From: Ignavibacteria bacterium
Lineage (GTDB): Bacteria > Bacteroidota > Ignavibacteria > Tepidaquicellales > Tepidaquicellaceae
Length of the DNA stretch: 64,000 nt
Reading direction: 5' to 3'
NCBI GenBank assembly: GCA_028714695.1
Contig: JAQTLX010000010.1
Coordinates: 73,397-137,396 of the forward strand
Made by a program: the position numbers and the translations under genes. Under the pieces are notes generated by a model. That model had not been told where the DNA came from. It ran no database searches and saw only the letters and a program-made list of their open reading frames with translations. Shown piece after piece: positions 1 to 64,000 of the stretch; within the stretch, counting starts at the first letter, position 1, and every line of letters starts with the position of its first letter.

Positions 1-78
1 TTTTATTTCAACCACTGCTTTTTCAGTGATGTTGATGTCTTCCGTTACTCCCGGAATGAATTTTGTTTCTTCTGACAT
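1..78 (-). CDS. First 26 codons of a probable HesB/IscA-family Fe-S cluster insertion protein (runs off window edge)
   Basis: ATG at 78-76 reads MSEETKFIPGVTEDINITEKAVVEIK and stays open to position 1. It lies 12 nt downstream of the cysteine desulfurase stop on the same strand. The 'ITxxAxxxIK' start resembles IscA/ErpA N-termini. The fragment is too short to be certain. Confidence 0.35.
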   Translation of the reverse strand, partial: MSEETKFIPGVTEDINITEKAVVEIK

Positions 79-90
79 AAAATGTATATT

Positions 91-1239
91 TTAGTTTCTG
101 AATTTATTTACTGTACTAATAAATTTTTCGGTTACTATGTTAATTTCTTCGTTCGTCGTATTCCTTCCGACGCCGAACCTAACCGAGGATTTAATTTTCT
201 CTGAAGTCAATCCCATTGACTTTAACACATGAGAATCCTGTAAAGTTGCGGAACTGCATGCGCTGCCTGTAGATACTGCGATTTTCTTTAAATTATTTAT
301 AAGCATATTGGCATCCACTCCTTCGAAACAAATATTGGCAGTGTTTGGAAGCCGTTTGGTCCTGTGACCGTTTAAATAAACATGCGGAAGCCGTCTCAGG
401 AATATTTCCGTTAATCTGTCCCTCAATACCGTTTGTTCTTTAAAATCATCAAATATTCTCTTCCCTGCTATTTCCGCCGCCTTGCCGAATCCAACTATAC
501 CCGGTACATTCAGCGTTCCGCTTCTCAATCCGTTTTCATGTCCGCCGCCGTGAATCTGACAGGATATTTTTATTCCCTGATTTCTTCTATTTATATATAA
601 TGCGCCTATTCCTTTCGGTCCGTATATTTTGTGCGCCGAAAAACTCATCAGGTCGATTTTATATGCATTAACATCCATGGGAATCTTTCCGTAAGCCTGA
701 GTCGCATCGGTGTGGAACAAAACATTTTTCTTTTCGCAGATACCGGATATTTCGGGAATGGGCTGTATAGTTCCTACTTCATTGTTCGCTGTCATTACAC
801 TGACAAGAATTGTGTTATTGTCGATAAGCGATTCAAAATCATTCGGATTAACTATTCCGTATCTGTCGGGTTTGGCATATTTTATTTCAACCCCTGCATT
901 CGAAAGCGACCTGCATGTATCAAGAACTGCAGGATGTTCGATTTCGGTTGTAACAATATTTGCGCCTTCTTTAAAATTTGATTCAACGATGCCTTTTATT
1001 GCGAGATTCACCGATTCGGTTGCCCCGCTTGTCCATATAATATCTTCGCTTTCGGCATGAATCAGTTCCGCGACTTTTTTCCGCGAATATCCGACTGCTG
1101 CCGAGGCTTCATTTCCATAATGATGCTTCGATGCGGCATTTCCGAATTTTTCCGTAAAATAAGGCAGCATAGCAGCGACAACTTCATCGTCAACAGGTGT
1201 CGTGGAATTGTAATCCATAAATATTATTTTCTCAGACAA
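91..1239 (-). CDS. iscS: Cysteine desulfurase, class V aminotransferase (NifS/IscS type)
   Basis: 382 aa. PLP-lysine context SFSAHKIYGPKGIGALY and catalytic-Cys loop STGSACSS. N-terminus MDYNSTTPVD is typical of NifS/IscS. It overlaps the upstream Rrf2 gene by 8 nt. Confidence 0.93.
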   Translation of the reverse strand: MSEKIIFMDYNSTTPVDDEVVAAMLPYFTEKFGNAASKHHYGNEASAAVGYSRKKVAELIHAESEDIIWTSGATESVNLAIKGIVESNFKEGANIVTTEIEHPAVLDTCRSLSNAGVEIKYAKPDRYGIVNPNDFESLIDNNTILVSVMTANNEVGTIQPIPEISGICEKKNVLFHTDATQAYGKIPMDVNAYKIDLMSFSAHKIYGPKGIGALYINRRNQGIKISCQIHGGGHENGLRSGTLNVPGIVGFGKAAEIAGKRIFDDFKEQTVLRDRLTEIFLRRLPHVYLNGHRTKRLPNTANICFEGVDANMLINNLKKIAVSTGSACSSATLQDSHVLKSMGLTSEKIKSSVRFGVGRNTTNEEINIVTEKFISTVNKFRN

Positions 1240-1630
1240 AATCAGATACCATTTTTGTTTTCAGAATATTCTCGAATTCATTTTGTATCTTGCTTAAAGG
1301 GTCCTTTATTGAACAATTATCGTTCATAAGACAACCGTTATCCTCGTCATGCATACATTCAACAATCGATGTGCCGTTTTCAATTATGTTTACAAGTTCG
1401 GATAATGGTATTTCATTCAATTTCCTGATAAGTTTATATCCTCCGTTGATACCCTGACTCGAACCAAGTATATTTTCTTTCTTTAATTTCTGCAGAATCT
1501 TGGCAAGCAAATCATGCGGAATTCCGAGTTTCTCAGATATATCGCGAACTCTGACAATTTCATCCTTGGAATTGGAAATATATCTTAGCGAAATTAAAGC
1601 ATATTCGAGTTTTTTTGAAAACTTAACCAT
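1232..1630 (-). CDS. Rrf2-family transcriptional regulator (IscR-like)
   Basis: 132 aa. N-terminal KLEYALISLRYIS winged-helix signature of the Rrf2 family, with Cys residues (CMHDEDNGCLMNDNC) that could bind a cluster. It is the first gene of the Fe-S operon. Confidence 0.88.
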   Translation of the reverse strand: MVKFSKKLEYALISLRYISNSKDEIVRVRDISEKLGIPHDLLAKILQKLKKENILGSSQGINGGYKLIRKLNEIPLSELVNIIENGTSIVECMHDEDNGCLMNDNCSIKDPLSKIQNEFENILKTKMVSDFV

Positions 1631-1656
1631 CTAAAAATATTTAACTTACTAAATCG

Positions 1657-1669
1657 GACTAATATAGTC
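1657..1669. promoter_or_regulatory. Candidate Rrf2 operator: palindrome GACTA-ATA-TAGTC
   Basis: Perfect 5-bp half-sites with a 3-bp spacer, 27-39 nt upstream of the Rrf2 start codon at 1630. This is the only clear dyad in the 169-bp divergent intergenic region. Confidence 0.25.
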
Positions 1670-1799
1670 GTATTTAAAACAATTTAAAATTATAATTTAG
1701 TTCCATCATAGAGTATTATTATTTATTCAGTTAAAGATGATATATTTTACTCTGTTTAATTAGTAAGTAATTTATTAATATTAATATATACTGCATATT

Positions 1800-3824
1800 A
1801 TGGGGAACAATAAGAGTAATTTAAAAGGGGATTTTTCTGTAACAGAGTTACTGGGTCAGGAAAATATTTTACTTAAATCAAAAATCGGGGAACTTACATC
1901 AGCGCTCGCATCGCTAAAAACTGAGGAAGAAAAATTTCGTTCTTTTTACGAGACAATGACGGAGGGAGTGGCAATACACAAACTTCTTTTTGATAAAAAT
2001 AACCGGCCGGTTGATTACATTATTACCGATTGCAACCCTTCCTTTACACGCATAACGGGAATATCCAAAGAAAAAGCATTAAACAATTACGGAACAAAAT
2101 TATACGGTACATCAACTGCGCCTTATATTGATATATATTCCAAAACTGTCCAATCCGGAATTCCTGAATTTTTCGATGTGTTTTTCGAGCCTATGCAAAA
2201 ACATTTCAGTATATCCGTTATTTCTCTCAAAGATAATAATTTTGCAACTATTTTTTTGGATGTTTCGAACAGAATAAAATCCGATAACGAAATCAGAAAA
2301 AGAGAAATTGAATACAGAGACCTGGCAAACAATCTACCTTACATTATAAGCAGATACGACAAAGATTTCAAACACCTTTACATAAATTCAAAAATCGAGA
2401 CGGCTACAGGCATTCCTTATGAATCTTTTATCGGGAAAAGCATTACCAGTATTGAATTGCCGGAAGATTACAAGACAATATGGATAGAAAAACTCCAGGT
2501 TGTTTTTCATAAAAAGCAGCCTGTAATTTTTGAATTCGATTACGATACTCCTAACGGAAAACAAAAATACGAATCGCAAATCATCCCTGAATACAATTCA
2601 CAAAAGGAAGTTGAAACAGTTCTTTGCATCACACGAGATGTTACGCAGAGAAAAATCTACGAACAGGAACTCATAAAGGCAAAAGAACATGCGGAGGAAA
2701 TGAATCGAATAAAAACGAATTTTCTTGCAAATATAAGCCATGAACTGCGAACTCCGATGGTAGGAATTCTGGGGTTCTCGGAAATTATTGCGCAGGATAC
2801 ATTCGAAGAACAGACAAAAAAAATGGCAAAAATGCTGTACAAGGCGGGAAAAAGATTGACCCATACTTTGAATCAATTGCTGGACCTATCCAGAATTGAG
2901 GCTAACAGTCAGGTGGTAAGGCCCTTGAAACTGAATGTACCTTCATGTATCAGAACCGTTATTGAGAATAACGAACAACTTGCCGCCGGGAAAAAATTAA
3001 ATCTGGATTTTATTTGCAGCGACGAGAATATATCGGCATACCTCGATTCATATATGCTGAATGTCATATTGGACAATCTTATTAGTAACGCTATTAAATA
3101 TACAAATAAAGGCTGCGTAACAGTTTCTGTTTTTGAAGAAAAAATTGACAACACGAATTACTGTTCCATTAAGGTTGCCGATACCGGAATAGGAATATCC
3201 GAAGAAAACATGAATATAATCTTTGATGAATTCAGACAGGCAAGCGAGGGATACGGAAGAGTATTTGAAGGTACAGGTCTCGGTTTGACTATTACCAAAA
3301 AATTCACGGAAATGCTTTCTGGGAAATTATATATTGACAGTAAATTGGATGAGGGCACAACTGTTAAAATAACCTTTCCCGCTAATTTAAATATTCAAAC
3401 GGAAAATAATAAATCAGACGGAAACGGGATTATTAAAGTTTCGGATAAAATGGAGAATATACTTTTAATAGACGATGATGATTTTACAAGAGATTTTGTA
3501 AAGGCGCTTCTGAACGGCATATATATTGTTGATTTTGCAAAGAACGGAGCGGATGCTCTCGAAAAAATCGGACAGAAAAAATACGAACTCATTTTGCTTG
3601 ACATAAATCTGGGAATGGGTATTGACGGTCTTGAATTGCTTTCTCTTATAAGGCAAAAGAACGAATACAATAACGTACCGGTAATCGCCGTAACGGCTTC
3701 AACATTAGAGGGAGACAGAAACGTATTTCTTTCAAAAGGATGCAATGATTATCTCGGCAAACCTTTCGAGAAAAGACACCTTACAAGCATGATTGAAAAA
3801 CATCTGAAAGAAAAGTCTTCTTAA
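1800..3824 (+). CDS. Hybrid sensor histidine kinase/response regulator with PAS domains
   Basis: 674 aa. H-box NISHELRTPM, N-box NLISNAIKYT, G-boxes DTGIGI and GTGLGL. C-terminal receiver domain (ILLIDDDDF...LLDINLGMGIDG...GKPF). No AAA+/sigma-54 activator module. Confidence 0.92.
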   Translation: MGNNKSNLKGDFSVTELLGQENILLKSKIGELTSALASLKTEEEKFRSFYETMTEGVAIHKLLFDKNNRPVDYIITDCNPSFTRITGISKEKALNNYGTKLYGTSTAPYIDIYSKTVQSGIPEFFDVFFEPMQKHFSISVISLKDNNFATIFLDVSNRIKSDNEIRKREIEYRDLANNLPYIISRYDKDFKHLYINSKIETATGIPYESFIGKSITSIELPEDYKTIWIEKLQVVFHKKQPVIFEFDYDTPNGKQKYESQIIPEYNSQKEVETVLCITRDVTQRKIYEQELIKAKEHAEEMNRIKTNFLANISHELRTPMVGILGFSEIIAQDTFEEQTKKMAKMLYKAGKRLTHTLNQLLDLSRIEANSQVVRPLKLNVPSCIRTVIENNEQLAAGKKLNLDFICSDENISAYLDSYMLNVILDNLISNAIKYTNKGCVTVSVFEEKIDNTNYCSIKVADTGIGISEENMNIIFDEFRQASEGYGRVFEGTGLGLTITKKFTEMLSGKLYIDSKLDEGTTVKITFPANLNIQTENNKSDGNGIIKVSDKMENILLIDDDDFTRDFVKALLNGIYIVDFAKNGADALEKIGQKKYELILLDINLGMGIDGLELLSLIRQKNEYNNVPVIAVTASTLEGDRNVFLSKGCNDYLGKPFEKRHLTSMIEKHLKEKSS

Positions 3825-3834
3825 ATCCGGACAT

Positions 3835-4302
3835 CTAAATTAAGTCGCAGAATTTCGCGCCAGTCAACGAAGCCAAATCAACAGGCGATATTCTCACCTG
3901 CATTCCGCGTATTCCCGCACTGACATAAATCATTTCGAATATCTGCGCTGATTCTTCAATAAATGCAGGATATTTTTTTATCATCCCAATCGGCGAACAT
4001 CCGCCTCTTATGTATCCCGTAAGCGTTAAAAGATCCTTCACTTTAATCATTTCGATTTTTTTGTTTCCGCTTACCGAAGCGGCTTTTTTTAAATTTAATT
4101 CCGCATTTCCCGGGATTACAAATACTCCCGTACCGGTTTTGTCCCCGGTTAAAACGAGAGTCTTAAAGACTTCTTCATGTGGCGCGTTTATCTTATTCGC
4201 AACGCTTATCGCATCAATTTCATCTTCGTTGAATTCGTATTCGAACAGTTCATGTTTTATATTATTAAGTTCAAGAATCCTTACTGCATTCGTCTTTTTC
4301 AT
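3835..4302 (-). CDS. ybaK: Cys-tRNA(Pro)/Cys-tRNA(Cys) deacylase YbaK
   Basis: 155 aa. The N-terminus MKKTNAVRILELNNIKHELFEYE and the GGCSPIG motif are typical of the YbaK editing-domain family. Confidence 0.85.
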   Translation of the reverse strand: MKKTNAVRILELNNIKHELFEYEFNEDEIDAISVANKINAPHEEVFKTLVLTGDKTGTGVFVIPGNAELNLKKAASVSGNKKIEMIKVKDLLTLTGYIRGGCSPIGMIKKYPAFIEESAQIFEMIYVSAGIRGMQVRISPVDLASLTGAKFCDLI

Positions 4303-4314
4303 ATTAATACCCGT

Positions 4315-5001
4315 TTAAGAAATTAATTTTGCTATAACAAATGCAGCGCCCGCTGCCAGACCTCCGGTTACAACAGTTTGTATTGCTTTCCGGAACGGAG
4401 TTGTACTTATGAATCTGCCCTTAATATATCCGAAGATGCCGAGGGCAATTAGCGTGGATATGCATGAAGTAATTAATGCCGTAGTGGAACTTTGTATGAA
4501 AATATAAGGTGATAACGGAACGATACCGCCGGCAATGTAAGAGATCGCTATTGTCATTGCGCTGTTTCGGGCTCTTTCTTTTTCGGGTTTCTCCAGCCCG
4601 AGTTCAAACTTCATCATGAAATCGACCCACATCTGAGGATTCTTTCTAAGTTCTTCCACCAGCGGCTTCGATGATTCCTCGCTTACACCATAAACTTTCA
4701 TAATATCGGTAATTTCCTTTTTCTCCGCTTCGGGAATGTCTATGACTTCCTGCTCTTCACGTTTCTTTTCGCTTTCGTAATGTTCCGCATCGCTCTTTGC
4801 CGCGAGATATCCTCCAAGACCCATTGCTATTGAACCGGCAGAAATTTCCGCAAGTCCTGCAATTACTATAATGGAATTATTGTCTACAGCACCGGATAAT
4901 CCCGCTGCCAATGCAAATGGGACAGTCAGACCATCCGACATTCCAATAACAATATCCCTTATTAATTCACTCGACCTGAAATGCTTTTCTTTGTGTTCCA
5001 T
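4315..5001 (-). CDS. VIT1/CCC1-family iron/manganese transporter
   Basis: IRDIVIGMSDGLTVPFALAAGLSGA motif, a cytosolic acidic helix region and C-terminal TM helices. The ORF track starts at TTG 5010; I prefer ATG 5001 (MEHKEKH...). Confidence 0.85.
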   Translation of the reverse strand: MEHKEKHFRSSELIRDIVIGMSDGLTVPFALAAGLSGAVDNNSIIVIAGLAEISAGSIAMGLGGYLAAKSDAEHYESEKKREEQEVIDIPEAEKKEITDIMKVYGVSEESSKPLVEELRKNPQMWVDFMMKFELGLEKPEKERARNSAMTIAISYIAGGIVPLSPYIFIQSSTTALITSCISTLIALGIFGYIKGRFISTTPFRKAIQTVVTGGLAAGAAFVIAKLIS

Positions 5002-5082
5002 ATAAAACAAATTTTATTTGCATGAACAAATATAATTCATATTATATAAAAATGATAAGAATTCTCGCTTTAAAAAATGTAT

Positions 5083-5121
5083 AAAAAAATGAAGGAATAA
5101 AAGTTGTGCTTTTATTTCTTC
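5083..5121 (-). terminator. Rho-independent terminator downstream of small protein gene 5159-5530
   Basis: 13-bp stem gaaggaataaaag/cttttatttcttc (one G-U pair) with loop ttgtg. On the minus strand it is followed by a T7 run (plus-strand A-run 5083-5089). Confidence 0.55.
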
Positions 5122-5158
5122 ATTCCCGCGTCTTTAAAAACTATTTTTACGGCCCTTC

Positions 5159-5530
5159 TTATCTCCCTTTTATTCCTGCTATTGCGAATATTCCCGTAAG
5201 TAATGAGACGGCGCCCCAGAGAAAAATATTTGAAGTACAGGAACCTGACTTATCGTTCGAACAACTATTGTCGTCGTCATACGAGCAAATCTGAATATTA
5301 TTTGTCTTTATTGTCTTAGTCGATTTTATATCGGTTTTAAATTGTTCATATCCCGATTGCATCTTAATGCAGGTGTCAGGAAATACAAAATCAGGAATTT
5401 CACCTGCACCCTGAATCAATATCTTTTCACAACTTTCTTCTTTAGCGGACTTTGAATTCTTTCCTGCATCCTGAGCATTTAAACTCACACAAAATGCAAA
5501 GACTAATAAAAATGTGACTATTAATTTCAT
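5159..5530 (-). CDS. Small secreted Cys-rich protein with conserved C-terminal LWGAVS-TM-basic tail (P1)
   Basis: 123 aa. Signal peptide MKLIVTFLLVFAFCVSLNAQ and six Cys. The C-terminus SCTSNIFLWGAVSLLTGIFAIAGIKGR is shared with the 6375-6746 product. GGGAG lies 8 nt before the ATG, and a sigma-54-like promoter lies upstream. Confidence 0.7.
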   Translation of the reverse strand: MKLIVTFLLVFAFCVSLNAQDAGKNSKSAKEESCEKILIQGAGEIPDFVFPDTCIKMQSGYEQFKTDIKSTKTIKTNNIQICSYDDDNSCSNDKSGSCTSNIFLWGAVSLLTGIFAIAGIKGR

Positions 5531-5568
5531 TGTAACTCCCTTTTTAAAATTTGTATCATCGATAAATG

Positions 5569-5584
5569 TTCAAGATATATGCCA
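5569..5584 (-). promoter_or_regulatory. Sigma-54 (-24/-12) type promoter, TGGCAT-ATATC-TTGAA
   Basis: The minus strand reads TTCTGGCATATATCTTGAAC. GG, the 5-nt spacer and TTG fit TGGCAC-N5-TTGCA; the -12 C is replaced by A. There are 38 nt between the element and ATG 5530. Confidence 0.5.
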
Positions 5585-5731
5585 GAACATTAAACTTATA
5601 ATCCTGCAAATTTAATTTAAAAACGAATACTGTCACAAATGTAGGTTCACAAAAATCTCAAATAAAGATAGGAATTCTCAATATGAGAATTATTTATAGG
5701 CAAAAATAAGAAATAATATAAATTTTCACAT

Positions 5732-5760
5732 AAAAAAAAGAGGCATAGATTATGCCCCTT
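5732..5760 (-). terminator. Rho-independent terminator downstream of 5845-6174
   Basis: Hairpin agaggcat/atgcccct (one mismatch). On the minus strand it is followed by T8 (plus-strand A-run 5732-5739). Confidence 0.45.
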
Positions 5761-5844
5761 TGATATAAAAACTATTATATATTTATTTCCCGCCGTTCGT
5801 GTATAGAAATTTCTTTAAGAATTCATCGTATTCTATCCGGGGTT

Positions 5845-6174
5845 TTACTGAGAAACTATTCCGTTAGATATGGAATATGTAACTTCGTAAGAATACTTTA
5901 AAACATTTTTTCCGTCTTTTCCTGCAGGTTTATCATCTCTGAACGCTTTTCCGCCTGATTTTAAGTCAACTTTATTGATTTTTTCAATAATCGATTTATC
6001 GGCACCCTGTTCAAGAACATTACCGTCAACTATTGTGTATGTAAATTCATATGAATATCCGTTGCCCTGTCCAACCGTTGCCCCTGACGCTTTATCGTCA
6101 TTTCCTGCTGCGCCCTGTGCATTCAAATTGATGCAAACAAAGAATAAAATTGCAATAGTGATTAAGTACTTCAT
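5845..6174 (-). CDS. Small secreted protein with internal YSYE(F/V)TY(T/S)I repeat (P2)
   Basis: 109 aa. Signal peptide MKYLITIAILFFVCINLNAQ. Two copies of a about 17-aa segment (GYSYEFTYTIVDGNV / KYSYEVTYSISNGIV). A perfect sigma-54 consensus lies upstream. Confidence 0.7.
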   Translation of the reverse strand: MKYLITIAILFFVCINLNAQGAAGNDDKASGATVGQGNGYSYEFTYTIVDGNVLEQGADKSIIEKINKVDLKSGGKAFRDDKPAGKDGKNVLKYSYEVTYSISNGIVSQ

Positions 6175-6205
6175 AATATATGTTTATTTGTTTATAAAAT
6201 TATTT

Positions 6206-6221
6206 TGCAAGTTATGTGCCA
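6206..6221 (-). promoter_or_regulatory. Sigma-54 (-24/-12) promoter, perfect TGGCAC-ATAAC-TTGCA
   Basis: The minus strand reads CGTGGCACATAACTTGCAAAA, with 31 nt to ATG 6174. Confidence 0.65.
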
Positions 6222-6374
6222 CGTTTATTGGGCTAAGAAACACTAATTTTACTTCCAATTCAAGCATTTCCAAATAAAATTTATATAATAATATTCTCAA
6301 ACTTATACATTTTTCTCAAATTGATAATATTCAAAGATTTGAATTTTAGATAATTCTTCATTTCTTTGAATAAC

Positions 6375-6746
6375 TTACTTTTTCAATGTCAAAATCGAGA
6401 AAATCCCTGCCGCTACGGAAACAGCGCCCCATAATAGTAAATTGGACCCGCAGTTACCATTCGGGCACATATTCGAATTTTTGTTGAAATTATCTTCTAT
6501 CGAGGTATCTTCAGATTTTTTCACTATTCTGTCACGTTTCAAAACCAAATCACCTGTTTTTGTCGTTTCATAATTTATCTGCCTGATTCCGCTGATTTTT
6601 GTATAATTAAAAACATCTTTCGTTATATCGATTGCTTTTTGTGCTTTTAAATCTGAATTGCCGCTGAATTTGACTCCACCTGATATATCCTGCGAATAAA
6701 CAGCGCAAGTAGTAAGCAACATTAGTAGTACAATTATTTTCCCCAT
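6375..6746 (-). CDS. Small secreted protein with conserved C-terminal LWGAVS-TM-basic tail (P3)
   Basis: Start moved to ATG 6746 (MGKIIVLLMLLTTCAVYSQ signal peptide, GGGGAG 8 nt upstream). The TTG 6788 used by the ORF track lies inside the -12 promoter element. The C-terminus CPNGNCGSNLLLWGAVSVAAGIFSILTLKK matches P1. Confidence 0.7.
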   Translation of the reverse strand: MGKIIVLLMLLTTCAVYSQDISGGVKFSGNSDLKAQKAIDITKDVFNYTKISGIRQINYETTKTGDLVLKRDRIVKKSEDTSIEDNFNKNSNMCPNGNCGSNLLLWGAVSVAAGIFSILTLKK

Positions 6747-6783
6747 TTTTGACTCCCCAAATGATTTATGATACGAATTATAA

Positions 6784-6799
6784 GACAATATTTGTGCCA
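6784..6799 (-). promoter_or_regulatory. Sigma-54 (-24/-12) type promoter, TGGCAC-AAATA-TTGTC
   Basis: The minus strand reads TTCTGGCACAAATATTGTC. The -24 element is perfect and the -12 element is TTGT. There are 37 nt to ATG 6746. Confidence 0.55.
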
Positions 6800-7032
6800 G
6801 AATTATTACTTTATCATTCTAAATTTCATTGATTTTTTGTTCGTTTCTGGCATTTTTAAATTTCAATTCTGTTTATTCAATAGTCTCAATACATCTAACG
6901 AAATGTTCATACTATATTTCCTTAGCAGTATAAATAAATAGTACTTGCCCGCTTTTATTAAATAGCAACTATGATTTAAAATCTTTATTTTGTACCATGT
7001 TTGTATAACTTTACGATATGAAAGACTTTTAA

Positions 7033-8115
7033 ATGCAAAACAAATTATATTCGGTAATAAAAGGCACAGGATCATATATCCCTGAAAAAGTTGTCAGGAA
7101 CAGTGATTTTCTCAGCAACGTTTTTTACGATGCAGATGGAAAAATATTGGAGATACCAAACGAGGAATTAATAAAGAAATTCAAAAAAATTACGAATATA
7201 TCGGAAAGACGGTATCTCAACGATAAGTACGTTACTTCCGATATTGCATACTTTGCAGCAAAAAACGCAATTGAATCATCAGGTATAGACCCTGAAACTC
7301 TCGATTATATAATAGTAGGTCATAATTTTGGAGACGTAAGACCTGATAACGTAAGGTCTGATTTCGTTCCTTCCCTCGCCGCACGCGTAAAGCATAAACT
7401 GGGTATTAAGAAAGCGGAAGCGGTTGCATACGATGTAATATTCGGATGCCCCGGCTGGCTGCAGGGTGTGATACAGGCAAATTATTATCTCAAATCCGGC
7501 GACGCGAAACGCGCGCTTGTAATAGGATCTGAGGCTCTTTCGAGAATTTCCGATCCGCATGACAGGGACAGTTTGATATATTCCGACGGCGCGGGAGCAG
7601 TCATCCTTGAATCGGTTGAAAGTGGCGAACCGGTAGGTATTCTCTCTCATTCAACTAGATCAGACACGCTCAACGAAGCATATTATCTATGGATGAATGA
7701 ATCTTACAACCCGGAAAAAAGGAACAAAGACCTTTTCCTCAAAATGAACGGTAGAAAACTTTATGAATATGCTCTCAGCAATGTTCCTTCACTCGTGAAA
7801 GGTTGTATTGAGAAAGCAAAACTGACTCTTGACAATATAAGCAAAGTTCTCATACATCAGGCGAACGAAAAAATGGACGAAGCAATTTTGCAGAGGATAT
7901 TTTCTCTTTACGAAAAGAAAGGTGTTCCCGAAGGAGTTATGCCGATGATAATTGAAAAACTCGGAAACAGTTCCGTTGCAACAATACCGATTCTGCTTGA
8001 CCTTATTTTGAAAGGAAATCTTGAAACTCATACTATTAACCGCGGTGACAATCTCGTTTTTGCTTCCGTAGGGGCAGGTATGAATATAAATGCGGTTACT
8101 TACAAAATGGCATAA
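7033..8115 (+). CDS. 3-oxoacyl-ACP synthase III family protein (FabH-like)
   Basis: 360 aa. Active-site Cys context DVIFGCPGW, then HQAN and GNSSVATIP (His/Asn of the KAS III triad). Confidence 0.88.
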   Translation: MQNKLYSVIKGTGSYIPEKVVRNSDFLSNVFYDADGKILEIPNEELIKKFKKITNISERRYLNDKYVTSDIAYFAAKNAIESSGIDPETLDYIIVGHNFGDVRPDNVRSDFVPSLAARVKHKLGIKKAEAVAYDVIFGCPGWLQGVIQANYYLKSGDAKRALVIGSEALSRISDPHDRDSLIYSDGAGAVILESVESGEPVGILSHSTRSDTLNEAYYLWMNESYNPEKRNKDLFLKMNGRKLYEYALSNVPSLVKGCIEKAKLTLDNISKVLIHQANEKMDEAILQRIFSLYEKKGVPEGVMPMIIEKLGNSSVATIPILLDLILKGNLETHTINRGDNLVFASVGAGMNINAVTYKMA

Positions 8116-8151
8116 TAAGTAAATAATTAAATATCCAAAGGTTATAAAAAC

Positions 8152-8185
8152 AAAAAGGTTTTTACGCGAGTAAAAACCTTTTTTT
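8152..8185. terminator. Bidirectional rho-independent terminator between the FabH-like gene and tRNA-Ser
   Basis: Perfect 13-bp stem aaaaaggttttta/taaaaaccttttt with loop cgcgag. A/T runs flank it on both sides. Confidence 0.7.
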
Positions 8186-8186
8186 G

Positions 8187-8273
8187 CAGAGAGAGAGGGA
8201 TTCGAACCCCCGGTGACGTTGCCGCCACAACGGTTTTCAAGACCGCCGCTTTCGACCGCTCAGCCATCTCTCT
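8187..8273 (-). tRNA. tRNA-Ser (anticodon UGA)
   Basis: Cloverleaf folded by hand. Acceptor AGAGAGA/TCTCTCT, 3-bp D-stem GCT/AGC, anticodon arm GCGGT-CTTGAAA-ACCGT. Long variable arm GTGGC..GTCAC and T-arm GGGGG-TTCGAAT-CCCTC, discriminator G. CCA is not encoded. Confidence 0.9.
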
Positions 8274-8550
8274 ATTTTACGGTAACGATAAATATACCAC
8301 TATCTATCTTTTTTTTCAATGCTTTTAATCTTTCAGATTCAAAATGCCGAAAATTTAACGGTTGGTTAATATACGCCTGTAATCAAAGATAGTTTTCGAA
8401 AAACCCATAATATGTTATCATCATAACAGAAATAGTATATTTCTGCTGCGCTTTACCTCTTTATAGAACATCGTTTTACACTCTCCTTTTAATCATTCTA
8501 AAGAACGCAAATATCATTATTTTTGTTTTTTAAAAATTCTATATTGGTCG

Positions 8551-9243
8551 ATGGAAGAACAAGTAAACAAATATACTGACTGCGTTATTCTCGTCGATAA
8601 GCCGATAAACTGGACATCCGCGAAAGTAATAAACAAAATGAAAAAAGTTCTTAATATCAAAAAAGCCGGACATTCGGGCACACTCGACCCGAGGGCTACG
8701 GGACTTCTGATTGTATGCACGGGAAAAAAGACAAAAATTATTACGGATATTATAGGAGCCGATAAAGATTACGAAGGTTCTTTCAGAATTGGCGCTGTAA
8801 CGCCGACTTACGATACGGAATCCGAAGAAATAAATATTACGGATACTTCCTCTGTTTCAAACGAAATGATTGAAACTGCCTGCGGAAAATTTCAGGGAGA
8901 GATACTTCAGACTCCGCCGATTCATTCAGCCATAAAACAAAACGGCAGACCCGTCTATAAACTCGCACGAAAAGGAAGAACGGTCGAACTGGAGGCAAGA
9001 AAAGTAAAAGTAAATAAATTCACCGTAAATCGTTTATCTGAAACGGAAGTGGGATTCTTCGCATCCGTAACTAAAGGCACTTATATTAGGTCTCTGGCAA
9101 ATGATTTCGGCAAGGAAATAGGAGTCGGTGCATATCTGAAAACACTGCGCCGCACGCGTATAGGTCAATTCGATATCAGCGTACTTGAAAATAACTTCGA
9201 AGAACTTGAAGGCATGAAATTTTCAATCCTTGAGAACTTCTGA
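8551..9243 (+). CDS. truB: tRNA pseudouridine(55) synthase TruB
   Basis: 230 aa. VDKPINWTS and the catalytic-Asp motif GHSGTLDPRATGLL. Confidence 0.92.
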   Translation: MEEQVNKYTDCVILVDKPINWTSAKVINKMKKVLNIKKAGHSGTLDPRATGLLIVCTGKKTKIITDIIGADKDYEGSFRIGAVTPTYDTESEEINITDTSSVSNEMIETACGKFQGEILQTPPIHSAIKQNGRPVYKLARKGRTVELEARKVKVNKFTVNRLSETEVGFFASVTKGTYIRSLANDFGKEIGVGAYLKTLRRTRIGQFDISVLENNFEELEGMKFSILENF

Positions 9244-10335
9244 TTTACTGCGGTTTAATTTCGCTGTATCATATTCTTCCATCAAGGAATCAATCAGTTC
9301 TTTCACGGATGTAATTTCAAAAGTCCTGTAAACATTTTCACCCGCGAAAGCAAAACCATGGTCCAGATTTCCTGTCGATGCATGAAGCAAAGCATAGGCA
9401 ATACAATAAGGAGTTGTTTTATAATCACAGGTTATTATGCAATGATAGGGACATTTAAAAGGGTGTTTAGTCCCCTCTTCAACGTCATTCAGGAATTTAT
9501 TTCTTAACGCCCGTCCGGGCATGCCAACGGGGCTTTTTATAATCATCACATCTTCCTTCTTCGAATCCACGTACATCTGCTTGAATTTTTCTGATGCATC
9601 ACATTCTTTCGTAGCAACAAATCTGGTACCCATCTGCACGCCTGATGCTCCGAGTTCAAAAAATTTATTTATATCTTCGCCGGTATAAATACCTCCTGCA
9701 GCAATAACAGGAATAGATTTGTTGTATTTTATTTCGAATGGTTTCAATGCCTGAATTACTTCAGGGATAAGTTTCTCGAGTGCGTAATCCGAATTTTCAA
9801 TATTTTCTTCTTTGAACCCCAGGTGTCCTCCTGCAAGCGGCCCTTCGACAACTACCGCATCCGGCGGATAATCATATTTTTCCGTCCATGCCTTAGCGAT
9901 TATTCCGGCGGCTCTTCCTGATGAAACTATAGGTACAAGTTTCGTCTTCTTGCTTCCCTTCAGAAACGAAGGTAAATCAAGAGGAAGTCCCGCTCCCGAG
10001 AAAATAATGTCAATCTTTTCTTCGATTGCTGCTTTAACAAGATCCGCATAATTAGATAATGCACGCATTATGTTTACACCGATAATTCCTTTTGTAAGTT
10101 CTCTCGCTTTATTAATTTCATTTCTTAAAGCCCTCAGGTTCGATTCAAGCCAGTTGGTATCTCTGTCTTTTTCCAGAATACCGATTCCGGCAGTTGCAAT
10201 AATTCCTATACCGCCCTCATTGGCAACGGCTGCCGCCAGACCTGCCAGAGAAATTCGTACACCCATGCCACCCTGAATTATCGGGATGCTTGCGATTAAA
10301 TCGCCAATTATTAAATCTTTAATGTTTTTCAACAA
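9223..10335 (-). CDS. Nitronate monooxygenase / NAD(P)H-dependent flavin oxidoreductase family protein (FabK/YrpB-like)
   Basis: 370 aa. IQGGMGVRISLAGLAAAVANEGGIGII and GASGVQMGTRF are TIM-barrel FMN motifs. It has a Cys-rich C-terminal region. The 3' end overlaps truB by 21 nt (convergent). Confidence 0.82.
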   Translation of the reverse strand: MLKNIKDLIIGDLIASIPIIQGGMGVRISLAGLAAAVANEGGIGIIATAGIGILEKDRDTNWLESNLRALRNEINKARELTKGIIGVNIMRALSNYADLVKAAIEEKIDIIFSGAGLPLDLPSFLKGSKKTKLVPIVSSGRAAGIIAKAWTEKYDYPPDAVVVEGPLAGGHLGFKEENIENSDYALEKLIPEVIQALKPFEIKYNKSIPVIAAGGIYTGEDINKFFELGASGVQMGTRFVATKECDASEKFKQMYVDSKKEDVMIIKSPVGMPGRALRNKFLNDVEEGTKHPFKCPYHCIITCDYKTTPYCIAYALLHASTGNLDHGFAFAGENVYRTFEITSVKELIDSLMEEYDTAKLNRSKSEVLKD

Positions 10336-10932
10336 TGAATACTTTTAGTTCTCAAATGCACCCGTAACTCACAATGAGTGTTTTTCCATTTATTAATATA
10401 ATGGGAGTTTTTTATCTCGCCTCAGAGATTGAATGGGGACTATTCGGCATCGAAGGAAACGTGATATTGAAATCCGTATTTTATACTAATTTCTATTTAT
10501 ATAAGATAACACAAAAATTCGTAATTAATTAGTGTAAAAGAATTTTTATGCATATTCTGAACGGAAATAAGGTATATTCAATAATTGTAAATTTAGTATT
10601 TTTTAAAAGAACCGCCAAATAATACATATCCGATATTTGCAATTCTACCACACGACATATTGAATTTACACTTCCTGAGATATACGATAAACGAAATTTT
10701 CACCACACAAATACCTTAACATACCCCCCTAAATTTCCTTAAAATCGGTGTTTTTTAAAAAATTATACATCAAAAAAAAGTAAGAACACTGCTTTTGCAA
10801 TGTCCTTACTATGCACCCTCACGACGAGCGATAAATGAAAAAGTTAAGGTGCCGATATCATGGTATAGATTTTGAGAATCTCATAGTACACGACAAAAAA
10901 TTAATAAATAGAAAAATTAGAAAGGTAACGGA

Positions 10933-12987
10933 ATGATTAATTTCATACAAAATACAAAAAAGAGTAAAACAAGAGAGACCGGTAAATTCTCTTTCGTTTC
11001 AAAAATCAATACCACTGTAAAAGTAATATTGACATCATTTCTGATATTAATATCACTTGGAATTACTGATTCTTTTGCAACGATTTATTATTCTAAAGGT
11101 AATTTAAGCGCGAATTCAATATCCAGTTGGACAGACAATACATCTGGTACCGGGAAAACACCGTCAAACTTCACAAGCGGTGATAATTTCATAATTCAAT
11201 CCGGCGACACAATGACAACTTCCGCATCATGGACAATCTCGGGATTCGGTTCGTCATTGACTATTAACAGCGGCGGTTCGTTGACACTTGGCGGCAACTT
11301 ATCTTTAAGGGATTTTACTATTAACGGTAGTCTTATTGCGGGCGCGTATTTGGTTTCAGCAAGTACATCAAGCAGAACGTTTACAATAAACGGTACTTTA
11401 ACAACATCAAATGCAAACGGACTCAGCGGAAGTTCATCAACAACATTAAGCAGTACAAACAGTCCCGTAATCACAATAGCATCTACAAGCAAAATAGTTT
11501 ATAACTCAACATCTGCGCAGAATATCACGGCAACGACTTACGGACTTCTGGAAATAAGCGGTAACGGTACAAAATCTTTAGTTGGCGCCACTACAACAAA
11601 TTCCGACCTGATTATCGGCGCTAACAGCACATTAGCGCTTAACGGCAAAACTCTTAATCTCAATGATACTCTGGTTTACAACGGAACAATGACCGGAAGC
11701 ACAACATCGAATTTAGTAATCGGGGGCACGGGAAATAACGTTACTCTGCCTTCATTGACACTTGGTAATTTTACAGTAAACAGAACCTCAGGAGTAACAC
11801 TTTCGGGCGACATTACAATAAGCGGTACATTAACAATGTCTTCAGGAAATATTACAACGGGCAACAATTTGCTCACACTTGGAACAAGTTCTTCGACAAT
11901 TGGAACTTTGACGTACACAACGGGCAGAATTATAGGTTCATTCAAAAGATGGTTCAATACTTTGAACGTTTCGAATGTATTATTCCCTGTAGGCACATCG
12001 AGCACATCAAGGCTGGTTGCATTAACAAGAACAAACGTTAATGCTTCGACAGGCGCCGGATATCTTACTGCAAAATTTGTAACTGCTGACCCGGGAAACA
12101 ACAATACATCCGCATTAAATGACAACGGTTATACGGTTAACAGGTTTACAAATCAAGGTTACTGGGAAATAATAAAAGACACAAACAGTATAAATATGAC
12201 CGGGAATTTCAATTTAAACCTTGAAACCACAGGATTTTCGGGTATCAACAAAATTGACAGTTTAAGGATTATAAAAAGAACATCAGCGGCCGCGCTCTGG
12301 GTAATGGAAGGAACACACACTGCCGGAGTCAGCACGACAGCAAAACGTTCAGGCATGTCAACGTTCGGTCAGTTCACACTCGGCGGAAATACCGTGGATA
12401 ATCCCTTAACGGATTCACCGCTGCCCGTCACACTTTCATCATTCACGTCATTTGTAAAATCAAACAATGTTACTCTCAACTGGTCAACTGCGAACGAATC
12501 AAACAACAAAGGTTTTGATATCGAAAGAAAAGATATTAACGGCTATGAATATGTAAAAGCGGGATATGTAGCGGGAAACGGAACGACCAATCACGTCAGC
12601 AACTATTCATTCATCGACAGCAAACTTAATGCGGGAAAATATTCATACAGAATAAAACAGACCGATCTCAACGGCAACTACGAATACTTCAGTTTAAATG
12701 CAAATATCGAAATCGTAACTCCCGGGAAATTCAATCTTTCGCAGAATTATCCGAATCCGTTTAATCCGACTACGAAAATAGATTACGAAATACCTGCAGA
12801 CAGCAAGGTTCAGATTAAGATTTACGACATCAGCGGCAAAGAAGTTATGCAGTTGGTGAATCTGAATCAAAAGGCCGGATATTATACGATACAATTCAAC
12901 GCAGGCAGTTTAAGCAGCGGCACATATTTTTATAAACTTATTGCAGGAAGCGATGTTATTACAAAGAAAATGACGCTTATAAAATAA
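10933..12987 (+). CDS. Large secreted repeat protein with T9SS C-terminal sorting domain
   Basis: 684 aa. N-terminal hydrophobic anchor/signal and a Ser/Thr/Gly/Asn-rich beta-helix-like repeat region (TLGGNLSL, TLSGDITISGTLTMSSGNIT). An Ig-like module follows (NWSTANESNNKGFDIER...YRIKQTDLNG). The CTD is LSQNYPNPFNPTTKIDYEIP...GTYFYKL. Confidence 0.85.
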   Translation: MINFIQNTKKSKTRETGKFSFVSKINTTVKVILTSFLILISLGITDSFATIYYSKGNLSANSISSWTDNTSGTGKTPSNFTSGDNFIIQSGDTMTTSASWTISGFGSSLTINSGGSLTLGGNLSLRDFTINGSLIAGAYLVSASTSSRTFTINGTLTTSNANGLSGSSSTTLSSTNSPVITIASTSKIVYNSTSAQNITATTYGLLEISGNGTKSLVGATTTNSDLIIGANSTLALNGKTLNLNDTLVYNGTMTGSTTSNLVIGGTGNNVTLPSLTLGNFTVNRTSGVTLSGDITISGTLTMSSGNITTGNNLLTLGTSSSTIGTLTYTTGRIIGSFKRWFNTLNVSNVLFPVGTSSTSRLVALTRTNVNASTGAGYLTAKFVTADPGNNNTSALNDNGYTVNRFTNQGYWEIIKDTNSINMTGNFNLNLETTGFSGINKIDSLRIIKRTSAAALWVMEGTHTAGVSTTAKRSGMSTFGQFTLGGNTVDNPLTDSPLPVTLSSFTSFVKSNNVTLNWSTANESNNKGFDIERKDINGYEYVKAGYVAGNGTTNHVSNYSFIDSKLNAGKYSYRIKQTDLNGNYEYFSLNANIEIVTPGKFNLSQNYPNPFNPTTKIDYEIPADSKVQIKIYDISGKEVMQLVNLNQKAGYYTIQFNAGSLSSGTYFYKLIAGSDVITKKMTLIK

Positions 12988-13004
12988 ATTCCGAATGACG
13001 AATT

Positions 13005-13169
13005 ATGTACGATGACAAAGATAAAACAGGAATTTTAGTTTACACGTTTTTATTTTTTATAGCACTGACTATTTTTATCGGCTTTCTGATATACAAAGGC
13101 ATTGATGATAACCGGCATGACAGCAATGTAAAAACACAGAAGAGAACATTAATGAAATCGGCAAATTAA
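13005..13169 (+). CDS. Possible 54-aa single-TM small protein (below ORF-track cutoff)
   Basis: ATG 13005 reads MYDDKDKTGILVYTFLFFIALTIFIGFLIYKGIDDNRHDSNVKTQKRTLMKSAN, stop at 13167-13169. It has one clear hydrophobic helix. There is no other support. Confidence 0.25.
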   Translation: MYDDKDKTGILVYTFLFFIALTIFIGFLIYKGIDDNRHDSNVKTQKRTLMKSAN

Positions 13170-13237
13170 TTGACACAATAAATGATTTGAAACATCAGCC
13201 AAAAACAAAATAAAGTTTTGCTCGAAATACCTTTCTT

Positions 13238-13267
13238 AAAATGCGGAATACAAATGTGTTCCGCATT
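13238..13267. terminator. Perfect 10-bp hairpin aaatgcggaa/ttccgcattt, possible terminator
   Basis: 10-nt loop. TTT is part of the stem end on the plus strand and TTTT follows on the minus strand. It lies between the T9SS gene/small ORF and marR. Confidence 0.3.
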
Positions 13268-13323
13268 TCCGCTGTTATATGCTTTTCCGGGATATCTTGA
13301 CATTGATAATAAATATTATTAAT

Positions 13324-13351
13324 TTGATGACGTATCATTGATGACGTGTCA
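13324..13351. promoter_or_regulatory. Candidate MarR operator: tandem TTGATGACGT(A/G)TCA x2
   Basis: Two adjacent 14-bp copies differ at one base. The second contains the perfect dyad GATGAC-GT-GTCATC. They lie 28-55 nt upstream of the marR ATG (13379). Confidence 0.4.
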
Positions 13352-13378
13352 TCTATTTTAATAATATAAACCAATAAT

Positions 13379-13843
13379 ATGAGACAGATTGAAGAAATGC
13401 GGTATCTGGTGCTCGCTGCACAGCGGGAAGGCAGCCGTATGTTCACCGATATGCTTCAGCCGATGGGAATTACGACTTCGCAGAGCGAGGTAATCAGAGT
13501 TCTTTTTGATTTTGAACCTTTGTCGTTAATAGAACTCGGCGACTTATTAATATGCGAAACAGGCAGCCCAAGCAGGCTCGTGAACAGACTCGTGAAAGAC
13601 GGATTTGTTACAATGGAAAAATCCAAAGAAGATTCACGGAAAGTGAAATTATCACTCTCTTATAAAGGCAGGGTTACGGCAAAAAAAATAATAGAGGTCG
13701 AAGAGGCTGTCTACGATTCGATATCAGCAAAACTTAAAGGCGCCCCGGTTAAAAGTCTTATTGCTCTACTCTGGAAACAAGTACAGGGAAAGCCGGCAGG
13801 AAATGCTCTTGAAAGAAGAATATCAGGGAAATCAAGAAAATGA
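13379..13843 (+). CDS. MarR-family transcriptional regulator
   Basis: 154 aa. Winged-helix region ITTSQSEVIRVLFDFEPLSLIELGDLL...SRLVNRLVKDGFV...DSRKVKLSLSYKG. Confidence 0.88.
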   Translation: MRQIEEMRYLVLAAQREGSRMFTDMLQPMGITTSQSEVIRVLFDFEPLSLIELGDLLICETGSPSRLVNRLVKDGFVTMEKSKEDSRKVKLSLSYKGRVTAKKIIEVEEAVYDSISAKLKGAPVKSLIALLWKQVQGKPAGNALERRISGKSRK

Positions 13844-14421
13844 ATCATATAATTAATTATATATACGATAGAATCAGAAGTATATCGAATATTAAATCCA
13901 TGTTGATTCTTCTTTCCATGACTCTAATGTTAATGTTCGCTGTTAATATTCTCAAGTTACCTGTAGGCGTACAAAAGATTAACGAAACGGCACAGGGTGT
14001 CGGCATTCTTGATATGCGTATTTTTTACGATTCGCAAACGGCATATCATTTGCTTGATGATATCGGCTATAAAGGAAGGCATGATTATCTGAACATGCTG
14101 ATATTTTTTGATTTCATTTTTCCGCTTATTTACTCTATAACATTAGCGGTCATTCTGAATATTTTGCTTGGCAAAATATTCATAGGCAGAAGCGCAATTA
14201 TAAGGCTGTCATTGCTGCCCTTTCTCGCAGGACTTTTTGATTATCTCGAAAATGCGTCAATCATTACGATGATTTTGTACTATCCAAAAGTTGTCAGCGT
14301 TTCATTTTTGGCAGGATATTTCACTTTCGGGAAATGGCTTTTCACTATAATTACTATTCTGGTTATTTTCTCCGGATTAATTAAACTCACATTAAATATT
14401 AAATTCAATAATAAATCATGA
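13840..14421 (+). CDS. Integral membrane protein, unknown function
   Basis: 193 aa with about 5 hydrophobic helices. It has 4-nt overlaps with both the marR stop and the next gene's start (operon). Confidence 0.7.
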   Translation: MNHIINYIYDRIRSISNIKSMLILLSMTLMLMFAVNILKLPVGVQKINETAQGVGILDMRIFYDSQTAYHLLDDIGYKGRHDYLNMLIFFDFIFPLIYSITLAVILNILLGKIFIGRSAIIRLSLLPFLAGLFDYLENASIITMILYYPKVVSVSFLAGYFTFGKWLFTIITILVIFSGLIKLTLNIKFNNKS

Positions 14422-14996
14422 ATGTACTAATAATATACGCACATCCTGATAATGGTAGTTTCAACCATGCAATCCTTGAAAGGATTAAGAACGGACTGGT
14501 ATCAGTCCGCTGCAATTACGAAATAATAGATTTGTATAAAGACAATTTCAATCCCGTATTGGTATTCAACAGTAAGATAAAACGAAGTGATGCGGTTAAT
14601 GATGATGTGATACTGCATTACCAGAATCTTGTAAAGAAAGCCGACCATTTAATATTCATTTATCCTGTGTGGTGGTACGGTCTTCCTGCTATATTAAAAG
14701 GATTCTTTGACAGGGTTTTCGTTTCGGGATTTGCTTATACCAATAAAGGCGGACTTCCGCAGGGACTGCTCAAAGGAAAATCGGCATGGGCAGTTTATAC
14801 TATAGATTCTCCGTCATGGTTTGTAAGATTTTTCAGAAACAGTATGGAATGGTTTGTAATAAAAAATGCAATTTTGAAATACTGCGGCATCAGGGACGTA
14901 AAACGATTAATGTTTGCGGGTGTGAAAAGAAGCAAATTGAAAGAAAGAGAAAGATGGCTGGACTTTCTTTATAGAAAAGCCGGAAGTTTTGCTTAA
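14418..14996 (+). CDS. NAD(P)H-dependent quinone oxidoreductase, flavodoxin-like fold (Flavodoxin_2/NQO1-type)
   Basis: 192 aa. MNVLIIYAHPDNGSFNHAI start and IFIYPVWWYGLPAILKGFFDRV motif. Confidence 0.85.
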   Translation: MNVLIIYAHPDNGSFNHAILERIKNGLVSVRCNYEIIDLYKDNFNPVLVFNSKIKRSDAVNDDVILHYQNLVKKADHLIFIYPVWWYGLPAILKGFFDRVFVSGFAYTNKGGLPQGLLKGKSAWAVYTIDSPSWFVRFFRNSMEWFVIKNAILKYCGIRDVKRLMFAGVKRSKLKERERWLDFLYRKAGSFA

Positions 14997-15053
14997 TTTC
15001 TTTTTACTTTGTATTCGCAATCGACAATACCTATCAGTTTTTCTATGGTTAAG

Positions 15054-15102
15054 ACAATCCGGTGCCGCGGCAATGCGAACGCTGCAACACCGGATTGTTT
15101 TC
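15054..15102 (+). terminator. Probable terminator of the marR operon
   Basis: 11-bp stem acaatccggtg/caccggattgt enclosing a GC-rich 23-nt loop, followed by TTTT. It lies 58 nt after the stop at 14996. Confidence 0.45.
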
Positions 15103-15155
15103 AACAGGATAATAATAAAAAACGTAGTATCCCGTTTTTATAAAATCATTTAAGA

Positions 15156-15542
15156 CTAAATCACCGGCTGATAATATTTCCTTACGAAAGCATGCTGCTG
15201 GTTCTGCGTCATTTTATCGGCAGGTTTTATTACTATTTTAATTTTTGCAAAACGGTTATCAGTTCTTAAATCGTTCAGAAGTTCGACTTTCGCTTCCGTT
15301 GGACCGAACAAAACCACTTCATCGAAATTTATGATTACATCTTCCAGTTTTTTATAATATTCAGATTGCTCATGCTGTTCTTTGTTGTGCATCATTTTTT
15401 CACTTTTGCTTAAAGATTGTTCCTTATCGTCATGAGTAAAATCCGATGTTATGGTTTTTAAACCAATTGTTCTGTCGGTGAACTCCATTATATTTGCGCT
15501 TGAATGATCCATCCAAATGCCGAGATTTTTTATAGTTGCCAT
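15156..15542 (-). CDS. Conserved-looking 128-aa hypothetical protein (possible eRF1-fold/'host attachment'-like)
   Basis: MATIKNLGIWMDHSSANIMEF...HNKEQHEQSEYYKKLEDVI...VVLFGPTEAKVELLNDL. It is the last gene after the oleate hydratase and the NADP oxidoreductase (31-nt gap). The fold assignment comes from pattern only. Confidence 0.65.
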   Translation of the reverse strand: MATIKNLGIWMDHSSANIMEFTDRTIGLKTITSDFTHDDKEQSLSKSEKMMHNKEQHEQSEYYKKLEDVIINFDEVVLFGPTEAKVELLNDLRTDNRFAKIKIVIKPADKMTQNQQHAFVRKYYQPVI

Positions 15543-15573
15543 TTTTGTCAGTTTTTATTTCGATTTTATAAAA

Positions 15574-16572
15574 TCACGCTTTAACTACCATCTTTCCTGT
15601 GTTTTCGCCTCTGAATAATCCGAGGAAAGCGGATGGCAGATTATCAAACCCGTCAATGCAAGTTTCGGTAAATTTCAGTTCACCGCTTTTCAGCCATTGC
15701 GCTATTTGCGTAATGCCTTCAGCGAACTCATTCCGGTAGTTGCTGACTATAAAACCCTGCATAAGTGCGCTTCTTGTAAGCAGTAAAGGCTGCAGACGCG
15801 GTCCCAAGGGTGTTTCCTCGCTATTGTATAAAGATATCTGACCGCAAAGCGCTATACGGGCATGAAAGTTAAGATTGTTTATTACGGCATCGGAGATTTC
15901 ACCTCCAACATTATCGAAATATTCATCCACTCCTTTCGGACAAAGGGCGGCAATGGCAGAATTCATATCTTTTGTTGTTTTGTAGTTGACCACTCCGTCG
16001 AAGCCATATCCCTCTTTCAATAATTTTATTTTTTCATCCGAGCCCGCAATACCTATGACACGGCAGCCGTGTATTTTGGCTATTTGTCCGGCGACGATGC
16101 CGACCGCGCCTGCGGCTCCGGATATAACAATAGTTTCGCCTGCTATAGGCTTGCATATCCTCATAATTCCGAAATATGCCGTTAGACCCGTCATTCCCAA
16201 TATCCCGAGAAAATAACTCGCATGCCCCTGCGACAAATCTATTTTATGCAGAATTTTTTCCGATGCTATAGTTTCAGTCCTCCAGGGCAGCATGCCTGTA
16301 ACCAGATCGCCTTTATTAAATTTTTCGGACTTACCGTCTACAACTAAAGCAACGACGCTTCCTTCGATGGGCTGACCAATCGCAAAAGGCGGGGTATATG
16401 ATTTTATATCATTCATCCTGCCGCGCATGTAAGGGTCGACGGAATAATACAGCCCCTTTAGCAGCACTTCCCCCGTTTGAATTTCAGGCAGCACAATTTT
16501 TTCAATTTTGAAATTATTATTCGTAGGTGTGCCGATCGGTCTAACCGTAAGTACTATTTGTTTGGTTGTCAT
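15574..16572 (-). CDS. NADP-dependent oxidoreductase, MDR family (YncB/CurA/alkenal-one reductase type)
   Basis: 332 aa. Rossmann motif ISGAAGAVGIVAGQIAK, with end sequences typical of the leukotriene-B4 dehydrogenase/prostaglandin reductase subfamily (GENTGKMVVK). Confidence 0.88.
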   Translation of the reverse strand: MTTKQIVLTVRPIGTPTNNNFKIEKIVLPEIQTGEVLLKGLYYSVDPYMRGRMNDIKSYTPPFAIGQPIEGSVVALVVDGKSEKFNKGDLVTGMLPWRTETIASEKILHKIDLSQGHASYFLGILGMTGLTAYFGIMRICKPIAGETIVISGAAGAVGIVAGQIAKIHGCRVIGIAGSDEKIKLLKEGYGFDGVVNYKTTKDMNSAIAALCPKGVDEYFDNVGGEISDAVINNLNFHARIALCGQISLYNSEETPLGPRLQPLLLTRSALMQGFIVSNYRNEFAEGITQIAQWLKSGELKFTETCIDGFDNLPSAFLGLFRGENTGKMVVKA

Positions 16573-16622
16573 GATTATTTTATCTATAATTTTATAAGCG
16601 CCCTATAAGGGTTTGTTCATTA

Positions 16623-18215
16623 TTATCTGTTTAAAGATTGTACTGCTTTTATAAGATATTCGGGTTTGTGTATAGAATCGAAAACCGGCATAACCTCTTT
16701 ATCTGTTTCAAATAATCCATACACAGCCATTTGCGCTGTTCTAACCGAATACTCAACCGTAAAAACGCAGTCTGTCGGTGCTTCCGCAAACTGTCCTAAA
16801 AATGCAAAATTTGTCGCGCCTTCAGGCAGGACATCCGGTCTGTCTCCAATTTCTCTTGGCATAAAAAGACTATCCACGAAAGGCATTGCAACAGGTATGC
16901 AATTAATTTTTCCGGATTCCATAACCGGATTCATCAAGTCCTGAATTTTCAGATGGTACCATAGTTCCTCCAGCATTTCCTTACCCGTGCATTCCGCCAT
17001 CGTTTTATGAATATAATTCCCTTTGCGGTCCGGATAAAGGCCGTAGCCCCAGAATATTTTTACATCTTCGGGCTGGTTTGGGAAATGCGGCTGGCGCGCG
17101 ATAACAATCGACATAAGCCAGTTAGAGTCAGTCAATGTAACAAGTCCACCGGTTCCGTCTACATTACCTGAAAAGTTTTCCATATAATTATGGAAAGTAC
17201 TGTCCTTTAAAGTTGCAGGAAATGAATACCATTTCTGAAGATCTATATTATCGCAGAAAGGCCCCGGATTTCCAAAAGATGCGTCTTTAACTGCAATTTT
17301 TTTCCATAACAGCCATGAGCCTGACTCCGATACCCCATTTAATTTCGCCGGCATATTCCACGTACCGTTTTCAGTGCTTTCGGTAATCGATCCGTTTGTT
17401 ATAAAAACATAATCGTTTTCTCCCAAAACAATTTCATTTTTATCTTTTAAATGTATAACTGCGGCTGTTTTTTTATCTGATGATAAATTAAAATCAATAT
17501 CAACAACTTCCGTTCCGGTATGGAATTGAACGTCCCTTGTTTCAAGATATCTTTTCAATGGAATTATAACCGAGTGATACTGATCGTATTTTGTTCTTAA
17601 AATACCTCCTAATTTTGGAAGCACATCGACAAGATGTATAAAACGTTTCATGTACCTTCTCATTTCCGAGACGCTGCTCCATTTCTGGAATGCAAACATG
17701 GTTGTCCATATAAACCAGAAATTTGTTTTAAAAAAATCCTGTTCGAACCAATCTTCTATTCTTTTGTTTTTTAAAGATTTTTCGGAAGTAAATATAAGTC
17801 TTAGTAATTCAGTCTGCTGTCTGAGTGTAAGTCCGTAGGAAGAGACATCTAAAATTTTCCCGTCTCTAATAAGTCTTGCCTGTGAATTCGATACAAATCT
17901 TTTATTAAAATCAAATGATTCGTCTCTGACAGTAACATTAGGGTTTTCGTAAGAAGGTATATAAGAAAGCAGGTCCCAGTAGCATATATAATGCATTTCG
18001 TGCATCCTGCCTCCTCTTGAAACAAATCCGTTTTCTGAATCGCCTGCTCCGTCGAGTGCTCCGCCAATCATATCATCTTTTTCCAGAATATGAATATTTC
18101 TACCGGGAACACGGGCGTCTTTTATAAGATAAACCGCGCTTGCAAGCGAAGCAATTCCGCTTCCGATAAGATATACTTTTGAGTCTTCGGTGCTTTTGTT
18201 CTTTATTAAATCCAT
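16623..18215 (-). CDS. ohyA: Oleate hydratase (MCRA family, FAD-dependent)
   Basis: 530 aa. N-terminal FAD fold KVYLIGSGIASLASAVYLIKDA, plus GGRMHEMHY and other MCRA-typical blocks (WFIWTTMFAFQKWSS, EYSVRTAQMAVYGL). Confidence 0.9.
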   Translation of the reverse strand: MDLIKNKSTEDSKVYLIGSGIASLASAVYLIKDARVPGRNIHILEKDDMIGGALDGAGDSENGFVSRGGRMHEMHYICYWDLLSYIPSYENPNVTVRDESFDFNKRFVSNSQARLIRDGKILDVSSYGLTLRQQTELLRLIFTSEKSLKNKRIEDWFEQDFFKTNFWFIWTTMFAFQKWSSVSEMRRYMKRFIHLVDVLPKLGGILRTKYDQYHSVIIPLKRYLETRDVQFHTGTEVVDIDFNLSSDKKTAAVIHLKDKNEIVLGENDYVFITNGSITESTENGTWNMPAKLNGVSESGSWLLWKKIAVKDASFGNPGPFCDNIDLQKWYSFPATLKDSTFHNYMENFSGNVDGTGGLVTLTDSNWLMSIVIARQPHFPNQPEDVKIFWGYGLYPDRKGNYIHKTMAECTGKEMLEELWYHLKIQDLMNPVMESGKINCIPVAMPFVDSLFMPREIGDRPDVLPEGATNFAFLGQFAEAPTDCVFTVEYSVRTAQMAVYGLFETDKEVMPVFDSIHKPEYLIKAVQSLNR

Positions 18216-18337
18216 TTTCAGATTATTTAAATTTTAAAAAATCCTTTTAACGTGTTCAACTCTTCTGTCTGACAATATTATATGAAATTGCACAACTATT
18301 AATCATAAATCGGCAATCTATCAGTAACATAATAATG

Positions 18338-18694
18338 TCAGCCTTTATCTTCATCAAGATCATCATGGTCATCCCCGCCCAGACTGTAATAATTATTTTC
18401 TTCATCCTCATCACCATTGTTTTCTTCTTCATCGTCCAATTCGGATCCGGGAACATCAAGTCCGTCACCGGATTCATTTTCAGGTATATCTTTCGTCTTC
18501 TTTCTTTTTGTTTGATTCGCCGGGTCCGTTTTCTTAGTTTGAGAAATATCTTCCGGGTCTATATCTCTTTCTTCCTTTGAATTATTATAAATATCTTCCG
18601 AGTCAGGATAAGATTGATATCCGGGAAAGATATCATTTTTCTCCTTGTCAGTGTGCGGCAAGGAAGATTCCTTTTTTGATTCTTTATTTTTCAT
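18338..18694 (-). CDS. Highly acidic, probably disordered 118-aa protein
   Basis: No hydrophobic core. Contains YPDSEDIY, DIDPED, LDVPGSELDDEEENNGDEDEENNYYSLGGDDHDDLDEDKG. The opposite-strand ORFs here are low-complexity shadows. Confidence 0.55.
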   Translation of the reverse strand: MKNKESKKESSLPHTDKEKNDIFPGYQSYPDSEDIYNNSKEERDIDPEDISQTKKTDPANQTKRKKTKDIPENESGDGLDVPGSELDDEEENNGDEDEENNYYSLGGDDHDDLDEDKG

Positions 18695-18762
18695 TTCAAT
18701 TAATATTTTGCTTCTTTCAAATAATATTCTTTATCGAATAAAAACTTTTCAAATTCAAACGT

Positions 18763-19407
18763 TCATAAGTCTTTCTTTGTATGAACTATAAGAATTTCAT
18801 CAATCATTCCTTTTTTTTCTGCTTCTGATACCATTTCCATCGTGAGATTTTTTTCGTCGGCTTTCGTCAGTTCCATTTCACATGTAAAGGATACTTCATC
18901 ACCAACCATCACCCCGCCCGTTTCGATTATTGTATTCCAGGTCAGACCGAAATCGGCACGATTAATTTTTCCTGTAACCGTAAAGCCTGCTCTTTCTTTT
19001 CCCCAGGGATCATTTATAATTCCTCCGAATTCTACGTTCAGTTTAATGTTCTTTGTTATTTCTTTTATCGTCAGTTCGCCCCATAAATCATGGTTCATCG
19101 ATGTATCGGATTTTTCTATTGACTTGGAAATAAATGTAATTTGTTTATACCGCTGCGCATCAAAAAAATCAGGACTTTTCAGATGTTCATCGCGATTTGC
19201 ATCACCCGTGGTTATTGAAGAGGCATCTATCCATAAATCAATATCCGCTGTTGTGAAATCATTGAGAGTTGTATATATATTTGCATTAAAGGTTTTGAAA
19301 CCCCCTTTAACGTGCGATATCATCAAATGCCTTACTTTGAATTCAATTTCACTATGTGAGGAATCCAATGACCATTTTGTCTGTGTTGTTACATCAGTCT
19401 TTTTCAT
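18763..19407 (-). CDS. YceI-family lipid/polyisoprenoid-binding protein
   Basis: 214 aa. WSLDSSHSEIEFKVRHLMISHVKGGFKTF and TGDANRDEHLKSPDFFD are YceI signatures. It has an about 35-aa C-terminal extension. Confidence 0.88.
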   Translation of the reverse strand: MKKTDVTTQTKWSLDSSHSEIEFKVRHLMISHVKGGFKTFNANIYTTLNDFTTADIDLWIDASSITTGDANRDEHLKSPDFFDAQRYKQITFISKSIEKSDTSMNHDLWGELTIKEITKNIKLNVEFGGIINDPWGKERAGFTVTGKINRADFGLTWNTIIETGGVMVGDEVSFTCEMELTKADEKNLTMEMVSEAEKKGMIDEILIVHTKKDL

Positions 19408-19605
19408 ATTATTTCTTTCTGTTTATATTTGAAAATATTTTTGTTTGTGTTGTATTATCCGCCTTCTGAATTATTTTTTCATGCGTTACACTTTCTGCTT
19501 TCTTTTCAGATTGAAATATAACGATGTACCGATTATAGATATAAGGGCACCAAACACTGCTGATGCTTTCGATTTTATTAGAATGGTGTTTCCCATTTTT
19601 ATTAT

Positions 19606-20148
19606 TTATTGTTTCACACTGATATTATTCGCCACAGCATATTTGGTAAAAATGGTTCCCTGTTTATTTACGCGCTCGGTACTTATTAAATTCAAATTTA
19701 TATCAAGTTTTTCTTCAATTACAAAATTTCCGCCGGTACCGAATATCTTTGGCTCTATTGTCAGCCAGAATTCATCAATTAAATTCTCTTTTAAAAATGA
19801 AGTGGCTACATGCGGTCCTCCTGCGACAAGCATGTTTTCATATCCGTCTTTATCGAATCGCTTAATAAGATTTGACGGAGACTCGCTGCTGAATTCTAGT
19901 TGTCCCAGTACCTCGGAATCCTTATATTTCAACGGCTTTCTTGTCATAATCACAAGAAGATTATTTGGGTCCGGTTTAATCGGTTCAAGATTATATGTAC
20001 TGCTTCCCAGAATTATTAAACGGGAATTACTCCATATTTTTTTAAAATAATCTTTATCCTACTGAGATGACTATGCTTTCACATGAGGACTGCCCCATTT
20101 TGTGATTTTACCGTCTAAAGTCGAGACAAAAACAAGAATCGTTTTCAA
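19606..20148 (-). pseudogene. RibD_C/dihydrofolate-reductase-family gene interrupted by two in-frame TAG codons
   Basis: From TTG 20148 in one frame: (M)KTILVFVSTLDGKITKWGSPHVKA*SSQ*DKDYFKKIWSNSRLIILGSSTYNLEPIKPDPNNLLVIMTRKP...LTIEPKIFGTGG.... The TAG codons are at 20073-20071 and 20061-20059. The ORF track reports only the distal 115 aa (19606-19953). Confidence 0.7.
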
Positions 20149-20207
20149 TTTCCGTTATGTTAAAAGTTATTCAGCAGTAATTACATATGACTATTGTATA
20201 AATGGAC

Positions 20208-21059
20208 CTAAGAATTTTCTTTTGCAAATTTTATCAGTTCAGAATTAAATTTCTCAGTTTCTTCGAGAAATGCACTATGCCCGCTGTTTTCAAAAGCAAC
20301 AAGTTTCGAATCTGAAATCCCTGCTTTCATCTGTTCCGCAAGATCGAATGAACAAATTTTATCTTTTTTGCCGTGCATTATTAATGTCGGTATTTTTATC
20401 TTTACAAGATCATTTCTCAGATCTGTGTCGCGCAATGCCATCAGACCTTGCACCGTTGCATATGACGAAGCGCTGATGCAAATACCGTTCAGCCAATTTC
20501 CTATTCCTTCATTTAATGATGTTTCCGCAGCAGAAAATATTTTTGCAAAATTCGATAAAAGTTTCGGTCTGTCCTTATAGTTCAGTTCAATTAATTCATT
20601 AACGGCGCTCTTCGGAAGATTGAATGGAAAATTTTCACGCTGAGTCCAACTCGGTGCAGCAGCCGAAAACAATGCCAGTTTTGATATGCGGTTATCGTCA
20701 ATTGTCGATGCATATCTGACTGCAATTGCGCCCCCCATTGAAAATCCGCCGAGTACGGCATTATTTATGTCAAGTTTGTTTAAAATAAATTTTATGTCCG
20801 ATACGTGAACATCATATGAATAGTTACCGTAAGGTTTGTCCGATTTACCATAACCTCTGAATGTTATACCGATGACACGGAAGTTATGGTTAATTAGTTC
20901 GTTATATTGATATTCGTACATATCGTCGCTAAGCGGCCAGCCGTGCAATAGCACTATCGCCCTTCCTTCGCCCGCATCAGTAACATGAAGCCGAACATTT
21001 TTTTCGACTTCGTGATATTCCGCTCTCTGAAGTCCGCTTTTCATTATTTCTTTTCCCAT
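20208..21059 (-). CDS. Alpha/beta hydrolase (non-haem haloperoxidase/arylesterase-like)
   Basis: 283 aa. LLHGWPLS oxyanion region, nucleophile elbow GFSMGG, and a C-terminal His in NSGHSAF. Confidence 0.88.
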   Translation of the reverse strand: MGKEIMKSGLQRAEYHEVEKNVRLHVTDAGEGRAIVLLHGWPLSDDMYEYQYNELINHNFRVIGITFRGYGKSDKPYGNYSYDVHVSDIKFILNKLDINNAVLGGFSMGGAIAVRYASTIDDNRISKLALFSAAAPSWTQRENFPFNLPKSAVNELIELNYKDRPKLLSNFAKIFSAAETSLNEGIGNWLNGICISASSYATVQGLMALRDTDLRNDLVKIKIPTLIMHGKKDKICSFDLAEQMKAGISDSKLVAFENSGHSAFLEETEKFNSELIKFAKENS

Positions 21060-21393
21060 TTTCTTGTAATTAATTTATTTTGAATTATTTCTGCAATTCA
21101 CAGAGTGAAATATTACTTAAAGGCCAGGTAAACCAATATAGTTATCATAAATCACTCTGTGACGTTCAGACGATTGTAATGTTCTTATAAAATCATTCTA
21201 TTTTATTATTACATTTATCGTTTTCTGGTAATTTTTTCATTTAAAGATAAGTATATATGCAAGATTAAGTAATAGTGCAAAAGGATGAAAAAGGGATTAA
21301 ACGTAAAGGATTAGTTGTATAATGCTTTATAAAATGATGACCGCCGGTACTGTGTAATTCGGGAAAATACTTTGAAGTTTCGGTATATAGGAA

Positions 21394-21418
21394 ATAAAAA
21401 AACCGGGTTATCCCGGTT
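21394..21418 (-). terminator. Rho-independent terminator of the rimP-nusA-infB-rbfA operon
   Basis: Stem aaccggg/cccggtt with loop ttat. On the minus strand it is followed by T7. It lies 29 nt after the rbfA stop. Confidence 0.75.
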
Positions 21419-21446
21419 CGTTTTAAAATCTTATTTTATTGGAGTA

Positions 21447-21851
21447 TTATTGAGAGTCGTTTTTGTCCTCAAGTGAATCTTCGTGTGATAAATCTTCGTG
21501 CAGTTTTTCTTCGCTCTTTTTCACTTCATTTAGAAGTTTGTTTATCTTATCGGCGTATTCCATCGTATCGTCGAAATAGAATATTAAATCGGGAATGTAT
21601 TTAAGGGTCAATTGTTTGCCGAGCAGAAACCTGATGTGCGGTTTTCTCAGATTCATCTTTTCCACAATTTTATCCGCGGGCGCTTTATTCCCGAGAAATG
21701 AGACATATATCTTGGCAAGTTTCAAATCGGGTGACATTAAAACTTTCGAAATCGTTATCAATCCCGCATTCAAATCCGAAAAATCTTTCGTCATTACCGT
21801 ATTAAGCCTGTGCTTAATTTCCTCGGCAACCCTTTCAGTTCTTATTGACAT
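21447..21851 (-). CDS. rbfA: Ribosome-binding factor A
   Basis: 134 aa. RTERVAEEIKHRL start and ITISKVLMSPDLKLAKIYVS. It lies immediately downstream of infB. It has an acidic C-terminal tail. Confidence 0.92.
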   Translation of the reverse strand: MSIRTERVAEEIKHRLNTVMTKDFSDLNAGLITISKVLMSPDLKLAKIYVSFLGNKAPADKIVEKMNLRKPHIRFLLGKQLTLKYIPDLIFYFDDTMEYADKINKLLNEVKKSEEKLHEDLSHEDSLEDKNDSQ

Positions 21852-21852
21852 T

Positions 21853-24800
21853 TTATACCGACTCGAGTTTACGTTTAGTTTCTATTAATTTGTATCCTTC
21901 TATAACATCACCGACTTTTAAATCACTGAAATTCTCAAGACCGATACCGCATTCATAACCGGATTCAACTTCACGCACGTCATCTTTTAATCTTTTCAGC
22001 GAAGATATAGTACCGTTGAATATTTCAAGACCGTCCCTTATTAATCTGACCTTATGGTTTCGTAAAATCTTTCCGTCCTGTACGTAGCATCCCGCAATAT
22101 TACCTATTTTCGGAACTTTGAATACCTGTCTGATTTCTATTGTTGCCGTGACTTCTTCGTTAACATCAGGAGCAAGAAGACCTTCAAGTACAAGTTTTAC
22201 TTCGTCAAGTGCCGCATAGATGATGCTGTGCAGTCTGATTTCAACATTGCTCTTCTCAGCAAGTTTCCTCGCATTGAGATTAGGCCTTACGTTGAAACCG
22301 ATGATAACTGCATTCGACGCTTCGGCAAGAAGTACATCCGATTCCGTAATTGCACCTACTGCTTTATGTATAACCGTAACTGTGGCAATACCCGGCTTTG
22401 ATAACTTATGCAGCGAATCCGCAAGCGCTTCAGCAGAACCGTCAACGTCAGTTTTCAATATAATGTGTAATTCTACAGACTTGCCCTGTTTGATTTGATT
22501 CGTTATATCTTCTAATGTAGTATGCTTTACCTGTCTTAATTCCTGTTCGCGCTTCAACTGCTGGCGTTTCAATGCAATTGAACGGACTTCCGATTCCGAT
22601 TCCAATACGATTACAGAATCACCTGCCTGAGGCAATCCTTCAAATCCGATTACCTGTACCGGTGTAGATGGTCCCGCCGTTTCAACTCTTTTATCGCGTT
22701 CGTCGAACATTGCTCTGACCTTGCCGGAGAATACACCCGCTACAAAACTGTCTCCGATTTTCAGAGTTCCTTTTTGTACGAGTATGGTTGCTACCGAACC
22801 TCTGCCCTTGTCGAGTTTCGATTCCAGTACAACTCCCCTTGCCGTTCTGTCGGGATTTGCTTTAAGTTCAAGCAGTTCCGCTTCTAATAATATTTTATCA
22901 AGAAGTACCTGTATGTTTAATCCTTTTTTTGCAGAAATCTCAACACACTGATATTTACCGCCCCATTCTTCAACCAAAATGTTCCTGTCGGCTAACTGTG
23001 ATTTTATTCTCTCAACGTTTGCTTCCGGTTTATCAACTTTATTGATTGCGATAACTATCGGCACACCCGCAGCCTGAGCGTGATTAATTGCCTCGATTGT
23101 CTGCGGCATTACGCTGTCATCCGCCGCTACGACAAGAACAACTATATCCGCTGCCTGACCGCCTCTTGCACGCATAGCGGTAAATGCTTCGTGTCCCGGC
23201 GTGTCAAGGAACGTAATCTGTTTTCCGTTTTCGAGTCTTACTTTATACGCTCCGATATGCTGTGTGATACCGCCTGCTTCACCGGCAACCACGTCCGCTT
23301 TTCTTACATAGTCAAGCAATGACGTTTTACCATGGTCAACGTGACCCATGACAGTAACAACGGGCGGTCTGTCCTTAAGCATTTCGGGCGGATCAACATC
23401 ATCTTTAATCATGTCTTCTTCATATTCGCTCTGGAATTCGATTTTAAATCCGAATTCTTCAGCCAGTAATAGTATCAGGTCTTTTTCAAGGCGCTGGTTA
23501 ATCGAAACCATCATTCCAAGGTCAAGACATTTTTTTATAATTTCGTTTGCGGGAACTTCCATTATATTGGAAAGTTCAAGTGTGGAAACAAATTCCGTTA
23601 CACTCAGTATGTTTTTGCGTGATTCCTGAATTTCAGCGGCTTTCTTTTCCTGTTCAAGTCTTTCTTTTTTCTTTTTCTTCCTTGCTATGCTTCTTGCAGA
23701 TGCTCCGCTGTCGTCCTCAATTTTTGCAAATGTTTCTCTGATTGCCTCATCGATTTCTTTCTGCGAGAATTCTCTAGCCTTCTGTCCCTTTGCAATTTTC
23801 TTTTTCTTGCGTTCAAATTCTGTTTCTGGTTTCGGTTTTTTATCCTTGCTCTTATCAACCTTCTTTGCATCTTTTAAAGGTACAATAGGAATAGGTCCGA
23901 CTCTTGGCTTGTCGCCCGGTTTCCTGTTAGGGTCCCTGTTGTCCTTGCTGAAAAACTTCTTCTGCGGTTTGCCTGTGTCTTTTATTGTAACTCTTTCGAA
24001 TTTGCCTTTATTCGATTTATCGAATTTGGGTTTTTCACCGGGCTTGCCGTCTGTTCTCGGCTGAGGTTTATAGTCGGGTTTGCCCTGCTGTCCTTTGTAT
24101 TCAGGCTTGCCGTCAGTTCTCGGCTGTCTCTGGAAATCTTTATTATAAGGTTTGTTCTGTCTGAAATTTCTGTCGTCGGGTTTCTTCGTATAAGGTTTGT
24201 TTTCTCTTTGACCGGTCTGACCTGTATGTCCTGTCTGTCCCGTTTGTCCCGTCTGTTTAGGCTTTTCCGCTGCTGTTTCGGGAAAATCTTTTTTCGAAAC
24301 TATTTCAGGGACTGGTATTGTTCCCGTTTTTTCTTCCTTTGTATCGGCTGTTTCTTTTTTATCTTCGGTTTTGGTAAATTTCTTTGTTTCAACAACTTTC
24401 TGCGCCGGTTTTTCAGACTGCTTTTCAGGTTTGTCTTTTCTTTCGGCTTTTTTCTGCGCTTCTTTTTCTTTTGCTTTTTTCTGGGATTCAAAAAGCCTTT
24501 CGAGTTCGGCTTTTCTGCGCTTTGCTTCTTCTTCGGCTTCTTTAACCTTTTGCTCGCGTTCCATGAATGCAATCAGTTCCTGTTTCTTCCGTTCTTCTTC
24601 AGTCTTTTTCTGCTGGTCTTCAATATTTTTCTTTACTAACTTCTCTTCATCCTTTTTCTTCTTCTCTTCTTCTTCTTTTAAAATAACTTCAGTTGCCTCT
24701 GAAATCTCGACCCTGTTCTGCTTTACGAAGTCAACGATTTTTTTGACGTGCTTTTCCTGTTCTTCAAGATCGCGCTTGAAGTGATGATAGACCTTAGATA

Positions 24801-24942
24801 CTACGTCCGCTTCTAAAGTTGTATTTATAGAGACTTTATCGATACCCAGTGTATTCAAGTATACGATAATATCTTCCTTTGACCTGTTAATTTCCTTAAC
24901 AAGTTTAACCAGTTTCATTTTTTGAAGCGTACTATCCGACAT
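21853..24942 (-). CDS. infB: Translation initiation factor IF-2
   Basis: 1029 aa. G-domain GHVDHGKTSLLD, DTPGHEAF, NKVD. Long K/E/P-rich low-complexity N-terminal region. Confidence 0.97.
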   Translation of the reverse strand: MSDSTLQKMKLVKLVKEINRSKEDIIVYLNTLGIDKVSINTTLEADVVSKVYHHFKRDLEEQEKHVKKIVDFVKQNRVEISEATEVILKEEEEKKKKDEEKLVKKNIEDQQKKTEEERKKQELIAFMEREQKVKEAEEEAKRRKAELERLFESQKKAKEKEAQKKAERKDKPEKQSEKPAQKVVETKKFTKTEDKKETADTKEEKTGTIPVPEIVSKKDFPETAAEKPKQTGQTGQTGHTGQTGQRENKPYTKKPDDRNFRQNKPYNKDFQRQPRTDGKPEYKGQQGKPDYKPQPRTDGKPGEKPKFDKSNKGKFERVTIKDTGKPQKKFFSKDNRDPNRKPGDKPRVGPIPIVPLKDAKKVDKSKDKKPKPETEFERKKKKIAKGQKAREFSQKEIDEAIRETFAKIEDDSGASARSIARKKKKKERLEQEKKAAEIQESRKNILSVTEFVSTLELSNIMEVPANEIIKKCLDLGMMVSINQRLEKDLILLLAEEFGFKIEFQSEYEEDMIKDDVDPPEMLKDRPPVVTVMGHVDHGKTSLLDYVRKADVVAGEAGGITQHIGAYKVRLENGKQITFLDTPGHEAFTAMRARGGQAADIVVLVVAADDSVMPQTIEAINHAQAAGVPIVIAINKVDKPEANVERIKSQLADRNILVEEWGGKYQCVEISAKKGLNIQVLLDKILLEAELLELKANPDRTARGVVLESKLDKGRGSVATILVQKGTLKIGDSFVAGVFSGKVRAMFDERDKRVETAGPSTPVQVIGFEGLPQAGDSVIVLESESEVRSIALKRQQLKREQELRQVKHTTLEDITNQIKQGKSVELHIILKTDVDGSAEALADSLHKLSKPGIATVTVIHKAVGAITESDVLLAEASNAVIIGFNVRPNLNARKLAEKSNVEIRLHSIIYAALDEVKLVLEGLLAPDVNEEVTATIEIRQVFKVPKIGNIAGCYVQDGKILRNHKVRLIRDGLEIFNGTISSLKRLKDDVREVESGYECGIGLENFSDLKVGDVIEGYKLIETKRKLESV

Positions 24943-24962
24943 AAATGTTGTTAGTTGCTATA

Positions 24963-26120
24963 TTAGTTTTTTGAATTTTCTTCAATTAAATTTTCCTTGC
25001 CTTCTTCACCGCTCTTTGTATCTTCTGCGGTTTCAGTATCCCCTGCCGATTCAGTAGACTCGGTAGATTCAGTAGATTCACCGGTTTCGGCATTTTCTCT
25101 TATCACATCTATCTGATATCCCGTTAATTTCGAAGCCAGTTTGATATTCTGACCATTCTTGCCGATTATAAGACTTACCTGATCTTCCTCTGCATAAATT
25201 TTCGCAATTTTGTTTTCACTGTCGATATAAATATCCTGTAACTTTGCAGGTGATAATGCTCTTGCAATATACAAGGCACTGTCTTCGGTAAAATTGATAA
25301 CATCAATGTTCTCATTGCTTAATTCACGGACAATGGAATGTATTCTCATTCCTTTCATTCCGACGCATGCGCCGACCGCATCGATTTTGTCATCGTTTGA
25401 GATAACTGCAATCTTTGCTCTTTCGCCCGGGTCTCTTGCTATCGCTTTTATTTCAAGAATACCGTCGTAAATTTCGGGTATCTCCAGTTCAAACAACTTG
25501 TAAAGGAATCTTTCGTCAGCCCTTGAAACAACTACTAACGGCGGTCCTGATGATTTCTTATCAAGTCTTTTTATTATTACTCTTATGTTGTCGCCTTTTT
25601 TGTAGCGCTCTTTTGCAATCTGTTCTTCTTTCGGGAAAAATAATTCATTCCCGTTATGAATAAGTAAAATTGAATTGGGTTTTATCTGATATACTTCACC
25701 GACCAGAATCTCGCCTACCTGTTCTCTGTAAAAATTAAACGTAACTTCCTTGTCAATTTCTCTCAACTTCTGATTAAGATTCTGTTTCAGATTCAGCACC
25801 GACCTGCGTCCGAATTCTTCAATGGGAATTTCTTCGACGAAATCATCTCCGACTGCAAAATCTTCTCCCGATTTATCCTTCGCCGCTTCAACGTCAATTT
25901 CTGTCGCCGGGTCCGTTATTTCTTCAACTACGGTCTTATATAAAAATATCTCAATGTTACCTTTTTCCATATTTACGATAACGTCAAAATTTGCTGTCGG
26001 CCCGTGCTTCTTCTCCATCATCTTTCTGAACGAGTCTTTTATAACGCTTTCGAGTATATCCCTGTCTATACTCTTCATTTTTGCCATCTGGACAAATGCT
26101 TCTACTATCTCAGATTTCAT
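24963..26120 (-). CDS. nusA: Transcription termination/antitermination factor NusA
   Basis: 385 aa with N-terminal, S1 and tandem KH domains (GACVGMKGMRIHSIVREL, IGKNGQNIKLASKLTG). Acidic (STE)n tail, no AR1/AR2. Confidence 0.95.
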   Translation of the reverse strand: MKSEIVEAFVQMAKMKSIDRDILESVIKDSFRKMMEKKHGPTANFDVIVNMEKGNIEIFLYKTVVEEITDPATEIDVEAAKDKSGEDFAVGDDFVEEIPIEEFGRRSVLNLKQNLNQKLREIDKEVTFNFYREQVGEILVGEVYQIKPNSILLIHNGNELFFPKEEQIAKERYKKGDNIRVIIKRLDKKSSGPPLVVVSRADERFLYKLFELEIPEIYDGILEIKAIARDPGERAKIAVISNDDKIDAVGACVGMKGMRIHSIVRELSNENIDVINFTEDSALYIARALSPAKLQDIYIDSENKIAKIYAEEDQVSLIIGKNGQNIKLASKLTGYQIDVIRENAETGESTESTESTESAGDTETAEDTKSGEEGKENLIEENSKN

Positions 26121-26138
26121 AAAACCAAATATTTTAAA

Positions 26139-26585
26139 TTAAAAAGGTAATTTTACTTTTAAAATTTCTAATTCCGAAAACTTAACTGATTCTTCACGGA
26201 TTTCTTTCTTGCCTGCCTTAACTTCAAAGTTAAGTATATCTCCGTTAATTCCCGTCAACTTGCCGGTCTTGATTTCGCCTGTATTGCCGAATTCAAATTC
26301 CCTGCTTATGTGTTTTTCTAACTGCCAGATATATCTGAACGGCCTCTCCACACCGGGTGACGAGACTACAACCTTCAAAAGTTCACTTCGGATTTCACTT
26401 TCATCAATCAACGAATTGATTTTCCTTGTGACATCCGTAAGTTCATCAAGATTAAGATTTCCCGGTGAATCCAGGTATACTTCAACTATCTTGTTCTTCT
26501 TTTCACCTCTGATTTCAATTTCAATTAAACGGATTTGACCTCCGTTTAATGCGTTTTCAACCAGTTTTTCAATGTTTTTTTCCAT
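26139..26585 (-). CDS. rimP: Ribosome maturation factor RimP
   Basis: 148 aa. VVSSPGVERPF motif. It is the first gene of the nusA operon. Confidence 0.9.
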   Translation of the reverse strand: MEKNIEKLVENALNGGQIRLIEIEIRGEKKNKIVEVYLDSPGNLNLDELTDVTRKINSLIDESEIRSELLKVVVSSPGVERPFRYIWQLEKHISREFEFGNTGEIKTGKLTGINGDILNFEVKAGKKEIREESVKFSELEILKVKLPF

Positions 26586-26589
26586 AAAC

Positions 26590-26618
26590 CAAAAAAAAAG
26601 TGGGTCGTCAACCCACTC
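26590..26618 (-). terminator. Rho-independent terminator of the S8 peptidase gene
   Basis: Stem gtgggt/acccac with loop cgtca. On the minus strand it is followed by T9 (plus-strand A-run 26591-26599). Confidence 0.7.
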
Positions 26619-26709
26619 TTATTGTTAATTCACCATATATCGATTAAATATAAACTTATTTTGATATTGAATCAAGTATATAATCGGTATATATCCTGAC
26701 GTTTTTTTC

Positions 26710-29583
26710 TTACTTCAGCACCACCATTCTTTTAATTTCGCTGTATGATCCTGCCTGAATTCTGTAGAAATATACACCCGAACTCAAAGAAGATGCGTTC
26801 ATATTAATTTCATAAATTCCCGCTTTCTTAAATTCATTGACGAGAGTATTCACTTCTCTTCCAAGCATATCATAAACCTTCATGCTTACAAATTCATCTT
26901 TCGGCAGTGCGAACTGAATATTAGTTACCGGATTAAACGGATTAGGATAGTTCTGCGATAAACTGAATACAGTCGGCACTTCTGTTGAAATATTTCTGAC
27001 GCCTACAGACTGGTATTTGAGTTTTGCAATGTTATTTTTCGCTATCAAGTCCGCTACGTCTGTTCCTTTGAGCAAAGCGAATCCAACGGTTTCAGTCTGA
27101 CCTGCCGCGATATTAAGAGGTCCTGCTGTTAATACAAGACAGTTTGCTCCAGGTCCCACGGAGTCATTAACCACGTTATTGCTCATGGCATCCCATTTTT
27201 CCTGCTTTGTGAATCCGTTCATAACATCGGTGGAATTTACAATCTTGAAATTCATTGTTTGACTCGTCATAAGTCCAAGACCCAAATAAAAATTTGATAC
27301 CGAATTATTGTACGTGTATGCAAGTCTGTTAGCCGCACTCAATCTGGAAATATTGTTAGTACTAAAATTACCGTTCGGAGCCATCCAGATATAAATTCCC
27401 GCGTATGCATTTGATAATGCCGTGGCGTTTGTATTCTTAATGCTGTATTTTAAAAGAATATAATCCATATCCTGTGAAGTATTGAATGCATATGAATATG
27501 CCTGAACTTCAATACCCAGTTTATTTGAACCTGCACCATTGTCATTAAACTTTCCGTATCCATCCTGTCCGGATACAATACCGGGTGTGGTAAGTGTATA
27601 ATTTGTAAGTCCTACAAAATCTGTGTCCGAAACGTTCGCAGGCGTAGTTCCTCTTCTCACACAATCGGATACCTTTGTATTATTTATACCAACCATTAAT
27701 CCGCCTTCGTAAATATTATTTGTAGTGCCTGTACCTATCTGAAGACCTGTTCCGTATGCCTGAGCTTTCTTTCCGATGTTTCCATCCTTTGTCAGACAAA
27801 GCTTCATGTTGTTAATTGTATGAATTGCATATCCTTGACGGAATTTAATCGTGAATGTATTTGCACTGTTGTCGCTGTAACACGTTGCGGAATTTGACAC
27901 CGTAAATGTTACATCGTAATCGAATGGGCATGTTGCCAGCGCTTTTACTTTGAATGTATTTGCAAATGTTGTTGCAAATGTTCCGTATGCAGGAATATTT
28001 CCGATATAAACGGAATCTTGGACTAACTGTACGTAAGGACTTGTAGTTTTAAGCCTCACCGAAGCATTCGTTCCCGCAAAATGCGTGTTTTTGAAATTCA
28101 CTGCTATAGGAATAATTTCATTTACGTCATATATTTTATCGTTATTTCCATATATCGAATCGTTATGCATCACACTGTTGATTTTCACGATTGGTAAATC
28201 GGAAACGCATTTAAACGCATTGATTCTTCCTGTACCGAGTAAACCCACATAACTCGGATTAAGATTATATATACTATCAACACCGAGTTTCAGCCTATCA
28301 ACGACCTGTTGTGGAGTCCATGTCGGATATTTTGCCCTGATTAAAGCAACCGTACCGGCAGTGATGGGTGATGCCATTGAAGTACCGTCATAACTTGCAT
28401 ATGTATGAGGGAACAGAGTGCTGAGAATTCCTTCGCCCGGAGCACATACGTCTACAGTTGAATGATAATTCGAGAATGATGTCTTAGCATCAGTCGAGGT
28501 GGTCGCTGCTACCGAAACTACGTTATCGTATGAAGCCGGATATCTCGCCCAATTCTGTCCTACTCCGTTGGCATCGCCGTTTCCGGCGGAGGCGCAGATA
28601 ACTACTCCATTTGCCCATGCATTATTACAAACTAATTGTGAACCGCTGCTATAACTCGCACTGCCGAAACTGCAGTTAATTACTTTTGCACCGTTCTGAT
28701 AACAATAGACAATACCGTAATCGGTATTATAAAGGAGCGATTCTGGATTTGAGTCGTCGGTATGTTTTGTCACCATCACTTTTGTTTTAAAGCCAATGCC
28801 CGCGCCATGTACACCGTTATCCGTAACCTGCGAAACGCATCCTGATACGTGCGAGCCGTGTACGTTGCCGGAGGCAGCAATCTGTACGTTGTTATCATTT
28901 CCCCAGAAATCCCAGCCTTTCCAGTCATCAACATAACCATTTGCGTCATCATCTATTCCGTTCACCGGGTCCGCCCAATTAATTCTCAAATTCGCCTGTA
29001 AATCTGGATGGTCAAGGTCCGTGCCGCTATCAACAACACCGACTACTACGTTAGTATCACCTTTGGTAATATCCCATGCCTGAAAAGAATTGATTTTCGA
29101 AATGTGCCATTGCCCCGAAATTAGAGGATCGTTCGGCATGTAATCACGCTCATAAACAAAACTTGGTTCAGCCCAGTCAAGTATATCCTTGTTGGCGTTT
29201 AATACTTTATTTGCTGCATCCCATGGATCTGCAGCCGACGTATATTTAATCTGAAATATTTTATCAAGTTCTTCATCTCCAATCATTCTTTTTTTCACAT
29301 CTGCCTTCAAAGGATACGTATGCCATACAGATTTAACACCGTATTCACTTAATATCTTATCAACATTCTGCATCCCTGTAGAAGTTTTTGAATAACCGCT
29401 AATGCTGTTTTTAAACTTAATATTAATTGTACCTACTTCGTACATTTGACCGGGTCCCCGTTTAATTACATTCCCGGATATCGTATAGACTCCTCTGCCG
29501 CTGAATCCAAAAATTGAAAGGCAAAGAGATACGATAATTAAAGAAACTAATGAAAATTGCAGTTTGAAGAAATAATTTTTCAT
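26710..29583 (-). CDS. S8-family (subtilisin-like) serine peptidase with T9SS C-terminal sorting domain
   Basis: 957 aa. Catalytic triad contexts VVGVVDSGTDLDHPDL, HGSHVSG, GTSMASP. CTD is LSQNYPNPFNPVTNIQFALP...GVYFYRIQAG. N-terminal signal/anchor. Confidence 0.93.
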   Translation of the reverse strand: MKNYFFKLQFSLVSLIIVSLCLSIFGFSGRGVYTISGNVIKRGPGQMYEVGTINIKFKNSISGYSKTSTGMQNVDKILSEYGVKSVWHTYPLKADVKKRMIGDEELDKIFQIKYTSAADPWDAANKVLNANKDILDWAEPSFVYERDYMPNDPLISGQWHISKINSFQAWDITKGDTNVVVGVVDSGTDLDHPDLQANLRINWADPVNGIDDDANGYVDDWKGWDFWGNDNNVQIAASGNVHGSHVSGCVSQVTDNGVHGAGIGFKTKVMVTKHTDDSNPESLLYNTDYGIVYCYQNGAKVINCSFGSASYSSGSQLVCNNAWANGVVICASAGNGDANGVGQNWARYPASYDNVVSVAATTSTDAKTSFSNYHSTVDVCAPGEGILSTLFPHTYASYDGTSMASPITAGTVALIRAKYPTWTPQQVVDRLKLGVDSIYNLNPSYVGLLGTGRINAFKCVSDLPIVKINSVMHNDSIYGNNDKIYDVNEIIPIAVNFKNTHFAGTNASVRLKTTSPYVQLVQDSVYIGNIPAYGTFATTFANTFKVKALATCPFDYDVTFTVSNSATCYSDNSANTFTIKFRQGYAIHTINNMKLCLTKDGNIGKKAQAYGTGLQIGTGTTNNIYEGGLMVGINNTKVSDCVRRGTTPANVSDTDFVGLTNYTLTTPGIVSGQDGYGKFNDNGAGSNKLGIEVQAYSYAFNTSQDMDYILLKYSIKNTNATALSNAYAGIYIWMAPNGNFSTNNISRLSAANRLAYTYNNSVSNFYLGLGLMTSQTMNFKIVNSTDVMNGFTKQEKWDAMSNNVVNDSVGPGANCLVLTAGPLNIAAGQTETVGFALLKGTDVADLIAKNNIAKLKYQSVGVRNISTEVPTVFSLSQNYPNPFNPVTNIQFALPKDEFVSMKVYDMLGREVNTLVNEFKKAGIYEINMNASSLSSGVYFYRIQAGSYSEIKRMVVLK

Positions 29584-29716
29584 AAAATTTGTTTTTTAAT
29601 ATTTATCATTAAAATTAATAAATTTTATATTACTTTTAAATCAATTTAATAATCCTAAGAATAAATTAAAATTGACTATTTATTATCGTTCCAAAAATTA
29701 ATATTTATTTTTACAT

Positions 29717-30352
29717 ATGTTAAAAAATAATTTTCAAAATAAAATCGGCAGGGATTTTTATCTGCAGGATACTCTTACAGTTTCAAAAAAACTGCTCGGC
29801 AAATATCTTGTAAGAAAATTCAGGAATATATATCTCGCAGGTAAAATCGTTGAAACAGAAGCCTATCTTGGTGATACTGACCCGGCATGCCATGCTTTCG
29901 GCAGAATCACGCCGCGAAATCAGACACTTTACGAAGAAGGCGGCATTGCTTATGTTTATTTTATTTACGGCAACTATTATTGTTTTAATGTCGTAACAGA
30001 AAAAAAAGGTATCGGAGCGGCAGTTCTTATCAGAGCGCTTGAACCTGTCTCAGGTATAAGTATAATGAAATTAAACAGGAACAAAATCAAAAATGATGCG
30101 GATCTGACTAACGGTCCAGCAAAACTTTGCCTCTCTTTAAACATCGACAAAAAGTTCAACGGCGCTGATTTAACAGGCAAAGAAATTTTTATAGCCGGCG
30201 GAGTGAATAAAGAAAAAACAACAGCCGTTGTTACAAAAAGAATTGGGATAGTGAAAGGAGCGGATTTACCATACAGGTTTTTTATTAAAGGAAATCCTTA
30301 CATTACAAAGCATAAACTAAATAAAGAAATATTATCGGAGATATCATTATGA
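29717..30352 (+). CDS. DNA-3-methyladenine glycosylase (Mpg/AAG family)
   Basis: 211 aa. LLGKYLVRK...IVETEAYLGDTDPACHAF...IYGNYYCFNVV...LTNGPAKLC motifs. Confidence 0.9.
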   Translation: MLKNNFQNKIGRDFYLQDTLTVSKKLLGKYLVRKFRNIYLAGKIVETEAYLGDTDPACHAFGRITPRNQTLYEEGGIAYVYFIYGNYYCFNVVTEKKGIGAAVLIRALEPVSGISIMKLNRNKIKNDADLTNGPAKLCLSLNIDKKFNGADLTGKEIFIAGGVNKEKTTAVVTKRIGIVKGADLPYRFFIKGNPYITKHKLNKEILSEISL

Positions 30353-31767
30353 AAATTAAATTCTGCGGTGCTGCACACACAGTAACAGGCTCACAGCACC
30401 TTCTGGAAATAAACGGCAAGAAAATACTTCTCGACTGCGGTATGTATCAGGGAAAACGGGAAGAAGCATACGACATCAACAGGCATTTCCTGTTTGACCC
30501 CAAAGAACTTCACTGCGTAATTCTTTCGCATGCGCACATCGACCACGCAGGAAATCTGCCGATGCTCTCGGCTGAAGGTTTCAAGGGCTCGATATACACA
30601 ACTCCTGCAACTCGCGATTTGTGTTCTTTAATGCTTTTAGACAGTGCTTTCATTCAGGAAAAAGATATTGAATTTGTAAATAAAAGACGGGCAAAGAAAC
30701 ATCAGCCGGCTTTCAAGCCTCTTTATACAATAGAAGACGCCAAGACAGTCCTCGGACTTTTTAAAACAGTCTCTTACGACAATGAATTTTTTATCGATGG
30801 TCTGGGCGATGAAGTTAAAGTAAAATTTTATGATGCCGGTCATATTCTCGGCTCTGCTCAGATTGTGCTTGAATTTAAAAATAACGGGAAGCCTTTTAAA
30901 CTCGGATTTACCGGCGACCTCGGAAGGAAAAATCTTCCGATTCTGAAAGACCCTGAATTTATGGGCGACGTCGATTATCTCTTGTGTGAATCTACTTATG
31001 GAGGTCTGTACCACGAACCGGCCGACCAGATAGAAAAAGGTCTGCTTAACACAATAAGCGAAGCACTGAAATTAAACGGTAAAATTATTGTGCCCTCGTT
31101 CAGCGTCGGCAGAACTCAGGAACTGATTTACGAAATATCGAAACTCAATGCATCCGGCAAACTTCCGAAATTTCAGGTCTATGTCGACAGCCCTCTCTCC
31201 GTAAATGCGACTGCAATATTCAAACTGCATCCGGAATGTTTCGACGAGGAGACATATAATCTGATTGCATCGGGTGTGAACGTATTCGGATTAGATAATG
31301 TGAAATACATAAAGGACGTTGAAGAATCCAAGAAACTGAACACGTCTAAACAGTCATGCATGATAATATCCGCTTCGGGTATGTGCGAAGCGGGAAGAAT
31401 TCTTCATCACCTTGCTAACAATATCGGAAACAGCAAGAACACAATCATGATAATTGGTTACATGGCTGAAAATACATTGGGAAGGCAATTAATAAAAGCC
31501 TCTGATAAACAAAATTACAAAGTGAAAATTTACGGCGAGGAATATACCGTAAAAGCAAAGATAAAAGTACTTAATGCATTCTCCGCACATTCCGACAGCG
31601 GAGAAACTCTCGAATATCTTAAAAAGTTTGACAAGAACAGACTTAAAAAACTTTTTCTGGTACACGGGGAATCGCCCCAGCCGGAAAACCTAATGACGAT
31701 CCTGAAATCTAACGGGTTCAAAAATATCGAGATACCTTCAAAAGGCCAGGAATTCGAACTTGTATAA
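30349..31767 (+). CDS. MBL-fold beta-CASP family RNA-metabolising hydrolase
   Basis: 472 aa. HxHxDH motif SHAHIDHAG and beta-CASP motifs (ESTYGG, FSAHSD, LVHGE). It overlaps the upstream gene by 4 nt. Confidence 0.9.
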   Translation: MKIKFCGAAHTVTGSQHLLEINGKKILLDCGMYQGKREEAYDINRHFLFDPKELHCVILSHAHIDHAGNLPMLSAEGFKGSIYTTPATRDLCSLMLLDSAFIQEKDIEFVNKRRAKKHQPAFKPLYTIEDAKTVLGLFKTVSYDNEFFIDGLGDEVKVKFYDAGHILGSAQIVLEFKNNGKPFKLGFTGDLGRKNLPILKDPEFMGDVDYLLCESTYGGLYHEPADQIEKGLLNTISEALKLNGKIIVPSFSVGRTQELIYEISKLNASGKLPKFQVYVDSPLSVNATAIFKLHPECFDEETYNLIASGVNVFGLDNVKYIKDVEESKKLNTSKQSCMIISASGMCEAGRILHHLANNIGNSKNTIMIIGYMAENTLGRQLIKASDKQNYKVKIYGEEYTVKAKIKVLNAFSAHSDSGETLEYLKKFDKNRLKKLFLVHGESPQPENLMTILKSNGFKNIEIPSKGQEFELV

Positions 31768-31794
31768 AAATGAAATCAAAATATTTATTACGAA

Positions 31795-31825
31795 CAAAGG
31801 CTGCTTATCGCAGCCTTTGTATTTA
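31795..31825. terminator. Hairpin terminator between convergent genes
   Basis: 10-bp stem caaaggctgc/gcagcctttg with loop ttatc, followed by TATTT. It lies between stops at 31767 (+) and 31842 (-). Confidence 0.55.
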
Positions 31826-31841
31826 AATCGCAGATTATTCT

Positions 31842-33287
31842 TTAAATGTCATAATTATGATATACTTTTCTCCACCACTGTAAATATTTTTCCGGCAACG
31901 CATAATCTTCTCCGCTGAATTCCATAAGATATTTTTTTGCACGCACTTTTTCATCAGGATAACCGGCCCAAAATATACCAATCGCATTTATAAACTTTAT
32001 ATTCTTTACTGCCTCAGGCCAGATATTTATATCCCATTCTTTCTTATCAGCCATTTCTATATCGCCTAAGTTAGTTTCAAAACCTAACCTTAGTAATTTA
32101 TAATTTATCTCCTCTTTGTTTTCTTCTTTTGAAAATAAATTAAAAATATAATCTCTGTATTCCTTAGTATCAAAATGACTTAAATCAAATGTTTTTTGTT
32201 TATCAAACCATTTTTTATAATCATTAATGTTCTTAAAATCAATTCCCGCCGAATAAGACAGATTTTTTAGTATCATTTTCCCCTGATCATAAGCAAGTTG
32301 TCCTTCAGAATAATTATCATATTGAAAGAGTTTTGCCAGGGCATTTTCAAATATAAACTTACTGTAAACCATACTGAATATATGATCAAGCGTATTTGCG
32401 TAATGTATGAACCAAAAATAATCATACTGTTTCTTGTTCAGTGATTCGTTTTTAACTTCGTCACTTATAACATATGGTGTTTTATTCACCAGTGAATCCA
32501 GACCCATGTTCTTTAATTTTTCCGGAGGAGTTATCAACTTAGCAATAGTAAGTACATTATTATCGCCAAAATATTTCTTAAGATATCCTGCCAGGTAATA
32601 TCCCATGCAACTGTCAGAGTCTACAATAAAACCGCCTAAATTTTTACTTACTCGATCTTTTTGTAAATGAGCAAGTCCGTAATAAAATAAATATTTATCA
32701 TTTTTTCTTGTGTTATAATAATCAATGAATTTTTGAGAAATTACGCTGTCCCTTTTATTTATAAACCATAATTGAGACTCACGTTTGGTCATCCTTAGGA
32801 ATTCGAGAGGGATATTTTGACCTACATCTTCAAATCCCAAAACCTTGAAATTAATTTCCAGTCCCGGATGATTCAAATTTTCCACAACTATCGAATCATT
32901 AAATGATTTTAAATTAATTATGAACTCTAAATGCTCATAGCATTCACCTAATGAAAAACGATTAAGGATATCCGATAAATTGGAGGATTTGAAATAATTA
33001 TTTATTTCAGTTGCCAGCGAGTCCTCACGCTCGATAACAAGATTCAGGGTCTGAGATTTTACATCCGAGTTCTTTGTAACATCAAACCACTCATATAATA
33101 TTTTGATTATTTCTTTATATCCGGAAGGATGCCAGTGAGGCTGCTCTGAAACAATAACGATTTTTCTTTTATTAATTTCTCTTGCTATTGTTCTTTCAGG
33201 ATTGTCATCTTTAGTATTAATCTTATTTTGACATCCAAATAGCAACGGAAAGAAAACAATAATCACAAAGAATCTTGAAATTTTCAT
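31842..33287 (-). CDS. Lipoprotein of unknown function (possible Tiki/ChaN/erythromycin-esterase-like fold)
   Basis: 481 aa. Lipobox FPLLFGC. IVIVSEQPHWHP and YLFYYGLAHL resemble the paired GExH/GxxH motifs of that superfamily. It lies 42 nt downstream of glgA. Confidence 0.7.
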   Translation of the reverse strand: MKISRFFVIIVFFPLLFGCQNKINTKDDNPERTIAREINKRKIVIVSEQPHWHPSGYKEIIKILYEWFDVTKNSDVKSQTLNLVIEREDSLATEINNYFKSSNLSDILNRFSLGECYEHLEFIINLKSFNDSIVVENLNHPGLEINFKVLGFEDVGQNIPLEFLRMTKRESQLWFINKRDSVISQKFIDYYNTRKNDKYLFYYGLAHLQKDRVSKNLGGFIVDSDSCMGYYLAGYLKKYFGDNNVLTIAKLITPPEKLKNMGLDSLVNKTPYVISDEVKNESLNKKQYDYFWFIHYANTLDHIFSMVYSKFIFENALAKLFQYDNYSEGQLAYDQGKMILKNLSYSAGIDFKNINDYKKWFDKQKTFDLSHFDTKEYRDYIFNLFSKEENKEEINYKLLRLGFETNLGDIEMADKKEWDINIWPEAVKNIKFINAIGIFWAGYPDEKVRAKKYLMEFSGEDYALPEKYLQWWRKVYHNYDI

Positions 33288-33329
33288 GATTATAAAATTA
33301 AAATAATTACGAACGCTAAACTATAATCT

Positions 33330-34772
33330 CTAATTTTGTTTTAACGATTCATAGAGTCTCAGATATTCCCCTGCCGATTTTTCCCAACTGAAATCGTTTT
33401 TCATTCCGCGCTGAATTACTTTCTCCATTTGTTTCGTGTCTTCGAATAATTTTCGCGACCTGTGGAATGCCTGTTCGAACTCTTCATAAACAAAATCACG
33501 GAATGTTATGCCGTTGCCCTCTTTTTCATTGCTGATATCAGTTACCGTATCCGCCAATCCGCCGACTTCCCTTACAATGGGCACAGTTCCGTAATTCAGG
33601 CTGTACATCTGGTTCAGACCGCACGGCTCATATCTCGAAGGCATAAAGAAAAAATCTGAACCTGCCGTTATAAGATGAGCAAATTCATTATTGTATCCAA
33701 GAAAAACTTTTATTTTGCCGGGGTTTTCGATTGACAATGCGGTTAATTTTTCTTCGTATTCTTTTTCTCCCGAACCAAGCACAATAAGTCTGAAATTTTC
33801 GCTTTTTGTTTTCTCACACAGTTCGATTATTAGTTCGATGCCTTTCTGCCACGCAAGGCGCGTGACTATTCCGTACAGCGGAATATCCGTTTCATCATCG
33901 AATCCCGCTTTTTGCAGCAATTTTTCTTTGTTGTATTTTTTATCTTCAGGGTTTTTATATGAATAATTTTTTGGAATTAATTTATCGGTTAAAGGATTCC
34001 ATTCAATCGTATCAATGCCGTTCAGTATCCCGCGGATATTATCTTTTCTTGCTCTGAGCACGCCGTCTAATCCCGAACCGAATTCAGACGTCGTAATTTC
34101 TTCCGCATATTTCGGACTTACTGTAGAAACAACATCAGAATAAAAAATACCTGTTTTCAGAAAATTGGCATTTCCATTGAACTCGAATGGTCCGCCAAGT
34201 ACAAAACATGAATCGCCGAATCCGGCTTTCCTTACTGTGTCAGGCTCGAATATCCCCTGATATCCTATATTGTGAATGGATAATATTGTTTTTGAATTTT
34301 CAAACAACTTGTCCCATGAATACTGAAGTTTAAGCATTGCGGGAATATAAGACGACTGCCAGTCATTGCAGTGTAAAATATCCGGCTGCCACTGTAGATA
34401 CTGAAGTGATTTCAGTACCGCATGCTGGAACATAATAAATCTTTCGTTTTCATCTTTATCATTGGTATAAACTATTCCCCTTCCGAAATAATAAGGACAA
34501 TCAACGAAATGGAATTCCAAATTTTCGTTTTTTTTGTATGAATGGATGCAGAATTCTCTTTTTTCATCTCCGATTTCAACGAAAGCAGGAGGAAAATCAA
34601 CAAGTTTTACGATTCCGAACTTCTTTGTGTCAACAACATCATACAACGGCAGAAAAACTTTCACATTAACACCATTTGAGGTCAATGCTTCGGGCAAAGA
34701 ACCGCTCACATCGGCAAGTCCTCCGGTTTTAACAAAAGGAGCGCATTCGCTCGTAATAAAACAGACTTTCAT
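33330..34772 (-). CDS. glgA: Glycogen synthase (ADP-glucose type)
   Basis: 480 aa. MKVCFITSECAPFVKTGGLADV start and the C-terminal PSRYEPCGLNQMY motif. Confidence 0.95.
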   Translation of the reverse strand: MKVCFITSECAPFVKTGGLADVSGSLPEALTSNGVNVKVFLPLYDVVDTKKFGIVKLVDFPPAFVEIGDEKREFCIHSYKKNENLEFHFVDCPYYFGRGIVYTNDKDENERFIMFQHAVLKSLQYLQWQPDILHCNDWQSSYIPAMLKLQYSWDKLFENSKTILSIHNIGYQGIFEPDTVRKAGFGDSCFVLGGPFEFNGNANFLKTGIFYSDVVSTVSPKYAEEITTSEFGSGLDGVLRARKDNIRGILNGIDTIEWNPLTDKLIPKNYSYKNPEDKKYNKEKLLQKAGFDDETDIPLYGIVTRLAWQKGIELIIELCEKTKSENFRLIVLGSGEKEYEEKLTALSIENPGKIKVFLGYNNEFAHLITAGSDFFFMPSRYEPCGLNQMYSLNYGTVPIVREVGGLADTVTDISNEKEGNGITFRDFVYEEFEQAFHRSRKLFEDTKQMEKVIQRGMKNDFSWEKSAGEYLRLYESLKQN

Positions 34773-34899
34773 AATTTGATTTTTCTTAAATTATCCATAA
34801 AAACATCAATAAAAAATGGAAAGTTACGGTAATTCATTGACTTGTTATTCTTTATCAAAATAATTAAAATTAAGGTTTATTATAAATCTAAAGTGCAAT

Positions 34900-36657
34900 A
34901 TGAAAAGGCAGAAAACTTTAATTCTCTTACTTGTTATTTCAATAGTTTCAACCATATTTTTCGCATACGGCTGCAATAATAAGAATAAGACGGTAGTAGC
35001 CGAAGTCGGAAATGATAAAGTTCTCATGTACGAATTTGAGAATCAATTCCTTAAAATTCTCGGAAATAACCTCGATTCCGCTAAAAAAACAACATTAGAG
35101 CAAAGAAAAGATTTTCTTGACTTAATGATTAAATTAAGACTGAAGGTGCTTGATGCAACCGAGAAAGGATATCTTGAATCTCAGGAAATAAAAACAGATC
35201 TGGATAATTACAAAAAGAATTATATTTCGGCGTTCCTTATCGACAGAAAAGTTGTAGATCCGCAGATAAAAGAACTTTATGAAAGAAAAAAATTCGAAGT
35301 CAGAGCATCGCATATTCTTATAAATCTTCCGCAAACAGCAACACCTGAAGATTCAATAAAAGCATATCAGAAAGCGCAAACCGTTATAGACAGACTTAAA
35401 AACGGCGAAAATTTCGGTACTGTAGCAGCGGAAATGTCAGACGACCCGTCAGCAAAGCAAAACGGCGGCGACCTCTATTATTTCACGGCAGGAATGACGG
35501 TTCCGGAATTCGAAGATGCTATTTACAAAATGAGCGTAGGTGATTATACTAAGAAACCGGTAAGAACAATGTTCGGCCTTCACATAGTAAAACTTGTTGA
35601 TAAAAAGAAAAGAAATGACGGTATCAGAGCATCGCACATATTGATTCAGGACGTAAAAGACAGTCTTGGAAGAGTTATTGATTCGCTTGCATCATTCAAT
35701 AAAATTCAGGAAGTGTATGCAAAACTTAAAAACGGCGAAGATTTCGGAAAACTCGCAAGTGAATATTCACAGGACCCGGGCTCTGCACCAAAAGGCGGCG
35801 ACCTTGGATTTTTCGACAGAAGAAGAATGGTTCAGCCTTTCGACAGTGCTGCATTCATGCTTAAAGTCGGAGAATATTCTACACCGGTAAAGACACCGTA
35901 CGGATATCATATAATTAAAGTAACTGAAATAAAACAGTATCAGGATTTCGATAAAGCAAAAGACGGCTTGAAGAATGATTTTAAAAGAAGCCCTCTTTAC
36001 AAAACCGAATATGATAAATATATTGATAAGGCACTTAAAGATTATGATTTAACGCTCGATAAGAACGGAATTGCACTCCTTTTCTCGAAAGTAGATTCCA
36101 GCAAGACTATAGGTAATATAATGTTCGACAGTCTCTTTAATGATGCTGAAAAAGGAACGAAACTAGCAACTTATAAAGGCGGATTTGTCACTCTTCTTGA
36201 TGTCGTACAGTTATTGCAGACTTCAAGAGATATGACTTCTTCCGTTGCAAATCTGGCATCTTTCACAAAAATCATTCAGGAAGTTGCAAAGACACCTGTA
36301 CTTAACGCCGTCGCTCAAAAAGAGAACATAGACAAAGACGAAGAATATCTCGACCTTTTAAAGGAATATACCGCCGGTTTGCTTCGTGAGAAAATTGATC
36401 TTGAACAGATTTCAAGCAAGATTAAAATCAACGATGAAGACATTCAGAAATATTATGACTCCCATATTGCACAGTATAAGTTCAAAGACGGCGATACCGA
36501 AAAAGTGAGACCAATTGAAGAAGCAAAATCCGAAATCACAAACATACTCAGACAGGAAAAGTTCAGCGAAACAGAGAAAGCATACATTGAGAATTTAAAA
36601 CAAAAGTATCCGGTTAAAGTGAATGCCGATGCATTAAATAAAGCCTTTAACAAATAA
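34900..36657 (+). CDS. Peptidylprolyl isomerase with two parvulin domains (PpiD/SurA-like), lipoprotein
   Basis: 585 aa. Lipobox FFAYGC. Two rotamase domains (RASHILI...GGDL(Y/G)(Y/F)F...(F/Y)G(L/Y)HI(V/I)K). Confidence 0.88.
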
Positions 36658-36659
36658 AA

Positions 36660-37949
36660 TTGAACAGTATCAAAATAAAAATTATATTCCTGTCAATATT
36701 TCTTCTGGCGGCAAGCACTATTATTTTCGCCCAGAAAGAAGGCGACAGGATTCTGGCTGTAGTTGGAAACGACGTTATTCTTGAGTCGGACTTGCAGTAT
36801 CAGATGCAATTGTATGCAAGACAGAATCAACTGACCTCAGTAAGCCCCGTGATTGTACAGCAGATTTTTCAGCAGTTGCTCACGGAAAAAATAATTCTGG
36901 CAAAAGCGGAACAGGACAGTATCGTAGTAAAAGATGAAGAAGTAAATAAAGAACTTGAGTTCAGAATTAAGTCTATTGTAGAACAGGTCGGCTCTGAAGA
37001 CAGGATTCAGGAAATTTACGGAATGCCTCTTGTGAAGATAAAACTTATGCTTAAAGATGACCTTATGAAAAAATTGAAGTCCGATAAAATGAGAAGGAAA
37101 AAATTCGGAACTCCCGTCAAGGTCAGCGATAAAGAAACCAGAGATTTTTATTTTGCATTTAAAGACAGCATTCCCGATGCAAAAGAAGAATTTGAATTAA
37201 GCCATATTTTACTCACGAGAAATCTTACGGCATCAGAAAAACAGGCTGCCAGGGATAAGGCTCTTTTAATTCTTGACAGTGTAAAATCGGGTGTAGATTT
37301 TTCAGAACTTGCAAAGCGAAATTCCGACGATAAAGGTTCGGCGGTTAACGGCGGAGACCTCGGATTTGCAAAAAGAGGAGTCTTCGTTAAAGAATTCGAA
37401 GAAACACTTTTCACTCTCAATATTGGCGAAGTGTCGAATATTGTTGAAACGGAATTTGGTTTTCATATAATCAAACTTCTTGAGAAAAAAGGCGAACAGT
37501 ACCGCGGTCAGCATATTTTAGTGGCATTCCAGAAACTGGAAGCGTCTGACTTCGAAACTATTAACACACTGAATGCAATAAAAGACAGTATTCTTTCAGG
37601 CAAGTATACATTTGAAGATGCGGCAAAAAAGTTTTCACAGGACCCGGAAACATCAACCAAGGGCGGATATCTGGGCTTTGTACCTGTAGATAAACTCGAC
37701 AGCCTTTATATGAATGCCCTGAACAATATCAACATAGGTGAAATCAGCAAGCCTGTTAAAACAAGCGTAGACAAGAATTACGGATATGAATTACTGCTTC
37801 TGAAAAGCAAAACACAACCGCATAAACTGACGCTCGAAAACGATTTTGACCGCATAAGAAAATTTGCACAGATTAGTAAAGAAAATAAAGCATTCGACGG
37901 CTGGATTGAAGAATTGAAAAAAAATATTTATGTCGACGTTAAATTCTGA
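36660..37949 (+). CDS. SurA-like periplasmic chaperone/peptidylprolyl isomerase
   Basis: 429 aa with a TTG start. Signal peptide, SurA_N-like region (ILAVVGNDVILESDL) and two parvulin domains (GGDLGFAKRG...FGFHIIKL; GGYLGFVPV). Confidence 0.85.
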   Translation: MNSIKIKIIFLSIFLLAASTIIFAQKEGDRILAVVGNDVILESDLQYQMQLYARQNQLTSVSPVIVQQIFQQLLTEKIILAKAEQDSIVVKDEEVNKELEFRIKSIVEQVGSEDRIQEIYGMPLVKIKLMLKDDLMKKLKSDKMRRKKFGTPVKVSDKETRDFYFAFKDSIPDAKEEFELSHILLTRNLTASEKQAARDKALLILDSVKSGVDFSELAKRNSDDKGSAVNGGDLGFAKRGVFVKEFEETLFTLNIGEVSNIVETEFGFHIIKLLEKKGEQYRGQHILVAFQKLEASDFETINTLNAIKDSILSGKYTFEDAAKKFSQDPETSTKGGYLGFVPVDKLDSLYMNALNNINIGEISKPVKTSVDKNYGYELLLLKSKTQPHKLTLENDFDRIRKFAQISKENKAFDGWIEELKKNIYVDVKF

Positions 37950-37952
37950 TGG

Positions 37953-40028
37953 ATGAATATCTTTCACACGGAATTATACGGAATTTTTATATATATAATT
38001 TTCATAGTTGCAGCATTAACGGTATCATTTTTATTTTACAGAAACACTAATGTATACGGTTTTAAAAAAGCGGTATTGACCGGATTACGGTCGGTATCGC
38101 TTTTTTTTATCTTGTTACTGCTCATTAATCCTTTTGTTAATTTGTCGGGTGTTTCGAACCTCGAGAATACCGATGTTATCCTTTTAGACAACAGCGCCAG
38201 TCTTTCTCTGGAAAACAGATTTGAAAACTTCCGGACTGCAATTAACGAGGTAAAAAAACTGAGCGGGAACGTCCGGATTTATTCTTTCGGAAACGGACTG
38301 CTCAAGGAAATTAAGGATTCGGATTCTTTGTTTTCATATTCCCCCGTTAATTCATATTCAACTGACCTCTCCAAAACCCTTGAAGATCTTTTTTCAAGAA
38401 CCGGAAATTTTAACATCAATTCCGTCACCATTATATCGGACGGATTAATTAATCACGGGAATAACTTAGATGACGCGGCGAAAAAATTCGGTGTGCAGTT
38501 TAATTACATTTTGACGGGTGATACAGCGAGAAAAAACGATTTGCTTGTCAGTAAAGTCTTTTACAACAGGACTGCATTTGCCGGCAGCGTTTCCACTATA
38601 AATGTTTTACTAAATTCTTACGGATACGACAAGACCGTAAATGTTAAACTCTATGAGGATGATAACCCGGTACAAACCAAAACAATCGTAACCGATAAGA
38701 ATACTTCCGATTATTATACGGACTTTAAAATATCTTCCGGATCAGCAGGAATTAAGAAATACAGAATCGTGATTGATACTTTGCCTGATGAGATTACCCA
38801 TAAGAACAATGTCTCTGAATTCTATATAAAATACACCGATAATAAATTCAGAATACTCGTGATTGCAGGCAGCCCCGGCATGGATTATTCTTCATTCAAA
38901 CAGGAAATAAACAAGATTGATAATTTCAGAACCGATTTTTTTGTTCAGAAATCGGCGGACGCATTCTACGAAGGTGATTTGCCCGCTTTCGATAGTTATG
39001 ACGCATTGATACTGATTGGATTCCCGATTGAGAATACCAACAGAACTATTATCGAGAATCTGAAGAAAAAACTGGCAGAAAGTAATATTCCCGTAATCTT
39101 TTTAAATGCTTCAAATACCGGATACGGAAACCTGAAAGAAATTGAGAATTTTCTTCCATTTTATATAAGCGGCTCAGATAAGAATATTTTTCAGTCAACT
39201 GCAAGAATATTGTCAGACAATCTGCCCGATGAACCTGAATCCATCAGGAAAATAAACACATTGCCTCCTGTCATCTTTACAAGAAATAGTTTTTCGCCTA
39301 AACCCGGCTCTGATGTTCTTGCCGTGACTCCGGGCGAAAACGAACCGGCGGTTTTATATAGTAATACTGCTTTGCATAAGTCATCCGCTTTTCTTGGTTT
39401 CGGATATTATAAATGGACTTTAAACAATTCACAGAACAGTGAACGGGTATTAAAGAACCTTATTTCTGTACTATTTAATCTGATTTTCAAAGAGACAACG
39501 GGAAGCAGGTTCACAGTCCGAACGGATAAAGATTATTATGCATATTCCGAACCGGTTGAAATTACAGCGCTTTTAAAAGACAGACCTTTAACCGGGAATA
39601 TTTCAGTAAGGCTGAATCTTACGGGTAAAAACGGGTCAAAAGAACTTAATATGCCAGAAATAAGCAATTCGGAATTCGGGATTAATATTACTCCTGATTA
39701 TGAATCCGATTACACAGTCGACACGGATTTACTAATTGACGGCCGTACAGCAGCAAAGGATATAACAAAATTTACTGTAGGCAGTCCGCGTGAAGAATTC
39801 CTTAAAACACAACCGAATGATGCAATACTGAAATCTCTTTCTTTGAGCACAGGCGGGAAAAACCTTAGGAATCCCGGCGTCAAAAATCTTGGCTCCGGAA
39901 ATAAAAAAGATGTTCAAGAATCGTATTCCGGAAAATACCTGCTTAGAAATTCGATTGTATTCCTATTAATAATAATATTTTTCCTTTCGCTTGAGTGGTT
40001 TCTTAGAAAAAGATTTAATCTGCCTTAA
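37953..40028 (+). CDS. Membrane protein with N-terminal double-TM (BatA_N-like) domain and C-terminal TM anchor
   Basis: 691 aa. Two N-terminal helices followed by DVILLDNSASL (vWA/BatA-like start). The last 30 aa are hydrophobic plus RKRFNLP. Confidence 0.7.
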   Translation: MNIFHTELYGIFIYIIFIVAALTVSFLFYRNTNVYGFKKAVLTGLRSVSLFFILLLLINPFVNLSGVSNLENTDVILLDNSASLSLENRFENFRTAINEVKKLSGNVRIYSFGNGLLKEIKDSDSLFSYSPVNSYSTDLSKTLEDLFSRTGNFNINSVTIISDGLINHGNNLDDAAKKFGVQFNYILTGDTARKNDLLVSKVFYNRTAFAGSVSTINVLLNSYGYDKTVNVKLYEDDNPVQTKTIVTDKNTSDYYTDFKISSGSAGIKKYRIVIDTLPDEITHKNNVSEFYIKYTDNKFRILVIAGSPGMDYSSFKQEINKIDNFRTDFFVQKSADAFYEGDLPAFDSYDALILIGFPIENTNRTIIENLKKKLAESNIPVIFLNASNTGYGNLKEIENFLPFYISGSDKNIFQSTARILSDNLPDEPESIRKINTLPPVIFTRNSFSPKPGSDVLAVTPGENEPAVLYSNTALHKSSAFLGFGYYKWTLNNSQNSERVLKNLISVLFNLIFKETTGSRFTVRTDKDYYAYSEPVEITALLKDRPLTGNISVRLNLTGKNGSKELNMPEISNSEFGINITPDYESDYTVDTDLLIDGRTAAKDITKFTVGSPREEFLKTQPNDAILKSLSLSTGGKNLRNPGVKNLGSGNKKDVQESYSGKYLLRNSIVFLLIIIFFLSLEWFLRKRFNLP

Positions 40029-40083
40029 AAGAAAGCGATTGAATAATAATGCTTTTATTAATATCTTATTAAAAAATTCCGAT

Positions 40084-41400
40084 ATGAAATATGGAAAATA
40101 TATATTGCCATTTTTTATATTCCTCTTTATATCTTCATCCCTGTATTCACAGCAATATTGGCTCGACATGCCAAGCCCGGTTAATCTGGATTTGAGAAAA
40201 AGCTGCTTTCTGGATACACTGAACGGATGGGTGGCGGGAGATTCAGGTCTCATTATAAAAACATCCAACGGCGGTTTAAACTGGTCCAGACAAAATTCCA
40301 AAACCAGACTTCCTGTCTACGAAATATTCTTTCTTAACAGCCGGCTCGGCTGGGCGCTTGCATGGAATTTATTTGATCCCTTACTTCCATTCGGAACATT
40401 AATTTTGAAGACAACCGACGGCGGCATTAACTGGGATACTTCAACGTTCAAGACACAAAATGCTTTTTTACCTGCGATATATTTCCAGGATTCTTTATAT
40501 GGTTTCATGGGAGGTAATTTGCGCAATATTATGAGAACAACCGATGGCGGGGCTGACTGGCTGGACTGCGCAATAGATACTATATCCGTTTCTTTTCTTC
40601 CCGTCATGAGTTTTACTTTTCTAAACAATGATTACGGTTATGCATCAGGAGGCCATCAGGATTTTGCGGGTCTTATTTGGAGAACTACTAACAGAGGCGT
40701 CAGGTGGATACCAACTGTGGTTGCCCCGGAACCGGTAAACAATGTGGTCTTCCTTGATTCCTTAAGGATAATTGGTGTGAGCGGAGATGTCGAGAATGGT
40801 CCCGGTTCGATTTCTTCCCTTAATTCCGGTCTCTCATGGAAATACAATTATCTTGGTTATTTCGGACGGTCCGGTCTGATTGCTTTCAGAAATAAAAATG
40901 AAGTCTGGGCACCGCTTGCTAGCGCTCTAAGTTTCATTTATTCGCTTGATACCGGCAAGTCGTGGAACATTTACCCCAATCCTGATTCTGTAGATGTCAA
41001 TCATGTGATATTTCCTGATTCAAAACACGGTTTCGCATTTTGCATGAGAGGCAGAATACTGAAGTATAATGCTGCTTTAATCGGGATTAATAATCTTAAT
41101 ACATACATAATTGAGGATTATAAATTAAATCAGAATTATCCCAACCCTTTTAATCCTTCGACAAATATTTCCTATGAATTAAAAAATTACAGTTATGTTA
41201 TCTTAAAAATCTACGATATATCGGGCAGGGAAATCAGGACTTTAATTGACGGCTATCAGGACGGAGGAAAACATTATTTGAATTTCAACGGCAGTACAAT
41301 TTCATCCGGAATTTATTTTTATGAAATACAGATTAGGGACTTATCGAACAAGAGTGAGAAACTTTTCAAAGAAACAAAAAAAATGTTATTGGTTAAATGA
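40084..41400 (+). CDS. BNR/Asp-box beta-propeller (Ycf48-like) protein with T9SS C-terminal domain, paralog A
   Basis: 438 aa from ATG 40084 (signal MKYGKYILPFFIFLFISSSLYSQ). The ORF-track start 39991 would overlap the preceding gene. Asp-boxes TSNGGLNW, TTDGGINW, TTDGGADW. CTD is LNQNYPNPFNPSTNISYEL. Confidence 0.85.
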   Translation: MKYGKYILPFFIFLFISSSLYSQQYWLDMPSPVNLDLRKSCFLDTLNGWVAGDSGLIIKTSNGGLNWSRQNSKTRLPVYEIFFLNSRLGWALAWNLFDPLLPFGTLILKTTDGGINWDTSTFKTQNAFLPAIYFQDSLYGFMGGNLRNIMRTTDGGADWLDCAIDTISVSFLPVMSFTFLNNDYGYASGGHQDFAGLIWRTTNRGVRWIPTVVAPEPVNNVVFLDSLRIIGVSGDVENGPGSISSLNSGLSWKYNYLGYFGRSGLIAFRNKNEVWAPLASALSFIYSLDTGKSWNIYPNPDSVDVNHVIFPDSKHGFAFCMRGRILKYNAALIGINNLNTYIIEDYKLNQNYPNPFNPSTNISYELKNYSYVILKIYDISGREIRTLIDGYQDGGKHYLNFNGSTISSGIYFYEIQIRDLSNKSEKLFKETKKMLLVK

Positions 41401-41465
41401 AGTTACAATTAAGATATGCGTTGAAAAATACTGCTTTTATATATATTTTGTAACATAATTTTAAC

Positions 41466-42782
41466 ATGAAATTCGGAAAAACAATACTTTCTGTTTTAAT
41501 AGTTTTATTTATAACTTCCGGTCTGTATTCGCAGCAGTACTGGCTCAGTATGAATAGTCCCGTCAAACTTGACCTTAAGAGGTGCTGTTTTCTTGACAGT
41601 ATTACGGGATGGGTCGTGGGAGATTCCGGTTTGGTTATGAAAACCACAAATGGAGGTCTTAACTGGACACGCCAGAATGCAAAAACAAAGAATCAAATTC
41701 ACGAGGTATTTTTTCTTAATAAAAGATTAGGATGGGCTTTATCGTGGAATATATTCAACCCCGCGCCGCCTTATGGAACTCTATTATTAAGGACTTCAGA
41801 CGGAGGAATAAACTGGGACACTTCGAGTTTTGTTACTGAAAATGTATATATCAGAACAGTTGTTTTCCAGGACTCACTGCATGGATTTATGGGCGGAACG
41901 TTCAGAAATATTATGAGAACAACTGATGGCGGCGCCAACTGGCTGGATGTTTCAATAGACTCTATAGTAGTTTCATTTTTTCCGGTGAATAGTTTCAATT
42001 TTTATAGTAATAATTTCGGTTATGCTAGCGGCGGACAGATAGACTTTGCAGGAGTTGTATGGAGAACAACTAATCGGGGAATAAGATGGACACCCGCTTT
42101 ATTAGCACCCGAACCCATGTGGAACGTTTGTTTTTTAGACTCCATGAGAATTATCGGTTTGTGCGGAGATTTTGAATACGGTCCGAGTATAACAACAACA
42201 TCAAACTCAGGAATGAACTGGAAATATGTTTATCTGGGGTTTTTTGGCTTTCCTTCCGCTATGGCTTACAGAACTAATTATGAAGTCTGGGCTCCGCTGG
42301 GTTTTGCGAGAGCATTTATATATTCAATAGATTCAGGATATACATGGACTGAATTTACAAATCCTGATACCGCTGAAGTGAATCACGTTGTGTTTCCTGA
42401 TTCCAGACACGGATATGCCGTCTGCCAATACGGGCAAATGCTGAAATACAACACTACTCTTATAGGTATAAACAATCAGAATACAACGGTTACGAGTGAT
42501 TATACGCTGCACCAGAATTATCCGAACCCTTTTAATCCCTCTACTAACATAACTTATGAATTAAGAAGTAATAGTTATGTGATTATGAAAATTTATGATT
42601 TGACAGGCAAAGAAATAAAAACATTGTTCAACGGATATCAGAACAGCGGCAAATACAATTTAAGGTTCGCGGGGGATAATCTGCCTTCGGGTATATATTT
42701 TTATGAAATTACTGCAAGGGATTTATCCGGAAAATCTAATAATGTTTTTAAAGAAACAAAGAAAATGATCCTTTTAAAATAA
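41466..42782 (+). CDS. BNR/Asp-box beta-propeller (Ycf48-like) protein with T9SS C-terminal domain, paralog B
   Basis: 438 aa, collinear with paralog A without gaps (roughly 60% identical by eye). TTNGGLNW, TSDGGINW, TTDGGANW. CTD is LHQNYPNPFNPSTNITYEL. Confidence 0.88.
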   Translation: MKFGKTILSVLIVLFITSGLYSQQYWLSMNSPVKLDLKRCCFLDSITGWVVGDSGLVMKTTNGGLNWTRQNAKTKNQIHEVFFLNKRLGWALSWNIFNPAPPYGTLLLRTSDGGINWDTSSFVTENVYIRTVVFQDSLHGFMGGTFRNIMRTTDGGANWLDVSIDSIVVSFFPVNSFNFYSNNFGYASGGQIDFAGVVWRTTNRGIRWTPALLAPEPMWNVCFLDSMRIIGLCGDFEYGPSITTTSNSGMNWKYVYLGFFGFPSAMAYRTNYEVWAPLGFARAFIYSIDSGYTWTEFTNPDTAEVNHVVFPDSRHGYAVCQYGQMLKYNTTLIGINNQNTTVTSDYTLHQNYPNPFNPSTNITYELRSNSYVIMKIYDLTGKEIKTLFNGYQNSGKYNLRFAGDNLPSGIYFYEITARDLSGKSNNVFKETKKMILLK

Positions 42783-42794
42783 TTCTAAAAGATT

Positions 42795-43637
42795 ATGAAT
42801 AAAATTTTTATTTTTCTGATTGCAGTAACATTCATATCCGGTTATGCCGCTGCACAGGAAATAGTCCCTGCTGCAAATAAAAAGCCTTTCCTTACTATCG
42901 AAACATCGGGTTCATTTGACCTCCCTATGATGGATTTGAAAGGCAGCAACGGAATCAGAGGTATTTGGGCTTTTCAGGATTACGGTACAAACATCGGCTT
43001 CGGTTCTATGCTGAACCTTAAATTTGCCGTTTACAACACAAAGAGTATGCAGTTGAGAACATATCTAACTTTAGGATATTCTCATTTCGTCAATGATGAC
43101 AACAGGGCATTTACGTCTTATGCAAAAGACGGCACGGTTTCATTCGGATATCCTTATACAAGTCTTAACGGCACACAGTATCCGTTTGTCAAGGATACCG
43201 CTGGAGTAAGCAACCTCAGAATGAACATGCCGTATCTCGCGCTTGGAGTTGAACTCGGCGTTTATACTGACAGGCGAAACAGGTCGTCGTTCAATTTCGG
43301 ATTGGATTATAATTTTAACGCTATTACAGGAAGAATTTACCAGACAATCGCAGGCGCAAACGAAACTTTCACAACTTACAAATTCAACTTGAGAAATGGT
43401 ATCGGCGCTAACATTTCTTATTCCTACAAATTTCAGGATTATCTCGGATTTCATGTAGGTACAAGATTCACGATGCCGAATATTTTCGGAAAAGCATCGG
43501 AAATGTCAGACGAAAGTTGGTATATGTTCCTAATGGATAAAGGAAATACAACCCTCAACCCGGCTCTTTCAAGCAGCAGGAACATGGCTTACTTTAAATT
43601 CTACGCAGGTCTCTCTTTATTCTTCGGAAAAATGTAA
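42795..43637 (+). CDS. Probable outer-membrane beta-barrel protein
   Basis: 280 aa. Signal peptide ending AAAQE and alternating-hydrophobic strands with aromatic girdle residues. It lies 12 nt after paralog B. Confidence 0.65.
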   Translation: MNKIFIFLIAVTFISGYAAAQEIVPAANKKPFLTIETSGSFDLPMMDLKGSNGIRGIWAFQDYGTNIGFGSMLNLKFAVYNTKSMQLRTYLTLGYSHFVNDDNRAFTSYAKDGTVSFGYPYTSLNGTQYPFVKDTAGVSNLRMNMPYLALGVELGVYTDRRNRSSFNFGLDYNFNAITGRIYQTIAGANETFTTYKFNLRNGIGANISYSYKFQDYLGFHVGTRFTMPNIFGKASEMSDESWYMFLMDKGNTTLNPALSSSRNMAYFKFYAGLSLFFGKM

Positions 43638-43647
43638 AATCGATTAT

Positions 43648-43674
43648 CAGATGTCCCGCTTTGCGGGACATCTG
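43648..43674 (+). terminator. GC-rich hairpin after the OMP gene (no clear U-tract)
   Basis: 12-bp stem cagatgtcccgc/gcgggacatctg with loop ttt, 11 nt after the stop at 43637. Confidence 0.35.
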
Positions 43675-43777
43675 CATTCATATAAACGCATACAATTATC
43701 CCCTCTTATCTTTGTGATTAATTATTTCGGAAGTTATTTTGAATTTTTTTGGACGGAACAAAAGAAGAAAATTTCAA

Positions 43778-44320
43778 TTAAATAATATTCTTGGGCGGCG
43801 GAGTAGGTACATCATAAAAATTATTTAATATAGGAACAAAAATGAAACTAAAGCACTTATCCTCTCTCCAAGATAAGCCGCTCGTAAACTCGTTTGGTAA
43901 TCCAACATCAGTAATTAAATTTTTAATTATATTACTTGATGCAGTCTTTGAAAATTTATCGTCTATATTGTGATAGAAGAATAACTCGAATACTTCATCC
44001 AGTTTGCTTTCGTTTTCATCGCTCAAACAGACAATCTTCACGCTGTCACCTGATATCTCTACTCTCGAAACGTCGTATAATTTGCCGTAAAATTTTATTT
44101 CATTATCATCGATAAAGTAAAAATCTTCATTCCTGTTTTCGTAATTCTGGCGGGTAAGGTTTATAACCGTCAAATTATCGCTTTCTATATAACTTTCAAG
44201 TTTTCCAAAAGCCTCTTTTTTGAAAAAGTATTTCAACTCGAAATATGTCAGCACATATCCGGCGGAATTAAACACAAGCATTAATACAATTACTATTGAG
44301 AGACCCTTTTTCACCGACAA
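43778..44320 (-). CDS. N-terminally anchored hypothetical protein
   Basis: 180 aa with a non-ATG (TTG) start. One TM helix (LSIVIVLMLVFNSAGYVLTYF). I recognise no motif. Confidence 0.6.
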   Translation of the reverse strand: MSVKKGLSIVIVLMLVFNSAGYVLTYFELKYFFKKEAFGKLESYIESDNLTVINLTRQNYENRNEDFYFIDDNEIKFYGKLYDVSRVEISGDSVKIVCLSDENESKLDEVFELFFYHNIDDKFSKTASSNIIKNLITDVGLPNEFTSGLSWREDKCFSFIFVPILNNFYDVPTPPPKNII

Positions 44321-44432
44321 CTAATAATACTTTTTATTTGTTATCAAATATATTTACAAATTATACAATTTTCAACGTTAAATGCATTAGATTTTAAATT
44401 TATTTATTTGTTAAGATTATCTAACTTGAGCA

Positions 44433-46184
44433 ATGAAGTCACTATTACCTTTAATCCCTTATCTTAAAGTCAGGAAGTGGAAACTAATCTGGGGTACTAT
44501 ATTCGTATCCGTCAGCATTTTCCTGCAAAGCCTTTATCCGATGGTTATAGGCAATGCTGTTGACGAAATTACTAATAAAACAACAAATTACACATATTTA
44601 TATTACGCGCTTCTAAGCGTTGGACTGATACTTGTCGGAGGAGTATTTCTATTTCTTACGAGACGAACAATTATTGTTGCATCTAGAGAAATTGAGAATG
44701 ATTTAAGGCACGATTTTTTTGAACATCTTCAGAAACTGCCTAAAGAATTTTTCGATAAAACCTCCACTGGCGATCTGATGGCGCATGCTACGAACGATAT
44801 AAATAATATAAGAAATTTTCTCGGCCCGGGCATAATGTATTCGATACAGACATTTCTGAGAACGGTCGTTACGCTTATTATCATGTTCAATATCAGTTCT
44901 AAAATTTCCTTTCTCGCACTGATTCCCCTGCCTTTAATATCAATGCTGGTTTATAAAGTCATGAAAACCGTTTACGGCAGGTCGCAGAAAGTTCAGGAAT
45001 CCTTTTCAGCGCTGACAACCAAAGTTCAGGAGAATTTTTCGGGTATACGGGTAATGAAATCATACGTAAGGGAAATATCGGAAATAAACCGATTCGTTTC
45101 CGTATCAGCCGATTACCAGAAAAAGAACCTGTCGCTTGCCAGAATTCAGTCGTATTCATTTCCGATGATGTTCCTGCTTACAAGTTTATCCGTTATTATA
45201 GTTGTATATTTCGGCGGAGTGGAAGTCATCAAAGGAAATATGACGCTTGGAAACGTTACTGAGTTTATTGTTTATCTCGGACAGTTGACATGGCCCATGA
45301 TTGCATTCGGCTGGGTAATTAATCTCATACAGAGAGCATCGCCTTCTATGGACAGAATCATGAAAATCAGGAATACAGAGCCCGCCGTAAAAGACAATGA
45401 AGGTGTTTCTTTCGATATAAAACCGGAAAATCTAAACGGCGAAATTGAGTTTAAAAATGTTTCCTTTAAATATCCCGGCACTGATTATTATGTTCTGAGA
45501 AACATTAACCTTAAAATACAAAAAGGCACAAGCCTCGGCATAATCGGACAAACGGGGTGCGGAAAATCAACACTCATAAATCTGATACCGCGTGTTTACG
45601 ACGTTGAAGAAGGTCAATTGATTCTTGACGGCAATGACATAAGGAAAATCCCCCTGCTTACTTTAAGAGAGTCGGTAGGAATTGTTCCTCAGGAATCATT
45701 CTTATTCTCGGATACACTCGAAAAGAATATTGCATATTCTTCAGATTTCGTCACGGAAGAAAGGATGATTGAATCGTCAAAACTTGCAGGACTATTCAAA
45801 GATGTACATATGTTTCCCGAAAAGTTTAAAACGCTTATAGGCGAAAGAGGAGTTACACTCTCAGGAGGGCAGAAACAAAGAACTTCTCTCGCCAGAGCAA
45901 TTTATAAAAAACCAAAAATTTTAATACTCGATGATTCGCTTTCCGCTGTAGATACAAATACCGAGGAGGAAATACTCAGGGGGCTTAAGGAAGTTCTAAG
46001 CGATAGAACAACAATCATTATATCCCACAGGATTTCCACATTGAAAAATCTGGACAATATAATCGTAATTGATGACCATACAATCGCCGAACAGGGAACA
46101 CACGATGAACTGCTTGAAAAGAAAGGCATCTACTACGACATACACGTGAAACAATTGCTTGAAGAAGAAATCGAGGAAATGTAA
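44433..46184 (+). CDS. ABC transporter permease/ATP-binding protein (type I exporter half-transporter)
   Basis: 583 aa. 6-TM domain, then Walker A GQTGCGKST, signature LSGGQKQR, Walker B ILILDD. Confidence 0.93.
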   Translation: MKSLLPLIPYLKVRKWKLIWGTIFVSVSIFLQSLYPMVIGNAVDEITNKTTNYTYLYYALLSVGLILVGGVFLFLTRRTIIVASREIENDLRHDFFEHLQKLPKEFFDKTSTGDLMAHATNDINNIRNFLGPGIMYSIQTFLRTVVTLIIMFNISSKISFLALIPLPLISMLVYKVMKTVYGRSQKVQESFSALTTKVQENFSGIRVMKSYVREISEINRFVSVSADYQKKNLSLARIQSYSFPMMFLLTSLSVIIVVYFGGVEVIKGNMTLGNVTEFIVYLGQLTWPMIAFGWVINLIQRASPSMDRIMKIRNTEPAVKDNEGVSFDIKPENLNGEIEFKNVSFKYPGTDYYVLRNINLKIQKGTSLGIIGQTGCGKSTLINLIPRVYDVEEGQLILDGNDIRKIPLLTLRESVGIVPQESFLFSDTLEKNIAYSSDFVTEERMIESSKLAGLFKDVHMFPEKFKTLIGERGVTLSGGQKQRTSLARAIYKKPKILILDDSLSAVDTNTEEEILRGLKEVLSDRTTIIISHRISTLKNLDNIIVIDDHTIAEQGTHDELLEKKGIYYDIHVKQLLEEEIEEM

Positions 46185-46186
46185 AA

Positions 46187-47998
46187 ATGACAGTAAAAAA
46201 GATTACACATAAAAAAGAAGAAGATGCACTCGGCAAACCGATTGACTCAGTTTTATTCAAACGTCTTCTTAAATACTTCAAACCGTATGCATGGTATATT
46301 GTACTTGCTACATCACTGACAATATTCATCGCGGCACTGGCTGCCGTAAGACCAAAACTGACGCAGATTGCAATCGATGATAATATCGTTAATAAGAATA
46401 TCCCGGGACTTCAGAAAATCATCATTCTCCTTATTGCCACTCTTGTTGTGCAGGGATTCATTCAATACGCGATGACATATCTTACAAGTTGGATAGGACA
46501 AAAAATTATTTTCGACCTTCGAAAAACGATTTATGAGCATGTAATTAACCTTAATCTGAAATTTTTTGACAACAATCCCATAGGCAGGCTTGTTACAAGA
46601 GTTACTAACGATGTAGAAGTGCTCTATGAAGTTTTTTCATCAGGTCTTGTGACTGCATTCGGCGACGTACTTACGATTATATGGATTCTGTATTTCATGT
46701 TTACGCTTGACGCAAAACTGACTCTTGTAACACTTTCAGTACTTCCGCTTCTTGTTTATGCAACTTCCGTTTTCAGAAGAGCGGTAAGAAATTCATACAG
46801 GAGAATCCGAGTTCTTATTGCGTCAATCAATACTTATATACAGGAACATCTTACGGGTATCAGCGTTGTACAGTTATTCGGAAAAGAAAAAAGAACAGTC
46901 GAAGAATTTGAAGTGATAAACAGCGAGCACACACAGGAAAACAAGAACAGCATAATGTATTATGCGCTTTTCTTCCCTGTAGTAGAACTTATCGGCGCGG
47001 CGGCAGCAGGCTTGATTATCTGGTACGGAGGCGGACAGGTACTGCGGGGCGCGGTATCGGTCGGTATTATTATTTCTTTCGTTCAGTATACTGAAATGTT
47101 CTTCAGACCCATTAGGGACCTTGCGGAAAAATACAACATACTCCAGACTGCAATGGCATCCAGCGAAAGAATTTTTAATCTGCTTGATACAACCAATCCC
47201 GTCGTCGACCCGGATGAACCTATTACACTTGATAATGTGAAAGGCGCTATCGAGTTTAAAAACGTATGGTTTGCTTATAACGACGAAGACTATGTGCTTA
47301 AAAACATTTCTTTCAAAATTAATGCAGGAGAAAAAGTTGCATTCGTAGGACACACTGGCGCAGGCAAAACAACCATCATCAATCTAATCAACAGATTTTA
47401 CGATGTAAACAAAGGTTCTATCAGTCTTGATAACGTTGACATACGAAATCTCAGACAAAAAGAACTGAGAAAAAATATCGGTGTAGTTCTTCAGGATGTT
47501 TTTCTTTTTTCGGGTAACATCAAATATAATATTGATCTTGAAAACGAGGAGATTTCCGAAGAGAGGGTTCAAAATGCCGTTGATAACGTAGGTCTCAGAA
47601 AATTCATAGATGAAATACCGGAAGGTATTATGCAGAAAGTTAACGAGAGAGGCTCGACTCTGTCAGTCGGACAGCGTCAGTTAATCTCGTTCGCAAGAGC
47701 GCTCGCTTACGACACAAGAATTTTAGTGCTGGATGAAGCCACATCTTCAGTTGATACGGCAACCGAACTGCTGATACAGGAAGCGATAAAGAAACTCATT
47801 CAGAACAGGACGTCAATTATTATCGCGCACAGGCTTTCCACGATTCAATCATGCGATAAGATTATTGTAATGCATAAAGGCGAAATCAAAGAAATGGGAA
47901 ATCATCAGGAACTTCTGAATAAAAAAGGTCTCTATTATAAATTGTATCAACTTCAATATAAAGAAGAATTCGAAAAATCAGGGAGTAAGAATGATTGA
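46187..47998 (+). CDS. ABC transporter permease/ATP-binding protein (partner half-transporter)
   Basis: 603 aa. Walker A GHTGAGKTT, signature LSVGQRQL, Walker B ILVLDEATS. It starts 2 nt after the previous stop, consistent with a heterodimeric exporter. Confidence 0.93.
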   Translation: MTVKKITHKKEEDALGKPIDSVLFKRLLKYFKPYAWYIVLATSLTIFIAALAAVRPKLTQIAIDDNIVNKNIPGLQKIIILLIATLVVQGFIQYAMTYLTSWIGQKIIFDLRKTIYEHVINLNLKFFDNNPIGRLVTRVTNDVEVLYEVFSSGLVTAFGDVLTIIWILYFMFTLDAKLTLVTLSVLPLLVYATSVFRRAVRNSYRRIRVLIASINTYIQEHLTGISVVQLFGKEKRTVEEFEVINSEHTQENKNSIMYYALFFPVVELIGAAAAGLIIWYGGGQVLRGAVSVGIIISFVQYTEMFFRPIRDLAEKYNILQTAMASSERIFNLLDTTNPVVDPDEPITLDNVKGAIEFKNVWFAYNDEDYVLKNISFKINAGEKVAFVGHTGAGKTTIINLINRFYDVNKGSISLDNVDIRNLRQKELRKNIGVVLQDVFLFSGNIKYNIDLENEEISEERVQNAVDNVGLRKFIDEIPEGIMQKVNERGSTLSVGQRQLISFARALAYDTRILVLDEATSSVDTATELLIQEAIKKLIQNRTSIIIAHRLSTIQSCDKIIVMHKGEIKEMGNHQELLNKKGLYYKLYQLQYKEEFEKSGSKND

Positions 47999-48596
47999 TA
48001 AACTTTTAATCGCGACAAACAACAAAGATAAAGTAAGAGAAATCAGAAAACTTTTCGAATCATCGAACATTGAAATTCTCACACTTAAAGACCTCAATAT
48101 TGAAATCGAAGTTGAGGAAGATAAAGACACACTTGAAGGCAATGCGCTGAAAAAAGCGGAAGAGATTTGGAAGATTGCGCGAATCCCCTGCTCTGCAGAT
48201 GATACCGGACTTTTTGTCGACGCTTTGAACGGCAGCCCGGGAGTTTATTCTTCAAGATATGCGGGCGAAAACGTTACTTACGCCGACAACAGACATAAAC
48301 TCCTTCACAATCTCAAGAAAGTCGCCGATGGAAACAGAAAGGCAAGATTCAAAACCTGCGTGTGCTTCTATTACGATGAAAATAAATATTTATTCTTTGA
48401 AGGAGTATGCGAAGGAAAAATAATCGGTGAAGAACGCGGAGAAAAAGGATTCGGCTATGATGCGGTATTCCTTCCGGACGGATTCAATAAGACATTCGCT
48501 GAACTTGAAATTGATGTTAAGAACAGGATTTCTCACCGCGCAAAAGCATTCGAAAAATTCAAAGAATATCTAACTGAATTCAACTTGCCTGAATAA
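47991..48596 (+). CDS. rdgB: Non-canonical purine NTP pyrophosphatase (dITP/XTP), RdgB/HAM1 family
   Basis: 201 aa. LLIATNNKDKVREI, SADDTGLFVDALNGSPGVYSSRY, FGYDAVF, ISHRAKA. Confidence 0.92.
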   Translation: MIDKLLIATNNKDKVREIRKLFESSNIEILTLKDLNIEIEVEEDKDTLEGNALKKAEEIWKIARIPCSADDTGLFVDALNGSPGVYSSRYAGENVTYADNRHKLLHNLKKVADGNRKARFKTCVCFYYDENKYLFFEGVCEGKIIGEERGEKGFGYDAVFLPDGFNKTFAELEIDVKNRISHRAKAFEKFKEYLTEFNLPE

Positions 48597-48616
48597 CTAT
48601 ATTCCTTTCTTCCTGA

Positions 48617-48782
48617 ATAACTATTTTCATTTCTATAATAAAAAAAATTCCCGCACTCGTTCAAAAATGCAGGAATCAGTATTTCTAATTATTAATTACT
48701 AATTACTAAATAACTATTTTCATTTTTACAATAAAATATTCCCGCACTCGTTCAAAAATGCGGGAATCAGTATTTCTAATTT
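48617..48782. repeat. Direct duplication (period 92 bp) of a 74-bp hairpin-containing module
   Basis: Copy A is 48617-48690 and copy B is 48709-48782. The sequence is aataactattttcattt.ta.aataaaa..attcccgcactcgttcaaaaatgc(a/g)ggaatcagtatttctaatt. The leading 'ct(g/a)aataactat' also occurs at the rdgB stop codon (48589-48600). Confidence 0.85.
48640..48676 (-). terminator. Rho-independent terminator (copy A of the duplicated module; copy B hairpin at 48738-48767)
   Basis: Stem attcccgca/tgc(a)ggaat with a 12-nt loop. On the minus strand it is followed by T8 (A-run 48640-48647). It would terminate the C69 peptidase transcript. Confidence 0.5.
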
Positions 48783-48799
48783 CTAACCAACTTCTTCGC

Positions 48800-48875
48800 A
48801 ATTACTAATTACTAATTACTAATTACTAATTACTAATTACTAATTACTAATTGTTAATTGTTAATTGCTAATTGT
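48800..48875. repeat. Heptanucleotide microsatellite (TAATTAC)n with variant terminal units
   Basis: aattac + 7 x taattac, then taattgt, taattgt, taattgc, taattgt. It ends 1 nt from the C69 peptidase stop codon (48877-48879). A short (taattac)2 also follows copy A at 48693-48706. Confidence 0.9.
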
Positions 48876-48876
48876 A

Positions 48877-50544
48877 TCAGTGCCCCGTCTCCCCTATTAC
48901 CTTAAATTTATCTCCTGTCTGTTTGACTAGTTCCTTATACCATTCAGCGCCGTAACCGGGCTGTGAAACTTTCGGTATTCTGCTTCCCGGTACTACTGTT
49001 TTAATATTTCCGTCCATAAATTTGCAGAAAAGAAATCCGTACAACTGTTTCCACCTGTCAAATGTATTTTTCCCTGCTTTGAGGCAGTAATCGGTTAGAA
49101 AGTCTCTCGCCGTTTCTACATCCTTATCTTTTAACTCAAGCATGGTCTTATCAACTTCATCTATACTGTTCACATACCCTATTTCAAGTTCTTTTTGCAC
49201 AGGCTGTATGTCAAGTATCATATCTTTATATCTCGTATAAGCAAAATTCGATACCTGATTGAATATCCAGAATAATGAAGAATCGCTGAATACCATCATG
49301 TCACCGTTGCCGACTGCAAAATTAGGCGGTACCTTTTTTATCGCCGTATACATAGGCGTATAAACTGTCGTAAAATTGTCGTCTACACCAAACCAGAAAA
49401 TACCGCCAAGATTTTCAGGCAGCCAGGAACGCGACTGTGTTACGAATGAAAATCCTGTTTGCTGTGTAGAAATCGCCCTTTCGTTAAAATATGTCTTTTC
49501 TACTACTTTTCCTGTCGAATCTTTTAATCCCACCTTCCAGGTTAATGGTCTCCATCTTACCGGACAAGTATAAGGCCCTGCGCCGAAATCCTTTGTCATG
49601 TCAAGCGGAGTTCCTTCAAAATGGTCTCTCATAATATTCATTACATCATAAACCGAAATTTTCTTCTCCGGTTTAACCCATAAAGGCATTTTATTCTTTA
49701 AATTCTCGCCTTTTGCATAATCGAGATATTTATCCATTCCTTTTGTAACTTTATTGAACATTGACCAGACCCTTGCTTCACAGAATCTTGCACCTTCAAA
49801 ATCTACAGGAGCGTATGTTTCGCAAAAAGAAAAATCTTTATCTTCGCCTTTGTAATAACCCTTCGATTTTGCGAAAGTGATTACGTCTTTTGCATAATAA
49901 CAATTCATTGTATCGTTTAATGGAAACTGGCGTATCCTTGACTGGTTTGCATGCCCTGATACGTATCCGTCAGGAACTCTCATTGCAACCCATACCGCAC
50001 CCTTATTTCCGGCTCCCTTGCCAATCATATCCATAATCCAGACTTCATTCGGGTCGGAAAATGAAAATGTTTCACCTTCGCTGCAATATCCGTACTCTTC
50101 AGTTAGTTGCGCCATCACCTGTATTGCTTCCCTGCAGTTTCTTGCTCTCTGCAGAGAAAGATAAATCAAAGAACCGTAATCCATTTTAGCCGTCGTATCA
50201 ACAAGTTCCAGTCTTCCGCCGTAAGTTGTTTCACCTACTGCAAGTTGGAATTCGTTCATGTTTCCAACAACATTGTATGTGTGGGGTACCTGAGGAATCT
50301 GCCCGAGCAATCTGCCCGAATCCCATTCTATCACATCCAGCATTGTGCCCGGAGGATAATTTGCCGAAGGCCAGAAATACAATTCGCCGTATAATGTATG
50401 CGAATCTGCCATATACGTAATCATCGTCGAACCGTCAACCGACGCACCCTTGGTTACAAGAAAGTTCGTACATGCTTTTATTGTATCATTTAAAAATGAA
50501 AACTGTAATAAAATTACTGTTGCGATTAAAAGAATTTTTTTCAT
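48877..50544 (-). CDS. C69-family dipeptidase
   Basis: 555 aa. Signal peptide followed by the nucleophile Cys in IKACTNFLVTKGASVDGSTMITY, the hallmark of peptidase family C69. Confidence 0.9.
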   Translation of the reverse strand: MKKILLIATVILLQFSFLNDTIKACTNFLVTKGASVDGSTMITYMADSHTLYGELYFWPSANYPPGTMLDVIEWDSGRLLGQIPQVPHTYNVVGNMNEFQLAVGETTYGGRLELVDTTAKMDYGSLIYLSLQRARNCREAIQVMAQLTEEYGYCSEGETFSFSDPNEVWIMDMIGKGAGNKGAVWVAMRVPDGYVSGHANQSRIRQFPLNDTMNCYYAKDVITFAKSKGYYKGEDKDFSFCETYAPVDFEGARFCEARVWSMFNKVTKGMDKYLDYAKGENLKNKMPLWVKPEKKISVYDVMNIMRDHFEGTPLDMTKDFGAGPYTCPVRWRPLTWKVGLKDSTGKVVEKTYFNERAISTQQTGFSFVTQSRSWLPENLGGIFWFGVDDNFTTVYTPMYTAIKKVPPNFAVGNGDMMVFSDSSLFWIFNQVSNFAYTRYKDMILDIQPVQKELEIGYVNSIDEVDKTMLELKDKDVETARDFLTDYCLKAGKNTFDRWKQLYGFLFCKFMDGNIKTVVPGSRIPKVSQPGYGAEWYKELVKQTGDKFKVIGETGH

Positions 50545-50690
50545 GCCAATTATACTTGTTTGTCAAAAATAATGATTTCAGACCTTAAAGAATATAGATA
50601 TCGCAGTTTCAAAATGAGAATGATTTTCTCAAAATGATAAAATGGAATTTATAAGAACTACATATTTAAACAGAATTTGAAGAAAAATAT

Positions 50691-50706
50691 GGGCATGAAA
50701 ATTGCA
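50691..50706 (+). promoter_or_regulatory. Sigma-54 (-24/-12) type promoter, gGGCAT-GAAAA-TTGCA
   Basis: Reads ATATGGGCATGAAAATTGCACAA. GG, the 5-nt spacer and TTGCA fit the consensus. There are 40 nt to ATG 50747. The TTG the ORF track used as start (50702) is the -12 element. Confidence 0.5.
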
Positions 50707-50746
50707 CAAAATTTTTTTGTTATTAGGAATATTTAAATTTGGGGTC

Positions 50747-52795
50747 ATGAAAAAGGGGTATGTAATTCTTATCATCTTGTCCATACAGATGATTTTTGCT
50801 AATCTCTATCCGCAGGCAGGCGGTAGAGCTTTAAATCTCCAGAACGCAGATTATCTGGCGCATGGGGATTTTGTATATTGCGGTGCGCCAAATTACGGTT
50901 TAACAGATAAACTTACGGTTTGCGCATGGGTTAGATGGACAGTCAATCCGCAAACTTATGTCAATGTCCACAGCGATCAGGAGGGCCGCCGTGCGAATAT
51001 TATTACTCTGGACAGACATAATGCCAAAGACAACGGACAATTCTGGCTGCAGCATTCATTAAACAACAACAATTTCGAATGGGCCGTTCAAACAGATACA
51101 CGCCAAAATGTTCAATCATCAACAGTACCGCAGCAGAATGTGTGGGTTTATCTTACCGGCGTTTACGACGGAAGTTCGACGGGAGAAAAACTGATTTTAT
51201 ATGTAAACGGCATCAAAGAAGCCTCGCTTTCCGGTGAAATAAGCGGTAACATTCAAGCGCTGGATCCAAATTCAATGCGTCTGAATATCGGCAGACTGCC
51301 GAACGGTTACAGGCTGTTCGCAGGAATGCTGGATGAAATCAGAATCTATAAAAGGGCGCTTGGCATTGATGAAATACGAAAACAGATGTTTTATAAAAAC
51401 ACTGTCGATAACACGGACCTTGTAAGTTACTGGGACATGAATCAACCCAGCGGAACTACAGTTTACGACCTTGTTCCTATCAACCCCGTGAACGGAAAGT
51501 TCTATACGGCGCTTATTGACGTACATAGTTTAACTACATCGCCATATAGAATTTTCGACGACGACAAATCGTGGGAAGTCAACACATGGCTTAACTGCAC
51601 AATCAGGACTGTAGCAGGAAACGGAGTGGATGAGATTAATAATATCGTTTCGAATACAGCGACATCTCTCACTTTCCAGAATCCATGGGTGACAACTCCT
51701 AAACTCGATGACGGCGGTACAGGAACGGGCATGACATGGTTTGGTGTGGAAAAAACGGGAGAAGTATCGCAATGGGTTTTATCAACTGCATCCGTCGGGG
51801 AAGATTCAAAAATAATTAAAACTACAGATTCGAGTTATGTAGGCTGGGCAGGTGCAAGTTTATCGGTTAAAATATCCTCTGTCCCTGACAACAGCAATAA
51901 TCTGTCAATCTATTTTTGGGGTTTCGTTGATGGATTACCGGTGAATACGGAAAGCGTACCGGCAGAAATGACAAAGCGTTCAAATCTGGTTTGGGGAATT
52001 AATGAGTGGGGTACGGTTACATCGAGTATTTTTATTGCATACCCTAATATTCTCGGTAATTTCAATCCTTCAAAATGCAGACTCCTGCAGAGAACCAGGG
52101 GTTCAAATTCCTGGTCTTATGTAAATAACGTCATCGCGGATTCAGTACAGAGAACTTTTTATGTGCCGGAAGTTACGGATTTTATGGAATACTCAATAGG
52201 CATGACAGATGAAATAATGCCGGTCTCAATGGAATATCTTAACTACAGTATATCAGGCAGAGATTTAATTCTTAACTGGGCAACAAATTCAGAATCGAAT
52301 AACAAAGGCTTTGAAATCTATCGTTCTGCTAATAACGGCAAATCATGGGATTTGTCGGGTTTTGTTAACGGAGCGGGCAATTCAAACATCAAAACCGTTT
52401 ATACTTTCAAAGATAAAAATCTATCCGCAGGAACATATCAGTACAGATTAAAACAGATAGATTATAACGGGAATTTTGAATTCTTCAAACTCAATTCGAC
52501 CGTCGTAATATCTCTTCCGCATAATTTCGTTTTAAAACAAAATTATCCGAATCCTTCTAATCCTGTTTCAAAAATCGATTTTGAACTACCGTCTGACTCC
52601 TACGTTAAAATCGAGATATTCGATTTAACAGGCAGGTTGATTACTAAACTTGAAGACGGGAAAAGGAGCGCGGGATATCATTCGGTAAAATTTGACGGTT
52701 CGAATCTTTCAAGCGGAATTTATTATTACAGATTGAACGCTCAGTCCGGTAATGACAATTTCATAAAAACATATAAACTTGTACTTATAAAATAG
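50747..52795 (+). CDS. LamG/concanavalin-A-like lectin domain protein with T9SS C-terminal sorting domain
   Basis: Start at ATG 50747 (MKKGYVILIILSIQMIFANLYPQ). LamG hallmarks are LTVCAWVRW...LYVNG...LDEIRIYKRAL. An Ig-like module follows (NWATNSESNNKGFEIYR...YRLKQIDYNG). CTD is LKQNYPNPSNPVSKIDFELP. Stop codon is TAG. Confidence 0.85.
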   Translation: MKKGYVILIILSIQMIFANLYPQAGGRALNLQNADYLAHGDFVYCGAPNYGLTDKLTVCAWVRWTVNPQTYVNVHSDQEGRRANIITLDRHNAKDNGQFWLQHSLNNNNFEWAVQTDTRQNVQSSTVPQQNVWVYLTGVYDGSSTGEKLILYVNGIKEASLSGEISGNIQALDPNSMRLNIGRLPNGYRLFAGMLDEIRIYKRALGIDEIRKQMFYKNTVDNTDLVSYWDMNQPSGTTVYDLVPINPVNGKFYTALIDVHSLTTSPYRIFDDDKSWEVNTWLNCTIRTVAGNGVDEINNIVSNTATSLTFQNPWVTTPKLDDGGTGTGMTWFGVEKTGEVSQWVLSTASVGEDSKIIKTTDSSYVGWAGASLSVKISSVPDNSNNLSIYFWGFVDGLPVNTESVPAEMTKRSNLVWGINEWGTVTSSIFIAYPNILGNFNPSKCRLLQRTRGSNSWSYVNNVIADSVQRTFYVPEVTDFMEYSIGMTDEIMPVSMEYLNYSISGRDLILNWATNSESNNKGFEIYRSANNGKSWDLSGFVNGAGNSNIKTVYTFKDKNLSAGTYQYRLKQIDYNGNFEFFKLNSTVVISLPHNFVLKQNYPNPSNPVSKIDFELPSDSYVKIEIFDLTGRLITKLEDGKRSAGYHSVKFDGSNLSSGIYYYRLNAQSGNDNFIKTYKLVLIK

Positions 52796-52855
52796 AGTTC
52801 CTTTCATTTTGTTTGATGGACGGGGTAATAATAACTTATTATCTCATCCAAAGAA

Positions 52856-52886
52856 AAAGGCTGCCTTAGAGGGCAGCCTTTGTTTT
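52856..52886. terminator. Bidirectional rho-independent terminator between convergent genes
   Basis: 10-bp stem aaaggctgcc/ggcagccttt with loop ttagag. GTTTT follows on the plus strand and an A-run precedes it. Confidence 0.7.
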
Positions 52887-52904
52887 ATCAAACCAAAATT
52901 TCAT

Positions 52905-54932
52905 TTACCAGATAAATGCTCTTTCATTTACGCTCCTGAATCTCTTGTCAGCGCTTGTTACTCCGAATGCTTCATAAAATTCGGGTATATTATAAACGAT
53001 GCAGTTGACTCTTGCTTCGGACGGAGAATGCGGATCTTCCTTTAGTCTTTTGAGTGTTTCCTGTTCTCTTGTGTTGCCTCTCCATATTGTTGCGTAATTC
53101 AGGAAAAATCTCTGTATCGGCGTGAACCCTTCAAGTTCCTTTTCAGGAGGATTTTTAGCCCATGCTTTCTTTAGCGCTTCAAGAGAAATATTAACTCCGC
53201 CGAGGTCGCCTATATTTTCACCTAGTGTAAACTTCCCGTCAACATGGAATGTGTCGATGACGAAATAATTATTGTACTGGTCAATCAGTACCTGCGCCTG
53301 TTTATCGAAATTGTTTGCATCCTGTTCCGTCCACCAGTCTGAGAGGTTTCCGTCTTTATCATATTTTCTGCCCTGATCATCGAAACCGTGCGAAATTTCA
53401 TGACCGATTACTACGCCGATTCCGCCGTAATTCACAGCGTCATCACCGTCCGCATAAAAATACGGGGGCTGTAAAATTCCCGCCGGGAAACATATTTCAT
53501 TGTTCGCGGGATTGTAGTAAGCATTCACTGTCTGAGGAGACATTCCCCATTTAGTTTTGTCGGTCGGCTTGCCGATTTCCGCGATATTTTTTTTATAATT
53601 CGCTCTTCTTACATTCATGACATTATCAAAATACGAGTCTTTGCTGATTTCAATTTTCGAATAATCTTCCCATTTATCGGGATAACCGACTTTTACAAAA
53701 ATTTTCTCGAGTTTTTCAAGCGCTTTTACTTTTGTCGGTTCGCTCATCCAGTTCAGATTGCGAATCCTGTCTGCGAGCGCCAGTCTCAGGTTCGCGACGA
53801 GATCCTGAATTCTCTTTTTTGCATTCGGCGGAAAATGTTTTTCAACATATAATTCGCCGAGCGCTTCGCCGAGCGAGCCGTCTACGACATCAAGCACTCT
53901 CTTCCACCTTGGTCTCATTTCCTGCTGTCCTGACATGAACTTTCCGAAGAAATCAAAGTTCGCGTCAACAAAATCCTTGCTTAAAAATGTTGAAGATGAA
54001 TTCAAGACTCTCCATTCAAGATAACTCTTCAGGTCCTCAAGGCTTATACTTTCGAATGTCGGACCAAGGTCAACAAAAAATCTCTTTTGCCCCAGGTCAA
54101 CATCGCCCGGATTTTCAAGTCCGATTTCTTTAAAGTACAATTTCCAGTCGAAACCTTTTGCTGTTTCGAGCATTTCATTGAATGTCATTTTATTATAATT
54201 CAAATCAGGGTCTCTGAGTTCGATGTTCGAAAATGCCGAGCCTGCAAGCCTGGTTTCGAACGCCATTACTGCGTTTGATTTTGCCGTTGCAGCATCATCG
54301 GAATAACCGATTAATTTATAAAGTCTCACCATGAGTTTTAATAATTCGGCTCTGATGGATTTCGACCTTTCATCGTCTTTAAGGTAATAATCTTTGTTTC
54401 CGAAAGTCATACCGCCCTGCCTGAAACCGCCTATTGTCATAGCGCTGTTCTTGTCGTCGGTTGTGGGACCGAAATAGAACAATGGATAAGAACTCATTGT
54501 ATGCATGAACGCGATGTATTTTACGGCATCGGTTTTCGATTTTAAATTCTTTATATCGTTTAGATATTTTTTAATAGGTTCGTAGCCGAGAGAATTTATC
54601 TTGTCTTCATTCATGCCGCTTGCGAAGAAATCACCTATCTTCTGTCTGTTGGTGCCTTTCTTAAGGTTAGGGTCTTTTGAACATTCATCGACAAGTTCTT
54701 TCAACTGTTTGGCATTATTTTCGCGAAGAACGTCAAACGATGTATATCTCGTCATATCCGGCGGGATGGGATTATTTTTCATCCACACACCGTTTGAATA
54801 CTGGAAAAAATCGTCACCCGGCTTTACGCTCAGGTCCATATTGCTTTTATCGAGAATCTGCTGCGCATTCGCAATTGCAGCAAAAACAAGGAAAACGATA
54901 AATGATGCAATAAAAAGTTTTAAATACTTCAT
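52905..54932 (-). CDS. M13-family zinc metallopeptidase (PepO/endothelin-converting-enzyme-like)
   Basis: 675 aa. HExxH in VIGHEISHGFD, second zinc-ligand motif ENIGDLGG, NAYY motif, signal peptide. Confidence 0.93.
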   Translation of the reverse strand: MKYLKLFIASFIVFLVFAAIANAQQILDKSNMDLSVKPGDDFFQYSNGVWMKNNPIPPDMTRYTSFDVLRENNAKQLKELVDECSKDPNLKKGTNRQKIGDFFASGMNEDKINSLGYEPIKKYLNDIKNLKSKTDAVKYIAFMHTMSSYPLFYFGPTTDDKNSAMTIGGFRQGGMTFGNKDYYLKDDERSKSIRAELLKLMVRLYKLIGYSDDAATAKSNAVMAFETRLAGSAFSNIELRDPDLNYNKMTFNEMLETAKGFDWKLYFKEIGLENPGDVDLGQKRFFVDLGPTFESISLEDLKSYLEWRVLNSSSTFLSKDFVDANFDFFGKFMSGQQEMRPRWKRVLDVVDGSLGEALGELYVEKHFPPNAKKRIQDLVANLRLALADRIRNLNWMSEPTKVKALEKLEKIFVKVGYPDKWEDYSKIEISKDSYFDNVMNVRRANYKKNIAEIGKPTDKTKWGMSPQTVNAYYNPANNEICFPAGILQPPYFYADGDDAVNYGGIGVVIGHEISHGFDDQGRKYDKDGNLSDWWTEQDANNFDKQAQVLIDQYNNYFVIDTFHVDGKFTLGENIGDLGGVNISLEALKKAWAKNPPEKELEGFTPIQRFFLNYATIWRGNTREQETLKRLKEDPHSPSEARVNCIVYNIPEFYEAFGVTSADKRFRSVNERAFIW

Positions 54933-55085
54933 AGAATTAATTTTTTAAAAAAAAGTTTTATAAATTGTATTGGATTTGAATATAGTATTATATCGAAAAT
55001 TATAATCCGTACAGCAATTACAATCAGATGTGAGTTTCGTTTTACCCGAAAAAGATTTAACCATGAAAAAATACAAGGAATATAT

Positions 55086-55228
55086 GTTTAAAATCGTACT
55101 AAATTTCAGTTCTAAGATTGCCCTAAATTACCGTTCTAAGTTCGTACTTAATTTTTGTTTTAAGTTCGTACTTAGTTTCCGTTCTAAGTTCGTACTTAAT
55201 TTTTGTTTTAAATCACGCCTAAACAGAT
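55086..55228. repeat. Six tandem 23/24-bp units, three carrying the dyad TAAGT-TCGT-ACTTA
   Basis: Units start at 55086, 55109, 55133, 55157, 55181 and 55205. Units 3 and 5 are identical (gttctaagttcgtacttaattttt) and the outer units are degenerate. The 68-aa ORF 55030-55236 is a translation of this repeat. Confidence 0.9.
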
Positions 55229-55445
55229 GTTTTTGACTAAAAACAAACCCTTTTTTATTATACGAAACAAATAAAAAAAGTTACGTTTTCTTGCCGTGTA
55301 CGTTCTTTTCTTTTTTTTCAAATATCCGCGTTCCATATATCGTGAATCATCGGATATGAATCTGTTTCTTGATTCTAACTCCTAACCCGCCACAGCGGGT
55401 CTTCGATTCGCTCACAAGAATCTTCGAATTCTTGATTCTGCTCTT

Positions 55446-55850
55446 CTAAAATATCAATTTCACGTTCTGTTTCAAATCTTTGCTGAGACTATGAGAAACC
55501 GGACAAGTATCAGCGCAAACTTGCAATATATGTTTTTGTTTATCCGAATAATCATTTTTCGGAAAATAAATATTAACGACAATTTCAGCGACTCTTCTCG
55601 GGTCAGAGCCCATGATTTTTGTTACTTCCGCATTCGTTCCGTCTATTGAAAATCCGTGTGTCCTTGCTGCGATTCCCATGATGGTAATCATGCATAATCC
55701 AAGCGATGTTGCCATCAGGTCGGTTGGAGAGAATGCTTCCCCTTTTCCCTGATTATCTACAGGCGCATCCGTATTAATAACCGTACCGGACTGCAGATGA
55801 ATAGCCTCCATCCTTAAATCCCCGAGATATTTTAATGTTGATGTAATCAT
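55446..55850 (-). CDS. osmC: OsmC/Ohr-family peroxiredoxin-like protein
   Basis: 134 aa. FSPTDLMATSLGLCMI and CADTCPVSHSL hold the two conserved Cys of the OsmC family. Confidence 0.88.
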   Translation of the reverse strand: MITSTLKYLGDLRMEAIHLQSGTVINTDAPVDNQGKGEAFSPTDLMATSLGLCMITIMGIAARTHGFSIDGTNAEVTKIMGSDPRRVAEIVVNIYFPKNDYSDKQKHILQVCADTCPVSHSLSKDLKQNVKLIF

Positions 55851-55969
55851 TTTCAGTAATATTAATTTTTCTTTTTCAAATTACGCATAATCTTTTTGTC
55901 TTAAAATGATAAAGTTTGAATCCGGAATCAGAGCAAGAACTTCCCGCCGCAGATTTATACTAATTTTAT

Positions 55970-56489
55970 AGCAAGAACATTTGACCACAGAGAGCAGATA
56001 GAACTTCTGCCACCCGCCCATTAAAATGGCGGGTAGGCTCCTTATCACGAATTAATTCTAATTTCAAGATCAAGAACTGCTCACCACTAAGTACACTAAG
56101 AACATTTAGAAGAACGAGAACTTTTCCTTATATCCTCGCCACGGCGAGCCTTCGGCTTTCGGGAACGACAAACTAAAAATCTAATGCCCTTGTTTTTAAA
56201 TCTGTGCCCTTGTTTTTAAATCTGTGCCCTCAGTTCTTTTCGCTCTTTCCCGCGAGATATAAGAATTAGTGAAATTCGTGTTAATCCGTGGCAGAATGCT
56301 CTTGCTCTTCTCTGTGTACGGCGCCTGTCCGCCAGCCGAAGGCTCGCCGTGGCGAGAGTAAGGAAATATAAAATGTTCTTGTTCTTCTCCGTGAATCTTC
56401 GTGACTTCTCTGGGGAACTCTGTGAACCTGCTCTTGCTTTTCAGATTGCTCTATGTTCTCTATGCTCTCTGTGGTGAAATGCTCTTGCT
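55970..56489. repeat. 520-bp composite inverted repeat (outer 27-bp and inner 23-bp arms) in the osmC/scpA divergent intergenic region
   Basis: Outer arm agcaagaacatttgaccacagagagca (55970-55996) matches the reverse complement of 56463-56489 at 25/27 positions. Inner arm ctcgccacggcgagccttcggct (56135-56157) matches the reverse complement of 56334-56356 at 23/23. Many CAAGAAC motifs lie in the left arm and GTTCTTG motifs in the right arm. Confidence 0.85.
56186..56230. repeat. 20-bp tandem repeat x2.25 (gcccttgtttttaaatctgt) inside the central segment
   Basis: Two exact copies at 56186-56205 and 56206-56225, plus a partial third. A degenerate copy lies just upstream (aaatctaatgccc). Confidence 0.9.
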
Positions 56490-56560
56490 CTCATAACCAA
56501 GGCGCATTTTGTAATCCATTTAAAATGATTGTATTGTTTCGTATATTTTTCGTTATTCCA

Positions 56561-57421
56561 ATGGATACCGACGAAACGACAAATATTATTAAGGAAGATA
56601 CTCCGAAAAAGGAAGAAAATCCGGAAAAGGAAGAAAATCCGAAGGAAGAGACTCCGAAAAAGGAAGAAACCTCTAAAACGAACGAATATTGGGCAAAACT
56701 CACGGAATATGAGGGTCCGCTCGATATTTTGCTCCATTTCGTAAAGGAAGATGAATTAAATATCTACGATATTCCGATATCAAAAATTACGAGGGATTTT
56801 CTTAATTATCTCAATTATATTCAGGCTCTCGATATAGAACTTGCAGGCGAATTCCTGCTTATGGCGGCTGAATTGATGAAAATTAAGGCGAGGATGCTGA
56901 TTCCTCAGATTTCTGATTCTGAAGCCGACGAAGAAGACCCGAGATTGACGCTCATTCGCAAGTTGCTGGAATATAAAAGGTTTAAAGACGCTGCGGCGGA
57001 ACTTGGAAAGTATGAGGAAGACGCGCGTTTGAGATATTTCAGAAAGTATTTCAAGAAAGACGCTAAGGAATATGAATATGACGTGCTTAACGATGCAGGT
57101 CTTCAAAGTCTGACGATTTTCAATCTGATTAAAGGTTACAAACACGCTCTTACAAGCATAAAGAAAGAGGTTGTTCATCCTATCGAACTGCTTCAGACGA
57201 CTCCTGAAATTCAGAGGGAATTTCTGATAAATTTCTTCATGACAAGAGCGTCAGTCGAGTTCAAGGAATTAATTTCAATGATGGAAGAAAAAATGCTTGT
57301 CATTTGCACGTTTCTTTCAATACTCCAACTTGCTCTGGAGGGATATATACGCATTACGCTTAACGGACGCGACATGAGCGAATTTTCATTATCAAAAATC
57401 ATTAACGAACAACTGAATTGA
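56561..57421 (+). CDS. scpA: Segregation and condensation protein A (kleisin)
   Basis: GPLDILLHFVKEDELNIYDIPISKITRDFLNYL is the ScpA N-terminal signature. I start it at ATG 56561 (MDTDETTN...) because the ORF-track extension to 56453 runs through the repeat element. It has a K/E/P-rich 45-aa N-terminal extension. Confidence 0.88.
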   Translation: MDTDETTNIIKEDTPKKEENPEKEENPKEETPKKEETSKTNEYWAKLTEYEGPLDILLHFVKEDELNIYDIPISKITRDFLNYLNYIQALDIELAGEFLLMAAELMKIKARMLIPQISDSEADEEDPRLTLIRKLLEYKRFKDAAAELGKYEEDARLRYFRKYFKKDAKEYEYDVLNDAGLQSLTIFNLIKGYKHALTSIKKEVVHPIELLQTTPEIQREFLINFFMTRASVEFKELISMMEEKMLVICTFLSILQLALEGYIRITLNGRDMSEFSLSKIINEQLN

Positions 57422-58377
57422 GCAGTGCAGGAATAAAAAATATTATCGAATCATTGATTTTCGCATCGGAAGAAGAAATCACTCTGAAGGAAATAAAGGA
57501 TTTGCTCGATGCTTTTAAAATTTCGGTTTCGGTGAAAGAAGTGGAAGAGTCAATCAACGAACTGAACAGCGATTACGAAAACGGCGGAACTGCTTTTGAA
57601 ATTATAAAAGTTGCGGGAGGATATCAGTTCGCGACGCGCAAAAAATTCGCGCACTTCCTCGGCAAACTAACGGCGGAAACTCAGAAGAAGAAACTTTCAC
57701 AGTCGGCAATAGAAACGCTTTCAATAATCGCGTATAAACAGCCGATTACAAGAACAGAAATCGAATTCGTGCGCGGCGTAAACGTTGACTACATAGTAAA
57801 CTCGCTTCTCGAACGCGACCTTATAACAATTAAAGGCAGAGCGGACGGACCGGGACGCCCTATTTTATACGGCACGACAACCAATTTCCTTAAAGTGCTC
57901 GGATTAAACACGATTGAAGATCTTCCGAAACTTAAGGAAATAAACGAGATTCTCAAAAACGAAAAAATCGACGGCATAACGGAAGCGGATATAGATTTAT
58001 TCAATTCGATGAGCCTGACAGCAGAGTCAACACCGGGAACAAAGAATGAACAGCCGAAACTTTTTGACGAAAATAATGAACTGATTGTTACAGAAGTAAC
58101 GGAAGAAACTGTTGAAGATGAAACGGATGTAACAGATGAAACTGTTGAAGATGAAGCGGTAAAAACTGTTGAAGATGAAACGGAAACGATTTCCGATGAT
58201 ATCGGTGAAAACGAAAACAACCTTGATGAGTTTGAAATAACGGATGATGATGAAGCAGAACAGGAAGAAATAATTGACGAAGAAACGGAAGAAAAAACAG
58301 AACCAACGGATGATATTCCGGACGAAGAATTAAAAAAGAACGATGAAAGAAACGATGGAGACGGAAAAAAAGAATAA
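57418..58377 (+). CDS. scpB: Segregation and condensation protein B with long acidic C-terminal tail
   Basis: 319 aa with a TTG start overlapping the scpA stop. IIESLIFASEEEITLKEI...LSQSAIETLSIIAYKQPITRTEIE..RGV winged-helix pair. The last about 130 aa are D/E/T-rich repeats. Confidence 0.88.
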   Translation: MSSAGIKNIIESLIFASEEEITLKEIKDLLDAFKISVSVKEVEESINELNSDYENGGTAFEIIKVAGGYQFATRKKFAHFLGKLTAETQKKKLSQSAIETLSIIAYKQPITRTEIEFVRGVNVDYIVNSLLERDLITIKGRADGPGRPILYGTTTNFLKVLGLNTIEDLPKLKEINEILKNEKIDGITEADIDLFNSMSLTAESTPGTKNEQPKLFDENNELIVTEVTEETVEDETDVTDETVEDEAVKTVEDETETISDDIGENENNLDEFEITDDDEAEQEEIIDEETEEKTEPTDDIPDEELKKNDERNDGDGKKE

Positions 58378-59095
58378 TTACCCCGAAGAGAGTCTGGTCA
58401 GACTGAATAAATTTCTTGCCAACAATTCGGGTTTCGCCAGAAGAAAACTCGATGAATTTATTACACAAGGCAGAGTTACGGTAAACAGAAAAGTCATTAC
58501 CGAACAGGGAGTTCAGATAAACCCCCTTGTCGACGACATAAGGCTCGACGGCGAAAGAATAAAAGAAAAGACGCGGAAGTATTATATCATGCTCAATAAG
58601 CCGAAAGGCATTATTACATCCACCGATGACGAAAAGAACAGAACAACCGTCCTCGACCTTATCAATATTAAAGACAGGCTCTTCCCTATCGGAAGACTGG
58701 ATTACGAGACGACAGGTCTGCTGCTGCTTACGAACGACGGCGACTTCGCGAACAAACTGATGCATCCGAAACACAAGATAACGAAGACGTACATCGTTAA
58801 ACTTTCGAAACCGCTCGAAGAGAGACATAAAGCAAATCTTATGGCGGGAATAAAACTCGAAGGGAAGAAAACGGCGCCGTGCAAAATAACATTTCCATTC
58901 AAAGACGATTTTGAGACAGTGTCCATTTCAATAATAGAAGGGCGCAACAGGCAGGTGCGCAAGATGTTCGAATATTACGGATACTTTGTACATAAACTCC
59001 ACCGCAGCGGATACGGACATCTCTCACTGGGGAAACTTAATCCGGGCGAATGGACAAAACTGAGCATCGAAGAAGTAAACAAGTTTTTTAAATAA
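58343..59095 (+). CDS. rluB: rRNA pseudouridine synthase, RsuA/RluB family
   Basis: 250 aa. S4 domain (RLNKFLANNSGFARRKLDEFITQGRVTVN) and catalytic motif GRLDYETTGLLLLTNDG. It overlaps the scpB 3' end by 35 nt; an alternative start is ATG 58355. Confidence 0.9.
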   Translation: MKETMETEKKNNYPEESLVRLNKFLANNSGFARRKLDEFITQGRVTVNRKVITEQGVQINPLVDDIRLDGERIKEKTRKYYIMLNKPKGIITSTDDEKNRTTVLDLINIKDRLFPIGRLDYETTGLLLLTNDGDFANKLMHPKHKITKTYIVKLSKPLEERHKANLMAGIKLEGKKTAPCKITFPFKDDFETVSISIIEGRNRQVRKMFEYYGYFVHKLHRSGYGHLSLGKLNPGEWTKLSIEEVNKFFK

Positions 59096-59107
59096 ATAAA
59101 TTTAAAG

Positions 59108-60676
59108 ATGAACGAAGATAACGAACTCATTAAAAGAAGACTCGAAGAACTTGAAGAGATTAAAAAACTCGGAGTGAATCCTTACCCGCACAGGTTTGAT
59201 GTTACTCACAAGGCTGACGAACTGATTAAAAATTTCACCGACCCTAAAGATGAAGCGGAGATTGAACAACGAAAGACTGTCATTGTCTCAATTGCAGGAA
59301 GAATTTCCGCAATAAGAAGAATGGGCAAAGCAACATTCTGTCATATAAAAGACGATACAAGCAGAATGCAGGTGTACGTAAAGAAAGATGAAGTCGGCGA
59401 AACGGCTTACAGCATAGTTAAACTTCTGGATATCGGCGATATTATCGGCGTACAGGGTTTCGTTTTCAGAACGAAGACAGGCGAAGTTTCTTTGCACAGT
59501 ACTAAAATTGAACTACTCACAAAATCTATATTCCCTCTTCCGGTTGTAAAGGAAGAAGTTACCGAATCAGGCGAGAAAATCATTCACGATGCATTTGCCG
59601 ACGTTGAACTGCGTTACAGACAGAGGTATATAGACCTTATAGTAAACGAAAACGTTAAAGGCACTTTCATAAACAGGACAAAGATAATCAGGTCTCTGAG
59701 GAGCACACTTGAGAAACACGGATTCTTTGAAGTAGAAACGCCCACGCTGCAATCGATATACGGAGGCGCAAACGCAAAACCGTTCGTAACGCATCACAAC
59801 GCGCTGGATATTCCGCTTTATCTCAGAATTTCAAACGAACTTTTTCTTAAAAGGCTGATAGTAGGCGGTTTCAACAGAGTTTTTGAATTCGTTAAGGATT
59901 TCAGGAATGAAGGAATCGACAGGACGCACAATCCGGAATTCACTCAGGTGGAATGGTATCAGGCATACGGAGATTACAACGACAGCATGAAATTATTCGA
60001 GGAAGCCGTAGAGCAGGCTTGCATAGCGGTTCACGGAACCACAAAGATAAATTATCAGGGCACGGAACTGGACTTGAAGAGTCCGTGGAAGAGAGTAAAG
60101 ATGGTTGACGCGATAAAAGAAAAAACAGGCATCGATGTTCTCGGCATGAGGAAAGATGAAATAATTCTTTACATGAAACAAAATAACATCGAAATCGACC
60201 CGAAACTCATACACAGCAAGGGGCTTGTAATATCGGCATTATTCGAAGCGATTTGCGAAGAAGACCTGGTACAGCCGACTTTCGTTATCGACCATCCGAT
60301 AGATTCGACGCCGTTGTGCAAACCTTTAAGAGAATACACACCCGGACAACTTGATGAAATGCGAAATGACCCCGAACAGGTAATATTCGTTGAAAGATTC
60401 GAGCCTTATATAAATAAATGGGAAGTCGGCAATGCATACACTGAATTGAACGACCCCATACTACAGAGGAAACTTTTCGAAGAACAGGTTGAAAGAGGCA
60501 GAGGCGGAGAAGAAGAAACGCATCCGATGGACGATGATTTCATACGCGCAATTGAGGTAGGTATGCCTCCAACAACGGGAGTAGGCATGGGAGTCGACAG
60601 GATTGTAATGCTGCTCACAAACTCGGTTAATATCAGAGACGTATTATTGTTCCCTCTGATGAAGCCGATGGCATAA
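59108..60676 (+). CDS. lysS: Lysine--tRNA ligase, class II
   Basis: 522 aa. OB-fold N-domain and class II motifs (FFEVETPTLQ, FRNEGID..HNPEFT, GMGVDRIVMLL). Confidence 0.96.
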   Translation: MNEDNELIKRRLEELEEIKKLGVNPYPHRFDVTHKADELIKNFTDPKDEAEIEQRKTVIVSIAGRISAIRRMGKATFCHIKDDTSRMQVYVKKDEVGETAYSIVKLLDIGDIIGVQGFVFRTKTGEVSLHSTKIELLTKSIFPLPVVKEEVTESGEKIIHDAFADVELRYRQRYIDLIVNENVKGTFINRTKIIRSLRSTLEKHGFFEVETPTLQSIYGGANAKPFVTHHNALDIPLYLRISNELFLKRLIVGGFNRVFEFVKDFRNEGIDRTHNPEFTQVEWYQAYGDYNDSMKLFEEAVEQACIAVHGTTKINYQGTELDLKSPWKRVKMVDAIKEKTGIDVLGMRKDEIILYMKQNNIEIDPKLIHSKGLVISALFEAICEEDLVQPTFVIDHPIDSTPLCKPLREYTPGQLDEMRNDPEQVIFVERFEPYINKWEVGNAYTELNDPILQRKLFEEQVERGRGGEEETHPMDDDFIRAIEVGMPPTTGVGMGVDRIVMLLTNSVNIRDVLLFPLMKPMA

Positions 60677-60694
60677 AATATTAAAACAATAAAA

Positions 60695-61483
60695 ATGAAA
60701 TCGCTATCAAGAAATATTTTTCTGACAGCATTTATTGTTATCTCATTGTATTTTGCTGCAGGATGTAATAAAGATAATCCTGTAAATACAGGTAATTCCG
60801 GATTTATTGATCTTGGAATATTAAGAACGGATGAGAACGGGAATATTCTGGGCGGAGATTCTACAGACTGGTGTTTAAATGGAAATACAGATACTTCAAC
60901 TATTGTACCTTATCTGCATGTTAGCACGGCGTCCGGTAACAACAGAATTGCAAAACTCTCATGGACTACTATTCACGAATACAATTGCTCCGGGTTCGAT
61001 ATCGAAAGGAAATTATCCGGCGATACAGGCTATATTAAAATCGGACATTTACAGGGAAGAGGAACGGCGAACGATAGTATGCAATATAATTTTTCCGATA
61101 CAGTTTTGACACAGGTTTCTGATTATTTATACAGATTGAAAATTTTCAATATTTACGGCAGTTATGGCTATGTAATTCAGGGGTACCCGTTCATATATGA
61201 AGTTCGTTTTACCGCATTCGGACCTGCATACCCAAATCCTACATCCGGTAATTTTAAATTAAAATACACTGTTCCTTTTTCCGATACAGTTTCATTATAT
61301 TTTCTTAATGGGCGGGATACATTTTATTTAGTACAGAATTCGGCATATCTTCCGGGCTCATATGAAATTCAGATTTCAAATACATTCAATTATCATGCAG
61401 TCCAAAAACGATTATATTTGAAGAGCCGTATATTCAGATTTTGCGATACGTGTAAATATTACGGCGACATTCAATTTAATTAA
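60695..61483 (+). CDS. Lipoprotein with Ig-like 'GFDIER' module and degenerate T9SS-like C-terminal domain
   Basis: 262 aa. Lipobox YFAAGC. LSWTTIHEYNCSGFDIERK...YRLKIFNIYG, then AYPNPTSGNFKLKYTVP. The atypical tail ends in CDTCKYYGDIQFN. Confidence 0.7.
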   Translation: MKSLSRNIFLTAFIVISLYFAAGCNKDNPVNTGNSGFIDLGILRTDENGNILGGDSTDWCLNGNTDTSTIVPYLHVSTASGNNRIAKLSWTTIHEYNCSGFDIERKLSGDTGYIKIGHLQGRGTANDSMQYNFSDTVLTQVSDYLYRLKIFNIYGSYGYVIQGYPFIYEVRFTAFGPAYPNPTSGNFKLKYTVPFSDTVSLYFLNGRDTFYLVQNSAYLPGSYEIQISNTFNYHAVQKRLYLKSRIFRFCDTCKYYGDIQFN

Positions 61484-61501
61484 ACATTTAAATTTCAATA
61501 C

Positions 61502-62473
61502 ATGAAATACTACAACAACGTACTCGAACTCGTGGGCAATACTCCTTTGGTGAAAATCAATAAACTTACGAAGGGTTTTAAATCCACCGTGCTCGGAAAA
61601 ATGGAATCTTACAATCCGGGCGGAAGCGTTAAGGACAGAATCGGTAAGGCAATGCTTGAACATGCGGAGAAAGAAGGAAAGATACAACCGGGCGGTACCA
61701 TAATCGAAGCCACAAGCGGAAATACGGGAATCGGACTTTGTCTTGCGGCGGCGGTAAAAGGATATAAAACAATTATCGTTGTTACGGACAAAGTGAGTAT
61801 GGAAAAAAGAAATTACCTGAAGGCATTGGGAGCGGAAGTCGTTGTTGTTCCAAAAAATGTTTCACATGACCATCCCGATTATTACACGAATAAAGCACAG
61901 ACGATTGCGGATAACACGCCGAACTCTTTATACATCGGTCAGTACACGAATCCTTATAATCCATTAGCGCATTATTTAACAACGGGTCCTGAAATCTGGG
62001 AAGCGACTGAAGGAAAAATCACTCATTTTGTAGCGGGTCTCGGTACGGCAGGAACAATAACTGGGACGGCAAGATATCTAAAGGAAAAAAATCCGGGAAT
62101 AAAAGTAATCGGAGCCGACCCGTTCGGTTCAATCGGAAAATTATATAAAGAAACAGGGGAAGTCGGGGAGACATATCCGTACCTTATAGAAGGAATAGGA
62201 CTTGATATAATTCCCGATATAATGGATATAAGTCTTATTGACGAGATTGTGGAGGTTACGGACCAGAATTCAATCGCCACATGCAGAGCGCTTACGAGAG
62301 AAGAAGGAATATTCTGCGGCGCTTCAACGGGAACGCTTGCCTACGCCGCGCTGGATATTGCAAAGAACCTTGATGAAAAAGGAGTTGTTGTATTTATAGT
62401 CTGCGACACAGGCGAAAGGTATCTTTCAAAATATTATAATGACGAATGGCTAAAACAAAACAACATAAAGTAA
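61502..62473 (+). CDS. PLP-dependent cysteine synthase / cystathionine beta-synthase family enzyme (no CBS pair)
   Basis: 323 aa. [14 protein letters not shown]-lysine context [11 protein letters not shown], and the GTAGTITG phosphate loop. Confidence 0.9.
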
Positions 62474-63609
62474 ATTTTGCAACAAAGGCGGTACATGCGG
62501 GACAGCATCCCGAAGAAATAACGGGCGCGGTCACGATACCAATATTTCAAACATCCACTTATTCGAACAAAAAACTCGGCGAAACGACCGGATATGATTA
62601 CGCCAGAACGGCAAATCCCACAAGAACCGCTTTGCAGGATTGCCTTGCTGAACTCGAGAACGGAAAATTCGCATTTTGTTTTTCTTCGGGTATGTCGGCA
62701 GTAAGCGCGGTTATAAATCTTTTTAAATCAGGAGACCATATTGTCTGTTCGGACAACGTTTACGGCGGAACGTACAGGCTGTACGAACAGGTAATGAGAA
62801 AATACGGACTGGATTTCACTTATGTGGATACTTCCGACATATCGCTGGTTGAAAACGCGATTAAGCCGAACACAAAAATGATATACGTCGAAACTCCGAC
62901 AAATCCGATGCTTGGTATTTCTGACCTGAAAAAAATTAGTGCATTGGCAAATAATAGGAAATTAATCTCATGCGTTGACAACACATTTATGAGTCCTTAT
63001 TTCCAGAACCCGCTTGATTTCGGAATCGACATCGTGCTTCACAGTTCGACAAAATACATAAACGGGCATTGCGACGTGATTGGAGGCTGCGTTATTACTT
63101 CCGACGAATCGCTTGCAGAGCAAATTAAGTTTCTTCAGAATTCGATTGGCGCGGTCCCCGCACCTCTCGACTGCTTTCTCATACTTCGCGCATTAAAGAC
63201 ACTGCCGTTAAGAATGAAAGCGCATAACAGCAATGCAATCGCGATAAGCGAACAACTAAGCAGAAACAGAAAAGTTAAAAAGATATTTTATCCCGGTTTG
63301 AAATCGCATCCTCAGCATTCGATTGCAAAGAAGCAGATGCGCGGATTCGGAGGTATTATTTCAATCGACCTTGGAAGTTATTCGGCTGCGAAAAGATTTT
63401 GCAATGCGCTGAATATTTTTCAAATTGCGGAATCGCTCGGCGGAGTTGAATCGCTTGTCTGTCATCCGCCTTCCATGACTCACGGAAGCGTGCCAAAGAA
63501 GATGAGGGAGAAAATAGGCATGAATGACGGGCTTGTGAGACTATCAGTCGGCATAGAGGACATTCACGACCTGCTGAACGACATAGAGAATGCTTTAAAG
63601 AAGATTTAA
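62446..63609 (+). CDS. Cystathionine gamma-lyase/gamma-synthase family (Cys/Met metabolism PLP enzyme)
   Basis: 387 aa. [13 protein letters not shown]-lysine in [11 protein letters not shown]-terminal VRLSVGIED. It overlaps the upstream gene by 28 nt. Confidence 0.92.
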
Positions 63610-63654
63610 ACTTTTAATTTAAACCGTCCATCAAGGCTGATTTTCAATATCCGT

Positions 63655-63674
63655 CCCGCGGTCATAACCGCGGG
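63655..63674 (+). terminator. GC hairpin after the transsulfuration pair (no clear U-tract)
   Basis: 7-bp stem cccgcgg/ccgcggg with loop tcataa, 46 nt after the stop at 63609. Confidence 0.3.
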
Positions 63675-63706
63675 CTGAAACTAAAAGATATGTCAACCCG
63701 TTGCAA

Positions 63707-64000
63707 ATGAATTATTATAAAATAATATTTCTTATAACACTTCAAATCCTTTCATTTAACTTCGTACATTCTCAGGGATTCAGGTCATTTGCACAAAGAG
63801 ATTCAACTTACATCGAGCCGAAGAACATAGACGTTTCTATTTTCAGGTTTGTGAATAACGGAAGAAACGGTTTTTCAAGTACTGTCATTCCCTTAACGGA
63901 CAAATCCGTGCTGCCCGTTAGTATTGCAGTGCCGCTTGGGTTAGCCGGAATTTCACGTTACAATAATAATTATTATGATGAAAACACCGCTGTTCTTCTG
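63707..64000 (+). CDS. 5' part (98 codons) of a secreted/membrane protein, open to the window edge
   Basis: ATG 63707 reads MNYYKIIFLITLQILSFNFVHSQGFRSF...AVPLGLAGISRYNNNYYDENTAVLL with no stop before 64000. The N-terminus is signal-peptide-like. It is absent from the ORF track because it is unterminated. Confidence 0.5.
   Translation, partial: MNYYKIIFLITLQILSFNFVHSQGFRSFAQRDSTYIEPKNIDVSIFRFVNNGRNGFSSTVIPLTDKSVLPVSIAVPLGLAGISRYNNNYYDENTAVLL

Follow-up and report, generated by a model that had tools for sequence, protein, structure and literature searches.

Three adjacent genes for small exported proteins (g1, g2 and g3) of an uncultured bacterium of the Ignavibacteria are best explained as three separate enhancer-dependent sigma-54 transcription units, a reading we consider probable. 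In the window (the whole 64-kb stretch of DNA that was analysed) the genes follow one another in the order g3, g2, g1 and are divergent from a neighbouring fabH gene, and the same cluster was found in six further Ignavibacteria lineages. The original prediction was that three sigma-54 (-24/-12) promoters drive three small exported proteins, and this is supported by conservation of the promoter motifs and by the dyads that lie upstream of them. The accompanying suggestion that the locus is something undescribed stands for the protein families, which have no Pfam or NCBIfam match, but not for the regulatory mechanism, which is classical. Indeed, the locus reveals no new regulatory principle, and it is well supported that the trio is a fairly ordinary lineage-specific sigma-54 regulon rather than a new kind of system.

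Table 1 Features of the g1-g2-g3 locus (positions in the window)
Feature	Position	Strand	Remarks
g1	5159..5530	-	123-aa exported protein, ORF
g2	5845..6174	-	109-aa exported soluble protein, ORF
g3	6375..6746	-	123-aa paralogue of g1, ORF
g1 predicted -24/-12 promoter TGGCATATATCTTGAA	5569..5584	-	TGGCAY-A-N4-TTG in 7/7 lineages; top match (19.6 bits) of the window-free matrix
g2 predicted -24/-12 promoter TGGCACATAACTTGCA	6206..6221	-	TGG[CT]AYA-N4-TTG in 7/7 lineages; second-best matrix match
g3 predicted -24/-12 promoter TGGCACAAATATTGTC	6784..6799	-	Kept in 6/6 readable lineages; third-best matrix match
Candidate UAS of g1	5655..5691	-	Palindrome AATTCTCATATTGAGAATT plus third half-site TGAGAT; TTCTCA at -105, TGAGA at -96 and -76 from the T of TGG
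Candidate UAS of g2	6293..6320	-	Two direct TTTGAGAA half-sites, -97 and -78 from TGG; same half-site as that of g1
Candidate UAS of g3	6880..6915	-	Dyad CATAGT-N26-ACTAT, -116/-85 from TGG; kept in 6/6 readable lineages
Terminator-like hairpin plus U7 after g1	5080..5125	-	84-nt segment -16.5 kcal/mol, z = -2.6
Intrinsic terminator after g2	5729..5761	-	11-bp stem, then U8
AT-rich hairpin after g3, weak terminator candidate	6328..6372	-	No clean U-run; repeat I12; z = -2.8

All three motifs are present on the minus strand where they had been reported, with TGGCAY-N5-TTG at 5584-5571, 6221-6208 and 6799-6786, and each holds the invariant GG, the exact spacing and the TTG. The middle site is, as claimed, a perfect match to the consensus and is the only perfect TGGCAC-N5-TTGCW of the window; it alone among the three has the -12 C (TTGC), the g1 and g3 sites reading TTGA and TTGT, respectively. 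The 3' edges of the 16-mers lie 38, 31 and 37 nt from the ATG codons at 5530, 6174 and 6746, and the predicted transcription starts fall near 5558 (g1, giving a 5'UTR of ~28 nt), 6195 (g2) and 6773 (g3) of the minus strand. About one chance match had been estimated for the window; 0.70 matches to TGGCAYNNNNNTTG are expected on both strands of the 64 kb and four were found, three of which lie within 1.3 kb on one strand. The fourth exact match, at 34166 of the plus strand, was rejected as a promoter because it is antisense within a starch-synthase-like ORF and looks like chance.

Conservation was assessed in the seven lineages having the cluster (the window, L002/L005, L006, L007, L009, L015 and L016), which gave 20 readable promoters: those of g1 and g2 in all seven lineages and that of g3 in six. 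In 20 of the 20, positions -26 to -22 read T-G-G-[CT]-A and positions -15 to -13 read T-T-G, at the exact spacing, with GG at -25/-24 and G at -13 always separated by exactly 10 nt; the g3 promoter of L016 reads TGGCAGGGATTTTGTA. Every site is intergenic and on the coding strand, and the G of the TTG lies 29-47 nt before the ATG, so that a leader of 20-30 nt, Shine-Dalgarno sequence included, can fit between them. The columns flanking the boxes carry only ~0-0.5 bit in the information-content profile, the flanks being randomised. Hence, the proposed check that orthologous loci keep the GG and TTG while the flanks drift gave a positive answer in all seven lineages. Relative to the window, FabH of L007, L009, L015 and L016 is 84-86% identical, g1 31-35%, g2 40-46% and g3 43-48%. 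That nine core bases are invariant in all 20 promoters while the proteins diverge to 31-48% identity calls for purifying selection. The seven lineages make up one narrow clade and hence are not fully independent; their intergenic DNA is essentially randomised outside the boxes. Two positions depart from the consensus. The -12 C is found at 4 of the 20 sites (TTGC at g2 of three lineages and at g1 of L016, the others being TTGA or TTGT), and at -20 an A replaces the consensus G at 19 of 20.

When a weight matrix was built from 14 sites of the five non-window lineages L006, L007, L009, L015 and L016, the window sites ranked first to third among ~128,000 positions with scores of 19.6, 17.3 and 17.0 bits, the next position scoring 14.2. 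The motif was also confined to the three promoter places in L001 (13 kb), L007 (16 kb), L009 (6.4 kb) and L015 (5.8 kb). An initial profile scan of genome contigs (alignment A2) gave no match, and a metagenome scan gave only an already known 1.2-kb contig.

Conserved dyads or repeats are found upstream of each promoter, at -74 to -116 from the TGG. Before g1, all seven lineages have TTCTCA between -102 and -106 and TGAGAA between -74 and -77, and in L007, L009 and L015 the dyad has perfect inverted arms of 15 nt (ATATTTCTCAAAATG-N12-CATTTTGAGAAATAT). Before g2, TGAGAA lies at -77/-78 in six of the seven lineages and at -74 in L016, with a second site at -96/-97 that is direct in three lineages and inverted in L015. 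The genes g1 and g2, though unrelated, have TGAGAA in common at -74 to -78 from TGG, and given the shared half-site CAWTTTGAGAAA the same activator probably serves both. The g3 dyad has the geometry of the g1 dyad, both being at about -105/-75, with a different half-site. It lies at -105/-74 in L007, L009, L015 and L016, whereas the window and L005 have it displaced by one helical turn (exactly 11 bp). The equivalent position of these CATAGT/ACTATG half-sites suggests that g3 probably has a second, possibly paralogous, activator. The arrangement is that of enhancer-binding-protein (bEBP) sites, and a bEBP may bind there. The half-site TTTGAGAAA showed no enrichment over the window (56 found, 56.4 expected), so window-wide enrichment was dropped as evidence for upstream activating sites, and it is position that gives this half-site its significance.

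Two of the three genes had been credited with terminators of their own, and indeed a hairpin plus U-run follows g1 and g2, with only an AT-rich hairpin after g3. Rfam searches of 4900-7200 gave only sub-threshold noise.

As noted originally, the window encodes neither RpoN nor a bEBP: its six-frame translation lacks the GAFTGA motif, the bEBP Walker A and the RpoN box, and no Sigma54 domain is present in the 20 large ORFs. No gene of either type was seen in the flanks of L001, L007, L015 and L016 as read, and the 6.4-kb Logan contig that extends the contig rightward has no regulators. The neighbouring hybrid kinase has only the PAS-HisKA-HATPase-REC architecture previously described; it was rejected as the activator since AAA+ and HTH domains are both absent from it and the gene does not keep its place, L007 having another kinase at a different location. 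At the level of the class, full-length RpoN proteins (AID-CBD-DBD) are listed for both cultured Ignavibacteria, Ignavibacterium album (IALB_2998) and Melioribacter roseus (MROS_1125) (PMC12316311, supplement 8), and almost all free-living diderm bacteria with LPS have sigma-54 (PMC3162934). Searches of main texts gave no mention of sigma-54 or rpoN together with Ignavibacteria, and on sigma factors the I. album genome paper states only that 16 exist.

The three products have hydrophobic N-termini ending in A/S↓Q. That of g1 is a signal peptide ending LNA↓Q; beyond it come a low-complexity ectodomain, the acidic Cys motif C-x-YDDDNSC-x6-SC-TSN, a hydrophobic helix near the C-terminus (LWGAVSLLTGIFAIAGI) and lastly the tail KGR. 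The AF2 model (mean pLDDT 48) has helices only at residues 2-24 and 102-121, the remainder being disordered. The g3 protein combines a signal peptide ending YS↓Q with the motif C-PNGN-C-GSN and the helix LWGAVSVAAGIFSILTL, and its tail is KK. The real g3 start is the ATG at 6746, which has the Shine-Dalgarno sequence GGGGAG and is kept as MGKI/MKK in the orthologues; a TTG at 6788 was rejected in its favor. In the g2 protein the signal peptide likewise ends LNA↓Q, and two repeats lie within the sequence (GYSYEFTYTIVDGNV and KYSYEVTYSISNGIV), with an internal DNA repeat (D1) of 162-nt spacing; its AF2 model (pLDDT 40) is unusable, and that of g1 is likewise of too low quality for a fold search. 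The three products had been called unrelated, which is true of g2, as it shares only the signal peptide, but not of g1 and g3, which are paralogues (32% identity, E 4e-10) having in common the Cys motif, the membrane helix and the basic tail. Within the tail of the g1/g3 family (alignment A3) residues C98, S100, W105, A107, G113 and K121 are invariant. The protein families amount to ~5 clusters in 1.8 billion representatives, and g2 has only 3 homologues among 5.8 billion proteins. Searches of Pfam, NCBIfam, PHROGs, PADLOC and PDB sequences with the three proteins gave nothing meaningful. A lipoprotein reading was rejected on account of the signal-peptide Cys near position 14, which the family does not conserve (P0006, P0010 and P0012). 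For I. album, a Q-value of 77% is given for signal peptidase I substrates (PMC5837995).

Could the motifs be explained otherwise? That a short motif containing G/C clustered by chance within AT-rich spacers is barely credible. Four matches were reached in 2 of 100 shuffles of the window. The loosened 16-mer (up to 2 mismatches) is not enriched (22 found, 19.6 expected), so the signal must come from the positions that never vary, from where the sites are placed and from their conservation. These are what chance fails to give: the odds that three given ATGs, consecutive and on the same strand, would each have one match within a 20-nt slot ahead of them are ~1e-12 as calculated from composition, the arrangement recurs in six other lineages and an independent matrix puts the three sites at the top. 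With these comparative data, chance has already been refuted. The motif might instead be a functionless inheritance from tandem duplication of a gene together with its upstream region, and the paralogy of g1 and g3 does imply that their upstream regions probably share ancestry. We nonetheless hold this to be very unlikely, as the best motif belongs to g2, which is unrelated beyond its signal peptide, the three upstream regions have no similarity outside the boxes and the core bases stay invariant in the face of the protein divergence.

A more serious objection, although still an unlikely one, is that TGGCAYA-N4-TTG is an ordinary transcription-factor operator or part of a housekeeping-sigma promoter (-33/-7 or -35/-10), with the dyads as conventional activator or repressor sites. 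It would account for the scarcity of the -12 C and for the TATAAT-like stretch that follows the TTG in several g3 promoters, and the sigma-54 components of the host genome are only inferred. The locus also shares with the Bacteroidetes promoter (-33 TTTG, -7 TAnnTTTG) an AT-rich context and a conserved TTG near the predicted start. However, the bases that never vary are those that sigma-54 contacts, at the exact 10-nt gap, and boxes 5 nt apart are irreconcilable with the ~17 nt of a -35/-10 promoter or the ~19 nt of a -33/-7 promoter. The TGGCA box is invariant, unlike the situation in the Bacteroidetes promoter, and no TAnnTTTG or fixed -10 hexamer is common to g1, g2 and g3. Unlike most operators the element is not palindromic, and the dyads are centred ~115 nt upstream of the predicted start, which is far for a class I or class II activator and typical for an enhancer.

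Returning to sigma-54 control, we infer its involvement, as well as the nature of the activator, the signal and the functions of the products, along the following lines. Sigma-54 RNA polymerase would form a closed complex on TGGCAYA-N4-TTG before each gene, and one or more AAA+ enhancer-binding proteins, presumably encoded elsewhere in the genome, would occupy the dyads ~100-130 nt upstream of the predicted start. Looping would then allow the activator to spend ATP on opening the promoter, and each gene would give a monocistronic transcript ending at its own hairpin. The products would be exported by Sec and cleaved by signal peptidase I (at A/S↓Q). The C-terminal helices of g1 and g3 would tether these proteins to the inner membrane and hold the acidic, Cys-containing segment against its periplasmic face, whereas g2, as a soluble two-repeat protein, would be periplasmic or secreted.

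The sigma-54 regulons of the Ignavibacteria are uncharted, and a 2025 cross-phylum survey discusses none. The locus provides a clean local consensus that comparison has validated, TGGCAYA-N4-TTG with no -12 C, plus two candidate enhancer half-sites, and these can seed genome-wide searches for the regulon and its activators. It also flags two orphan protein families, seen in only a handful of metagenomes, whose rate of evolution is two to three times that of their neighbours while the regulatory DNA is frozen. Fast proteins behind frozen regulatory DNA are what surface or envelope proteins typically show when the selection on them changes.

The g1/g3 tail resembles the PEP-CTERM, GlyGly-CTERM, MYXO-CTERM and PGF-CTERM sorting tags in that a short conserved motif whose Cys is invariant (S/N-C-x-S-N/K) precedes a hydrophobic helix (LWGA[VLI]S..AG...) and a terminal K/R; this tripartite organization is seen in alignment A3 and in the AF2 helix at 102-121. 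The NCBIfam sorting-tag models did not match the tail at E <= 1, a tail profile recovered only the g1/g3 family among 5.8 billion proteins and, within the 64-kb window and all fetched loci, only g1/g3 homologues and no otherwise unrelated protein carry the tail. No exosortase-like or rhombosortase-like gene is among the annotated neighbours. A plain C-terminal membrane anchor accounts for the tail equally well. A bolder view would make the trio an Ignavibacteria-specific sigma-54-switched envelope module, in which two dedicated and probably paralogous enhancer-binding proteins (one for the TTCTCA/TGAGAA sites, the other for the CATAGT/ACTATG sites) control fast-evolving periplasm-facing proteins. 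The Cys-x-S-N, helix and K/R tail of g1 and g3 would then be a new C-terminal processing or anchoring signal, Cys-linked after helix removal as proposed for MYXO-CTERM-type tags, instead of a plain anchor. Taken as a whole this seems improbable to us.

The promoter consensus TGGCAC-N5-TTGCW reportedly originates with Barrios et al. 1999, and enhancer-dependent sigma-54 promoters are exemplified by E. coli glnAp2 (NtrC) and pspA (PspF). The same consensus is used in PMC3162934 and PMC12316311. Like sigma-54 promoters, those of the locus have GG-N10-G spacing with positions -26 to -22 occupied by TGGCA and -15 to -13 by TTG, boxes 20-30 nt upstream of a Shine-Dalgarno sequence plus ATG, and dyad-symmetric sites ~100-130 nt upstream of the predicted start at which a shift by a helical turn is tolerated. 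They differ from the consensus in having mostly A/T in place of the -12 C and A for G at -20. The validated E. coli sigma-54 promoters of dcuD, xapB and glpQ show much stronger -12 deviations (PMC12316311). Hence, the missing -12 C at the locus is not disqualifying.

The E. coli Psp proteins (PspF-dependent) and ZraP (ZraSR-dependent) are small envelope proteins expressed from -24/-12 promoters. Searches of Pfam, NCBIfam and PDB gave no homology of the trio to PspA/B/C or to ZraP/CpxP/Spy, and the analogy is one of function only. The trio differs from those systems in that the activator is not adjacent and the genes make up three monocistronic units, not a single operon; it resembles them in having small inner-membrane or periplasmic products behind predicted -24/-12 promoters. 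By this analogy, the trio would most likely serve as an inducible response directed at the envelope, comparable to psp or zraP. Sigma-54 has been seen as a controller of the cell exterior (PMC3162934), and the trio fits that description.

Sigma-54 (RpoN) promoters of the consensus TGGCAC-N5-TTGCW had been proposed before three adjacent genes for small exported proteins, g1 (5159-5530), g2 (5845-6174) and g3 (6375-6746). Reading of the minus strand gave the three motifs at the claimed positions and distances from the ATG codons, the middle (g2) site being the sole perfect match to the consensus. The pattern TGGCAYNNNNNTTG occurs four times on the two strands of the window versus 0.70 expected, the fourth match (34166, plus strand) lying antisense within a starch-synthase-like ORF. 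Base composition gave an estimate of about 1e-12 for one match in the 20-nt slot before each of the three ATGs. As the 16-mer with up to two mismatches is not enriched in the window (22 found versus 19.6 expected), the argument depends on the invariant bases, where they lie and how well they are conserved.

Features of the g1-g3 region
Feature	Coordinates	Strand	Sequence	Remarks
g1 promoter	5584-5569 (core)	minus	TTCTGGCATATATCTTGAA	3' edge 38 nt before ATG 5530
g2 promoter	6221-6206	minus	CGTGGCACATAACTTGCAA	3' edge 31 nt before ATG 6174
g3 promoter	6799-6784	minus	TTCTGGCACAAATATTGTC	3' edge 37 nt before ATG 6746
g1 candidate upstream site	5655-5691		AATTCTCATATTGAGAATT	plus third half-site
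g1 terminator	5125-5080			hairpin and U-run
g2 terminator	5761-5729			hairpin and U-run
g3 hairpin	6372-6328			AT-rich, no clean U-run
fabH	7033-8115	plus		divergent from g3, g2, g1, VIT1 and ybaK-like gene (all minus)

The same cluster was recovered from six further lineages: L002 plus L005 (SRR5198901), L006 (ENA ERZ27247879), L007 (also L014; GCA_021286895.1), L009 (SRR27665443), L015 (LaPlata_bin-1896) and L016 (Ignavibacteria DFE_IGN, a 2.76-Mb contig). All 20 readable promoters have T-G-G-[CT]-A at the -24 box, T-T-G exactly five bases past the hexamer and a TTG to ATG distance of 29-47 nt; an A directly follows the hexamer in 19 of the 20. Information content, calculated from 14 of these sites, was 1.1-2.4 bits at box columns, falling to about 0-0.5 bit on either side. 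When a weight matrix was built from 14 sites of five non-window lineages (L006, L007, L009, L015 and L016), the window sites ranked 1, 2 and 3 of about 128,000 positions (19.6, 17.3 and 17.0 bits; next 14.2). Retention of the cores beside drifting flanks in relatives, put forward as a check in the original prediction, was thus borne out. No further motif copies were found in loci L001 (13 kb), L007 (16 kb), L009 (6.4 kb) or L015 (5.8 kb).

Protein identities between the window and L007, L009, L015 and L016 were 84-86% for FabH, 75-86% for Rrf2, 43-48% for g3, 40-46% for g2 and 31-35% for g1. At such divergence, neutral DNA is expected to have reached saturation, and evolution of the small proteins is unusually rapid: across 5159-6746, fast protein change lies beside frozen regulatory boxes.

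The fourth-best match to the non-window matrix, TGGTATAGATTTTGAG (14.2 bits; 10861-10876, plus strand), is intergenic; 58 nt further on, at 10933, comes the ATG of a 684-aa protein whose C-terminus is a T9SS sorting tail. The site could be one more promoter of the sigma-54 type, but chance alone should give about two such loose matches. Por_Secre_tail (T9SS) domains are present in proteins encoded at 10933-12987, 39991-42782 and 50702-52795 (all plus strand), two of which also have BNR/Ycf48-like repeats, so this organism possesses cargo for type IX secretion.

In the clade, the consensus reads TGGCAYA-N4-TTG[ATc], and just 4 of the 20 sites have the C of the -12 GC doublet. As validated sigma-54 promoters with far weaker -12 boxes exist (PMC12316311), this lowers but does not remove sigma-54 membership. 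A housekeeping-sigma promoter (Bacteroidetes -33/-7 or -35/-10) does not fit, given the 5-nt gap between the two boxes and the lack of a -7 or -10 element common to the three genes. The products had been considered unrelated, which holds for g2 beyond its signal peptide but not for g1 and g3, which are paralogues (32% identity, E 4e-10). Inheritance of the motif from duplication nevertheless cannot explain the sites, for it leaves unaccounted for both g2 and the 20/20 conservation against randomised flanks. Chance clustering is excluded by the comparative data, and we consider it improbable that the boxes are an operator other than a sigma-54 promoter.

The sigma-54 reading requires RpoN and an AAA+ enhancer-binding protein (bEBP). 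A six-frame translation of the window had no GAFTGA, bEBP Walker A or RpoN box, and no sigma-54-related Pfam domain was found in twenty large ORFs, in accord with the earlier statement that neither gene lies there. Both cultured Ignavibacteria encode full-length RpoN (AID-CBD-DBD; IALB_2998 and MROS_1125; PMC12316311 supplement), and nearly all free-living diderm LPS bacteria have sigma-54 (PMC3162934). Two large ORFs, 31842-33287 (minus, 481 aa) and 37953-40028 (plus, 691 aa), matched no Pfam family at 1e-5.

When the upstream regions were aligned, a second conserved island emerged before each gene (positions counted from the T of TGG). For g1, TTCTCA at -102 to -106 and TGAGA[AT] at -74 to -77 were present in 7/7 lineages, with 15-nt perfect inverted arms, ATATTTCTCAAAATG-N12-CATTTTGAGAAATAT, in L007, L009 and L015. 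The same half-site, CAWTTTGAGAA, precedes g2 at -77/-78 in six lineages and at -74 in L016. Three lineages have a further copy at -96/-97 in direct orientation, and L015 has it inverted. This half-site is not enriched across the window, so only its fixed position counts. The g3 region lacks TGAGAA; its dyad is another one, CATAGT-N26-ACTAT, located at -105/-74 in L007, L009, L015 and L016. In the window (6880-6915) and L005 it lies at -116/-85, a displacement of exactly 11 bp (one helical turn) that suggests a face-of-helix constraint. With their centres about 115 nt ahead of the predicted start, the dyads are common to unrelated genes and keep helical phase; they resemble enhancer-binding-protein sites, and we infer putative bEBP binding.

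A second dyad, ATAGT-N25-ACTAT (6938-6972), adjoins the fabH start, and its part CATAGTTGCTATTTAAT is kept across lineages; it may belong to the divergent fabH promoter or to a shared regulator. The g1-VIT1 spacer (5010-5158) contains GAGAATTCT, similar to the half-site TGAGAATT, and a TAAAATTTG-like sequence directly precedes the VIT1 ATG at 5001, hinting at a very short leader.

Hairpins with U-runs close g1 and g2, as had been claimed for two of the genes, which agrees with three predicted monocistronic units. The proteins are annotated only as hypothetical (PHN88_10390, PHN88_10395 and PHN88_10400) in an 'Ignavibacteria bacterium' MAG; GC content is 38%. Their N-termini are basic and hydrophobic and end in A/S followed by Q, the signal peptidase I 'Q-rule' pattern obeyed by 77% of predicted substrates in Ignavibacterium album (PMC5837995). 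No matches were found in Pfam, NCBIfam, PHROGs, PADLOC or PDB sequences, and among 5.8 billion proteins the g1/g3 family has 10 members and g2 has 3 (5 representative clusters among 1.84 billion). Paralogues g1 and g3 have in common a block at the C-terminus, G-[SN]-C-x-S-N-x-x-LWGAVS..GIF.I...K(G)[KR], directly preceded by acidic, Cys-containing residues. A low-confidence AlphaFold model of g1 has helices only at the signal peptide and residues 102-121, with a disordered middle. The simplest topology would be periplasm-facing with a C-terminal inner-membrane tether. The tail is on no other protein of the window or any fetched locus, and thus a dedicated sorting tag is not supported. The g2 protein has two repeats, each ending YSYE[FV]TY.I..G.V; its L009 (4435-4749) and L015 (2077-2391) orthologues have a Cys-rich insert between them (CCADIIDCH / ECCSENNVCH), absent in window g2.

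Beyond the ybaK-like gene lie a PAS-HisKA-HATPase-REC hybrid kinase gene (plus strand) and then Rrf2, cysteine desulfurase, IscA-like and Fe/Mn-SOD genes. In L007 (GCA_021286895.1) a different PAS-rich histidine kinase gene (2304-4184, minus) is inserted between truB and fabH, beside the cluster. Kinase proximity thus recurs, although its position, downstream of ybaK in the window, is not conserved.

We commit to the prediction that g1, g2 and g3 are an inducible, envelope-facing set switched by sigma-54 and bEBPs. One activator would govern g1 and g2 via the TGAGAA sites and a second would govern g3 via the CATAGT sites. It seems rather unlikely that there is a dedicated two-activator module in which the tail of g1 and g3 serves as a novel Cys-dependent signal for C-terminal processing. 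The iron/redox neighbours (VIT1, Rrf2-IscS-IscA and SOD) and the Cys/Asp-rich juxtamembrane motif allow a weak guess at a role in metal or redox stress; this synteny is that of one narrow clade, and L016 lacks VIT1. The original prediction saw here something undescribed: this stands for the protein families and also for the local consensus of the promoters and both candidate enhancer motifs, all of which are new, whereas the mechanism is classical. The set is analogous, not homologous, to Psp and ZraP of enterobacteria.
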